A stretch of 30,407 bases of DNA from an uncultured Burkholderiales bacterium (GTDB lineage Bacteria > Pseudomonadota > Gammaproteobacteria > Burkholderiales > UBA6910): contig CAZGTK010000001.1 in the NCBI GenBank assembly GCA_964528415.1, positions 1-30,407 of the forward strand. Reading direction: 5' to 3'. Each line of letters starts with the position of its first letter. The first letter of the stretch is position 1. The translations under genes were made by a program, and so were the position numbers. This document shows positions 1 to 30,407 of this stretch, piece by piece. The notes beneath the pieces were generated by a model, which had not been told where the DNA came from, did no database searches, and saw only the letters and a list, made by a program, of their open reading frames with translations.

Positions 1-604
1 CCATGCCGATCGGCCAATGGTCGAACGGACCGACCTGGCTCGCGGTGTAGGTCGGCGTGTTGTGATCCTTGCCGAACCACGACGTCGCGTAGCCGTTGTC
101 GCGAAGAATCCGACCGATCGTCGCCTTGTCCTTGCCGATGATGCTGTTGTAACCCGGAAAGCCCGTGGACTGCTCGGAGATCACGCCGAAGCCGGCCGAG
201 TGGTGGTTGCGCCCCGTGATCAGGGCCGCGCGCGTCGGCGAGCACAGCGCCGTGGAGAAGACCCGGTTGTAGCGCAGGCCTTCCTGCGCGATCCGGTCCA
301 TCGAAGGCGTCGGGATGACGCCGCCGAAGGTGCTCGGCATGCCGAAGCCGGCGTCGTCGGTGATGATGAGGAGCACGTTCGGCGCCTGCGGCGGCGGCGT
401 AACCCGCGGCGCCCACCACGGCTTCGACTGCAGCGCGCCCTCCTTGATGACACCGCCGAACTTGGGATCGGGGGGCGGCAGCTGCCTGTTGCTGATCGTC
501 GTCGTGGCGCTGGGCGAGCCCAGGGTCCCCGTCACCTGCTGCGCGAGGCCGGGCGATGCGGCGAGGGCGGCTGCAAGCAGCAGGGTTCCGATGGCGGGTT
601 TCAT
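1..604 (-). CDS. Arylsulfatase (Cys-type), N-terminal part; runs off the left edge of the window
   Basis: Not in the ORF track (no stop in window). Manual translation from ATG at 604 gives MKPAIGTLLLAAALAASPGLAQQ (Sec-like signal), PNVLLIITDDAGFG and the sulfatase signature ALCSPTRAALITGRNHH (CxPxR). Confidence 0.9.
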   Translation of the reverse strand, partial: MKPAIGTLLLAAALAASPGLAQQVTGTLGSPSATTTISNRQLPPPDPKFGGVIKEGALQSKPWWAPRVTPPPQAPNVLLIITDDAGFGMPSTFGGVIPTPSMDRIAQEGLRYNRVFSTALCSPTRAALITGRNHHSAGFGVISEQSTGFPGYNSIIGKDKATIGRILRDNGYATSWFGKDHNTPTYTASQVGPFDHWPIGM

Positions 605-777
605 TTCGCTTTTCTCCTCTCGAATCGGTCGCACGGGCGATACACGCCGCCGTTGCCACGCGGTGGCCGGGTGCCCCACAGGAGGCCCGTCCGGCACAGG
701 ACGTTCCGATGACCGACCGAAACCCGCTCCTGCGCGCGGTGCAACTCGCGATTCTCCATCGATCAGCGGCCCGATCC

Positions 778-816
778 TTGCCATATCCGGACACTAAGTT
801 GACAATTCCGGACACT
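778..816 (+). promoter_or_regulatory. Two 18-bp direct repeats at 21-bp period; candidate AraC-family binding sites
   Basis: TTGCCATATCCGGACACT (778-795) and TTGACAATTCCGGACACT (799-816), 15/18 identical; the second contains TTGACA. Lies between the divergent sulfatase and AraC genes. Confidence 0.65.
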
Positions 817-831
817 CATGGAGGCAGGACA

Positions 832-1890
832 TTGAGCGGAGCGAGGCGCCGGACCCCTCGAGCAGACCACCGCGGACACTTCCGTCTGGATGGCGTCGTG
901 CGCGCCGGGCCGCTGATGGCGATTCCCGCGTTGCTGAAGACGTTCGGCGTCGACCCCGGGCTCGTCATCCGCGAGGCCGGCCTGCGGCCATCCTCTTTCG
1001 AGGATCCCGATTCCAGGTTGCCTTACCTCGCGGCCGACCGATTGCTGGCCCGCTGCGCCGAAGCGACCGGTTGCGAGCACTTCGGGCTGCGCGTCGGGGA
1101 GCGCGCCCCGCCCTCCTCGCTCGGGGTGGCAGGATTCATGCTGCAGACGGCGGCGGACGTGCGCACCGCTCTTCGCGACCTGGTCGCCTACCTGGACCTT
1201 CACGACGACGGCGGGGTGCCGTTCGTCGACGAAACGGACGACACGTGCCTGCTCGGCTACGCCATTCAACAGCCGGGCGTACAGGCCGGGGACCAGATCT
1301 ACGATCTGTCGATGGTGATGGCATGCAACATCATGCGCACCCTCTGCGGCGCGGACTGGCGGCCCGTCGAGGTGCTGCTTTCCCGTGCGCCGCCCCGCGA
1401 CCTCGAACCATACCGGCGCGTCTTCCGGTCGCCGCTTCGCTTCAACGCCGGGCAGAGCGCGCTGGTGTTCTCCCGCCACTGGCTGGACCACCCCTTGCGG
1501 GGCGCCGATCCTCTGCTGCATCGGTATCTCGAGCGTGAGGCGCGCGAGCTGAGGACGCGGAACGATCTCGGCATCGTCGGCCAGCTGCGCGGCCTCCTGC
1601 GCACGCGCCTGTCGGGCCAGCAGTATGCGACCGCGCAGGTGGCCTCGCAGCTCGGCATGCACGAACGCACGCTGAACCGCCGTCTTCGCGCGGAAGGCAC
1701 CACCTACCGCCGCGTGCTGGAGGAAGTGCGCTATGGCGCCGCCCGGCAGCTGCTCAGCTCCAGCACCATGACGATCGACGAGATCGCGGCGGCGCTCGAC
1801 TACGCTGACGCGAGCGCCTTTACCCGCGCGTTCAGGCGGTGGTCCGGAAGCGCGCCGGCGAAGTGGCGCGCCAATGCCGGATCACGGTGA
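832..1890 (+). CDS. AraC/XylS-family transcriptional regulator (N-terminal ligand domain, C-terminal double HTH)
   Basis: In the 556..1890 frame. C-terminal VASQLGMHERTLNRRL...IAAALDYADASAFTRAFRRWSGSAP is the AraC HTH signature. Start placed at TTG 832 after GGAGG (821 region); exact start uncertain. Confidence 0.88.
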   Translation: MSGARRRTPRADHRGHFRLDGVVRAGPLMAIPALLKTFGVDPGLVIREAGLRPSSFEDPDSRLPYLAADRLLARCAEATGCEHFGLRVGERAPPSSLGVAGFMLQTAADVRTALRDLVAYLDLHDDGGVPFVDETDDTCLLGYAIQQPGVQAGDQIYDLSMVMACNIMRTLCGADWRPVEVLLSRAPPRDLEPYRRVFRSPLRFNAGQSALVFSRHWLDHPLRGADPLLHRYLEREARELRTRNDLGIVGQLRGLLRTRLSGQQYATAQVASQLGMHERTLNRRLRAEGTTYRRVLEEVRYGAARQLLSSSTMTIDEIAAALDYADASAFTRAFRRWSGSAPAKWRANAGSR

Positions 1891-2019
1891 TCCCCGGCGG
1901 AGCGGGACCCGCGGACGCCCGCCGGGCTCCGGCGCCCGCAAAGTCGCGCGTGGACGCGGTGCAGGGTAGAATTTCGACCCTTTCCGCCCGCACCGCGCCA
2001 CCGCGCCCGAAGGCTGCCC

Positions 2020-3480
2020 GTGGACATTTTGCAGACGACACCGAAACCCGGCGCCGCCGAGACCCGCCGCGACGCCCTGCGCATCGCCGGCGAGCGCGTC
2101 GCGCGCGATGCCGTCATCGAGGTGCGCTACCCGTTCACGGGTGAGGTGATCGGCACCGTCGCGCGGGCGACGGCCGCAGACGTGCGGCGCGCGTTCGCCG
2201 TTGCGCGCGCCTACCGCTGCCGGCTCTCGCGCTTCGAGCGCGCGGAGATCCTGCGCCGCGCAGCCGCCGCCGTCAGCGCACGCCGCGAGGAGCTGGCCCG
2301 GCTGATCACGCTGGAATCGGGGCTGTGCCTGAAGGACACGGCGTACGAGACGGAGCGGGCCGTCGACGTGCTCGAGTTCACCGCGCAGCAGGCGCTGGTC
2401 GACGACGGCCAGACGTTCTCCTGCGACCTCACCGCGCGCGGGCGCAACCGCAAGGTGCACACGCTGCGCGAGCCGCTTCTGGGCGTGATCAGCTCGATCA
2501 CACCGTTCAACCATCCGCTGAACCAGGTGGTGCACAAGGTGGCGCCGGCGGTGGCGACCGGCAACCGCATCGTGGTGAAGCCCACCGAGAAGGCGCCACT
2601 CGCGGCGCTGGCGTTCGCCGACATCCTCTACGAAGCCGGCCTGCCGGGACCGATGCTGTCGGTCGTCACGGGCGATCCGGCCGAGATCGGCGAGGCCATG
2701 GTCGCCGACCCCGACGCCGAGCTGGTGGCGTTCACCGGCGGCGTCGAGGTCGGCAAGCGGATCGCCGCGCGCGTCGGCTACAAGCGGCTGGTCCTGGAGC
2801 TCGGCGGCAACGACCCGCTGATCGTGCTGGAGGACGCCGACCTCGAGCGCGCGGCGGACCTCGCCGCGTGGGGCTCCTACCGCAACTCGGGCCAGCGCTG
2901 CACGGCGGTGAAGCGCATCCTGGTCCAGGAGTCGGTCGCCGCGCGCTTCACCGAACTGCTCGTCGAACGCACCCGGCTTTGGCGCTGCGGCGATCCGCTC
3001 GATCCGCGCACCGACGTCGGCACGCTGATCGACGCGGACGCGGCGCGGCGCGTGGAGGCGCGCGTCGACGACGCCGTCCGAGGCGGCGCGCGGCGGCTCG
3101 TCGGCGGCAAGCGGCGCGGCGCGCTCTATCCGCCCACCGTTCTGGACCGCGTCACGCCCGACATGCCGCTGGTGCAGGAGGAGACGTTCGGCCCGGTGTC
3201 GCCGGTAATCGCGTTCCGCGACCTCGACCATGCCATCGCCGTCGCCAACGGCACGCGCTACGGGCTGTCGGCGGCCGTGTGCACCGACCGCGCCGACGCG
3301 ATCACGCGCCTCGTGCAGGAACTGGAGGTCGGCTCGGTCAACGTCTGGGAGGTGCCCGCCTACCGCCTCGAGCTGGCGCCGTTCGGCGGCATCAAGGATT
3401 CCGGCCTCGGCGTCAAGGAAGGCATCGTCGAGGCGATGCGCAACTACACCCACGTCAAGACCTGGTCGCAGCCCTGGTAG
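2020..3480 (+). CDS. phnY: NAD-dependent aldehyde dehydrogenase, phosphonoacetaldehyde dehydrogenase (PhnY)-like
   Basis: ALDH motifs ITPFNHPLN, FTGG, LELGGNDP, SGQRCTAVKR, EETFGP. PhnY-like features: FSCDLT insert, His after the oxyanion Asn (PFNH), Arg before the catalytic Cys (QRC), YRLELAPFGG. Confidence 0.78.
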   Translation: MDILQTTPKPGAAETRRDALRIAGERVARDAVIEVRYPFTGEVIGTVARATAADVRRAFAVARAYRCRLSRFERAEILRRAAAAVSARREELARLITLESGLCLKDTAYETERAVDVLEFTAQQALVDDGQTFSCDLTARGRNRKVHTLREPLLGVISSITPFNHPLNQVVHKVAPAVATGNRIVVKPTEKAPLAALAFADILYEAGLPGPMLSVVTGDPAEIGEAMVADPDAELVAFTGGVEVGKRIAARVGYKRLVLELGGNDPLIVLEDADLERAADLAAWGSYRNSGQRCTAVKRILVQESVAARFTELLVERTRLWRCGDPLDPRTDVGTLIDADAARRVEARVDDAVRGGARRLVGGKRRGALYPPTVLDRVTPDMPLVQEETFGPVSPVIAFRDLDHAIAVANGTRYGLSAAVCTDRADAITRLVQELEVGSVNVWEVPAYRLELAPFGGIKDSGLGVKEGIVEAMRNYTHVKTWSQPW

Positions 3481-3544
3481 GTAGCGGCGAAACCCGCCCG
3501 CCGCGGGAACGGTCGAACGCGCAGTCGACGTCGCGGAGCCCACG

Positions 3545-4663
<1,119 letters not shown>

Positions 4664-4770
4664 TCGCGGCGCTCCGCTGCCTCGCCGCGCAGCGGCGCCA
4701 AGCTGCAGGTTCAGGCGCGGGTTCCAGCAGCTCACGGTGCCGCGCGACCTCCTTCCCTCTCCTCGTGCCT

Positions 4771-4794
4771 CATCCTGGGCCGCGGCTCAGGATG
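4771..4794. other. Inverted repeat/hairpin between ald and the hipBA promoter
   Basis: CATCCTG-GGCCGCGGCT-CAGGATG; 7-bp perfect stem extendable with a G-U pair; no clear U tract. Confidence 0.35.
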
Positions 4795-4844
4795 TCTCAA
4801 CCCTCTGATTGCCCTTGATTTCGTACCGGGCAGCGCCGGACTTC

Positions 4845-4914
4845 ATACGCCAGAGCGCATATTCTATTTTTATGCGCTAAACAGTATATTGAAGATTTAT
4901 ACGCCAAAGCGTAT
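4845..4914 (+). promoter_or_regulatory. Three palindromic operator-like sites at exact 27-bp spacing upstream of hipB
   Basis: ATACGC-CAGA-GCGCAT (4845-4860), ATGCGC-TAAA-CAGTAT (4872-4887, degenerate), ATACGC-CAAA-GCGTAT (4899-4914, perfect) in an AT-rich stretch; GGAGG RBS precedes ATG 4939. Confidence 0.7.
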
Positions 4915-4938
4915 CCTGCTTCGCGAAGGAGGCCCGCC

Positions 4939-5190
4939 ATGGACCAGATCGCCCGCACGCCCGAGCAGATCGGGGCCGCCGTCCGCCGCCGGCGCAAGCA
5001 GATGGCACTTTCGCAGGAAGACCTAGGTGAGCGCATCCGGCTCCGCCAGGCGACGATTTCCAAGCTCGAAGCCGGGGAGCCCGGCACGCGCCTCAAGACG
5101 CTGCTCGATGCGCTGACTGCGCTCGGCCTCGAGTTGGTCATCCGCCCGCGAACCACCGTAACGCCCGGCGAGATCGAGGACATCTTCTGA
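4939..5190 (+). CDS. hipB: HipB-like XRE-family antitoxin
   Basis: 83 aa with XRE HTH (LSQEDLGERIRLRQATISKLEAG); TGA overlaps the hipA ATG. Confidence 0.88.
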   Translation: MDQIARTPEQIGAAVRRRRKQMALSQEDLGERIRLRQATISKLEAGEPGTRLKTLLDALTALGLELVIRPRTTVTPGEIEDIF

Positions 5191-6509
5191 TGGCGGGGCG
5201 CCGCAGGACGCACGTTCCGCTGGATGTCTTTCTGAACGGCCGTCTCGTCGGCCGGCTGCGCCGCGAGCCCGGCGGCGCGATCGACTTCCGCTACGCCGAC
5301 GACTGGCTGTCGTGGGAGAGCGCCTTCCCGGTGTCGCTGTCGCTGCCGCTGCGCGAGGACCGCTACATCGGCGCGCCGGTCGTCGCGGTCTTCGACAACC
5401 TGCTTCCCGACAACGACGACATCCGCAGGCGGCTTGCCGCGCGCACGGGCGCGGGCGGCATCGATGCCTTCAGCCTCCTCGGCGCCGTCGGCCGCGACTG
5501 TGTCGGCGCGCTGCAATTCCTGCCCGAGGGCGAAGCCCCTCCCCATCCGGAAGCCGTGTCCGGCCGCGCGCTGAGCGACGGGGACGTGGCGGCGATCCTG
5601 GGGGATCTCGCGCAGGCGCCGCTGGGCGTCACGGCCGAAACCGAGTTCCGGATCTCGCTTGCCGGCGCTCAAGAGAAAACCGCGCTTCTGTGGTGGAACG
5701 GCGCTTGGCACATTCCGCACGGCGCAACGCCGACGACGCACATCCTCAAGCCGGAAATCGGCAGACGGGGTGACGTGGATCTCAGCGACAGCGTCGAGAA
5801 CGAGCACCTCTGCATGAGGATCGCGAAGGCGGCGGGACTGCCCTGCGCGGAAACGCGCATTGCGGCATTCGGCGGCACGCGCGCTCTGGTGGTCGAGCGC
5901 TTCGATCGCCGCTGGACCAGGGACGGGCGCCTGCTGCGTCTGCCGCAGGAGGATTGCTGTCAGGCGCTCGGCGTTCCGCCCTCGCGGAGATACGAGTCCG
6001 ACGGCGGACCGGGCATCGCGCAGATTCTGCAACTGCTGAAGGCGAGCGACGAGCCCGAGGTCGATCAGCGCCTGTTCCTGAAGGCGCAGGCGCTCTTCTG
6101 GCTGCTCGGCGCCACGGATGGCCACGCGAAGAACTTCAGTCTTCACCTGCTGCCGGGCGGCCGTTTCCGCATGGCGCCGCTCTACGACATCATGTCCACG
6201 CAGCCCTACGTGGACGCAAAGCAGCTACGCGACAACCAGTTCAGGCTCGCGATGGCGGTGGGACAGAACCGGCACTACAACGTCGAGGAAATCTTCCCGC
6301 GCCACTTCGAGCAAAGCGCGGCGGCGGCAGGCGTCGGCGCGGCGATGGTCGCCGATGTGATGCAGGACCTGGCGGGCACGCTGCCCCACGCCGTCGACGA
6401 AGTCGCGCGCTCGCTGCCGCCGGACTTTCCGGAGCGCCTCGTCCAGAGCATCGCGGCGGGCGTGGAACGGCGTCTGCGGCGGATCGATGGAGCGGCTCAC
6501 GGCGGGTGA
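5190..6509 (+). CDS. hipA: HipA-family Ser/Thr kinase toxin
   Basis: N-terminal coupling domain (PVSLSLPL, FDNLLPD), P-loop ISLAGAQEK, HILKP, ENE, catalytic DGHAKNFS, APLYD. Confidence 0.93.
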   Translation: MAGRRRTHVPLDVFLNGRLVGRLRREPGGAIDFRYADDWLSWESAFPVSLSLPLREDRYIGAPVVAVFDNLLPDNDDIRRRLAARTGAGGIDAFSLLGAVGRDCVGALQFLPEGEAPPHPEAVSGRALSDGDVAAILGDLAQAPLGVTAETEFRISLAGAQEKTALLWWNGAWHIPHGATPTTHILKPEIGRRGDVDLSDSVENEHLCMRIAKAAGLPCAETRIAAFGGTRALVVERFDRRWTRDGRLLRLPQEDCCQALGVPPSRRYESDGGPGIAQILQLLKASDEPEVDQRLFLKAQALFWLLGATDGHAKNFSLHLLPGGRFRMAPLYDIMSTQPYVDAKQLRDNQFRLAMAVGQNRHYNVEEIFPRHFEQSAAAAGVGAAMVADVMQDLAGTLPHAVDEVARSLPPDFPERLVQSIAAGVERRLRRIDGAAHGG

Positions 6510-6675
6510 TTCGGCCGGCCGAGGCGATCGGCGGCGGAAGCACGCGCTGACGGTCGGCCCGGGCTCAGCAGGGGCCAGCGAGCGGTCACGCGGAAGGCGC
6601 AATTTGCGAAAGTACCAGCTTCAGGACTTATGGCTTTGAAGGTGGCCGCCTGCACGGGGAAAGCGGCAAGCGTCT

Positions 6676-7908
6676 CTATCGAACACCGATCTCGGGAAAC
6701 AGACCTGGCATCCAACGGGATGCCAGAGCGGCGGGAAAGGCAAGGCGCAGCGGCGCGCGCGTACTCTCCGATGTGAGAACTCCGCAGTCCAGCAGCGCCG
6801 AAGTGATTCGGCGCGCCTGGCGCTCACCCGTGCCGACAACGCTTGTCGCATCCGCGCGAGGCAGTTCCCCGCGATAGAGCACTGCTTCGAGGATGCTGCC
6901 CGACTTGGGCGGCAGATGATCGAGCCTGATTTCTTCTTCTGCCCATAGCAGGATTCGGGCGCGCAACTTATCCGGCTGCATCAGTCTCTCCATGAAGGTG
7001 ACTTGATCGATACACGTGGTCAGAAAGAACGTCGTGAACTCGGCCAGACTCTCCTCGCTCAGATTTCCCCTGCCATCGAGGTCGTTGCGCCTTTGCTGAT
7101 CGCAGGCAGCAAGGTTGTGCTTGTAGTCGGCGACGTTGCGCGCAAGACCGCGAGCGATGGACCATACCGCCCCTGTGTCGAGAACATCGAGAAGGGTTGC
7201 GTGAGAAATCAGCCGGGCAACGCGACCATTGCCGTCAAGAAACGGGTGAATCCAGACCAACCGGTGATGCGCAGCCGCCGCCGCAAGAATGGTCTCGCTC
7301 TTGTTCAGTCTGCTGTAGACCTCTTCATAGCGATTCAGAAAACGCGGCACCGCAACTGGACTGATTGCGATGTGGTCGCCGACCTTGACATCGAGGGTCC
7401 GTAATTCTCCCGGAACGACCTTAATAACTTTCTTCGTGGCATCGTCTTCGGTCCAGAGCAAATCTTCCGGCAGCAACTCGCAAAAGCGACGGTGTACTTC
7501 GCGGATCGAAGCTACGGTGAGGGCGCGGCCCTTGAGTCCGCCGCCATCTATCCATTGTTGAACTGCAATGTGCGCCTGCGCTTCGAGTTGTAGATCGCGC
7601 TTTCTTGCGTCCTTGCTGTAGTCGCCCTTCAGGGCGCGCTCAATATCGACCGGGTGCGTGTCGTGCCCCTCGATGAGATTGCTGTAATAGCAGTTCATCG
7701 ACCGGACAAGATCGGCGAGTGATGCCAGCAGGCTTTCCGGCAGACTGCGGCGAAAGCCGGCGCTTCTCTGCGCAAGCTCGAGCGCGAGGTCGGTCAATGC
7801 GGGGCGATGGCGCTCGCCGAGCAGGAGCGGCTCCATCCTGGAAACCGTCTCTCCGCCGTCTCTGACCGAATTTGTGTCCGCTTTTTTGTCCTGTGCCTTA
7901 TCGTTCAT
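6676..7908 (-). CDS. Fic-family protein (class II-like, internal inhibitory motif) with probable C-terminal winged HTH
   Basis: Fic motif HPFLDGNGRVAR; inhibitory (S/T)xxxE(G/N) motif SNLIEG N-terminal to it; C-terminal RADATSVVGTGERQARRITSALLDCGVL looks like a wHTH. Confidence 0.9.
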   Translation of the reverse strand: MNDKAQDKKADTNSVRDGGETVSRMEPLLLGERHRPALTDLALELAQRSAGFRRSLPESLLASLADLVRSMNCYYSNLIEGHDTHPVDIERALKGDYSKDARKRDLQLEAQAHIAVQQWIDGGGLKGRALTVASIREVHRRFCELLPEDLLWTEDDATKKVIKVVPGELRTLDVKVGDHIAISPVAVPRFLNRYEEVYSRLNKSETILAAAAAHHRLVWIHPFLDGNGRVARLISHATLLDVLDTGAVWSIARGLARNVADYKHNLAACDQQRRNDLDGRGNLSEESLAEFTTFFLTTCIDQVTFMERLMQPDKLRARILLWAEEEIRLDHLPPKSGSILEAVLYRGELPRADATSVVGTGERQARRITSALLDCGVLTSESTRAPLRLAFPAALASRWMPGLFPEIGVR

Positions 7909-8009
7909 AGATGTTTTTTACTCAGAAGCTTAGATTAAGTCAAGAGGCGATAAGGACCACTTAAATGACCGCTTTCAAGGCCGGATTATCCGAGAACACG
8001 GATTATGAT

Positions 8010-8039
8010 TTGACATTGTCAGGTCTTACTGTTTAGAAT
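8010..8039 (+). promoter_or_regulatory. Sigma70-type promoter for the 8060-11796 operon with an overlapping palindrome
   Basis: -35 TTGACA (8010-8015), 18 bp, -10 TAGAAT (8034-8039). Palindrome TGACA-T-TGTCA (8011-8021) overlaps the -35. GGAG precedes ATG 8060. Confidence 0.7.
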
Positions 8040-8059
8040 GCTGACATTGGAGATGTTTC

Positions 8060-8629
8060 ATGAGTGACGGTCCCCATAGAAGTCTTCCGATGTCCCGCTC
8101 TTGGAAGCGGGTCGCCGAGTACGCGGAGAATGAGAATTTCGGGCGCGCTGACATGTGTGCCGCTGCGACCGAGGCGCTTGAGCAAACCTGCCGAAAAAGC
8201 CTCCCTTCGGAGTTGATGGAAGGATTACGCAGCATCTTCCTCGAACAGCAAGCCGGGCTGTTCTCCGACCGGCGTGCCGATTCGCTCGACGCGTTGCGGC
8301 CACTTGCTGCCGGGCACGGAATCGCCAGGCTCCTCCTCGATCACGCGACCTGCGTGGTGCGCGAGGGCGGAGCCGGTGAAAGTGGATTGGTCGAAGCTGC
8401 GGAGCGGATGCTCACGGCCATCGGTGAGACCTTCACGCGCCAGATTGAAGAGCACTACCTGCGTGAGGCGGCACAGCCCCTCGCAAGTCAGGCCATCGGG
8501 CGTGTGGAGAAGGCGCTTGAGGACACCGACAAGCGCGCGCTTGCGCGGCAGCTTTGCGGTCTTGAGGCGGGATCACCACGACGTGCGTCTCTCAAGCACA
8601 AGGACATCGACGACGGGGTGCCACTATAA
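8060..8629 (+). CDS. Hypothetical protein (189 aa, appears mainly helical); first gene of the QueC-like operon
   Basis: ORF with promoter and RBS upstream and a normal protein-like composition, directly followed by the QueC-like gene; no family motif recognised. Confidence 0.75.
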   Translation: MSDGPHRSLPMSRSWKRVAEYAENENFGRADMCAAATEALEQTCRKSLPSELMEGLRSIFLEQQAGLFSDRRADSLDALRPLAAGHGIARLLLDHATCVVREGGAGESGLVEAAERMLTAIGETFTRQIEEHYLREAAQPLASQAIGRVEKALEDTDKRALARQLCGLEAGSPRRASLKHKDIDDGVPL

Positions 8630-8661
8630 ACGCGCTCGTCGAATCCGCTCGCACGGATGCA

Positions 8662-10011
8662 TTGGCGCAAGTATTCGTCGATGTCGTCGAGGCTGGCGCG
8701 AAGGCGCGAACCGGACGGCGGACCTGCGAGATCGATCGCGACCTCACGTTCTCCACGGGTCATCTGGAAAGCTACTGCCTCGCGCAATGGGAGCCGGTCG
8801 TGTACGACGCGCTTGTGTTGTGCGCGGGTGTTGAGTACTGCGATCGCATCTGCCGCCGCCGCACTCACGAGTGGGGACGACGCATCGAACTTCGCGTTCC
8901 GGTGCATGAACCGGAGCGATGGAGCGCGAAGCCTGTCAGCGACGCGCTGCACGCGGCACTCGACTTCCTGACGGGCGATCGCTGGAGTGTTTCGTTCGTC
9001 AAGCGCAGGAAGGCTTTTGTCACTCCCAAGCAGTTCGCCTTCCCGATCCCGAGCGACATCGTGGCGGTCATTCCCTTCAGCGACGGGCTCGACTCGCGTG
9101 CCGTCGCCGGATTGATGCACGAGGAGATGGGCGATCAGCTCATCCGAGTCCGGCTCGGAACTAAGCCCTTCAAGCCGGGCCGCTCCGATGTGAAGCAGCC
9201 GTTCACGTCGGTCCCGTACAAGGTTAGACCGGTCGATAGCAACTTCGTCGAGACGAGCGCGCGGTCGCGCGGCTTCAAGTTCGCGATGGTGAGCGGTCTC
9301 GCCGCCCACCTGGTCGGGGCTCGGACGATCATCGTCACCGAGAGCGGTCAGGGCTCTCTTGGGCCCGCACTCGTGCCGGTCGGACAGACCTACGAGGATT
9401 ACCGCAATCATCCCTTGTACACGGACAGGATGGAGGCGGTGCTCCAAGCGCTTTACGGTCGGAGCATTCGGTTCGACTTCCCGCGTCTGTGGCACACGAA
9501 AGGCGAGACGCTCGCTGCGTTCGTCGCCGGGTGCGCTGATGGACATACGTGGGCCGATACGTGGTCCTGTTGGCAGCAGCCCCGTCAGGTTTCTGTCGTT
9601 GGGCGCAAGCGTCAGTGCGGTATCTGCGCTGCCTGCATGCTCAGGCGCCTTAGCATTCACGCAGCGGGGCTGACGGAGAACCCGGAGACCTACGTCTGGG
9701 AAGACCTTGGCGCTGCGTCGTTCGAAGGCGGCGCGGCAAAAGGGTTCAAGAAGATCACGAAGGCGTTGCGGGAATACGCCATCGCCGGGACGCTGCATCT
9801 GGAGCACCTGGCCTCGCTGCGTCACCGGAAGGCGGCGCAGGGAACGCTCGCGCTGACCGCGCGGCAGCTCGGGCTCTCGCGGGGCATCAGCGAGGCCGAA
9901 ACGCGCACCCGGCTGGATCGCCTTCTCGCGCAGCATGAGACCGAGTTGAAACGATTCCTAGAATCGCTCGGCTCGCAGTCCTTCGTGGCTCAATGGGGAA
10001 AACATCGATGA
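8662..10011 (+). CDS. QueC-like (7-cyano-7-deazaguanine synthase fold) PP-loop protein with QatC-like architecture
   Basis: PP-loop variant IPFSDGLDS; RSRGF; TESG; HP; TKGE; Zn-site WSCW...CGICAACMLRR. N-terminal extension (EYCDR...WGRRIELRVPVHEPERW...LDFLTGDRWSVSF) resembles my recollection of QatC. Start TTG 8662; the frame is open upstream to an ATA at 8626 that overlaps the previous TAA. Confidence 0.82.
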   Translation: MAQVFVDVVEAGAKARTGRRTCEIDRDLTFSTGHLESYCLAQWEPVVYDALVLCAGVEYCDRICRRRTHEWGRRIELRVPVHEPERWSAKPVSDALHAALDFLTGDRWSVSFVKRRKAFVTPKQFAFPIPSDIVAVIPFSDGLDSRAVAGLMHEEMGDQLIRVRLGTKPFKPGRSDVKQPFTSVPYKVRPVDSNFVETSARSRGFKFAMVSGLAAHLVGARTIIVTESGQGSLGPALVPVGQTYEDYRNHPLYTDRMEAVLQALYGRSIRFDFPRLWHTKGETLAAFVAGCADGHTWADTWSCWQQPRQVSVVGRKRQCGICAACMLRRLSIHAAGLTENPETYVWEDLGAASFEGGAAKGFKKITKALREYAIAGTLHLEHLASLRHRKAAQGTLALTARQLGLSRGISEAETRTRLDRLLAQHETELKRFLESLGSQSFVAQWGKHR

Positions 10012-11195
10012 CCGATACGCCACTCAGCCAGATTGCCCTAGCCGATCTTGGCGAACGCCTTCGCGTCGCGCGTGAGAACGCGAGCTTCAGGCAGAAGGAT
10101 GCCGCCGAGGCGATCTCCGTTGCCCGTACCACCTTGGTCGCCATCGAGCAAGGCCAGCGCCGCGTGCGCATGGATGAGCTCCAGCATCTTGCGAAGCTCT
10201 ACAAGACCTCGGTTAATGCGATCCTGCGAAGGGAGGCCGTACATGTCGATCTTGCCCCCCGGTTTCGCAAGCTGATCGGCGGCGACGATCTTGCCGCCTT
10301 CAAGGCAACCGAACTGCTCACCGATCTTGCGCGCGCCGAAGTCGAGATTGAAAACCTCCTCGGCATCACGCGCACGCGCAACTACCCGCCTGAGCGCCCG
10401 ATCCTTCCGGGCGACGTGCGCGCGCAGGCCGAGCAGGACGCGATCGAGCTGCGGCAGCGGCTCGGGCTGGGATTCGCCCCGGTGCATGACATCGTGACCC
10501 TGCTGGAAATGGAGATGGGCGTGCGCGTCTACGTGCGCCGAATCGACGGCAGTATTTCCGGCGTGTTCGCCTACGACGACAATCTGGGGGCGTGCATGCT
10601 GCTCAATGCGAATCATCCGCGTGAGCGGCGCAACCAGTCTGGCGGACATGAACTCGGGCACCTTGTTTCTGTGCGCCGCGAACCGGAAGTCCTGCATTCG
10701 AGCGAACCTGAGACGACGCGCGAGGAGCGTTACGCGGCGGCCTTCGCCCGCTCGTTCCTCACGCCCGCGGGAGCCGTCCGGCAGAAGTTTCAGGAGGTTA
10801 CGGCGGGATCGACGCGCCTCACCCGCCGTCATGTCATCGTGCTCGCGCACTTTTTCGGCGTATCGCGCGAGGCGATGGTCCGCAGGCTTGAAGAGCTTGG
10901 ACTTACGAAGAAGGGCACGTGGGACTGGTTCGAAGCAAACGGCGGCATCACGGACGAGCAGGCTCGGCAGGTGCTCGGCGATCTGCGCACGCCGGACCAG
11001 TACAAGGCGCAGGCCGACCGTCCGACGACCCTCAAGCTGAACCTGCTTGCAGCCGAGGCTTATCGACGCGAACTGCTGAGCGAAGGGCAGCTTGCGCGCC
11101 TGCTGCGGCTTGACCGGATCGAGCTGCGTGACCTGCTGAGCGATCTGGAATCGCAGGAGGAAGAAGCCGATGGGGCTCCGAACCTCCTTGTCTGA
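10008..11195 (+). CDS. XRE HTH fused to ImmA/IrrE (M78) metallopeptidase, with a C-terminal UPF0175-like segment
   Basis: N-terminal HTH (LRVARENASFRQKDAAEAISVARTTLVAIEQG), HELGH (HExxH), downstream ERYAAAFARSFLTP, C-terminal AEAYRRELLSEGQLARLLRLDRIELRDLL. ATG 10008 overlaps the QueC-like TGA (ATGA). Confidence 0.88.
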   Translation: MTDTPLSQIALADLGERLRVARENASFRQKDAAEAISVARTTLVAIEQGQRRVRMDELQHLAKLYKTSVNAILRREAVHVDLAPRFRKLIGGDDLAAFKATELLTDLARAEVEIENLLGITRTRNYPPERPILPGDVRAQAEQDAIELRQRLGLGFAPVHDIVTLLEMEMGVRVYVRRIDGSISGVFAYDDNLGACMLLNANHPRERRNQSGGHELGHLVSVRREPEVLHSSEPETTREERYAAAFARSFLTPAGAVRQKFQEVTAGSTRLTRRHVIVLAHFFGVSREAMVRRLEELGLTKKGTWDWFEANGGITDEQARQVLGDLRTPDQYKAQADRPTTLKLNLLAAEAYRRELLSEGQLARLLRLDRIELRDLLSDLESQEEEADGAPNLLV

Positions 11196-11796
11196 TGACG
11201 ACCGCGTTCTGGTCGCCGACACGAGCACGATCATCAATCTCAACGCCACCGGCTGCGCCGCAGACATCCTGAACGCGTTGCCGTGCCGCGTCGTGGCAGC
11301 CGATTCTGTGCGTGAAGAGCTTGAGAACGGCCGGGCAAGAGGCCGCAGCGACGCCGCCAGTTTCGAGGCGCTTGTCGGCGGCGGACATATTCAAATGGTG
11401 AGCCTCGGCGACCAGGGCCTGCTGCACTTCGAGGGACTCGTGATCGGTGCGGCAAGCGACACCCTCGACGACGGCGAGGCGGCAACGATCGCCTTTGCGG
11501 CGCAGGCAGGCGCGGTTGCGCTGATCGATGAGCGCAAGGCGCTTCGCCTGTGTGCCTCGCGTTTCCCGGCCCTGCGGCTGGCAAGCACCGTCGATGTCCT
11601 TGCGCATCCCGCAGTGCTGGGCGTGCTCGGCGCGAGCGCGCTTGCCAATGCCGTTTTCAACGCCCTTGCTCGCGGGCGCATGCGTGTCTTGCCGCATCAC
11701 ATCGACGGAGTCGTCGAACTGATCGGCCCGGGGCGCGCGGCTCAGTGCATCAGTTTGCCTCGTGAGACTCGCAGCGCCCACCGCGTCAAAGCTTGA
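11170..11796 (+). CDS. PIN-domain nuclease (DUF3368/COG2405-like)
   Basis: Acidic PIN residues in context: VLVADTSTII, REEL, LDDGEAATIA, LIDERKA; overlaps the end of the upstream gene by 26 nt. Confidence 0.8.
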   Translation: MGLRTSLSDDDRVLVADTSTIINLNATGCAADILNALPCRVVAADSVREELENGRARGRSDAASFEALVGGGHIQMVSLGDQGLLHFEGLVIGAASDTLDDGEAATIAFAAQAGAVALIDERKALRLCASRFPALRLASTVDVLAHPAVLGVLGASALANAVFNALARGRMRVLPHHIDGVVELIGPGRAAQCISLPRETRSAHRVKA

Positions 11797-11907
11797 GCCG
11801 CGGTCGTTCTACTCCCGCATAACGCCCACTTGAAAATGAACCGGGATGGTCGTCCAGCCCTGGATGCGAGCTAAGTCGGTCAGTGACAGTATTTGCTTCG
11901 TCCTCCT

Positions 11908-13128
11908 TCATGCAGCGACCACCTCCGCGACTGAGGCATCGGCGGACCTTAAGTTCCCAGTGAAGGCCTGGGCCAGGAGCGCCTGAAAGGTCGCCTCGGA
12001 CTTTCTTTGGGCTTCGGCCTGTTGCGCAACGATGCCAAGGACAGAACGGCTGCGCTCCTCGAAGCGCCTTTGCGCATCAAGAGGCGGCAGCGGCACGGGG
12101 AACGCCTTGAGTTCCTTGCTGTTGATGTTGGCCTGACCGATTGCGCCGCGTGCGGTGTCGTAGAGGATCCGCTTCATGTGGCGGGTGTTCATGAAAGCCC
12201 ACAAATAGAACGGGCAAGTCTTCGAATCGTCTGCACGGAGTCGGATGAAGTACGACGCGGCGACGGCATCCATGCCGCTGTCCCAAAGCCCGGTCTTGCC
12301 GACAAGCTCTTTGCTGTTCGTCCGGTTGAAGAGAAGGTCGCCCTTCTCAAGGCTGTACCGTTCGGCTTCGTTCGGCTTTAACTCGACATACTTGAGGTCT
12401 GACAGGTCAAGGCTACCATCATAGGTGACATTGCCCATCCGGATCAGCGGAAGCCCAGCACCGGTCTCGGAGGCCTTCGTGCTGCTGCCGTAGTCGGCAG
12501 CAAGGAGAACGTCGCCCATCGGCGCAATCGGCCACCCCTTCGGATTCGTTGCAGGGTCGCCGAACATGTCGAGGAAGAGCGCCGGGATGATCTCGGCGGT
12601 TTTGGCTTGGGCCTCGCGTCGCAGCCGGACAATTCCTTCCGCGCGGGACAGCAGGTCGACGATGCGTCGCTGCTCGTCGACGCCGGGAAAGCAAATGATG
12701 AATTTTCGTAAGGTGCCCCGGGCGATCTCTTTAAAGGTCGTCCCGCCTGCGTGCTGAATCATCCTATCCCGCTGAGTTCTGAGCCAGTAGGCCAGAAACT
12801 CTGGAACGAGGTCTTCGCCGCATACGAAGTTAACGAAACCCTGATTTGTGCAGATAGGTACTTGGGCGACAGCCGTGTAGCCAATCGTCGCTCGGCTTGT
12901 GAGAAGCACGGCGCCGGGCGGAAGTAACTTTGTCGAGCTATTGTTTAGTCCACTTTCGGTGATGGTTTCCTTCGTTCTATTGATGTAAAGGCCTTCGAGC
13001 GCTGTTACATCCGTAGGGGTCGCCCAACAATATTTGCCGCCGAAGTGGCTCGCCTCCTGCCTAGATGGTGTCCCGCCACCGCAGATCTCGGCGACCTCCT
13101 CCAGCCGTGCGGTACGCCACCCGTTCAT
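11908..13128 (-). CDS. hsdS: Type I restriction-modification specificity subunit
   Basis: Two TRDs (GGGTPS...TSRATIG...TNQGF; DYGSS...FNRTNSKELVGK) with conserved-region repeats EQRRIV / FLDMFGDP / LDAQRRF / FQALLAQAFTG; overlaps the hsdM stop. Confidence 0.93.
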   Translation of the reverse strand: MNGWRTARLEEVAEICGGGTPSRQEASHFGGKYCWATPTDVTALEGLYINRTKETITESGLNNSSTKLLPPGAVLLTSRATIGYTAVAQVPICTNQGFVNFVCGEDLVPEFLAYWLRTQRDRMIQHAGGTTFKEIARGTLRKFIICFPGVDEQRRIVDLLSRAEGIVRLRREAQAKTAEIIPALFLDMFGDPATNPKGWPIAPMGDVLLAADYGSSTKASETGAGLPLIRMGNVTYDGSLDLSDLKYVELKPNEAERYSLEKGDLLFNRTNSKELVGKTGLWDSGMDAVAASYFIRLRADDSKTCPFYLWAFMNTRHMKRILYDTARGAIGQANINSKELKAFPVPLPPLDAQRRFEERSRSVLGIVAQQAEAQRKSEATFQALLAQAFTGNLRSADASVAEVVAA

Positions 13129-14747
13129 GCCGCTTCACCGAGCGCCGCGCGCAGCGCTTCCACTTCTTCCAAGATCTCAGCCTCGATTGCGGCCAGTTCG
13201 TCGAGCAGCTCGCGCGGGTCGCGATGCTGCACCTGCTGCTGGCTCATGGGGCGATACCGTCCGGCCGAAAGATTGAAGTCGCTCGCGCGCAGGGTCGCTG
13301 CATCCGCGAACCACCATGGAGACGTCCATTCGGCTTTCGGGTCACGCTTTTCCCACGCCTTCAGCCCGGCCTCGCGGTCACGGTACGCGGCGTTCAGTGC
13401 GGGCAGGTCATCTGCCTCGATCGGCTGGTCGTGGTTGGCATCGAGTTTGTAGCCGTCGTTGTCGGCGTGGAGGAAGAGCACGTGCTCGGTCTTGCCGCCC
13501 TTGCGGAAGAAGAGCACCGAGGTCTTCACTCCCGAATACGGCTGGAACACGCCGCCCGGCAGGCTCATCACCGCCTCGACGCGGTTGTTCTCGATCAACT
13601 GGCGGCGCAGCTCCTTGTGCGCCCCAGTCGAGCCGAACAGCACACCCTCGGGGACGATGACTCCGCAACGCCCGCCGGCACGGAGGGAATCCATCATGTA
13701 CTTGAGGAACAGCAGCTCCGTCGCGGTCGTCGTGCCGACCTTCACGTCGTCGACGATGCGGTCCTTGTCGACGCGGCCCGAGAACGGCGGGTTGGCGAGG
13801 ACGACGTGGTAGCGCTCTTGCGGCAGGCCCAGCTCGGCCTTGCGCTCGGCATCGAGGGTCGTCGTCAGCACGTTGCGCAGCAAGATGCGCACGTTCGGCA
13901 GGCCGCGCAGCGTCAGGTTCATGGTCGCGAGCCGGACCATCTTCGGGTCGACGTCGTTGCCGAAGAAGGTCTGGTTCTGGAGCGCCGAGACCTGCGCTGA
14001 CGAGAGCTTGTCGCCGAGGCCGCGCGTCTGCACCTTGCCGTCGATATCGACGCTCTGAATGCCGCCCGGCGACGAATTCGCCAGCCGGATGTGGTTGTAG
14101 GCGGCGACCAGGAAACCCGCGGTGCCCGCGGCCGGGTCGTAGATCGTCTCCCCGATCTTCGGATCGATGATCTCGACAATGGCGCGGATGATGTGGCGCG
14201 GCGTGCGGAACTGGCCGAGCTCGCCCGCCTGCTTGATCTGCTTGAGGACGTGCTCGAAGAGGTCACCCTTGGTGTCAGCGTCGGCGCGGTCGAGGCGCAG
14301 GCCGTCGACCAGCGTCACGATCTGCGTGAGCACCGTCGGCTCGTCGATGCCGAGGCGGGCGCCGTGCATGAAATTGACGGCACCGTTCCCCGCGACGTCC
14401 GTGAAGAACGGGAACACCTCGTCGCGCACAAAGCGCACGAGGGGCTCGCCCGAGAGGCCCTTGGCCCACACCGACCAGCGGAAGCGATCCCTCGGGATCG
14501 TGGTCTCGCCCTTGGCGGGCGCGTTGAGGGGGTTCTTGAGCGTCCAGCTGCCCTTGAAGATGCTCGCGTATTTCTGCTTCAGGACCCTGGCGCGGGCCTC
14601 GTTCTCGGCGTCGATGCCCTCGATCAGATAGAAGAAAAACAGGAACGCGAGCTGCTCGGCGTTGCTGACCGGATCGGGATAGCCGCCGCCGTACAGGTAG
14701 TCGCGGATCTGCTCGATCGAGCGGCGCATCGCGGGCGTCAGGGGCAT
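13125..14747 (-). CDS. hsdM: Type I RM N6-adenine methyltransferase subunit
   Basis: Motif I YDPAAGTAGFL, motif IV LANPPF, GQFRTPRHII, GVIVPEGVLF. Real start taken as MPLTPAM at 14747; the track's extension to 14876 overlaps hsdR and is low-complexity. Confidence 0.93.
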   Translation of the reverse strand: MPLTPAMRRSIEQIRDYLYGGGYPDPVSNAEQLAFLFFFYLIEGIDAENEARARVLKQKYASIFKGSWTLKNPLNAPAKGETTIPRDRFRWSVWAKGLSGEPLVRFVRDEVFPFFTDVAGNGAVNFMHGARLGIDEPTVLTQIVTLVDGLRLDRADADTKGDLFEHVLKQIKQAGELGQFRTPRHIIRAIVEIIDPKIGETIYDPAAGTAGFLVAAYNHIRLANSSPGGIQSVDIDGKVQTRGLGDKLSSAQVSALQNQTFFGNDVDPKMVRLATMNLTLRGLPNVRILLRNVLTTTLDAERKAELGLPQERYHVVLANPPFSGRVDKDRIVDDVKVGTTTATELLFLKYMMDSLRAGGRCGVIVPEGVLFGSTGAHKELRRQLIENNRVEAVMSLPGGVFQPYSGVKTSVLFFRKGGKTEHVLFLHADNDGYKLDANHDQPIEADDLPALNAAYRDREAGLKAWEKRDPKAEWTSPWWFADAATLRASDFNLSAGRYRPMSQQQVQHRDPRELLDELAAIEAEILEEVEALRAALGEAA

Positions 14748-14781
14748 TGCGTCTTCTTCCCTCTCTTTTTTGGGCCCGGAC

Positions 14782-16923
14782 CTACGAGGGTCGAACGTCC
14801 GGGCCGCTGCCGGCGGTCGCGGTCGGGGCTTCCGGCGCGAACACTTCGCCGTTGAGGGCCTCGAGGATCGCTTCAAGCTGATTCAAACCGCCGAAGACCC
14901 GGACCGCTTCCGGCATCCCGCCCATCAGCGTGAACGGGTGGAAGGCGAAGTGCCCGGCGGTGAACTCGTCCATCGTGTCCGCGTTCGCCCGGAGCTGGCT
15001 GCCGACCACGCGCAGCCAGCGCTCCTGGTCGGGCGTGAGGTTGCCTTCCTGGCTCAGTAGCCAGGCCTCGAAGCGCGCGCCAAGGGCGGCCGCCTTGGCC
15101 TCCGAGGCCTCCGGAAACACCATGTTGCCGTCTTCGTCGACCGTGATCCACTCGCGCGTGGTCGGGTCGATGTGGTCGTTGATGTCGAGCGAGAGCAGCC
15201 GGCGCGGTTCGTACTTCTTCCTCGGCCGTTTCTCCGCGACCACGCCGCCTTCGCCGCTCTCGTCCTCGTCGCCGTGGAAGTCGGTGACGCCCACGAAGTC
15301 GAACATGGTGAAGAGCGGCTTGCCCTTGAGCTTACGGGTGCCGCGCCCGCGCATCTGCTGGTAGAGGATCGCCGAGCGCGTGAACCGGGCGAAGACCAGG
15401 TTCACAACCTCGGGGCAGTCGAAGCCCGTATCGAGCATGTTCACGGAGACGAGGATCTGCGGGTACCGCTCTTTCTTGAAGCGCTTGATCTTGGTCATGC
15501 CGTCCACGGTGTCCTCGGCGCCCATGCCGGAGACGACGTAATCGGCGTAGCGGATCTCCGGCGACGGCTTCCTGTCCGCGTAAGCTTCATCGAGCATCTG
15601 CGCGAGCGTCTCGGCGTGGCGCCGGGTCACGGCGAAGACGATGGTTTTGCCGAGAAGCGGCTTGCGGAGCTGGCCCTTCGCGTCCGTGTAGCCTTTCTCC
15701 AGCACGTCGCGGAACTCACGGACGATGGCCCGGTTGCGCTCGGGGATCGTGAACCTGCGCTCCAGCGCTGACGGGTCGATCACGATGCTCTGCTCCGCGC
15801 CGAACAGTTGCTCGAACTCGGCGCGGGTTGCCTTGTCCATCGCGCTCCAGTCCAGCTCGTCGCGCTTGACTTCGAAGCCGCCCTCGGCGGCGGTCTTGAC
15901 GGTCTTGGCCTTGTAAATCTGGTACGGGACGAGGTAGCCGTCGCGGATGGCGTCCTTGAGCTTGTAGCTGAAGGTGGGCTTGTCGACCTCGAAGAAGCGC
16001 AGCGTGTCGCGGATGGCGAGCTTGTCTTCCTCGTCGCCGAAGTCCTCGATATCGGTAATGCAGGGCGTGGCGGTCAGGCCGACCTGAACGCCGTCGAAGT
16101 GCTTGAGCACGCCGCTCCACTTGCCGTAGATCGAGCGGTGGCATTCGTCCGAGATCACGAGGTCGAAGTAACCCGACGAGTATTCGCGATAGATGTTCAC
16201 CATGCTCTGCAAGGTGGTGATGGTGATGCGTTTCTCGTCCTGGAAACGCCGCCCGGCGCGCAGCACGTAGGCCGGAAAGTCCGGCAGGTGCTCGGCGAAG
16301 GCGTCCTCCGTCTGCTTCGCGAGGGGAATGCGATCGACGAGGAACAGAACGCGGGTGATGGCGTTCGCCTCGAACAGGCGTTTGATGAAGGCGGCTGCCG
16401 TGCGGGTCTTGCCGGTGCCGGTTGCCATTTCGACCAGCATCTTGCGCCGCCCGGCGTTGATCTCCCGGCAGAGCGCGTCGATGCACTCAATCTGGTAGTC
16501 GCGCTCGACGATGTGGTGGTCGATGGGAACGGTGAGCGGGTCGCGGCGCACTTGGCCGGTCGCGGCCCGGCGTTCGAGGTCGTCCTGCGCGAAAAAGGTC
16601 TTGATCGGGCGCGGGAAGGCTTCGCGCTGCCACTCCCAGAGGCGGATTTCCTCGCCGTTGGCGAGGAAGATGTACGGCACTCCGAGCTGCGCGGCGTAGG
16701 CCCTGGCCTGCGCTTCGGCTTCCGCCGGGTTGATCGCGGCTTTCTTGGCCTCGATCACGGCGAGCGCCCGCCCGTGGCGGTCGCAGAGCACGTAATCGGC
16801 CTTGGTCCGGTCGGGAAGGACGTACTCGAAGCGCACCGCATTGGGGTTGAGTACATCCCAGCCCCGGTCCTTGAGCTGGGCGTCGATTTTGACGCGCGAG
16901 AAGGCTTCGTTCGTTCCCGGCAT
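14782..16923 (-). CDS. hsdR: Type I RM restriction subunit (EcoAI/EcoEI-like, type IB style)
   Basis: Nuclease motif ADYVL...VIEAKK, Walker A MATGTGKT, DECH, TAT, MLDTGFD, QMRGRGTR; gene order R-M-S. Confidence 0.92.
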   Translation of the reverse strand: MPGTNEAFSRVKIDAQLKDRGWDVLNPNAVRFEYVLPDRTKADYVLCDRHGRALAVIEAKKAAINPAEAEAQARAYAAQLGVPYIFLANGEEIRLWEWQREAFPRPIKTFFAQDDLERRAATGQVRRDPLTVPIDHHIVERDYQIECIDALCREINAGRRKMLVEMATGTGKTRTAAAFIKRLFEANAITRVLFLVDRIPLAKQTEDAFAEHLPDFPAYVLRAGRRFQDEKRITITTLQSMVNIYREYSSGYFDLVISDECHRSIYGKWSGVLKHFDGVQVGLTATPCITDIEDFGDEEDKLAIRDTLRFFEVDKPTFSYKLKDAIRDGYLVPYQIYKAKTVKTAAEGGFEVKRDELDWSAMDKATRAEFEQLFGAEQSIVIDPSALERRFTIPERNRAIVREFRDVLEKGYTDAKGQLRKPLLGKTIVFAVTRRHAETLAQMLDEAYADRKPSPEIRYADYVVSGMGAEDTVDGMTKIKRFKKERYPQILVSVNMLDTGFDCPEVVNLVFARFTRSAILYQQMRGRGTRKLKGKPLFTMFDFVGVTDFHGDEDESGEGGVVAEKRPRKKYEPRRLLSLDINDHIDPTTREWITVDEDGNMVFPEASEAKAAALGARFEAWLLSQEGNLTPDQERWLRVVGSQLRANADTMDEFTAGHFAFHPFTLMGGMPEAVRVFGGLNQLEAILEALNGEVFAPEAPTATAGSGPDVRPS

Positions 16924-16934
16924 GCAGCAGGCGG

Positions 16935-17261
16935 TTAGGCCGGTTGCGGATGGATCGACTTGGCGCCCGACCTCGGTTTGCCTGGCCGGGTCGGCAGGGC
17001 TTTGATCTCGTCGCCGGCTTCCTGCTCGGCCAGGCGGACGTCGTAAAGCGCCTGCAGGTTCATCCAGAATTGCGGGCTGGTGCCGAACCAGTGCGCAAGG
17101 CGAAGCGCGGTATCGCCGGTGATCGCGCGCTTGCCGTTGACGATTTGGGTGATGCGGTTCGGCGGAACGCGAATCTGCCGCGACAGCTCCGTGGGGCTGA
17201 CGCCCAGCCCGTCGAGCTCTTCGGCAAGAACTTCGCCGGGGTGAATGGGGGTACGGGCCAT
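16935..17261 (-). CDS. higA: HigA-family antitoxin (XRE HTH)
   Basis: HPGEVLAEEL, GKRAITGDTALRLAHWFGTSPQFWMNLQ. Confidence 0.93.
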   Translation of the reverse strand: MARTPIHPGEVLAEELDGLGVSPTELSRQIRVPPNRITQIVNGKRAITGDTALRLAHWFGTSPQFWMNLQALYDVRLAEQEAGDEIKALPTRPGKPRSGAKSIHPQPA

Positions 17262-17274
17262 GGTCAGGTGCCTC

Positions 17275-17559
17275 TCAGTGGTAATCCACGATCTCGACGT
17301 TGGAAGGTCCGGCGTGCCCTTCGGGCCACTCGAAGCAGATCCGCCATTGCATGTTGATGCGAATGCTGAACTGGCCCTTGCGCTCGCCCCTCAGAGCTTC
17401 GAGCGCGTTGGACGGCAGCGCCCGGAGGTCCGCGAGGCTGGTCGCCGCCTCAAGGATATCGAGCCGCTTTTCCGCTTGGCTGCGGAAGACCTCGAACTCC
17501 CGGACCCGCTTGCCTTCCGCGAAGTCCCGGGTCCGCTTGTCGCGGTAGCTCAGGATCAT
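17275..17559 (-). CDS. higB: HigB (RelE/ParE superfamily) toxin
   Basis: MILSYRDKRT..., LEALRGERKGQFSIRINMQWRICFEW, VEIVDYH; toxin lies upstream of antitoxin. Confidence 0.93.
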   Translation of the reverse strand: MILSYRDKRTRDFAEGKRVREFEVFRSQAEKRLDILEAATSLADLRALPSNALEALRGERKGQFSIRINMQWRICFEWPEGHAGPSNVEIVDYH

Positions 17560-17567
17560 TTTGCGCG

Positions 17568-17596
17568 AACATAACGCGCGGTACGATGTACGTCAA
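17568..17596 (-). promoter_or_regulatory. Sigma70-type promoter of higBA, 8 nt from the ATG
   Basis: -35 TTGACG (17591-17596), 17 bp, -10 TATGTT (17568-17573), then CGCGCAAA-ATG with no Shine-Dalgarno. Confidence 0.65.
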
Positions 17597-17707
17597 GCGT
17601 AAATGCAGCGGCGGCCGCCCGACGAGGACGGGCGCTTGGGTGCAGCCGGGAACAGGCGCCTAATCGGGCAGGCAGGGGCGCCAGCCCGCGGCTGGCGATG
17701 GGAATCG

Positions 17708-17784
17708 TGGCGCGCCCGGCGAGATTCGAACTCACGACCTTTGGCTCCGGAGGCCAACACTCTATCCAGCTGAGCTACGGGCGC
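17708..17784 (-). tRNA. tRNA-Arg(CCG)
   Basis: 77 nt: GCGCCCGTAGCTCAGCTGGATAGAGTGTTGGCCTCCGGAGCCAAAGGTCGTGAGTTCGAATCTCGCCGGGCGCGCCA; anticodon CCG, T-loop TTCGAA, encoded CCA. Confidence 0.97.
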
Positions 17785-17796
17785 ACGAGGGCGCAA

Positions 17797-17825
17797 ATGA
17801 TAGCTTTTTTCCGTTATTCCGTCCA
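17797..17825 (-). promoter_or_regulatory. Probable tRNA promoter
   Basis: -35 TGGACG (17820-17825), 17 bp, -10 TATCAT (17797-17802), followed by a GC-rich discriminator. Confidence 0.55.
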
Positions 17826-17835
17826 CGGTTAGCCT

Positions 17836-17864
17836 TTGAGCGACGGCCCGCGCGCCGCTATAAT
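17836..17864 (+). promoter_or_regulatory. Sigma70 promoter of the cytochrome c gene
   Basis: -35 TTGAGC (17836-17841), 17 bp, consensus -10 TATAAT (17859-17864). Confidence 0.7.
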
Positions 17865-17918
17865 TCGCGGTTTCCGGCCCGCCGAGCCGACCCCCAAGGA
17901 CAAGGATTCCAACGAACC

Positions 17919-19052
17919 ATGGCTGACATCCACATCGAAGAGCATTCGTCCCCGATCAAGACGCCGCAGCAGCTGGTGGTGGTCATGGTGCTGGCCTTCG
18001 TCGTGCCTGTGCTGATCATCATCGGCCTGGCGCAGCTCGTGACGGGCGGCATCGGCGCGAATCCGCGGGCCATGACGCCGGAGCTTGTGCAGCAGCGCAT
18101 CGCGCCGGTGGGACGCCTGGTGGTCGCCGGCACGCCGGAGGCGCAAGCCGAGGGCCAGGCCCAGGCGATGAAGGCGGCCGCCGCGCCGGCCGCGAAGCAG
18201 GACCGCTCGGGGGAACAGATCTACAACGCCGGCTGCAACGCGTGCCACACGGCGGGCGTCGCCGGCGCGCCGAAGACCGGCGATGCGGCCGCCTGGGCGC
18301 CGCGCATCGCGCTGGGCCTCGATGCGCTGACCACTTCGGTATGGAACGGCAAGGGCTCGATGCCGGCCAAGGGCGGCGTCGCCGACGCCAGCAAGGACGA
18401 GATCGCGCGCGCGGTGGCCTACATGGCCAACAAGGCCGGGGCCAGCTTCAAGGCGCCGGAGGCCAAGGTGGCCGCGGCGCCCGCCGCGGCGCCGAAGGAG
18501 CGCAGCGGCAAGGAGATCGTCGAGGCCACCTGCGGCAACTGCCACGTCACCGGCGAAGGCGGCGCGCCCAAGATCGGCGACCGCGCGGCGTGGTCGCAGC
18601 GCGTCTCGCGCGGCCTGGACGCCGTCGTGACGGCGGCGATCCGCGGCCACGACAACATGCCGGCGCGCGGCGGCCAGGCCGATCTCACGGACGCGGAGTT
18701 CCGCAGCGCGGTGCTCTACATGTTCCAGCAGGGCGGCGGCCAGCCTGGAGCCGCGGCGCCCGCGGCCGCCCCCGCGGCGGCGGCGCCGGCGCCCGCGAAA
18801 ACGGCCGCCGCGGCCGACGGCGAAGGGGTCTACAACAAGGCCTGCGTCGCCTGCCACGGCACCGGCGCGGCGGGCGCGCCGAAGCTGGGCGACAAAGCGG
18901 CGTGGGCGCCGCGCGTCGCGCAGGGCGCGGACGCGCTCTACACCGCCGCCATCAAGGGCAAGGGCGTCATGCCGGCCAAGGGCGGCGCCGCGACCCTGTC
19001 CGATGCCGAGGTCAAAGCGGCGGTGGACTTCATGGTCGCCAAGTCGAAGTAA
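17919..19052 (+). CDS. Membrane-anchored triheme cytochrome c5-family protein
   Basis: N-terminal TM helix; three CxxCH (CNACH, CGNCH, CVACH), each followed by GAPKxGDxAAW and MPA(K/R)GG; Ala/Pro linkers. Confidence 0.92.
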   Translation: MADIHIEEHSSPIKTPQQLVVVMVLAFVVPVLIIIGLAQLVTGGIGANPRAMTPELVQQRIAPVGRLVVAGTPEAQAEGQAQAMKAAAAPAAKQDRSGEQIYNAGCNACHTAGVAGAPKTGDAAAWAPRIALGLDALTTSVWNGKGSMPAKGGVADASKDEIARAVAYMANKAGASFKAPEAKVAAAPAAAPKERSGKEIVEATCGNCHVTGEGGAPKIGDRAAWSQRVSRGLDAVVTAAIRGHDNMPARGGQADLTDAEFRSAVLYMFQQGGGQPGAAAPAAAPAAAAPAPAKTAAAADGEGVYNKACVACHGTGAAGAPKLGDKAAWAPRVAQGADALYTAAIKGKGVMPAKGGAATLSDAEVKAAVDFMVAKSK

Positions 19053-19068
19053 GCGGCCGCAACGGACG

Positions 19069-19098
19069 AAAGGCGCAGACCCCGTCTGCGCCTTTTTT
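19069..19098 (+). terminator. Rho-independent terminator
   Basis: AAAGGCGCAGAC-CCC-GTCTGCGCCTTT followed by further T residues, just after the cytochrome stop. Confidence 0.88.
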
Positions 19099-19130
19099 GT
19101 TGTCCTCGGCGGGTTGATTTGAATGCATTC

Positions 19131-19232
19131 ACCGCAGCGGAGGCAAAGGGCGCAAAGAAAACAATGACCGCGGTCGGACGCACTACTTCCGGGTTCCTTG
19201 GCGCCCTCCGCGTCCTCTGCGTCCTCCGCGGT
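19131..19232. repeat. Intergenic imperfect inverted repeat built from 9-bp units (GC[A/G]GAGGAC / GTCCTC[T/C]GC)
   Basis: Left arm ACCGCAGCGGAGGCAAAGGGCGCAAAG matches the reverse complement of the right arm (ACCGCGGAGGACGCAGAGGACGCGGAG) at 20/27 positions. Confidence 0.6.
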
Positions 19233-19276
19233 AAGCGCCTTTCCGTCTCTCTGCTGGCGGCTCGAGCCTGACGACC

Positions 19277-20101
19277 ATGGCCACCTACGCGATCGGTGAT
19301 CTGCAGGGCTGCTTCGCCGAGCTGCAGCAACTGCTGGAGGCCGTGGCGTTCGATCCCGCGCGCGACCGCCTCTGGTTGACCGGCGACTTGGTGAACCGAG
19401 GCCCCGACTCGCTGGCGGTGCTGCGCTTCGTGAAGGGGCTCGGCGAGCGCGCCGTGACGGTACTCGGCAACCACGACCTGCACCTGCTGATGGTGTGGCG
19501 CGGCGCCGAGCCGCTGCGCCGCAAGGACACGCTGCGGCCGATCCTCGACGCGCCGGACGCCGGCGAACTGCTGGATTGGCTGCGTCGCCAGCCGCTGTTC
19601 CACGCCGAGGACGGCTTCGCCATGGTGCACGCGGGCCTGCTGCCGCAGTGGACGGTGGCCAAGGCGGGCGCGCTGGCCGCCGAAGCCGGGCGCGCCTTGG
19701 TGGAGGACCTCGACGGGTTCTGCCGCCACATGTACGGCAACCAGCCCGATCGCTGGGACGACGCGCTTTCCGGCTACGACCGCCTGCGCGTGATCGTCAA
19801 CGCCATGACCCGCATGCGCGTGATCACGCCGGACGGGCAAATGGAGTTCTCCCACAAGCGCAGCCCGCGCGAGGCGCCGGCCGGCTACGTGCCCTGGTAC
19901 CGCGTGGCGGACCGCGCGAGCAGCGATCACTTCCTGCTGTGCGGGCACTGGTCGGCGCAGGGGCTCGTCCTGGAGCCGAACCTGGCGACGCTCGACACCG
20001 GCTGCCTGTGGGGCGGCAGCCTTACGGCGCTGCGGCTGGAGGATCGGCAGGTGTTTCAGATCGGCTGCGCGGCGCCGGCAGGCGCAGCGCGCTGGCAATA
20101 G
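19277..20101 (+). CDS. apaH: Symmetrical bis(5'-nucleosyl)-tetraphosphatase
   Basis: YAIGDLQGC, GDLVNRGP, LGNHD, VHAG, GHWSAQG, LDTGCLWGG. Confidence 0.93.
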   Translation: MATYAIGDLQGCFAELQQLLEAVAFDPARDRLWLTGDLVNRGPDSLAVLRFVKGLGERAVTVLGNHDLHLLMVWRGAEPLRRKDTLRPILDAPDAGELLDWLRRQPLFHAEDGFAMVHAGLLPQWTVAKAGALAAEAGRALVEDLDGFCRHMYGNQPDRWDDALSGYDRLRVIVNAMTRMRVITPDGQMEFSHKRSPREAPAGYVPWYRVADRASSDHFLLCGHWSAQGLVLEPNLATLDTGCLWGGSLTALRLEDRQVFQIGCAAPAGAARWQ

Positions 20102-20828
20102 CCTCTCCCGCCTCGCGCGCCACCTCGTTGCGCGTGCGGCCGACCGTCGCGATCGGCGCAAGGAAGGTAAGCTCGGCGCGGACGCCCGGCGCGGCCAGGA
20201 TGCGGCGCAGCGACGTCATGAAGGTGTCGTCGCCGGTGTAGGGCGCCGCCGGCGAGCGCTCGCCGGCCCCGTCCAGGTAGCGCAGCGCCGCCGGAAAGAC
20301 CGGCGCGCCGGCCTCCACCGCCGGCTGCAGCAGCGAGCCGTGAAACGGCTTGACCAGCGACCCGTCGGTGGTGGTGCCCTCCGGAAACACCGCCAGCCGC
20401 TCGCCCGCCCGCAGCAGCTCCTGCATGTGCTGGTTCACGCGCGCCGCGTCGCGGCGCCGCGCGCGCTCGAGGTAGACGGTGCCCGCCCGCGTCGCGAGGT
20501 AGCCGGCCAGCGGCCAGTCGCGCACCTCCGACTTGGAGACGAAGCGCGACGGGCTCACCGCGGCGATGACGAAGATGTCGAGCCACGAGACGTGATTCGC
20601 CACGACGATGCCCGAGCGGGGGTCGATGCCGGGCGGATCGCCGCGCACCGTCAGGCGCACGCCGGCGATGGCGAGCAGCTCGAGCGACCAGCGCCGGAAC
20701 GTGCGCATGCGGCCCGCGCCGTCGAGCCGCGGAAACTGGAACGCGACGCGCAGCAGGCCTGCGAACAGATGCAGAACGAGGCGGGTCAGCCGGACGAGCC
20801 GGGTGACCGGGCTGACGGAGCTAGGCAG
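20022..20828 (-). CDS. olsA: Lysophospholipid acyltransferase (PlsC family), OlsA-like
   Basis: NHVSWLD (HxxxxD), SKSEV, FPEGTT. The frame is open upstream of ATG 20708 to 20834 and encodes a hydrophobic RLTRLVLHLFAGLLRVAFQFP segment; start tentatively CTG 20828. olsA identity inferred from position behind an OlsB-like gene. Confidence 0.72.
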   Translation of the reverse strand: MPSSVSPVTRLVRLTRLVLHLFAGLLRVAFQFPRLDGAGRMRTFRRWSLELLAIAGVRLTVRGDPPGIDPRSGIVVANHVSWLDIFVIAAVSPSRFVSKSEVRDWPLAGYLATRAGTVYLERARRRDAARVNQHMQELLRAGERLAVFPEGTTTDGSLVKPFHGSLLQPAVEAGAPVFPAALRYLDGAGERSPAAPYTGDDTFMTSLRRILAAPGVRAELTFLAPIATVGRTRNEVAREAGEAIASALRLPAPRSRSETPADPPAAAP

Positions 20829-21579
20829 TGTCTTTCAGGAAACGTCGCACGTAGCGCTCTCGTACCCGCTCCATCGGCATCAGGAGGAACAGATCGGCGG
20901 TGTTGAAGTCCGGGTCCCACGCGGGGGCCCCGCACACCCACGCGCCGCAGCGAAGGTAACCCTTGATCAGCGGCGGCACGGTGACGTTCAAGCCGTCGTT
21001 AAGCGCCTCGATGGGCAGGGCACAGCGCGGCTGCACGCGGTATTCGACGGGGCTCATGTGGCTTTCGCTCAGCCGGCGATACGTGCTCGCCGCCACGTGT
21101 CCCCCGTCCCCCATGGACATGCTGGCGCACCCGATCAGGTACCCGTAGCCGTAGCGCCGCATGTAATCGCCCAGCCCGGACCAGAGCAGCGCGATGGTGG
21201 CGCCGTTCCGGTAATCGGGATGCACGCAGGAGCGGCCGATCTCGACGATGCGCTCGCGCAGGTGACCGAGCCGGACCATGTCGAACTCGTCCTCGGAGTA
21301 ATAGCCCCCGAGCCGCTGCGCCTGCTCCGGACGCAGGATCCGGTAGGTGCCGACGACCTCGTTGCTGTCGACGTCGCGCACCAGCAGGTGCTCGCAGTGC
21401 CGGTCGAACAGGTCGCGGTCGATGCCGAGATGGGCCGACTTGAGCCGCGCGCCCATCTCCTCGCCGAAGACCCTGTAACGCAGCCGCAGAGCCTCCAGCA
21501 CCTCGTCTTCCGATCCCGCGAACTGCAGTCTCAGCCGCTGCGCGTCGCGCCGGGCGGCCACTGCCTGCTGCACCAACAT
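20821..21579 (-). CDS. olsB: GNAT-fold N-acyltransferase, ornithine lipid synthase OlsB-like
   Basis: LRLRYRVFGEEMGA, DRDLFDRHCEHLLVRD, VGTYRIL, EIGRSCVHPDYR, PPLIKGYLRCGA, DPDFNTAD; GAGGAG RBS. Confidence 0.78.
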   Translation of the reverse strand: MLVQQAVAARRDAQRLRLQFAGSEDEVLEALRLRYRVFGEEMGARLKSAHLGIDRDLFDRHCEHLLVRDVDSNEVVGTYRILRPEQAQRLGGYYSEDEFDMVRLGHLRERIVEIGRSCVHPDYRNGATIALLWSGLGDYMRRYGYGYLIGCASMSMGDGGHVAASTYRRLSESHMSPVEYRVQPRCALPIEALNDGLNVTVPPLIKGYLRCGAWVCGAPAWDPDFNTADLFLLMPMERVRERYVRRFLKDTA

Positions 21580-21609
21580 GGCGCCGTCTCCTCGTGAAGA
21601 GCCGGCGTC

Positions 21610-21665
21610 ACGTTAGGTTAGCATCGTGACAGGTCGGTGAATAGCCAGTGAAAAATTGGTTACGG
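21610..21665 (-). promoter_or_regulatory. Pho-box-like array (four heptamers at 11-bp period) with -10 element
   Basis: Minus strand CCGTAAC-caat-TTTTCAC-tggc-TATTCAC-cgac-CTGTCAC, then 10 nt, then TAACGT (21610-21615). Confidence 0.68.
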
Positions 21666-21697
21666 CGGCGTCGCGGGAGCGGCGCCCCCGCGCCCGG

Positions 21698-22150
21698 TCA
21701 GTGCGCGACGCGCGTGACGCCGCTGCCCGAGATGATCTTCACCCGGTCGCCGGGCTTGAACATCTCGTCGGCTTCCTGGGTCACCGCGATCAGCTGGCCG
21801 GTGTCGAGCTTGACGATGATCTCGAGGCCCGCGCGGCGCGTGACCGCCTCTTCGGCCACGCCGCCCAGCAGGCCGCCCGCCACCGCGCCCACCACCGTGG
21901 CGATGTCCTGCCCCTTGCCGCCGCCGACCGTGGAGCCGGCGATGCCGCCGACCGCGGCGCCCGCCGCCGGGCCGATCGGCGTCTTGGTGCCTTCGATCGT
22001 CACGTCCCGCACGCTGTCGACGACGCCGAGGCGCACCGTCTGCTCGGTGCGCGCCTGGTCCCGGCTGTAAGCCGCCCCGGACATGCTCGACTGGCAGCCG
22101 GCCGCGGCCAGCGCGGCGGCGACGATCAAGACGGTTGCAATGGTCTTCAT
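21698..22150 (-). CDS. Glycine-zipper 2TM outer-membrane lipoprotein (SlyB/Pcp-like)
   Basis: Lipobox LAAAGC, Gly-zipper GAAVGGIAGSTVGGG...GAVAGGLLG, C-terminal GQLIAVTQ...GDRV. Confidence 0.88.
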   Translation of the reverse strand: MKTIATVLIVAAALAAAGCQSSMSGAAYSRDQARTEQTVRLGVVDSVRDVTIEGTKTPIGPAAGAAVGGIAGSTVGGGKGQDIATVVGAVAGGLLGGVAEEAVTRRAGLEIIVKLDTGQLIAVTQEADEMFKPGDRVKIISGSGVTRVAH

Positions 22151-22162
22151 GATGCCCTCCTG

Positions 22163-23098
22163 TCACCAGAGGCCGTGGCCGAAGGCCTCCCGGAAACGCG
22201 TTGCGATCTCGTCGCGCGGAACGCCGTGGTTCTGGGCGCCGCGATGCGCCACCTTGAGCGCCCCCATCAGCGAGGCCAGCCGTCCGGTGTCGTCCCACGA
22301 CAGCCCTTCGGCGATGCCGAAGAGAAGGCCGGCCCGGTAGGCGTCGCCGCAGCCGGTCGGGTCCACCACCGCCGCCGCCTTCACGCTCGGAATATCGTAC
22401 TGCTTCCCGCCGGCGTAGATGGTGGAGCCGTTGGCGCCCCGCGTCACGACGAACGCCTTCACCTTGCCGGTGAGTGAAGCAAGGGGCGTACCCGTGCGCT
22501 CGACGATCACGCGCGCCTCGTAATCGTTGGCGGCCACGTAATCGGCGGCGTCGATGAACGACAGCAGCTCCTCGCCGCTGAACAGCGGCAGTCCCTGGCC
22601 GGGGTCGAACACGAACGGCACGCCCGCCTCGCGGAACTGGCGCGCGTGCGCCAGCATGCCCTCGCGCCCGTCCGGGGCGACGATGCCGAGGCCGATGTCC
22701 TTTGCCTGGGTGACGTCGTTCAGGTGCGAATGGTTCATCGCGCCGGGATGGAACGCAGTAATCTGGTTGTCGTCCATGTCGGTGGTGATGAAGGCCTGCG
22801 CGGTGTAGCTGCCCGGCACCCGGCGCACGTGCTCGCGGGCGATGCCCATCGCGTCGAGCCGTTCCTCGTACGGACCGGCGTCCTCGCCGACGGTGGCCAT
22901 GATCAGCGGCTCGCCGCCGAGCAGCTTCAGGTTGTAGGCGATGTTGCCCGCGCAGCCGCCGAACTCGCGGCGCATCTCCGGCACCTGGAACGACACGTTC
23001 AGGATGTGGATCTGGTCCGGCAGGATGTGCTCCTTGAACCGGTCGCCGAACACCATGATGGTGTCGAAGGCCATGGAACCGCAGATGAGTGTGCGCAT
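22163..23098 (-). CDS. PfkB/ribokinase-family kinase, nucleoside kinase-like
   Basis: GSMAFDTIM, FGGCAGNIAY, DPGQ, ANDYE, VTRGANG, DPTGCGDAYRAG. Confidence 0.88.
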   Translation of the reverse strand: MRTLICGSMAFDTIMVFGDRFKEHILPDQIHILNVSFQVPEMRREFGGCAGNIAYNLKLLGGEPLIMATVGEDAGPYEERLDAMGIAREHVRRVPGSYTAQAFITTDMDDNQITAFHPGAMNHSHLNDVTQAKDIGLGIVAPDGREGMLAHARQFREAGVPFVFDPGQGLPLFSGEELLSFIDAADYVAANDYEARVIVERTGTPLASLTGKVKAFVVTRGANGSTIYAGGKQYDIPSVKAAAVVDPTGCGDAYRAGLLFGIAEGLSWDDTGRLASLMGALKVAHRGAQNHGVPRDEIATRFREAFGHGLW

Positions 23099-23162
23099 TG
23101 CTCGACGGGCTGGAAGACGGGAGGCTGGATTATAACCCCGCGAGCGGCCCGGGCCGCCGGGC

Positions 23163-23588
23163 TCAGACGGCGCGCCGCAGCCGGCGCATCAGGACGCCCA
23201 GCAGCGGAATCTTCTCGTACAGCTCCTCGGCCGCGTCCCAGTAGTCGCGGTGGAAGCAGACCCGTCCGTCGGCAGCAAGCCGCAGGTAGCTCATGCCGCG
23301 GATGACCTGGACCTCGTGCGGCCGGATGCTGCGGAAGCGGAAGTGCATCTCCCACACCAGCGCCACGGTGTCGCCGGCGCCGATGCGCTCCAGGATCCGG
23401 AAGCGCGGCTCGTCGACCTGCTGGAACATGCGGCGGAAGATGGCCTGGATGTCGGCCAGCCGCCGCACCTCGTTGTGGGGGTCCTTGAAGTAGGCGTCCT
23501 CGGCGTAGTAGGCGCCCATCTCGGCCACGCTCTGCGGCGTGAGCGTTTCGAAGTAGGTGACGAGCTCGTCCAGGGTCGGCATCGTCAC
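23163..23588 (-). CDS. SnoaL/NTF2-like fold protein
   Basis: YAEDAYFKDPHNEVR...HRDYWDAAEELYEKIP; overlaps the SDR stop. Confidence 0.82.
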   Translation of the reverse strand: MTMPTLDELVTYFETLTPQSVAEMGAYYAEDAYFKDPHNEVRRLADIQAIFRRMFQQVDEPRFRILERIGAGDTVALVWEMHFRFRSIRPHEVQVIRGMSYLRLAADGRVCFHRDYWDAAEELYEKIPLLGVLMRRLRRAV

Positions 23589-24358
23589 AACCCGGTGAAC
23601 TTGCGCACGGCGGCAAAGTACCAGCGGTAGGGCAGGACCTCGAGCAGCTTGAGCCAGCCGGTGAAGCGCTTCGGGAAGTGGATCTCGAACCGGCCGGCCT
23701 CCATGCCGTCGGCGATGCGGCGCGCCGCCTCGTCGGCCTCGATCAGCGCCGGCATCCTGAACGTGTTCCTGTCCGTGAGCGGCGTGCGCACAAATCCCGG
23801 GTTGACGAGGTACACCGCCACGCCGCGAGGGGCGAGGTCGAGGTAGAGCGTCTCGGCCATGTTGATGAGCGCCGACTTGGTGGCGCCGTAGACGAGGCCG
23901 TTGGGCAACCCCCGATAGCCGGCGACGCTGGAGACCAGCACCAGCGCGCCGCGGCCGCGCTCCAGCATGGCCGGCAGCACGGTGGCGACGCCGTTGAAGG
24001 TGCCCATCAGGTTGATCTCCACTTCCTGGCGCGCGCCCTCCACCGGCACGTCCCAGGCGCGGGCCGCGGAGTACGTGCCGGCCATGAACACGACGACGTC
24101 AACGCCGTCCCAGGCGGCGCACAGCCGCTCGTAGGCGGCGGCGATCGTGCCGGGTTCGGTCACGTCGCCGGGCAGCGCCAGGGTCTGCGCCGACTCGCCG
24201 AGCACCTCGCGCAGCTTTTTCTCGCGCCGCGCCGTGCCCGCCACCCGGGCGCCGCGGCGCAGCAGTTCCCGCGCCAGCGCCGCGCCGATCCCCGCCGAGG
24301 CGCCGAGGATCCAGACCCGCAGCCCCTTCCAGTCGGTGATTCTCGGGTTCAGCGCCAT
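23585..24358 (-). CDS. Short-chain dehydrogenase/reductase
   Basis: GASAGIG, SSVAG, YGATK (YxxxK), VNPGFVRTPLT. Confidence 0.92.
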   Translation of the reverse strand: MALNPRITDWKGLRVWILGASAGIGAALARELLRRGARVAGTARREKKLREVLGESAQTLALPGDVTEPGTIAAAYERLCAAWDGVDVVVFMAGTYSAARAWDVPVEGARQEVEINLMGTFNGVATVLPAMLERGRGALVLVSSVAGYRGLPNGLVYGATKSALINMAETLYLDLAPRGVAVYLVNPGFVRTPLTDRNTFRMPALIEADEAARRIADGMEAGRFEIHFPKRFTGWLKLLEVLPYRWYFAAVRKFTGL

Positions 24359-24386
24359 GGCGACAGGATACGCCGCGCGGCGCGGC

Positions 24387-24923
24387 TCATGGCCGCTTGC
24401 GGAAGGCGATGGTGATGTCGGCGAAGCGGATGCCGAACTTGCGCATCTCGGTGCGGTTGAGCAGCGTCGCCTCGTCGACGAGGTACATCCAGTCGTCCAT
24501 GTTCATTTCGTACCCGCCCTGCGCCGGCGGCAGCCTGAGCACGTAGTTCCACTGCAGCGCGTTGCCGTAGGCGCGGCCGGCGGCCTCGCCGACGACGTCG
24601 TGCGCCGTGCCCGTGTAGCGGTGCGCGTCGAGCTTCTTGACCGTCCAGACGCGTTTTTCCTTGACGCCGTCGGACCAGTCGAACGTTTCATCCAGCGTGC
24701 CGGTGTCGCCCTGCCAGCTTGCCTCGATGCGCACGTAGAAGCGGCGCAGCACCTTGCCCGAGCGGTCCTGCACCATGCCCCAGCCGTCGACGGTGCCGTT
24801 GAAGTAGCGCTGGAGATCGAGCACCGGCTTCTCGGCGGCGTAGTGCTCCGGCGCGACGCTGGCGCAGCCTGCCAGCAGGAATGCGAGCCCCGCGGCGAGC
24901 AGGGTCGCGAAGCGTCGAATCAT
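24387..24923 (-). CDS. DUF3833-like lipoprotein
   Basis: Lipobox LLAGC; LDLQRYFNG...GWGMVQDRSG, ALQWNYVLRL, MDDWMYL, KFG. Confidence 0.8.
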   Translation of the reverse strand: MIRRFATLLAAGLAFLLAGCASVAPEHYAAEKPVLDLQRYFNGTVDGWGMVQDRSGKVLRRFYVRIEASWQGDTGTLDETFDWSDGVKEKRVWTVKKLDAHRYTGTAHDVVGEAAGRAYGNALQWNYVLRLPPAQGGYEMNMDDWMYLVDEATLLNRTEMRKFGIRFADITIAFRKRP

Positions 24924-24924
24924 G

Positions 24925-26220
24925 TCAGCCTCCGTTGGTTGCGGCCGCGCCCGCCGGGGCGGGCGCGAGCGGCGCCGCCATCAGCAGCGCGGCGGCGAGC
25001 GCCTTCAGGACGCACGGAATCAGCGCGTAGGCCGCCGCGAGCGCGGTCAGCGCCGCCGCGTCGTTGTCGCCGCCCGGCTGGTAGCCGGCGAGCGGCAGCA
25101 GCGGCAGCGCGATGCCGGCCGCGAGCGCGAGGTTGAGCTTGGTGACCAGCGACCAGAGGCCGAAATAACCGCCCTCCTGCGCCGGGCCGGCGCCGCCGCG
25201 GCCCCAGTCGATGACGTCCGCGAGGATCGACGGCGGGATCGCGAGGTCGGCGCCGAGGGCGAGCCCCGAGAGCGCGCAGATGACGAGAAACGCCGTGGTG
25301 TCGCCGCGGCCGAGCGTGAACGCCCAGACGAAGGCGACGATCGCGAGCACCATGCTGGCGAACCACGCGTTCTTCTTGCCGATGGCCTGCGCCAGCCGCA
25401 CCCAGAACAGCATGCCGGCGGCGCCGGCGAGGAAGTAGACGGCGAGGAAGGCGCCCGCCATGTTCTCGGCGCCGAGGACGTCGTCGACGAAGAACAGCAC
25501 CAGCGTGGCGGGAATCGACGCCGCGACGCCGCCCAGCACGAATACGGCGAGCAGGTGGCGGAAGCGGCGGTTGCCGAGCGCCAGGCGCAGGCTGCCGAAG
25601 ACGGACGTCTCCGACGGCGCCGACGTCACCGGCCTCGGCGTGCCGCCGAGCGTGACGTGGCTCGCGATCAGCAGCAGCGGAATGAACAGGAGCGAGAACA
25701 GCGGCAGGCCGGACTCGCCGTCGCGCTTGAGCAGCTCGGGCGCCGCGGCGGCGATCAGCACGCCCACCAGGGCCAGGCCCTCGCGGGTGGCGGTCACGCG
25801 GGTGCGCTGGTGCGCATCGCGCGAGAGCTCGGCGCCGAGCGCCTGGTAACTGATGTTGGCGAGGCTGAACGCGAGGTAGACGACGAACAGCGTGCCGGCA
25901 AACCAGAGCGTCAGGTCGACGCCGGCCGGCGGGTTGAACAGCGCGTAGAAGCCCAGCGCCAGAAGCGGAACCGCCAGCATGACGAAGAACAGCCGCCCGT
26001 GCGGGCGCGCGGCGTAGCGGTCGGAAATATGGCCGAGCCAGGGGTCCTGCACCGCGTCGACGATCCGCAGCGCGAGCAGGATCAAGCCCATCGCCGCCAG
26101 GTTGACCCCGAGCGTGTCGCCGTAGAACTTCGGCGCGTGGACGTAGACCGGCAGCGCCGCCATCGCCAGCGGCAGCCCCAGCGCGCCGTAGGCGAGCAGG
26201 TCCCGCCGCGCGAGGATCAT
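24925..26220 (-). CDS. MFS transporter (GPH/MelB-like)
   Basis: Many TM segments; RIVDAVQDPWLGHISD, GYFGLWSLVTKL. Start ATG 26220 overlaps the upstream TGA; the track's longer version is a spurious extension. Confidence 0.9.
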   Translation of the reverse strand: MILARRDLLAYGALGLPLAMAALPVYVHAPKFYGDTLGVNLAAMGLILLALRIVDAVQDPWLGHISDRYAARPHGRLFFVMLAVPLLALGFYALFNPPAGVDLTLWFAGTLFVVYLAFSLANISYQALGAELSRDAHQRTRVTATREGLALVGVLIAAAAPELLKRDGESGLPLFSLLFIPLLLIASHVTLGGTPRPVTSAPSETSVFGSLRLALGNRRFRHLLAVFVLGGVAASIPATLVLFFVDDVLGAENMAGAFLAVYFLAGAAGMLFWVRLAQAIGKKNAWFASMVLAIVAFVWAFTLGRGDTTAFLVICALSGLALGADLAIPPSILADVIDWGRGGAGPAQEGGYFGLWSLVTKLNLALAAGIALPLLPLAGYQPGGDNDAAALTALAAAYALIPCVLKALAAALLMAAPLAPAPAGAAATNGG

Positions 26221-26765
26221 GTCCCGCCGAGCAGCGCGGCGCGCAGGCCCGGCTCGCGGGTGCCGGGCGAGAGCCAGATGCCGAAGAACGCCTGCGCGAA
26301 CTCGGGATCGGCGACCTCGCCGATGAAGCCGCTGTTGCCGTAGAAGCGCACGCCCCGGCCGGGCACGTTGACCCCCACCAGCCGGTCGCCGGCCCGCACG
26401 TCCGGGAACACGCGCGCCATTTCGCGCTCCCAGCGGGCGAGGCGATCGGCGTCGCGCCAGCCGATGCGCCGGATCTCGTCGACGCTGCTCTTGACGATGC
26501 GGCTGCCGGCGATGTCGCGCTGGTAGCGGATGTCGAGCGCGAAAGGCTGGTCCATGGACCAGCGGCTGCCCGCCACCCAGAGCGTCGAATCGTAGATGGC
26601 GAGGCCGAACCACGTCAGCGTGCCCTGGCCCAGCGGCCGCAGCTGCGGCGCCGACTCCCGGATCGGCTCCGGCAGCGGCGGGTGCATCACGCTGGCGACC
26701 GCGGCGCCGGCGACGCTCGCCGCCAGGAGCCCGCTAAGGACGAGCGATTTCCACTTGCATGACAT
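26217..26765 (-). CDS. Exported chalcone-isomerase-like fold protein
   Basis: Signal-peptide-like N-terminus; GQGTLTWFGLAIYD, FPDVRAGDRL, FFGIWLSPGT. Confidence 0.78.
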   Translation of the reverse strand: MSCKWKSLVLSGLLAASVAGAAVASVMHPPLPEPIRESAPQLRPLGQGTLTWFGLAIYDSTLWVAGSRWSMDQPFALDIRYQRDIAGSRIVKSSVDEIRRIGWRDADRLARWEREMARVFPDVRAGDRLVGVNVPGRGVRFYGNSGFIGEVADPEFAQAFFGIWLSPGTREPGLRAALLGGT

Positions 26766-27951
26766 CGGTGTTCCTCGTGCGAAAGCCCGCCTCGCAGTAG
26801 GCGAGGTAGTAGTTCCAGATGCGCTGGAAGCGCGCGTCGAAGCCGAGCCGCTCGACCTCGGCCGCGGCGGCGTTGAACGCCTCCCGCCAGCGTCGCAGGG
26901 TCTCGGCGTAATCCATGCCGAAGCTGTACACGCCCCTCACCGCCAGCCCGGCCGCGCGCACCTCGGCGCCGAACACCGCCGGCGAGGGCAGCATGCCGCC
27001 GGGGAAGATGTACTGCTGGATGAAGTCCGGCGTGCGCCGGTACTGCTCGAAGCGGTGGCTGGCGATGGTGATGGTCTGCACCACCGCCCTGCCGCCGGGG
27101 CGCAAGGAGCGGCCGAGGGTGCGGAAGAAAACGGGCCAGTAGCGCTCGCCCACCGCCTCGAACATCTCGACCGAGACGACGTGGTCGTACTCTCCCTGCA
27201 GGTCGCGGTAGTCGCGAAACTCCAGCTGCACGCGCTCGGCAAGGCCGGCGCGCTCGATCCGCTCGCGCGCGTAGGCGAGCTGCTCCCGCGACACCGTGAT
27301 GCCGTGGACGCGGCAGCCGCGCGTGCGGACGGCGTATTCGGCGAAACCGCCCCAGCCGCAGCCGATCTCGAGGATCGTGTCGCCCTCGGCCGGGGCGAGC
27401 CGCGCCAGGATGCGCTCGTACTTGGCGCGCTGCGCGTCCTCGAGCGAGCGGCGCGGATCGCCGTCGAACACCGCGCTCGAGTAGGTCATGCTCGGGTCGA
27501 GCCAGCGCCGGTAGAACTCGTTGCCGAGGTCGTAGTGGCGGTGAATGTTGCGTCGGCTGCCGCCGCGCGTGTTGGGGCGCAGCCAGTGGCGCAGGCGGTA
27601 GAGCGCGCGCATCCAGCCCTTGCCGGAGAGCGTCGCCTCGATGTCGTCCATGTTGAGCGCCGCCACCTCGATCAGCCGCGTGAGATCGGGCGTCGTCCAG
27701 TAGCCGCGGGCGTAGCCCTCGGCGAAGCCGATGTCGCCGGAGCGGACCAGCAGGCCGAGGCAGCGCCAGTCGGCGACCGCGATCTCCCCGTGGGGGCCGG
27801 AGGCCGAGCCGCGGAAGGTGTGGCTGCGCCCGTCGGGCAGCGTCAGACGCACGCTGCCGCACGTCATGCGCGAAAGCGCGGCGAACACGAGCCGCGCCGC
27901 CACCGGCAGGTCGGAGGTCAGGGGCGGCAGGGAATGGGCGGTGCTGCTCAT
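26734..27951 (-). CDS. Cfa-family SAM-dependent fatty-acid methyltransferase (CFA synthase/UfaM-like)
   Basis: NIHRHYDLGNEFY, LDPSMTYSSA, LEIGCGWGG, SVEMFEAVG, YIFPGGMLP, YLAYCEAGF; start MSSTAH at 27951 (ATGA overlap). Confidence 0.92.
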   Translation of the reverse strand: MSSTAHSLPPLTSDLPVAARLVFAALSRMTCGSVRLTLPDGRSHTFRGSASGPHGEIAVADWRCLGLLVRSGDIGFAEGYARGYWTTPDLTRLIEVAALNMDDIEATLSGKGWMRALYRLRHWLRPNTRGGSRRNIHRHYDLGNEFYRRWLDPSMTYSSAVFDGDPRRSLEDAQRAKYERILARLAPAEGDTILEIGCGWGGFAEYAVRTRGCRVHGITVSREQLAYARERIERAGLAERVQLEFRDYRDLQGEYDHVVSVEMFEAVGERYWPVFFRTLGRSLRPGGRAVVQTITIASHRFEQYRRTPDFIQQYIFPGGMLPSPAVFGAEVRAAGLAVRGVYSFGMDYAETLRRWREAFNAAAAEVERLGFDARFQRIWNYYLAYCEAGFRTRNTDVMQVEIARP

Positions 27952-28715
27952 TGCGTCACTTGCTCCACCGGAGGATGGGGTTTGCGGAAAAAGCGCGCGC
28001 CGCGCAGCCACAGCCTGATCGCCTGCCAGTGGATGCGCCCGATCACGGTGGCCGTCATCCACGGGTAGCGCACCAGCGCGCGCGCCAGCGCGCCGGTGGT
28101 GAACGGCCGCTCCCGGCCCGAGACCCACGTGTCCAGCAGCGGGCCCTCGGCGTCGGCGTAATCGATCCGCACCACGACGCGTCCGTTCCGGCGCAGGAAG
28201 CGAAAGCGGTAGCTTCCGTCGACGTCGAAAAACGGCGAGACGTGGAAGACCTTGCGGGCCCCGAGCGTGTCGCCGGGCCGGATCGGCCGGCGGTCGGCGT
28301 GCGCGACCAGATAAGTATGACTCTCCCCGAACGTATTGTTCACCTCCGCGAGCACGGCGCGCAGACCGCCGTCGCGGTCGTGGCAGTACCAGAAGCTGAC
28401 CGGATTGAACACGTACCCCAGCACGCGCGGGAAAGTCTGCAGCCAAAGGGCTCCGTCTGCTTCCGCAGCGCCGTGCCGGGCGAGCACCTCGCGCGCCCAC
28501 GCCGCCGCGGGCGTTCCGTCGCGGCGCCCGTGGTCGGCGTCGTGGTAGCTCAGCAGCCCGCGCCGGTTGACCCCGAACAGCGGGTGGCGCAGCGTCTGGA
28601 CCGCCTCCGGGTCGAAGCCGACGAAGAACACCGGGTAGCGGAAGCGGTGCGCGAACGGCCGCCGGCGGGCGTGCCCCACTTCGCCGAAGCAAACCGCCGC
28701 GCGCGCGCCGCTCAT
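27948..28715 (-). CDS. DUF1365-family protein (UfaO-like)
   Basis: HARRRP..HRFRYPVF, FPRVLGYVFNPVSFWYC, AEVNNTFGE, KVFHVSPFF, IHWQAIRLWLRG; start 28715 overlaps the upstream TGA. Confidence 0.88.
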   Translation of the reverse strand: MSGARAAVCFGEVGHARRRPFAHRFRYPVFFVGFDPEAVQTLRHPLFGVNRRGLLSYHDADHGRRDGTPAAAWAREVLARHGAAEADGALWLQTFPRVLGYVFNPVSFWYCHDRDGGLRAVLAEVNNTFGESHTYLVAHADRRPIRPGDTLGARKVFHVSPFFDVDGSYRFRFLRRNGRVVVRIDYADAEGPLLDTWVSGRERPFTTGALARALVRYPWMTATVIGRIHWQAIRLWLRGARFFRKPHPPVEQVTQ

Positions 28716-30004
28716 GCGCTCACCCGCGTCTCGACCGTCCACGGCACCTCGGCCCCGAGCCGCTCCACCACCGCCAGCGCGGACTTGACCCCGTCCTCGT
28801 GGAAGCCATAGCCGAGCCAGGCGCCCGCGAACCAGGTGCGGTTCAGGCCCTGCAGCGCCGCCGCGCGCGCCTGGGCATCGATGGCGGCCTGGTCGAACAG
28901 CGGGTGCGCGTAGTCGAACTCGGCGATGACCGTTTCCGCGGACGGCTCGCGCAGCGGGTTCAGTGTCACGATGACCGGCTTGCGGAACGGCAGCGGCTGC
29001 AGGCGGTTGATGAGGTAGCTCACGCACACCCCGCGCGCGCCGTCGGCGTCGCGTCCTGCGGTGTAGTTCCATGCCGCCCACGCCGAGCGGCGGCGCGGCA
29101 GGAAGCTCGCGTCGGTGTGCAGCACGGCACGGTTGGGCTGGTAGCGCACCGCGCCGAGCAGCGCTCGCTCCGCCTCCGTCGCGTCCGCGAGCAGGGCCAG
29201 CGCCTGGTCGCTGTGGCACGCGAGGATGACTTCGTCGAACCGCTCGGCCCGGCCGAAGGCGTCGCTGACGGTGACGCCGTCGACGCCGCGGACCACGCGC
29301 GCGACGGGCGTGGACAGGCGCACGTCGCCGATCGCGGGCAGCATCCTGCGCACGTAGTCGCGGCCGCCGCCGGCGACGGTGCGCCAGCGCGGCCGGTCGT
29401 TGACCTGCAGCAGGCCGTGGTTGTGACAGAACTGCAGGAAGGTCGCGAGCGGAAAATCGAGGATGCGGGAGGCGGGCGCCGACCAGATCGCGGCCGCCAT
29501 CGGCACCAGGTACCAGTCGCAGAAGCCGCGGCCGTAGCACTCGCGCCGGAGGTAGTCGGCCACCGTCCCGGCCGGCACGGCGCCGCGCGTGACGAGCGCC
29601 GTCGTCTCGCGGTTGAAGCGCAGGATGTCGCGCAGCATGCGCCAGAACGCCGGCCGCGCCAGGTTGGCGCGCTGGGCGAACACGGTGGCGAGGCTGCTGC
29701 CGCACCACTCCAGGTCGTCGTCGTCCGCGCGGACCGAGAACGACATGTCGGACTCGGCCCAGCGCACGCCGAGCGCCTCGAAGATGGCGATCAGGTTCGG
29801 GTAGGTGCGGTCGTTGAACACCAGGAAGCCGGTGTCCACCGGCGCGGTGACGCCGTCGACGGTGACATCCCCGGTGTTGGTGTGACCGCCCGCGTAGGCT
29901 GCCGCCTCGTAAAGCGTGACGCGATCGCGCGCGGACAGCAGCCAGGCGGAGGTCAGCCCGGCGACTCCGGCGCCGACGACGGCAATGCGGCGGCGCTCGC
30001 CCAC
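28712..30004 (-). CDS. FAD/NAD(P)-binding oxidoreductase, amine-oxidase-like (UfaD-like)
   Basis: [52 protein letters not shown]. Confidence 0.9.
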
Positions 30005-30005
30005 G

Positions 30006-30407
30006 TCAAGCGTCCTTGCGGTGCTCGATCAGCGCGTACGCCGAGTGGTTGTGGATCGATGACGTACTTCTCGTCCGGGCGCTTGAGCAGCCCGTAGACC
30101 TGGCACGAGGCCTCTTCCTCGGCGATGCGCACCAGCTCCTCGATCGCCATCGACCCCGCCAGCTCGGCGGCGATGCTGATGTGGGAACGCTGGTTGTGCG
30201 CGCCGTAGTCGGAAATCTCCTTCGAGCACGGGCACAGGCTGGTTACCGGAACGGTCACCTTGAGCGTGAGGCGGAACTCGCCGCTCGCCAGCGTTTCCCC
30301 GCGCAGCGTGACGTCGTGGTCGAGCAGGCTGCTCACGCCGGAGATCGGCGCGGTCTTGCGCACGAAGTACGGAAAGCGGATCTCGATGTGCCCGGTGGTG
30401 GCCTGCA
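30006..30407 (-). pseudogene. folE2: GTP cyclohydrolase IB (FolE2), 3' part with an internal deletion and frameshift (or assembly error)
   Basis: [43 protein letters not shown] in one frame. After one extra A at 30060 the family C-terminus [17 protein letters not shown] follows in another frame (stop 30006-30008). The intervening conserved segment is missing. Confidence 0.82.

What the first reader, a model, noticed from the sequence alone, without database searches (positions are those of the whole stretch)
8060..11796. Candidate undescribed defence system: unknown protein + QatC/QueC-like enzyme + XRE-M78 peptidase + PIN nuclease
Seen: four co-oriented, tightly packed genes behind one good sigma70 promoter (32-nt gap, then ATGA overlap, then 26-nt overlap), lying between a Fic gene and a type I RM system. 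The 449-aa QueC-like protein keeps a PP-loop (SDGLDS rather than the usual SGGLDS) and the SC...CGxCxxC Zn site, and has the long N-terminal extension I associate with QatC rather than housekeeping QueC (about 230 aa). No queD/queE/queF/tgt or dpd genes are nearby. Known: QueC-fold proteins occur in the Qat (qatABCD) and type IV CBASS anti-phage systems. Qat pairs QatC with a P-loop NTPase (QatA) and a TatD nuclease (QatD); type IV CBASS pairs it with a CD-NTase. None of those partners is present here. Inference: this is a third QueC-based architecture in which an HTH-metallopeptidase is the sensor/regulator and a PIN nuclease is the effector.
Basis: partly seen in the sequence, partly recalled or inferred. 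Interest (0 to 1): 0.9.

Follow-up and report, generated by a model that had tools for sequence, protein, structure and literature searches.

The report
Qat-like enzyme pair wired to PIN toxin
This is a real, self-regulated four-gene cassette, kept intact in hundreds of bacterial species and on plasmids; it joins a relative of the phage-defence enzyme QatC and its small partner protein to a repressor-protease and a PIN nuclease, and is most likely an unnamed, untested anti-phage system.

Summary
Four co-oriented genes (8060-11796) lie behind a strong promoter, inside a low-GC island with HipBA, Fic, type I RM and tRNA-Arg.

- **Conservation:** 341 species hold a relative. In the best 80 loci (many phyla) all four genes keep the same order, and 25 plasmids carry the cassette.
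- **Gene 2** keeps every QatC signature motif but scores below the QatC cut-off and lies outside the QatC clade.
- **Gene 1** shows no detectable homology to QatB. Its N-terminus, MSDGPH..W, is near-invariant at protein level, and it is predicted to bind gene 2 (0.89; best control 0.01).
- **Gene 3** joins an XRE HTH, an M78 peptidase (HExxH in 75/78) and a weak UPF0175-like tail.
- **Gene 4** has a PIN fold and matches PADLOC candidate PDC-S70.
- **Operator:** a TGACAnTGTCA palindrome on the -35 box, with a second half-site 30-31 nt downstream, is conserved across phyla. It occurs once in the assembled (71% complete) genome.
- **Deazaguanine supply:** 18/50 host genomes lack canonical QueC and 11/50 also lack QueD, so a host-made deazaguanine substrate is doubtful.
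- **This copy:** the usual ATGA junction between genes 1 and 2 is ATAA, so gene 2 has lost its ATG.

No paper I searched describes the cassette. Earlier follow-ups in this scan reported it on more than ten other genomes. Function is inferred, not tested.

The parts
8010..8052 (+). Promoter and operator. The -35 box TTGACA (8010-8015) lies inside the palindrome TGACATTGTCA (8011-8021). The -10 box TAGAAT is at 8034-8039. A second half-site TGACA at 8042-8046 lies 31 nt after the first, and the SD GGAG is at 8049-8052.
   Evidence: Promoter scan, 11/12 matches. The palindrome is present in 72 of 80 upstream regions, and the second TGACA lies 30-31 nt downstream in 75 of the 76 loci where both sites were found. 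The palindrome occurs once in the window and once in the whole 3.18-Mb assembly. Binding by the g3 HTH is inferred.
8060..8629 (+). g1: a 189-aa all-helical protein with a near-invariant N-terminus MSDGPH(R/K)SLPMxxxW. It is the predicted partner and probable substrate of g2 (a QatB analogue).
   Evidence: Present upstream of g2 in 79 of 80 loci. The N-terminal motif is invariant while overall identity is 26-52%. Synonymous codons vary freely at Asp3, Gly4 and Pro5, so selection acts on the protein. The model has pLDDT 87.5 and no PDB fold match. hhalign against QatB gives probability 1.4%. The complex with g2 scores 0.89 against a best control of 0.01.
8662..10011 (+). g2: a QatC-family QueC-like PP-loop enzyme, 449 aa from TTG 8662. 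The ancestral start corresponds to ATA 8626, which would give 461 aa.
   Evidence: NCBIfam QatC 117 bits against a cut-off of 280, and QueC 17 bits against 150. PDB QatC 9vlk at E 9e-16. All QatC signature motifs are shared, but the T-x-T substrate dyad is replaced by EDYRNHP. It lies outside the 100/100 QatC clade. Among relatives the PP-loop is kept in 78/79 and the Zn motif in 79/79. The start-codon change is shown.
9993..11195 (+). g3: a 400-aa fusion of an XRE HTH (about residues 18-82), an M78/ImmA-IrrE peptidase (about 147-305, HELGH at 218-222) and a C-terminal UPF0175-like domain (about 351-384). The likely start is ATG 10008, overlapping the g2 stop.
   Evidence: Pfam Peptidase_M78 at 1.6e-12, HTH_31 at 1.7e-10, and UPF0175 at 7.5e-5 (below its cut-off). 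PADLOC RmrA at 2e-25. HExxH is kept in 75 of 78 relatives. It is the most conserved of the four proteins (mean pairwise identity 66%). In 401 genomes of the phylum it was found only in the two that also hold g2.
11170..11796 (+). g4: a 208-aa PIN-like nuclease (COG2405/DUF3368 type, PADLOC PDC-S70) with a helical C-terminal extension. It is the presumed toxin/effector.
   Evidence: PADLOC PDC-S70 at 3e-12 over the whole model. The model has pLDDT 95.7. Its top PDB matches are VapC/PIN toxins, probability 1.0, TM 0.6-0.69. The acidic residues D17, E50, D100, D101 and E103 are invariant, and D120 and D142 are kept in at least 90%. Distant relatives hit Pfam DUF3368 directly.

Best explanation
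The locus is one copy of a mobile, self-contained four-gene immunity or conflict cassette that shares its core with the Qat anti-phage system. 

What the sequence data show or predict: 
- One promoter carries a conserved palindromic operator. 
- g1 and g2 are predicted to form a QatB-QatC-like complex. 
- g2 keeps the ATP (PP-loop), Zn and QatC-specific motifs. 
- g3 is an intact repressor-peptidase fusion. 
- g4 has a PIN nuclease fold. 
- The four genes are inherited as one unit. 

Inferred mechanism: 
1. In the resting cell g3 binds the operator through its HTH and keeps expression low. Its C-terminal UPF0175-like domain holds the g4 PIN nuclease inactive. 
2. The g2 ligase holds g1 by its conserved N-terminal tail. 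On infection it modifies that N-terminus (Ser2 after Met removal), by analogy with Cap9 acting on the CD-NTase and the proposed QatC action on QatB. 
3. The changed g1-g2 state, or the infection signal itself, switches on the M78 peptidase. 
4. The peptidase cleaves g3. The operon is derepressed and the PIN nuclease is freed, which stops growth or phage replication. 

The acyl substrate is probably not host 7-carboxy-7-deazaguanine. 

In this particular copy g2 has lost its ATG (ATGA became ATAA). It must start at ATA 8626 or TTG 8662, so its expression may be low.
For: - **Conserved as a unit:** 341 species hold a relative, and the order g1-g2-g3-g4 is kept in all 80 best loci. It is also kept in relatives at 32-38% identity. 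Pairwise-identity matrices of the four proteins correlate at r 0.72-0.87. In a 401-genome sample of the phylum, g3-like proteins were found only in the 2 genomes that also hold g2.
- **Translational coupling:** the g1/g2 junction is NTGA in 61/79 loci, and a Shine-Dalgarno site for g2 is embedded in the last codons of g1.
- **Operator:** conserved across phyla and unique in the assembled genome.
- **g1-g2 complex:** score 0.89 against a best control of 0.01; the mark was reached by 58 of 80 solved complexes and by 2 of 110 mismatched pairs. The interface uses the g1 tail (residues 5-12) and, on g2, the QatC-signature motifs, the 238-244 loop and the C-terminal helices. These correspond to the elements described for QatBC (PMC13279940).
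- **g1 N-terminus:** conserved at protein level.
- **g2 motifs:** all QatC signatures are shared.
- **g3:** HExxH is conserved.
- **g4:** PIN fold and conserved acidic residues. A preprint reports phage protection by one PDC-S70 representative.
- **Context:** immediate neighbours are Fic (8/62), HipA (5/62), AbiE, OLD/UvrD-type ATPases, RM and mobile-element genes. None of these TA, Abi or RM families appeared among the 25 most frequent families in 60 control ORFs from the same genomes (a few transposase/integrase genes did). The cassette sits between or beside type I RM genes in several loci and in the window. It is on 25 plasmids, 14 of them conjugative.
- **Deazaguanine supply:** 18/50 hosts lack canonical QueC and 11/50 also lack QueD, including closed chromosomes.
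Against: - No experiment exists for any member of the cassette family. 
- The chemistry of QatC itself is unresolved, and it has not been reconstituted in vitro.
- g1 has no detectable homology to QatB and carries Ser, not Gly, at position 2.
- The complex model did not confidently place g1 residues 1-4, and no contact with the PP-loop was listed.
- The link from g1-g2 to the peptidase is pure inference. ImmA, IrrE and CapP-type peptidases usually respond to DNA damage or other signals. 
- The UPF0175 match of g3 is below Pfam's cut-off.
- The neighbourhood comparison is descriptive, without a formal statistic. 
- In the window copy the g2 start codon is damaged, so this copy may be partly disabled. 
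- Absence of QueC/QueD was scored with two models only, and QueE was not searched.
Confidence: 0.55

Rival explanations
1. Two functional layers rather than one signalling chain. The g1-g2 pair is a minimal Qat-type defence unit that acts on its own, as QatBC alone does against some phages. g3 is a CapH/CapP- or ImmR/ImmA-like stress switch plus antitoxin. It senses DNA damage or a phage product directly, derepresses the operon and frees the PIN nuclease, which acts as a second, independent effector.
For: QatB and QatC alone protect against phage lambda-vir. M78 peptidases of the ImmA/IrrE type are known to cleave HTH repressors in response to stress signals, and HTH-DUF955-PIN was predicted to be a self-standing three-component TA. 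g3 hits capP/capH and RmrA models. A single operator controls the whole operon.
Against: In the 401 genomes sampled, the g3 clade was found only together with g2. g2 and g3 have the most strongly correlated divergence (r 0.87). One natural g2-g3 fusion exists, although on a single contig. If the halves were independent, shuffling would be expected, and none was seen in 80 loci.
Confidence: 0.27
2. An addiction (post-segregational killing) module of plasmids and genomic islands with no role against phages. The PIN toxin and the labile repressor-antitoxin stabilise the element, and g1-g2 modulate antitoxin stability.
For: The cassette is on 25 plasmids and in islands next to other TA modules such as HipBA, Fic and AbiE. 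The g3-g4 half has TA architecture.
Against: The nearest characterised relatives of g2 (QatC, Cap9) act in phage defence. One PDC-S70 PIN was reported to be protective. The cassette is embedded in or next to RM operons. Four genes, including an ATP-dependent ligase, are more than a plain addiction module needs.
Confidence: 0.12
3. g2 is a metabolic 7-cyano-7-deazaguanine synthase, as RefSeq annotates its relatives, and the neighbours are unrelated.
For: RefSeq and IMG name the relatives '7-cyano-7-deazaguanine synthase'. The Pfam QueC match is above its cut-off over the C-terminal third.
Against: TIGR00364 scores 17 bits against a cut-off of 150. The canonical QueC substrate motifs are replaced. 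The host has its own canonical QueC elsewhere. QatC does not complement a queC deletion. 11 of 50 hosts lack both QueC and QueD. Linkage to g1, g3 and g4 is strict.
Confidence: 0.02

Closest known systems
QatABCD anti-phage system, specifically its minimal QatB-QatC core (Gao et al. 2020; PMC13279940, PMC13376578, PMC13639016)
   Same: g2 shares every QatC-specific motif: D49 (QatC D63), D..R..W.R, TGDxW..F, the PP-loop, R.R...F, E.G, HP, P....TK and C..CGxCxxC..RR. It also has the N- and C-terminal extensions. A small helical protein encoded just upstream is predicted to bind g2 through its N-terminal tail, the g2 loop and the g2 C-terminal helices, as in QatBC. A nuclease gene is part of the operon.
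   Different: There is no QatA (KAP NTPase) and no QatD (TatD). g1 is not detectably homologous to QatB, is about 80 aa shorter, and starts MSDGP, not MGTS. g2 scores 117 bits against the QatC cut-off of 280 and lies outside the QatC clade. The T-x-T dyad is replaced, and the PP-loop reads S(D/E/N)G in this clade. The cassette adds a repressor-peptidase and a PIN nuclease and has its own operator.
Predicted three-component TA: Xre HTH - COG2856/DUF955 (M78) peptidase - PIN of the COG2405/DUF3368 family, with UPF0175 antitoxins (Makarova 2009, PMC2701414; Matelska 2017, PMC5499597); RosmerTA (RmrA) is a tested relative of the antitoxin type
   Same: g3 is an HTH-M78 fusion with HExxH, followed by an overlapping PIN gene. 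g3 carries a UPF0175-like segment, and that family is reported only next to COG2405 PINs.
   Different: Here the pair is never seen apart from the QatC-like pair. HTH, peptidase and the UPF0175-like part are fused in one 400-aa protein. g4 does not hit the RmrT models.
PADLOC candidate PDC-S70 (single-gene PIN nuclease found by guilt-by-embedding)
   Same: g4 matches a PDC-S70 model end to end at E 3e-12. One PDC-S70 gene was reported to reduce plating of T4, T5 and T7 (preprint 10.1101/2024.09.26.614923).
   Different: PDC-S70 is defined as a single gene. Here the PIN is the last gene of a four-gene operon and has a 60-aa C-terminal extension.
Type IV CBASS Cap9 (QueC-family) deazaguanylation of the CD-NTase N-terminus (10.1101/2025.04.06.647259)
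   Same: A QueC-fold ATP-dependent enzyme is paired with a protein whose extreme N-terminus is conserved. This is the only member of the fold with known protein-modifying chemistry.
   Different: There is no CD-NTase and no Cap10 TGT. Cap9 is about 185 aa and keeps the QueC Y-x-D substrate residues. g2 is 449 aa and of QatC type.

Membership tests
QatABCD | QatC: QueC-like protein reaching the NCBIfam NF041925 cut-off (280 bits) | tested here: not met
   117.2 bits. All signature motifs are nevertheless present. It lies outside the 100/100 QatC clade.
QatABCD | QatB: helical protein with a long disordered tail that starts MGTS (essential Gly2) | tested here: not met
   g1 starts MSDGP. hhalign against 7 QatB sequences gives probability 1.4%. 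There is no PDB fold match. Functional analogy is supported by the predicted complex.
QatABCD | QatA KAP-family NTPase and QatD TatD nuclease in the operon | tested here: not met
   No QatA or QatD hit for any of the four proteins. The flanks are Fic and hsdS. True Qat loci fetched for comparison do carry QatB and TatD.
Type IV CBASS | CD-NTase plus a short Cap9 and a Cap10 TGT | tested here: not met
   No such hits in PADLOC or Pfam.
Canonical QueC | TIGR00364 at or above 150 bits, with the YxQxHxxE, VPxRN and YPDC motifs | tested here: not met
   17.2 bits. The motifs are absent. The genome has a separate canonical QueC at 190 bits.
Xre-COG2856-PIN three-component TA | HTH fused or adjacent to an M78 peptidase with HExxH | tested here: met
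   Pfam HTH_31 and Peptidase_M78. HELGH is present, and HExxH is kept in 75/78 relatives.
Xre-COG2856-PIN three-component TA | Downstream co-transcribed PIN-like nuclease (COG2405/DUF3368) with acidic active-site residues | tested here: met
   PIN fold, conserved acidic residues D17, E50, D100, D101, E103, D120 and D142, DUF3368 hits in relatives, and a 26-nt overlap with g3.
Xre-COG2856-PIN three-component TA | Toxicity of the PIN and neutralisation by the HTH/antitoxin protein | not testable with these tools
   Needs expression experiments.
RosmerTA | RmrA antitoxin (HTH + Zn peptidase) with an RmrT toxin | tested here: inconclusive
   g3 hits 16 RmrA models, the best at 2e-25. g4 hits no RmrT model, only PDC-S70.
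PADLOC PDC-S70 | Match to the PDC-S70 PIN models | tested here: met
   E 3.3e-12, covering 3-157 of 161 profile positions. The PADLOC system rules themselves were not run.

The most novel reading that the evidence does not exclude
A QatC-type ligase writes a mark that is not made from host 7-deazaguanine onto the N-terminal Ser of a dedicated small protein. This N-terminal mark is the signal that makes a repressor-peptidase-antitoxin fusion cut itself and release a PIN nuclease. That would be a protein N-terminal-modification switch driving a protease-gated toxin. It would also reveal what QatC-family enzymes do downstream of their partner.
Probability: 0.25. Interest if true: 0.8.

Novelty: new variant of a known kind. 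Interest (0 to 1): 0.65.

Why it matters
Three structural papers in 2026 left open what QatC does to QatB and how that stops a phage. This cassette offers a second, widespread natural context for the same enzyme family.

- The downstream parts are explicit: a peptidase, a repressor with a defined operator, and a PIN nuclease.
- The partner's tail is short and near-invariant (MSDGPH).
- Many hosts lack the queuosine precursor pathway.

Together these make two questions directly testable by mass spectrometry and genetics: whether the substrate is a deazaguanine, and how an N-terminal mark is read out.

There is also a practical point. Hundreds of RefSeq proteins annotated '7-cyano-7-deazaguanine synthase' are mis-named. 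Defence-finding tools would report this locus only as fragments (a sub-threshold QatC, an RmrA-like protein, PDC-S70).

Tried and rejected
1. **CATASP relationship of g1.** Only the window's copy hits the model, at 20.8 bits (below the cut-off), and it is 1 of 57 relatives. I treat it as spurious.
2. **g1 as a QatB homologue.** hhalign gives probability 1.4% and Foldseek against the PDB finds nothing below E 0.4. I do not know whether the fold library already holds QatB.
3. **A shared 'D-G-x-P/L' peptide motif at the g1 N-terminus, g1 C-terminus and g3 C-terminus.** This was rejected for the two C-termini. The g1 'DDGV' tail uses Gly codons GGA or GGG in 63/66 loci followed by GTG, which forms the Shine-Dalgarno site of g2. 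The 'DG' in the g3 tail contains the overlapping ATG of g4. Only the N-terminal motif is selected at protein level.
4. **att-type direct repeats of the tRNA-Arg 3' end marking the island ends.** None was found.
5. **Phage-borne copies.** tblastn of g3 against 50,697 phage records found no match.
6. **ESM Atlas look-up of g1.** It returned nothing.
7. **Other operator sites.** There are none in the window or in the assembled genome.
8. **RNA evidence.** Only DNA metagenome runs hold the stretch.
9. **My first literature search** was badly phrased and returned noise.

Full report
**1. What is in the window**

The window has about 70% G+C, but 7-18 kb drops to 57-66%. That stretch holds:
- a hipB-like HTH ORF and hipA (4939-6509);
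- a Fic gene (6676-7908, minus strand);
- the four flagged genes (8060-11796, plus strand);
- a type I RM operon, hsdS, hsdM and hsdR (11908-16923, minus strand);
- tRNA-Arg(CCG) (17708-17784).

The promoter TTGACA-18-TAGAAT at 8010-8039 matches 11 of 12 consensus positions. The same stretch is present, nearly identical, in sludge and wastewater metagenomes from four studies, so it is not an assembly artefact. The host assembly is a 71%-complete MAG of 650 contigs.

**2. The four proteins**

*g2 (449 aa)* is a QatC-family enzyme, not housekeeping QueC.
- NCBIfam QatC scores 117 bits (cut-off 280). QueC TIGR00364 scores 17 bits (cut-off 150).
- PADLOC QatC matches at 2e-31.
- The solved QatC 9vlk matches at 9e-16 over residues 48-340.
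- I aligned it with seven true QatC proteins that I fetched together with their MGTS-QatB and TatD neighbours. It shares every motif published as QatC-specific (PMC13329287): D49, D..R..W.R, TGDxW..F, the PP-loop, R.R...F, E.G, HP, P....TK and the Zn site with RR.
- Three things differ. The T-x-T pair that is essential in QatC is replaced by an invariant YEDYR.HP in the window's clade. The second PP-loop residue is D, E or N instead of G (78/79 keep the loop and 79/79 keep the Zn site). About 50 extra residues sit in the C-terminal extension.
- In a tree, QatC is a 100/100 clade on a long branch and the cassette enzymes lie outside it. Whether they are its sister group or paraphyletic to it is unresolved.

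*g1 (189 aa)* matches no family.
- A CATASP hit below the cut-off is spurious, since only 1 of 57 relatives shows it.
- Its model is confident (pLDDT 87.5) and all-helical, with no PDB match.
- A profile comparison with QatB finds nothing (probability 1.4%).
- Its first 15 residues, M-S-D-G-P-H/Y-R/K-S-L-P-M-x-x-x-W, are almost invariant in 79 loci. The rest of the protein is only 26-52% identical.
- Asp3, Gly4 and Pro5 use all their synonymous codons. Ser2 uses only AGY codons (78/79), and AGY cannot change to TCN without passing through another amino acid. Selection is therefore on the peptide.
- This parallels the conserved MGTS...P..W tail of QatB, which inserts into the QatC active site.
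- A complex prediction of g1 with g2 scored 0.89 against a best control of 0.01. That mark was reached by 58 of 80 solved complexes and by 2 of 110 mismatched pairs. The counts hold only roughly, because my own alignments were used.
- The interface joins g1 residues 5-12 and helices 80-154 to g2 residues 68-74 and 97-108 (the QatC-signature motifs), the 238-244 loop and the C-terminal helices 368-402. The loop and the C-terminal helices are the elements that bind QatB in the crystal structures.
- Residues 1-4 were not confidently placed.

*g3 (400 aa)* is a three-part fusion.
- It has an XRE HTH, an M78 (ImmA/IrrE) peptidase with HELGH and a REERYA motif, and a C-terminal stretch with a sub-threshold UPF0175 match.
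- PADLOC sees it as an RmrA-type (RosmerTA antitoxin) and CapP/CapH-like protein.
- HExxH is kept in 75 of 78 relatives.
- It is the most conserved of the four proteins.

*g4 (208 aa)* is a PIN-like nuclease.
- It has no Pfam hit, but it matches PADLOC PDC-S70 end to end.
- Its model (pLDDT 95.7) matches VapC/PIN toxins at probability 1.0.
- D17, E50, D100, D101 and E103 are invariant, and D120 and D142 are kept in at least 90% of relatives.
- Distant relatives hit DUF3368. UPF0175 antitoxins are reported only next to this PIN family.

**3. Conservation as a unit**

- A scan of one genome per species found relatives of g2 in 341 species. In the best 80 loci (Proteobacteria, Acidobacteriota, Verrucomicrobiota, Planctomycetota, Chloroflexota, Bacteroidota, Spirochaetota and others), g1, g3 and g4 are present in the same order in 79, 80 and 77 loci. 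Every absence is at a contig end.
- Relatives down to 32% identity, the weakest of the 150 listed cluster representatives, keep the same four genes. So do plasmid copies at 38% identity.
- The divergences of the four proteins are tightly correlated, with r 0.72-0.87 and the highest value for g2-g3.
- In 401 genomes sampled from the phylum, 7 have true Qat (plus one broken copy) and 2 have this cassette. g3-like proteins (E at or below 1e-15) occur only in those 2.
- One 847-aa g2-g3 fusion exists, but on a single contig.

**4. Regulation**

- The upstream DNA is conserved across phyla. TGACAnTGTCA overlaps the -35 box in 72 of 80 loci, a second TGACA lies 30-31 nt downstream in 75 of 76, and GGAG and the start codon follow.
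- In the window the palindrome is at 8011-8021. It is the only copy in the window and in the whole assembly.
- The simplest reading is autorepression by the g3 HTH. This is an inference.

**5. A feature of this copy**

- In 61 of 79 loci the g1 stop and the g2 start overlap as NTGA (ATGA in 44). A purine-rich GG(A/G)GTG in the last g1 codons serves as the Shine-Dalgarno site.
- The window alone has ATAA. The g1 stop is kept, but the g2 ATG has become ATA (8626). The first canonical start is then TTG 8662, with no good SD.
- Contigs of four runs from four studies, including a slightly diverged strain, agree at this position.
- The rest of g2 is intact. Expression of g2 may be reduced here.

**6. 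Context**

- I scanned the nearest ORF on each side of the cassette in 31 loci. The most frequent families were Fic (8), HipA (5), DUF4172 (4; often fused to Fic proteins, from memory), AbiE/AAA_21, AAA_15/DUF2813/UvrD, type I R subunit, transposases and a relaxase.
- In 60 ORFs taken at a fixed arbitrary coordinate in 20 host genomes, none of those TA, Abi or RM families appeared among the 25 most frequent families. The list was mostly housekeeping genes, with a few transposase or integrase genes and one DNA methylase.
- The Fic and HipA neighbours are not orthologues of the window's genes. The association is therefore with a kind of neighbourhood, not with one ancestral island.
- In L074, L075 and L077 the cassette lies between hsdM and hsdS.
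- It is on 25 plasmids, 14 of them conjugative, next to AbiE and E2/ThiF genes.
- It was not found in phage records.

**7. Substrate**

- The window's genome has a canonical QueC and a QueD elsewhere.
- Of 50 host genomes, 18 lack a QueC above the cut-off, and 11 of those 18 also lack QueD. These 11 include several closed chromosomes.
- QatC has also lost the deazaguanine-binding residues and could not be made to react with CDG in vitro.
- Host-made 7-carboxy-7-deazaguanine is therefore an unlikely universal substrate. QueE was not searched, and some of the genomes are MAGs.

**8. Interpretation**

- The g3-g4 half belongs to a kind predicted long ago: the Xre-COG2856-PIN three-component TA (PMC2701414, PMC5499597).
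- The g1-g2 half works like QatBC but fails the membership tests for Qat. It has no QatA or QatD, its partner is not QatB, and its enzyme scores below the cut-off.
- I could not find the combination in any paper: the three QatBC structure papers, the QueC-family survey (where only about 34% of 'QatC-cluster' genes have qatA or qatD neighbours), and searches combining QueC with ImmA, PIN or DUF3368.
- RefSeq calls the four genes hypothetical protein, 7-cyano-7-deazaguanine synthase, XRE regulator and hypothetical protein.
- A preprint reports that one PDC-S70 PIN gene protects E. coli B from T4, T5 and T7.
- Earlier follow-ups in this scan described the same cassette on more than ten other genomes, with the same reading. 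I re-tested the main points independently.
- Points I did not see in those notes: the codon-level evidence for the N-terminal motif, the explanation of the two C-terminal 'motifs' by overlapping translation signals, the uniqueness of the operator in the genome, the control for the neighbourhood, and the start-codon lesion of this copy.

**9. Verdict**

The feature is real and intact apart from the g2 start codon. It is an undescribed variant of a known kind of system. The mechanism I propose is a ligase-partner complex coupled to a self-cleaving repressor-antitoxin and a PIN toxin. It is plausible, and no step of it has been tested.

Noticed in passing
window 4939-6509: A HipBA-type toxin-antitoxin pair: an 83-aa ORF whose sequence reads like an Xre/HipB HTH, overlapping a 439-aa HipA kinase (Couple_hipA + HipA_C) in an ATGA-type junction. 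It sits at the left edge of the low-GC island.
   Followed up: partly
window 6676-7908 (minus strand): A 410-aa Fic/DOC protein is divergent from the cassette promoter. Non-orthologous Fic genes are the nearest neighbour of the cassette in 8 of 31 other loci, and HipA in 5. The recurrence is unexplained beyond 'TA/defence neighbourhood'.
   Followed up: partly
window 11908-16923 (minus strand); L074, L075, L077: A type I RM operon (hsdS, hsdM, hsdR) lies directly downstream. In three other loci the cassette sits between hsdM and hsdS, the kind of embedding known for PrrC-type defence genes (from memory).
   Followed up: partly
window 7000-18000; tRNA-Arg(CCG) at 17708-17784: A low-GC island (0.57-0.66 against about 0.70) ends at the 3' side of a tRNA-Arg gene. 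I saw no integrase-sized recombinase ORF and found no direct repeat of the tRNA end.
   Followed up: partly
L098:816-3359 (P0186): An 847-aa natural fusion of the QatC-like enzyme with the HTH-M78 protein. It is flanked by a 204-aa g1-like ORF and a 157-aa ORF. It is on a single Logan contig, so a sequencing frameshift cannot be excluded.
   Followed up: partly
own genome G000:C146:1717-2262 (L082): A second QueC-like ORF (90 bits, below the QueC cut-off of 150), besides the canonical QueC on C534. I did not look at its context.
   Followed up: no
L094/L097 (G266:C4:6354-7495): A true QatC gene in another genome of the phylum is interrupted by an in-frame TAA, so it is probably a pseudogene.
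   Followed up: no
L099:2091-3221 and L100:1982-3112: A stand-alone DNA polymerase III beta-clamp gene and a sigma-54 activator lie just upstream of a distant copy of the cassette.
   Followed up: no
window 9935-9964: A weak promoter-like site (ATGAGA-18-TAGAAT, 9/12) inside the 3' end of g2, upstream of g3. It could be an internal promoter for the g3-g4 pair. I did not check its conservation.
   Followed up: no

What the first reader, a model, noticed from the sequence alone, without database searches (positions are those of the whole stretch)
8060..8629. 189-aa unknown may be the protein substrate of the QueC-like enzyme (QatB analogue with an N-terminal Ser)
Known, as I recall: defence QueC homologues (Cap9, QatC) have been reported to attach 7-carboxy-7-deazaguanine to the N-terminal Gly of a partner protein (the CD-NTase or QatB) instead of making preQ0. 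Seen: this ORF sits immediately upstream of the QueC-like gene, as qatB does for qatC. It looks helical, has no catalytic motif, and starts M-S-D-G-P-H-R-S-L-P, an extended-looking tail whose Met should be removed because residue 2 is small. Inference: it could be modified on an N-terminal Ser rather than Gly, which would be a new acceptor. The Gly-to-Asp change in the PP-loop may relate to altered substrate use.
Basis: inference. Interest (0 to 1): 0.72.

Follow-up and report, generated by a model that had tools for sequence, protein, structure and literature searches.

The report
Conserved-tail partner of QueC-like enzyme
This 189-residue protein of unknown fold always sits in front of a QatC-like (QueC-family) enzyme. 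Its first five residues (Met-Ser-Asp-Gly-Pro) are almost never changed, which marks it as the probable protein substrate of that enzyme in an undescribed four-gene anti-phage-type cassette.

Summary
ORF 8060-8629 is a real gene with a GGAG ribosome site and a near-consensus promoter. It encodes an all-helical 189-aa protein starting MSDGPHRSLP, directly upstream of a QatC-like enzyme whose PP-loop reads SDGLDS.

- **N-terminus.** The family is large: 595 homologues, about 500 clusters at 50% identity, at least 296 species genomes and 14 plasmids. Members share only about 37% identity, yet the extreme N-terminus is the most conserved stretch. 233 of 269 proteins begin exactly MSDGP. Synonymous sites vary freely, so the constraint is on the protein.
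- **Complex.** A co-fold with the enzyme scores 0.90 against 0.28 for the best control. Residues 5-15 lie in the interface. Residues 2-4 were not placed confidently.

In 80 of 80 loci the QatC-like gene follows directly, usually with overlapping stop and start codons. An HTH-M78 peptidase and a DUF3368 PIN gene come next.

The protein is not a detectable QatB homologue by HMM, profile-profile comparison or fold search. It is an analogue with a short tail and Ser, not Gly, at position 2.

The enzyme's PP-loop position 2 is D, E or N, never G. The two nucleobase-pocket positions are invariant D and R.

Covalent modification and its chemistry are untested. The scan had already flagged this cassette on this same window, not on other DNA.

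The parts
8010..8047 (+). Promoter with operator-like repeats. The palindrome TTGACAtTGTCAG (8010-8022) overlaps the -35 box. TAGAAT is the -10 box (8034-8039). A further half-site CTGACAT lies at 8041-8047.
   Evidence: Promoter scan gives 11 of 12. TTGACA is present upstream in 81 of 81 homologous loci, the GACA-N1-3-TGTC palindrome in 79 of 81 and CTGACA in 66 of 81, across several phyla. This is probably the operator of the cassette's own XRE-HTH protein (inference).
8049..8052 (+). Ribosome-binding site GGAG, 7 nt before the ATG.
   Evidence: Read from the sequence. The same TGGAG or GGAGG is seen in most homologous loci.
8060..8629 (+). Gene for the 189-aa all-helical partner protein (P0001).
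   Evidence: There are 595 homologues, nearly all 186-190 aa. AF2 mean pLDDT is 91.
8060..8104 (+). N-terminal tail, residues 1-15 (MSDGPHRSLPMSRSW). The near-invariant motif is M1-S2-D3-G4-P5, then S8, L9 and W15.
   Evidence: Residues 5-10, 12 and 15 lie in the predicted interface.
8603..8626 (+). Conserved C-terminal peptide, residues 182-189 (consensus G-L-D-D-G-V-x-L), after a disordered variable linker (about 166-181).
   Evidence: G186 is invariant and D184 is over 90% conserved. pLDDT is 51-61. Its function is unexplained.
8662..10011 (+). QatC-like QueC-family PP-loop enzyme (P0002). The first usable start is TTG at 8662. The ancestral overlapping start position (8626) reads ATA here.
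9079..9096 (+). PP-loop S140-D141-G142-L143-D144-S145.
   Evidence: Position 141 is D, E or N and never G in 120 homologues and 77 loci. QatC has SGGxDS (PMC13329287).
9397..9414 (+). D246-Y-R248-N-H-P. By alignment, D246 and R248 take the places of QatC T278 and T280 (Cap9 Y115 and D117).
   Evidence: Alignment to 9zee_B. Both are invariant in the family. The residue roles come from PMC13279940.
9993..11195 (+). XRE-HTH + M78 (ImmA/IrrE) peptidase + UPF0175-like tail. It overlaps the QueC-like gene.
   Evidence: It follows the QueC-like gene in 78 of 80 loci; the other two end at a contig edge.
11170..11796 (+). DUF3368 / PDC-S70 PIN-like protein, overlapping the preceding gene by 26 nt.
   Evidence: Present in 74 of 80 loci.

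Best explanation
The 189-aa protein is the dedicated partner of the QatC-like enzyme encoded next to it, and most likely its protein substrate.

Proposed steps:
1. Met1 is removed, because Ser follows it.
2. The exposed alpha-amine of Ser2 is held in register by the invariant D-G-P and by the S8/L9/W15 patch.
3. The tail is presented in the enzyme's active-site cleft, while the helical body docks on the enzyme's C-terminal extension and core loop, as QatB does on QatC.
4. The PP-loop enzyme adenylates a carboxylate co-substrate, which may be 7-carboxy-7-deazaguanine or another acid.
5. The tail amine attacks, giving an N-terminally acylated protein.

The pair is the first half of an autoregulated four-gene cassette. 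Its second half (HTH-M78 peptidase plus PIN) is the likely regulator and effector.

Shown here: the gene, the family, the N-terminal conservation, the linkage, and a predicted complex. Inferred: Met removal, the position of residue 2, the covalent modification and its chemistry, and the defence role.
For: N-terminal conservation:
- In 48 homologues picked without regard to their N-termini (about 40% identity), M1, S2, D3, G4, P5, S8, L9 and W15 are invariant. That is 8 of the 15 invariant columns within the first 15 residues (hypergeometric p about 9e-7).
- 233 of 269 family proteins start exactly MSDGP. Most exceptions are mis-called starts with M directly before SDGP.
- Third codon positions of G4, P5 and L9 use all synonymous codons, so the constraint is on the protein.
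- Ser2 and Ser8 are always AGY and never TCN, a mark of long-standing purifying selection.

Variants at residue 2:
- T and V occur. Both allow Met removal.
- One intact cassette starts GTG-GAT-GGG-CCG behind a good GGAGG. That gives M-D-G-P, again exactly one residue before D-G-P.
- The only Asn2/Ser5 variant sits in a decayed cassette in which the enzyme gene is truncated and fused to the PIN remnant.

Linkage:
- The QatC-like gene follows in 80 of 80 genome loci.
- Its start overlaps the small gene's stop in 71 of 81 loci.

Predicted complex:
- Score 0.90, best of 3 controls 0.28. The mark was reached by 58 of 80 solved complexes and 2 of 110 mismatched pairs.
- The interface uses small-protein residues 5-10, 12, 15 and 43-154.
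- On the enzyme it uses 238-244, the loop equivalent to the QatB-binding loop of QatC, and 368-402, the C-terminal extension. Both match the published QatBC geometry (PMC13279940, PMC13376578).

Enzyme:
- It keeps the QatC-specific motifs and the Zn site (compared with PMC13329287).
- It differs exactly where the tail and co-substrate should sit: PP-loop S[D/E/N]G, and D246/R248.

The host genome has canonical QueC and QueD.
Against: - No experiment: no mass, no Edman result, no mutant.
- Residues 2-4 are not among the confidently placed contacts, and no coordinates were available, so entry of Ser2 into the active site is not shown.
- The complex used my own unpaired alignments with ATP riding along. 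A QatBC complex is solved, so part of the score may reflect likeness to it.
- The tail is only about 11 residues, against 30-90 in QatB. The monomer model packs it with pLDDT 82.
- Even for QatC the reaction is unresolved, and NDG on QatB was seen only at trace level (PMC13279940, PMC13639016).
- The pocket residues D246/R248 match neither the CDG-binding Y/D of Cap9 nor the T/T of QatC.
- Covariation between tail and enzyme was uninformative.
Confidence: 0.55

Rival explanations
1. Non-covalent partner. The small protein binds the QatC-like enzyme as a regulatory or sensor subunit. Its conserved N-terminal peptide acts as a plug, pseudo-substrate or allosteric latch in the cleft and is never modified. 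The enzyme's true substrate is something else, such as a small molecule, a nucleic acid or a phage protein.
For: The complex is predicted. The small protein is the fastest-evolving of the four genes, with median identity 37% against 56, 70 and 53%, as expected of a sensor or specificity subunit. In vitro activity of QatC on QatB could not be reconstituted (PMC13279940, PMC13639016). The QatB tail contributes little to binding (PMC13376578).
Against: A plug would not obviously need an exact one-residue register before D-G-P, nor a Met-removal-compatible residue 2. The closest characterised systems use the tail amine as nucleophile (Cap9-CdnD), and NDG was detected on the QatB peptide (PMC13639016).
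Confidence: 0.2
2. Protease-processed tail. The invariant motif is a recognition or cleavage site for the cassette's M78 peptidase, for instance exposing Gly4 as a new N-terminus that is then modified, or destroying the protein on activation.
For: An M78 peptidase is present in 78 of 80 cassettes and absent from qatABCD. G4 is invariant. Known QueC-family acceptors are N-terminal Gly (PMC13279940).
Against: There is no evidence of cleavage. The M1 and S2 codons would not need to be invariant, nor sit at the very start of the protein, for an internal cleavage site. I did not test the small protein against the peptidase.
Confidence: 0.1
3. Side-chain chemistry. The Ser2 hydroxyl or the Asp3 carboxylate, rather than the alpha-amine, is the reactive group. 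Examples are O-AMPylation or O-acylation of Ser, or adenylation of the Asp side chain as in asparagine-synthetase-type PP-loop enzymes.
For: S is replaced mostly by T. D3 is invariant. PP-loop enzymes adenylate carboxylates (general knowledge of the family). The pocket has an invariant Arg (R248) that could pair with D3 (inference).
Against: Val2 and Met-Asp-Gly-Pro variants lack the hydroxyl, although their cassettes look intact as far as the contigs reach. There is no precedent in QueC-family defence enzymes.
Confidence: 0.08
4. The conservation is not about the protein. The first 30 nt would be conserved as an RNA or DNA element, such as a translation-initiation structure or an operator.
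For: The upstream operator and promoter are indeed highly conserved.
Against: Inside the ORF the third codon positions are free. G4 uses four codons about equally, P5 uses four and L9 uses six.
Confidence: 0.01

Closest known systems
QatB-QatC core of the qatABCD anti-phage system (PDB 9y01, 9zee, 9vll; PMC13279940, PMC13376578, PMC13639016)
   Same: A small all-helical protein without catalytic motifs is encoded directly upstream of a roughly 450-aa QueC-family enzyme that has N- and C-terminal extensions. Its extreme N-terminus is invariant and has a small residue 2. A 1:1 complex is predicted through the enzyme's C-terminal extension and a core loop. The enzyme keeps the QatC-specific motifs and the Zn site. 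The cassette lies in defence islands.
   Different: There is no sequence, profile or fold similarity to QatB. The motif is MSDGP, not MGTS. The tail is about 11 residues, not 30-90. The PP-loop is S[D/E/N]GxDS, not SGGxDS. The pocket is D/R, not T/T. There is no QatA (KAP NTPase) and no QatD (TatD); an HTH-M78 peptidase and a DUF3368 PIN take their place. A second conserved peptide sits at the C-terminus.
Cap9-CdnD of type IV CBASS (N-terminal deazaguanylation; bioRxiv 10.1101/2025.04.06.647259, PDB 9NTO)
   Same: A QueC-family enzyme acts on the N-terminal amine of a partner protein after Met removal. The N-terminal motif is conserved.
   Different: Cap9 is a minimal QueC of about 185 aa that keeps the CDG-binding Y/D. 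The acceptor is Gly2 of a CD-NTase. Cap10 and the signalling components are absent here.
CapH/CapP-type and Xre-COG2856(M78)-PIN modules
   Same: An HTH plus M78 peptidase sits next to a defence operon. A conserved palindromic operator overlaps the promoter.
   Different: Here HTH and M78 are fused and lie inside the operon, followed by a PIN. Any link to the small protein is unknown.

Membership tests
QatB (Pfam PF28083 / PADLOC PDLC02213) | Matches the QatB sequence model | tested here: not met
   PDLC02213 finds nothing in the window's genome, although it finds QatB elsewhere. None of 120 listed homologues carries PF28083, while all 40 QatB relatives do. hhalign of A3 against the QatB alignment A4 gives probability 2.3%. 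The A1 profile does not hit QatB chains in the PDB.
QatB (Pfam PF28083 / PADLOC PDLC02213) | QatB fold (ten-helix domain as in 9y01_A) | tested here: not met
   The model of P0001 (pLDDT 91) has no PDB match at E<=0.001, and QatB is not among its 50 best. VIA-wide gives a best Z of 7.2, at noise level. As a control, a QatB model finds 9y01_A at E 2e-9 and TM 0.81-0.88. The AFDB cluster hits of the two models do not overlap.
QatB (Pfam PF28083 / PADLOC PDLC02213) | Invariant N-terminal M-G-T-S with Gly2 as acceptor | tested here: not met
   The family motif is M-S-D-G-P. The QatB alignment shows M1, G2, T3 and S4.
QatB (Pfam PF28083 / PADLOC PDLC02213) | Long disordered N-terminal tail (30-90 aa) | tested here: not met
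   The first long helix starts at residue 13, and residues 1-10 have pLDDT 82.
QatB (Pfam PF28083 / PADLOC PDLC02213) | Encoded directly upstream of, and bound to, a QatC-type enzyme | tested here: met
   Adjacency holds in 80 of 80 loci, and stop and start overlap in 71 of 81. Binding is only predicted: score 0.90, best of 3 controls 0.28, a mark reached by 58 of 80 solved complexes and 2 of 110 mismatched pairs.
qatABCD system | QatA (KAP NTPase) and QatD (TatD nuclease) in the operon | tested here: not met
   The four genes are small protein, QatC-like, HTH-M78 and DUF3368 PIN. The same order is seen in 74-78 of 80 loci.
QatC (QueC-family cluster 2 of PMC13329287) | QatC-specific motifs: D..R..WxR, DxWxxxF, RxRxxxF, ExG, HP, P(x)4TK and the Zn Cys motif | tested here: met
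   D61/R66/W71/R73, D106/W108/F112, R201/R203/F207, E227/G229, H250/P251, P274/T279/K280 and C303/C319/C322/C325 are invariant or nearly so. PADLOC QatC 2.1e-31. 9vlk_A 9.1e-16.
QatC (QueC-family cluster 2 of PMC13329287) | Strictly conserved SGGxDS PP-loop and invariant T278/T280 | tested here: not met
   The PP-loop is S[D/E/N]GxDS and never has G at position 2. The T278/T280 equivalents are the invariant D246 and R248.
N-terminal deazaguanylation (NDG) substrate | Enzyme-dependent 7-amido-7-deazaguanine adduct on the N-terminal amine | not testable with these tools
   This needs mass spectrometry. Only precursor supply could be checked: canonical QueC and QueD are present in the 71%-complete genome. 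QueE was not searched.

The most novel reading that the evidence does not exclude
A third, undescribed class of QueC-family protein-modifying system. A QatC-like enzyme with an altered PP-loop (S[D/E/N]G) and a D/R pocket would acylate the alpha-amine of an N-terminal Ser in the motif S-D-G-P. The carrier has an orphan-fold helical body, and the acyl donor would differ from that of Cap9. The modified protein would then switch a fused repressor-M78 protease that frees a PIN nuclease. This would extend protein N-terminal nucleobase-type conjugation beyond Gly acceptors and link it to a protease-gated toxin.
Probability: 0.3. Interest if true: 0.85.

Novelty: new variant of a known kind. Interest (0 to 1): 0.7.

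Why it matters
QueC-family enzymes that modify protein N-termini were recognised only in 2025-26 (Cap9-CdnD, QatC-QatB). The QatC reaction is still unresolved. This family offers an independent, widespread second QatC-type pair, found in at least 296 species genomes and on plasmids of cultured Alphaproteobacteria. It has a different partner fold, a different acceptor motif and matching differences in the enzyme's active site.

Comparing the two pairs should show which features are needed for tail recognition and which co-substrate is used. The short, invariant tail gives a clean tryptic N-terminal peptide that is easy to follow by MS.

It also identifies the first two genes of an undescribed four-gene defence-island cassette. 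That corrects the routine annotation of the enzyme as a 7-cyano-7-deazaguanine synthase.

Tried and rejected
- **CATASP (PF20271).** The only Pfam hit is 20.8 bits, below the 29-bit cut-off, and covers 38 helical residues. I treat it as chance.
- **QatB homology.** Rejected by HMM, profile-profile comparison and fold search with a positive control.
- **Fold searches of the monomer model.** PDB Foldseek, VIA-wide, AFDB clusters and ESM Atlas gave only family members and two unnamed distant look-alikes. The Atlas feature search gave nothing usable.
- **Tail-enzyme covariation.** Mutual information on 73 pairs was dominated by phylogeny. One top pair (small R90 with enzyme L398) falls in the predicted interface, but no tail position gave a clear signal. 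Inconclusive.
- **RNA- or DNA-level explanation of the conservation.** Rejected.
- **Alternative start at Met11.** It has no ribosome site. Where a protein called from that Met could be checked (L085), the upstream DNA encodes the tail, there as MVDGP.
- **Phage genomes.** No homologue.
- **Literature.** No paper mentions DUF3368 together with QueC. The QueC-family survey does not describe this context.
- **Position of Ser2 relative to ATP.** This could not be extracted because the complex tool returns no coordinates.

Full report
**1. The observation**

ORF 8060-8629 (+) is the first gene behind a near-consensus promoter (TTGACA-18-TAGAAT, 8010-8039, 11 of 12). A GGAG lies 7 nt before the ATG. 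The ORF encodes 189 residues beginning MSDGPHRSLP.

Three genes follow in the same direction:
- a 449-aa QatC-like enzyme at 8662-10011 (PADLOC QatC 2.1e-31, Pfam QueC 5.7e-6, solved QatC 9vlk_A 9.1e-16);
- an HTH plus M78 peptidase at 9993-11195;
- a DUF3368/PDC-S70 PIN-like protein at 11170-11796.

The enzyme's PP-loop reads SDGLDS where QatC has SGGxDS.

The small protein has no curated family. Its only hit is a sub-threshold CATASP match. It folds confidently as an all-alpha protein (pLDDT 91, pTM 0.86). Residues 166-189 are disordered, and there are only about 11-12 residues before the first long helix.

The neighbourhood is a defence island: HipA, Fic and type I R-M genes.

**2. The family and its N-terminus**

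The protein has 595 homologues in the word-indexed search, nearly all 186-190 aa. An exhaustive search finds 502 cluster representatives at 50% identity.

I aligned 48 homologues picked without regard to their N-termini, at about 40% identity to the query. M1, S2, D3, G4, P5, S8, L9 and W15 are invariant. That places 8 of the 15 invariant columns in the first 15 residues (p about 9e-7). Mean column entropy is 0.18 bits for residues 1-10 and 1.82 for residues 21-165.

Of 269 family proteins, 233 start exactly MSDGP. Most of the rest are longer calls with M directly before SDGP, calls from the internal Met11, or fragments. For the Met11 call whose DNA I could read (L085), the upstream sequence does encode the tail, there as MVDGP.

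The 149-row alignment A3 and the 80 genome loci were selected through this very motif. I therefore use them for other questions only.

**3. The constraint is on the protein**

In 81 loci the third positions of codons 4, 5 and 9 use all synonymous codons: four for Gly, four for Pro and six for Leu. Ser2 and Ser8 are always AGY and never TCN. That pattern is expected when a Ser cannot pass through another residue.

The upstream DNA carries its own, separate conserved element (section 9).

**4. What residue 2 tells**

- Residue 2 is S in the great majority, T in a few and V once. By the established MetAP rule, all three allow removal of the initiator Met.
- One intact four-gene cassette (L090) starts at a GTG behind GGAGG and reads M-D-G-P. 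Met is then expected to stay, so the mature N-terminus is again exactly one residue before D-G-P.
- The only variant with a Met-retaining Asn2, which also has Ser5, lies in a decayed cassette. There the enzyme gene stops at residue 161 and is fused to the second half of the PIN gene.

These cases are few. They fit a requirement for a free alpha-amine in fixed register with D-G-P better than a requirement for the Ser hydroxyl.

**5. Linkage**

A scan of one genome per species found 296 genomes with a relative. They span Burkholderiales, Alphaproteobacteria, Acidobacteriota, Verrucomicrobiota, Binatia, Spirochaetia and others.

In the 80 loci kept:
- the QatC-like gene follows directly in 80;
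- the HTH-M78 gene follows in 78, and the other two loci end at a contig edge;
- the PIN gene follows in 74.

In 71 of 81 loci the enzyme's start overlaps the small gene's stop by 4 or 1 nt.

Median identity to the window is 37% for the small protein, 56% for the enzyme, 70% for the M78 protein and 53% for the PIN. The small protein is therefore the fastest-evolving member, apart from its two ends.

Fourteen plasmids carry the cassette and no phage does. On Pannonibacter plasmid p.BB_2 it again lies among TA and R-M genes. The enzyme there is annotated as a 7-cyano-7-deazaguanine synthase.

**6. The enzyme**

Thirty homologues at 59-79% identity keep the motifs that PMC13329287 lists as specific to the QatC cluster:
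- D61..R66..W71xR73;
- D106xW108xxxF112;
- R201xR203;
- E227xG229;
- H250-P251;
- P274(x)4T279-K280;
- the Zn cysteines C303, C319, C322 and C325.

Two things differ from QatC. First, PP-loop position 2 is D, E or N in 120 homologues and 77 loci, and never G. Second, by the ungapped alignment anchored on H-P, QatC T278 and T280 correspond to the invariant D246 and R248. T278 and T280 are themselves the places of Cap9 Y115 and D117, which hold the deazaguanine (PMC13279940).

So the enzyme differs from QatC exactly where ATP, the co-substrate and the tail should meet, and the partner's tail differs too (S-D-G-P against G-T-S). Pairing of D3 with R248 is an attractive inference, not a result.

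**7. Predicted complex**

I co-folded the enzyme (alignment A2), ATP and residues 2-189 of the small protein (alignment A3). The score is 0.90 and the best of 3 controls is 0.28. The mark was reached by 58 of 80 solved complexes and 2 of 110 mismatched pairs.

Confident contacts on the small protein are residues 5-10, 12, 15 and parts of 43-154. On the enzyme they are:
- 68-74 and 97-108, in the N-terminal extension, including the WxR and DxW motifs;
- 238-244, the loop just before D246, equivalent to the QatB-binding loop N265-H282 of QatC;
- 304 and 322-323, next to the Zn site;
- 368-402 and 444-445, in the C-terminal extension.

This is the geometry published for QatBC (PMC13279940, PMC13376578).

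Limits:
- my own unpaired alignments were used;
- a small molecule rode along;
- a QatBC complex is solved, so some of the score may be memory;
- residues 2-4 are not in the confident list;
- no coordinates were returned, so entry of Ser2 into the active site remains untested.

**8. Analogue, not homologue, of QatB**

- The QatB HMM finds nothing in this genome.
- None of the homologues carries the QatB Pfam family, while QatB relatives all do.
- Profile-profile comparison gives 2.3% probability.
- The model has no significant PDB or Atlas match.
- As a control, a QatB model built the same way finds the QatB crystal structure at E 2e-9.
- The AFDB cluster hits of the two models are disjoint.

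**9. Context**

The sequence upstream of the gene is conserved across phyla. A palindrome TTGACAtTGTCAG overlaps the -35 box, and CTGACAT follows the -10 box. TTGACA is present in 81 of 81 loci, the palindrome in 79 of 81 and CTGACA in 66 of 81. This looks like the operator of the cassette's own XRE domain, so the operon is probably autoregulated.

The host genome is a 71%-complete assembly. It has a canonical QueC and a QueD, so CDG could be available.

**10. Reading**

The most likely explanation (about 0.55) is that the protein is the dedicated substrate of the QatC-like enzyme, modified on the alpha-amine of Ser2 after Met removal.

Rivals:
- a non-covalent regulatory partner whose tail plugs the cleft (0.2);
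- a tail processed by the M78 peptidase (0.1);
- side-chain chemistry on Ser2 or Asp3 (0.08);
- a nucleic-acid element (refuted).

The identity of the acyl donor is open. It is unresolved even for QatC, where NDG on QatB was seen only at trace level by LC-MS/MS (PMC13639016) and activity could not be reconstituted (PMC13279940).

**11. Novelty**

I found no paper describing this cassette or this partner family. It is a new variant of the QueC-family enzyme plus N-terminal-tail substrate theme. The partner fold, acceptor motif, active-site variant and downstream module all differ from the known systems.

A follow-up covered its last two genes (e1-5305780). The scan has not seen it on other DNA.

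Noticed in passing
window 8626-8664: In 71 of 81 loci the QatC-like gene starts with an ATG or GTG that overlaps the small gene's stop. In this window that codon reads ATA (8626-8628), and the first usable start is TTG at 8662, 32 nt downstream. This makes the enzyme about 12 residues shorter than its homologues (449 against 460-464 aa). The lost residues are poorly conserved. Whether ATA initiates is unknown.
   Followed up: partly
window 8010-8047 and loci L005-L084: There is an operator-like palindrome TTGACAtTGTCAG over the -35 box and a CTGACAT half-site after the -10 box. Both are conserved across phyla in front of the small gene (79-81 of 81 and 66 of 81 loci). This is probably the binding site of the cassette's XRE-HTH domain.
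   Followed up: partly
window 8603-8626 (residues 182-189): A second conserved terminal peptide (consensus G-L-D-D-G-V-x-L, G186 invariant) sits at the very C-terminus after a variable disordered linker. It is not in the confident interface with the enzyme. It may dock to the M78 or PIN protein. It is unexplained.
   Followed up: no
window 8063-8065, 8081-8083 and 81 loci: Ser2 and Ser8 are encoded only by AGC or AGT, never by TCN, in all loci examined.
   Followed up: yes
L086:2501-4011: This is a decayed cassette. The small protein has a divergent N-terminus (MNDGS). It is followed by a fusion of QatC-like residues 2-161 to PIN residues 87-186, and the M78 gene is gone.
   Followed up: partly
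AFDB clusters Q12C75 (213 aa) and A0A328EN08 (211 aa): These unnamed proteins have the same predicted fold as the small protein (TM 0.71 and 0.59, 15-16% identity). They may form a sister family with another N-terminus or partner.
   Followed up: no
G000:C146:1711-2283: The genome has a second QueC-family hit (110.9 bits, 220-aa frame) besides the canonical QueC on C534 and the QatC-like gene of the window.
   Followed up: no
L093 (Pannonibacter phragmitetus BB plasmid p.BB_2, 19963-23666) and 13 other plasmids: The same four-gene cassette occurs on plasmids of cultured Alphaproteobacteria (Labrenzia, Rhizobium, Bosea, Methylocystis). On p.BB_2, the one record inspected, it lies among TA and R-M genes and the enzyme is annotated as 7-cyano-7-deazaguanine synthase.
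   Followed up: partly
window 8477-8590 (residues 140-177): A weak match to Pfam CATASP (CATRA-associated small protein) has E 3.6e-4 and 20.8 bits, below the 29-bit cut-off. It is probably helical-composition noise.
   Followed up: partly

What the first reader, a model, noticed from the sequence alone, without database searches (positions are those of the whole stretch)
10008..11796. Three-domain XRE-M78-UPF0175-like protein coupled to a DUF3368-like PIN: a protease-gated toxin-antitoxin pair
Seen: beyond the HTH and HELGH peptidase, the last ~50 residues (AEAYRRELLSEGQLARLLRLDRIELRDLL plus an acidic tail ESQEEEAD) resemble UPF0175-type small HTH proteins. The next gene is a PIN with the VADTS...DDGEA...IDERKA pattern of DUF3368. 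Known: UPF0175/DUF3368 are commonly paired as predicted TA modules; HTH-M78 proteins are the antitoxins of RosmerTA; IrrE/ImmA/CapP peptidases are switched on by DNA damage or ssDNA. Inference: one polypeptide may combine repressor, stress-activated protease and PIN-neutralising domain, so cleavage would both derepress the operon and free the nuclease.
Basis: partly seen in the sequence, partly recalled or inferred. Interest (0 to 1): 0.65.

Follow-up and report, generated by a model that had tools for sequence, protein, structure and literature searches.

The report
Repressor-protease-antitoxin fusion with PIN nuclease
A DNA-binding zinc-protease carries at its tail a copy of the small antitoxin domain that normally partners this type of PIN nuclease, and the PIN gene overlaps it; the pair looks like a protease-gated toxin-antitoxin switch, and is usually the last two genes of an undescribed four-gene relative of the Qat anti-phage system.

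Summary
ORF 10008-11195 encodes a 395-aa protein with an XRE HTH, an intact M78 (CapP/IrrE-like) HExxH peptidase and a C-terminal three-helix module. That module's only Pfam match is UPF0175. The match is below threshold, but hhalign gives 88% against genuine UPF0175 proteins, against 29% or less for controls.

ORF 11170-11796 is a catalytically intact PIN. It matches the DUF3368/COG2405 PINs that follow genuine UPF0175 genes (hhalign 98%).

In 80 related loci from several phyla the two genes stay adjacent, with the same 26-nt overlap in 71 of 78.

The architecture fits a repressor-protease-antitoxin fusion, but cleavage, binding and toxicity are untested. In 69 of 80 loci the pair follows a QatB-like small protein and a QatC-like enzyme. 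All four genes share one promoter with a conserved palindromic operator (window 8010-8047).

Loci holding only the pair carry deletion scars of the two upstream genes, so the pair is the part that is kept.

HTH-M78 plus PIN modules were predicted in 2009 and 2017 and resemble RosmerTA. The fused UPF0175-like tail and the Qat-like linkage were not in the papers I searched. This scan has met the same family before on other DNA. I rate it a new variant of a known kind.

The parts
8010..8047 (+). Promoter with operator. The -35 TTGACA (8010-8015) lies inside the palindrome TGACATTGTCA (8011-8021). The -10 TAGAAT is at 8034-8039. A third TGACA half-site is at 8042-8046, and the SD GGAG at 8049-8052.
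   Evidence: The sigma-70 scan gives an 11/12 match. The palindrome is unique in the window. An exact TGACA-N1-2-TGTCA occurs in 59/78 upstream regions of related loci, against 1 in 970 kb elsewhere in those loci. All 59 have a further TGACA 18-30 nt downstream.
8060..8629 (+). Gene 1 of the operon: a 189-aa QatB-like small protein. It lies outside the finding but shares its promoter.
   Evidence: The N-terminus MSDGPHRSLPMxxxW is nearly invariant in 66 loci while the rest is 26-71% identical. The Pfam CATASP hit is weak (E 3.6e-4).
8662..10011 (+). Gene 2: a QatC-like QueC-family PP-loop enzyme. Its stop overlaps the start of the HTH-M78 gene as ATGA.
   Evidence: NCBIfam QatC E 8e-34 (below cut-off) and PADLOC QatC 2e-31. 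The published QatC cluster-2 motifs are present in 61-68 of 68 family members, and the PP-loop in the tested form in 46. The 4-nt (ATGA-type) overlap occurs in 52 of 68 loci.
10008..11195 (+). HTH-M78-UPF0175-like protein, 395 aa.
   Evidence: PADLOC RmrA E 2e-25. The best Foldseek match is CapP 7t5t, followed further down the list by IrrE and PprI.
10044..10232 (+). XRE-type HTH DNA-binding domain (residues 13-75).
   Evidence: Pfam HTH_31/HTH_3. PDB profile hits to ImmR, DdrO and C-proteins.
10233..10292 (+). Linker (residues 76-95) predicted disordered yet carrying invariant P84, F86 and R87. It is a candidate cleavage or docking site (inference).
   Evidence: pLDDT is below 50 for residues 75-83. 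P84, F86 and R87 are invariant in 80/80 sequences.
10512..10892 (+). M78 (ImmA/IrrE/CapP-type) metallopeptidase core. The HELGH motif is at 10647-10661 (H214, E215, H218). E240 is the probable third ligand.
   Evidence: Pfam PF06114 E 1.6e-12. H214, E215, H218 and E240 are invariant in 80/80.
11028..11165 (+). C-terminal three-helix UPF0175-like module (residues 341-386) with the invariant SEGQ motif, R370 and R374.
11155..11195 (+). Acidic tail codons that double as the PIN's Shine-Dalgarno (AGGAGG, 11155-11160), plus the 26-nt overlap of the two genes (11170-11195).
   Evidence: Sequence read. The overlap is -26 nt in 71/78 loci.
11170..11796 (+). DUF3368/COG2405-type PIN nuclease, 208 aa. 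Conserved residues are D17, E50, D101, E103, D120, E121 and T140.
   Evidence: PADLOC PDC-S70 E 3e-12.

Best explanation
The two genes form a protease-gated toxin-antitoxin-type module, with the antitoxin functions fused in one chain.

1. The N-terminal XRE HTH binds the TGACAnTGTCA operator that overlaps the -35 box, plus a further TGACA half-site at the transcription start. This represses the whole operon (inferred from the conserved operator).
2. The C-terminal UPF0175-like three-helix module holds the co-translated DUF3368-type PIN nuclease inactive (inferred from homology to the usual partner of such PINs).
3. The central CapP/IrrE-like zinc peptidase is a latent sensor. When triggered it cuts the chain in cis or in trans. 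By analogy with CapP, IrrE/PprI and ImmA the trigger may be a DNA-damage or ssDNA-type cue, or a phage product. A candidate cut site is the disordered linker with invariant P84-x-F86-R87.
4. Cleavage lifts repression and destabilises the antitoxin, so the PIN is freed to cut RNA and arrest the infected cell (inferred).

In most genomes the same promoter also drives a QatB-like and a QatC-like gene. Derepression would therefore also raise that Qat-like module, as CapH/CapP does for CBASS.

Shown here: the domain architecture, the conservation of both active sites, the fixed gene overlap, the conserved operator, and retention of the pair when the two upstream genes are deleted.

Not shown: binding, cleavage, toxicity, the trigger.
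For: - Domains.
- PIN identity and fold.
- Invariant HExxH plus E (80/80) and PIN acidic residues (78 of 79 PINs).
- PIN directly downstream in 78/80 loci from Pseudomonadota, Acidobacteriota, Binatia, Planctomycetota, Thermodesulfobacteriota and Longimicrobiales; the other two loci (L009, L011) end at the contig edge.
- The same 26-nt overlap in 71/78 loci.
- Operator palindrome on the -35 in 59/78 loci, against 1 per 970 kb of background.
- Pair-only loci L028, L042, L073 and L080 carry scars of a deletion that removed the QatB/QatC-like genes. L028, L073 and L080 keep the first codons of gene 1 (MSDGP..., or MSERP in L080) and the promoter. L028, L042 and L073 keep the last codons of gene 2. 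All four keep the HTH-M78 gene, and all but L080 keep an intact PIN. This is what addiction predicts.
- In L080 the PIN is the gene that decayed while the HTH-M78 gene stayed intact.
- Literature: UPF0175 is found exclusively with COG2405 PINs, and COG2405 PINs occur with HTH plus DUF955 (PMC5499597). Xre-COG2856 fusions linked to PIN were predicted as three-component TA systems (PMC2701414). The ImmA-domain antitoxin was confirmed in RosmerTA and is associated with PINs (PMC10440598). One PDC-S70 PIN candidate reduced plating of T4, T5 and T7 by 100-1000 fold (bioRxiv 10.1101/2024.09.26.614923).
Against: - The UPF0175 match is below Pfam's threshold and covers only the HTH core (profile positions 22-56 of 75). 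It may mark a DNA-binding or dimerisation helix bundle rather than a toxin-binding one.
- Distance-matrix correlation with the PIN is no higher for the tail than for the other domains.
- No clean natural fusion of tail and PIN was found. The apparent fusions are decaying copies.
- The regulator sits in the middle of a four-gene operon, which points to a role for the whole cassette.
- The acidic tail is confounded by the PIN's ribosome-binding site.
- No experiment exists on this family.
Confidence: 0.55

Rival explanations
1. Regulator-only reading. The HTH-M78 protein is a fused CapH/CapP-type transcriptional switch for a four-gene Qat-like defence operon. Its C-terminal helices serve dimerisation, DNA binding or ligand sensing. 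The PIN is the system's effector, standing in for the QatD nuclease, and is controlled by the QatB/QatC-like pair rather than by direct sequestration.
For: - A QatC-like gene flanks the pair in 69 of 80 loci (upstream in 68, downstream in L033), and a QatB-like gene was detected in 66.
- There is one shared promoter.
- CapP is the best structural match. PADLOC gives capP 3e-15 and capH 7e-5.
- The only close QatC-like hit among 400 sampled genomes also has the pair downstream.
- QatBC is the minimal core of Qat defence, with QatA and QatD accessory (PMC13279940).
Against: - The pair persists with both active sites intact in 10 loci that lack the Qat-like genes. Four of the 11 pair-only loci show deletion scars.
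- The tail resembles specifically the antitoxin family that partners this PIN clade.
- CapH/CapP regulators are normally separate, divergently transcribed genes, not embedded between operon genes.
Confidence: 0.27
2. Pure addiction module. The pair is a selfish toxin-antitoxin cassette that stabilises the mobile island, or the Qat-like genes next to it. It has no sensing role. The peptidase only turns over the antitoxin.
For: The distribution across phyla is patchy at 54-91% identity. The pair is retained after deletion of its neighbours. It lies in a low-GC island with Fic and type I RM genes.
Against: The strict invariance of the peptidase site, and of a disordered linker motif, across phyla argues for a regulated proteolytic step. 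Relatives such as RosmerTA and a PDC-S70 member give phage defence.
Confidence: 0.12
3. The UPF0175 resemblance is a generic HTH similarity with no functional meaning. The protein is an ordinary RmrA-like HTH-M78 protein whose tail belongs to the peptidase's helical domain.
For: The Pfam score is below the gathering cut-off. Only 35 columns align. The protein-atlas search of the tail was uninformative.
Against: UPF0175 is the only Pfam hit for the tail even at E<=10. Controls with the protein's own XRE HTH, its middle region, and reversed or shuffled profiles score far lower. The neighbour is exactly the PIN clade that pairs with UPF0175.
Confidence: 0.06

Closest known systems
Predicted three-component TA: Xre HTH - COG2856/DUF955 (M78) peptidase - PIN of the COG2405/DUF3368 clade (Makarova 2009, PMC2701414; Matelska 2017, PMC5499597)
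   Same: An HTH fused to the M78 peptidase, with a COG2405-type PIN immediately downstream in the same operon. A protease-controlled antitoxin or repressor was proposed.
   Different: Those papers treat the Xre HTH as the antitoxin and do not describe a C-terminal UPF0175-like module on the fusion. They also do not report linkage to QatB/QatC-like genes or the conserved operator.
UPF0175 (COG2886) / DUF3368 (COG2405) two-gene TA modules
   Same: The same PIN clade (hhalign 98%) and the same HTH core of the antitoxin (hhalign 88%). The antitoxin-like part is encoded just upstream and overlaps the PIN gene.
   Different: Here the UPF0175-like part is a partial domain at the end of a 395-aa repressor-peptidase, not a free protein of about 85 aa. 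It scores below the Pfam threshold.
RosmerTA (RmrT/RmrA; Millman 2022, Ernits 2023 PMC10440598)
   Same: The antitoxin-type protein has an N-terminal HTH plus an ImmA/M78 peptidase (PADLOC RmrA E 2e-25). The system is TA-like and has a defence role.
   Different: The RmrA models match only residues 21-307, so the tail is specific to this family. The toxin here is a DUF3368 PIN that hits PDC-S70, not an RmrT model. The pair is usually embedded in a four-gene operon.
CapH/CapP, ImmR/ImmA and DdrO/IrrE(PprI) repressor-protease switches
   Same: An M78 peptidase fold (best PDB match CapP 7t5t, then IrrE and PprI further down) together with an XRE repressor domain like ImmR and DdrO. The likely logic is proteolytic derepression.
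   Different: Repressor and protease are one chain here. The gene is inside the operon it would control. An extra antitoxin-like tail and an overlapping PIN are present.
QatABCD anti-phage system (QatBC core; PMC13279940, PMC13329287)
   Same: The upstream genes match QatC motifs and mimic QatB's conserved N-terminal tail. The setting is a defence island.
   Different: There is no QatA ATPase and no QatD TatD nuclease; an HTH-M78 protein and a PIN take their places. The small protein starts MSDGP, not MGTS.

Membership tests
UPF0175 (PF03683) | Scores above the Pfam gathering cut-off (27.9 bits) | tested here: not met
   22.8 bits for the full protein and 25.9 bits for the last 70 aa. 24.6 bits in the genome search.
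UPF0175 (PF03683) | The whole 75-position domain is present, as a small free-standing protein | tested here: not met
   Only profile positions 22-56 align. The module is the tail of a 395-aa protein.
UPF0175 (PF03683) | Encoded immediately upstream of a COG2405/DUF3368 PIN | tested here: met
   The PIN overlaps by 26 nt. Its clade was confirmed by hhalign at 98%.
DUF3368 / COG2405 PIN | Match to the family model | tested here: inconclusive
   The local PF11848.13 model gives no hit. All 120 homologues carry a precomputed PF11848.14 hit. hhalign against PINs next to genuine UPF0175 genes gives 98.1%, E 9e-14, 156 columns.
DUF3368 / COG2405 PIN | PIN fold with the conserved acidic active-site residues | tested here: met
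   AF2 pLDDT 93. Foldseek top hits are VapC toxins, and 2mdt is also matched. D17, E50, D101, E103 and D120 are conserved in 78-79 of 79.
RosmerTA | RmrA-type antitoxin: HTH plus M78 peptidase | tested here: met
   16 PADLOC RmrA models match, the best at E 2.1e-25 over residues 21-307. HExxH is invariant.
RosmerTA | The partner gene matches an RmrT toxin model | tested here: not met
   The PIN hits only PDC-S70 models in PADLOC.
RosmerTA | Toxicity neutralised by the HTH-M78 protein, and phage defence | not testable with these tools
   This needs expression and plaque assays.
CapH/CapP-type regulators | M78 peptidase of the CapP/IrrE fold plus an XRE repressor | tested here: met
   Foldseek CapP 7t5t E 3.6e-4, then IrrE and PprI. 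PADLOC capP 3e-15 and capH 7e-5.
CapH/CapP-type regulators | Two separate genes placed beside the operon they control, usually divergently | tested here: not met
   A single fused gene lies third in the operon.
QatABCD | QatA ATPase and QatD TatD nuclease accompany QatB and QatC | tested here: not met
   The operon holds only a small protein, a QatC-like enzyme, the HTH-M78 protein and the PIN. Its flanks are a Fic gene and a type I RM system.

The most novel reading that the evidence does not exclude
The pair is the output arm of a four-gene Qat-like immune system. The QatC-like enzyme modifies the invariant N-terminus (MSDGP...) of the small protein. That modified protein, or its loss during infection, is the signal that switches on the M78 peptidase. 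The peptidase then cuts its own chain, which derepresses the operon and releases the PIN. A more speculative variant is that the peptidase trims MSD to expose Gly4 as the acceptor for the QatC-like enzyme. Either way this would link QueC-family protein modification to proteolytic release of a nuclease.
Probability: 0.2. Interest if true: 0.8.

Novelty: new variant of a known kind. Interest (0 to 1): 0.5.

Why it matters
How HTH-M78 'antitoxins' of the Rosmer type neutralise their many different toxins is unresolved. Here the answer may be visible in the sequence: the protein carries the dedicated partner domain of its PIN at its tail. That gives a clean, testable three-function chain of repressor, sensor-protease and neutraliser.

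The conserved operator and the invariant motif in the disordered linker give concrete targets for EMSA and for mapping the cleavage site.

The tight linkage to a QatB/QatC-like pair offers a second, simpler genetic setting in which to ask what QueC-family protein modification does in immunity. That question is still open for QatABCD.

Tried and rejected
1. Local Pfam PF11848.13 against the PIN, its 24 homologues and the whole genome gave no hit. I relied on the precomputed PF11848.14 hits and on hhalign instead.
2. A PDB profile search with the PIN alignment found nothing useful.
3. A mirror-tree test was not discriminating. Every region of the HTH-M78 protein correlates with the PIN at r 0.75-0.85, with partial r 0.20-0.30.
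4. A profile of the tail against 1.84 billion representatives gave 292 hits. Among the 150 listed, the full-length (about 380-400 aa) proteins carry the module at their C-terminal end, and most shorter entries look like fragments of the same family. I recognised no free-standing relatives.
5. Apparent fusions are decaying copies, not Rosetta stones. P0312 is an internal remnant running from mid-M78 into the first 35 aa or so of the PIN. P0253 is a contig-edge fragment that a one-base slip in the GGGG run would explain. L125 fuses the QatC-like and HTH-M78 genes, but with HELGR in place of HExxH and a truncated PIN.
6. A genome search with the PADLOC PDC-M69B model at E 1e-15 found nothing, not even the window's own gene. 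The threshold was too strict.
7. A protein-atlas search of the tail scored 0.88 or less and was uninformative.
8. The weak Pfam CATASP hit on gene 1 (E 3.6e-4 over 38 aa) was not taken as membership.
9. PDB entry 9vzy (393-aa HTH protein, M78 region E 1.4e-7) could not be traced to a paper.
10. A co-fold of the tail with the PIN was not possible with the single-chain tool.
Full report
**What is there**

The window is a whole 30.4-kb contig of a 71%-complete MAG. Positions roughly 7000-17500 form a lower-GC stretch (0.57-0.66, against 0.68 or more for all but one of the other 1-kb bins). It holds a Fic/SoFic-like gene on the minus strand, four tightly packed plus-strand genes, and a type I RM system on the minus strand.

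The finding covers the last two plus-strand genes:
- Gene 10008-11195 starts at an ATG that overlaps the previous gene's stop as ATGA and gives a 395-aa protein. Homologues are 389-399 aa.
- Gene 11170-11796 gives a 208-aa protein. Its first 26 nt overlap the end of the first gene.

Residue numbers below use the 395-aa protein.

**The HTH-M78 protein**

- Pfam finds an XRE HTH (HTH_31, E 1.7e-10) and Peptidase_M78 (E 1.6e-12).
- PADLOC's RmrA models match residues 21-307 (best E 2e-25). The capP and capH models also match.
- In 80 family members H214, E215, H218 and E240 are invariant.
- The AF2 model (pLDDT 84.5) best matches CapP 7t5t, with IrrE and PprI further down the list. The HTH matches ImmR, DdrO and C-proteins.
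- A linker at residues 75-83 is predicted disordered. Yet P84, F86 and R87 just after it are invariant. I flag this as a candidate cleavage or docking site. That is inference only.

**The tail**

- Residues 342-386 fold as three helices with pLDDT 82-87.
- UPF0175 is the only Pfam family the last 70 residues hit, even at E<=10 (25.9 bits, E 8e-6, cut-off 27.9).
- About half of the 120 closest homologues carry a precomputed PF03683 hit.
- I collected 29 genuine UPF0175 proteins from 200 sampled genomes of the same phylum. hhalign of the tail alignment against them gives 88% and P 3e-6 over 35 columns.
- Controls are far lower: the protein's own XRE HTH 29%, its middle region 7%, a reversed profile 0.2%, and 20 column shuffles 0.9% or less.
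- The match covers only the HTH core of UPF0175, so this is a UPF0175-like module and not a family member by Pfam's rule.
- The SEGQ motif, R370 and R374 are invariant.
- The acidic stretch is confounded. Its codons contain the PIN's AGGAGG ribosome-binding site, 9 nt before the ATG.

**The PIN**

- The local PF11848.13 model misses it. All 120 homologues carry a precomputed PF11848.14 hit.
- The family aligns with the roughly 164-aa PINs encoded right after genuine UPF0175 genes at 98.1%, E 9e-14, over 156 columns.
- The AF2 model (pLDDT 93) matches VapC toxins, and also 2mdt, the COG2405 structure.
- D17, E50, D101, E103, D120 and E121 are conserved in 78-79 of 79 sequences.
- PADLOC calls it PDC-S70. 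One member of that candidate family lowered plating of T4, T5 and T7 by 100-1000 fold in E. coli (bioRxiv 10.1101/2024.09.26.614923).

**Context in other genomes**

A scan of species-representative genomes returned 80 loci at 54-91% identity. They come from alpha-, beta- and gamma-proteobacteria, Acidobacteriota, Binatia, Planctomycetota, Thermodesulfobacteriota and Longimicrobiales.

- The PIN lies directly downstream in 78 loci. The other two end at a contig edge.
- The overlap is exactly 26 nt in 71 of 78.
- In 69 loci a QatC-like gene flanks the pair, and in 66 a small-protein gene was detected as well.
- The QatC-like family carries the published QatC cluster-2 motifs.
- The small protein has a nearly invariant N-terminus, MSDGPHRSLPMxxxW, while its body diverges. 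This recalls the conserved N-terminal tail of QatB (PMC13279940).
- The cassette is rare. Only one close hit appeared in 400 sampled genomes of the phylum, and it too has the pair downstream.

**Promoter and operator**

The only strong promoter lies upstream of gene 1: TTGACA, 18 nt, TAGAAT (11/12 match). The -35 box sits inside the palindrome TGACATTGTCA. Another TGACA follows the -10 box.

- The same layout recurs upstream of the first gene in the related loci. An exact TGACA-N1-2-TGTCA is present in 59 of 78 upstream regions.
- Only one such palindrome occurs in 970 kb of the rest of those loci. All 59 have the downstream half-site.
- Several of the remainder have near-variants of the palindrome (L034, L054 and L062 were inspected).
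- This is what an autoregulating XRE repressor would need. Binding itself is inferred.

**Pair-only loci**

Eleven loci lack the two upstream genes.
- Six are syntenic Binatia loci. In the two whose upstream region I inspected (L015, L017) the operator-promoter directly abuts the HTH-M78 gene.
- L028, L073 and L080 keep the promoter and the first codons of gene 1. In L028 and L073, and in L042 (where I found no operator within 200 nt), the last codons of the QatC-like gene also remain. These are deletion scars.
- L033 has a pair-only copy next to a full cassette.
- Both active sites stay intact in 10 of the 11. In L080 the PIN has decayed while the HTH-M78 gene is intact.

The pair is therefore the part that is kept, as expected for an addictive toxin-antitoxin unit.

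**Mechanism**

The HTH represses, the peptidase senses and cuts, and the tail restrains the PIN. Cleavage then derepresses the operon and frees the nuclease. I add that the same switch would control the Qat-like genes.

The main rival (0.27) is that the protein is only a fused CapH/CapP-type regulator and the PIN is an effector governed by the Qat-like pair.

A co-evolution test did not separate these readings. Apparent natural fusions turned out to be decaying copies.

**Comparison with what is known**

- Xre-COG2856 fusions next to PINs were predicted as three-component TA systems in 2009 (PMC2701414).
- COG2405 PINs with HTH plus DUF955, and the exclusive pairing of UPF0175 with COG2405, were reported in 2017 (PMC5499597).
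- The ImmA-type antitoxin is validated in RosmerTA and linked to PINs in NetFlax (PMC10440598).
- The only four papers that mention DUF3368 or UPF0175 do not describe the UPF0175-like tail on the fusion. The Qat papers I searched do not mention a peptidase or PIN partner.
- This scan has reported the same family on other DNA. It noted both the tail domain (e1-2429741, e1-5204829) and the four-gene cassette (e1-2951912, e1-4216381, e1-5265461). My results agree with those notes.

New here are the conserved operator, the fixed 26-nt overlap with the ribosome-binding site inside the tail codons, the deletion scars and the specificity controls.

**Verdict**

It is a new variant of a known kind. 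Interest: 0.5.

Noticed in passing
window 8060-8629 and L001-L079: The 189-aa product of gene 1 has a nearly invariant N-terminus, MSDGPHRSLPMxxxW, in 66 loci, while the rest is only 26-71% identical. This resembles QatB's conserved N-terminal tail that enters the QatC active site, but it starts with Ser-Asp-Gly instead of Gly.
   Followed up: partly
window 8662-10011: The QueC-like gene carries the published QatC cluster-2 motifs (DxWxxxF, RxRxxxF, P(x)4TK, CGxCxxCxxRR) in 61-68 of 68 family members. It scores below NCBIfam's QatC cut-off. No QatA or QatD gene is nearby.
   Followed up: partly
L028, L073, L080, L042 (about 200 nt upstream of the HTH-M78 gene): These loci carry deletion scars. 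L028, L073 and L080 keep the first codons of gene 1, fused in L028 and L073 to the last codons of the QatC-like gene. L042 keeps only that 3' remnant, with no operator found within 200 nt. The HTH-M78 gene and the PIN remain (the PIN has decayed in L080). They look like independent losses of the Qat-like half of the cassette.
   Followed up: partly
L033 6007-12054: A pair-only copy (HTH-M78 plus PIN) lies directly upstream of a full four-gene cassette, which carries a 398-aa ORF, probably a second HTH-M78 gene, at 10858-12054.
   Followed up: no
L125 215-3956: This is a decaying variant. The QatC-like and HTH-M78 genes are fused into one 847-aa ORF, HExxH is changed to HELGR, the PIN lacks its first 50 residues or so, and the start of gene 1 is altered.
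   Followed up: partly
L123 498-1148, L124 464-1114: A 216-aa remnant ORF runs from the middle of the M78 domain through the tail into the first 35 residues or so of the PIN. It was seen in two samples.
   Followed up: partly
window 11155-11195: The PIN's Shine-Dalgarno AGGAGG is formed by the Gln-Glu-Glu codons of the upstream protein's acidic tail. A GGGG run at the PIN start means a one-base slip would fuse the two reading frames.
   Followed up: no
window 6676-7908 (-) and 11908-16923 (-): A SoFic-like Fic protein (PADLOC SoFic E 5e-24) and a complete type I RM system (hsdS, hsdM, hsdR) flank the operon, so the setting is a defence island.
   Followed up: no
G000:C354:1715-1727 (L116): This is the only other near-match (one mismatch) to the operator TTGACAnTGTCAG in the MAG. 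tblastn found no homologues of the operon's genes in that locus.
   Followed up: partly
PDB 9vzy_A: A solved 393-aa 'HTH cro/C1-type domain-containing protein' matches the M78 region (E 1.4e-7). It may be a structure of a related HTH-M78 fusion. I found no paper for it, and it is not in the Foldseek library.
   Followed up: partly
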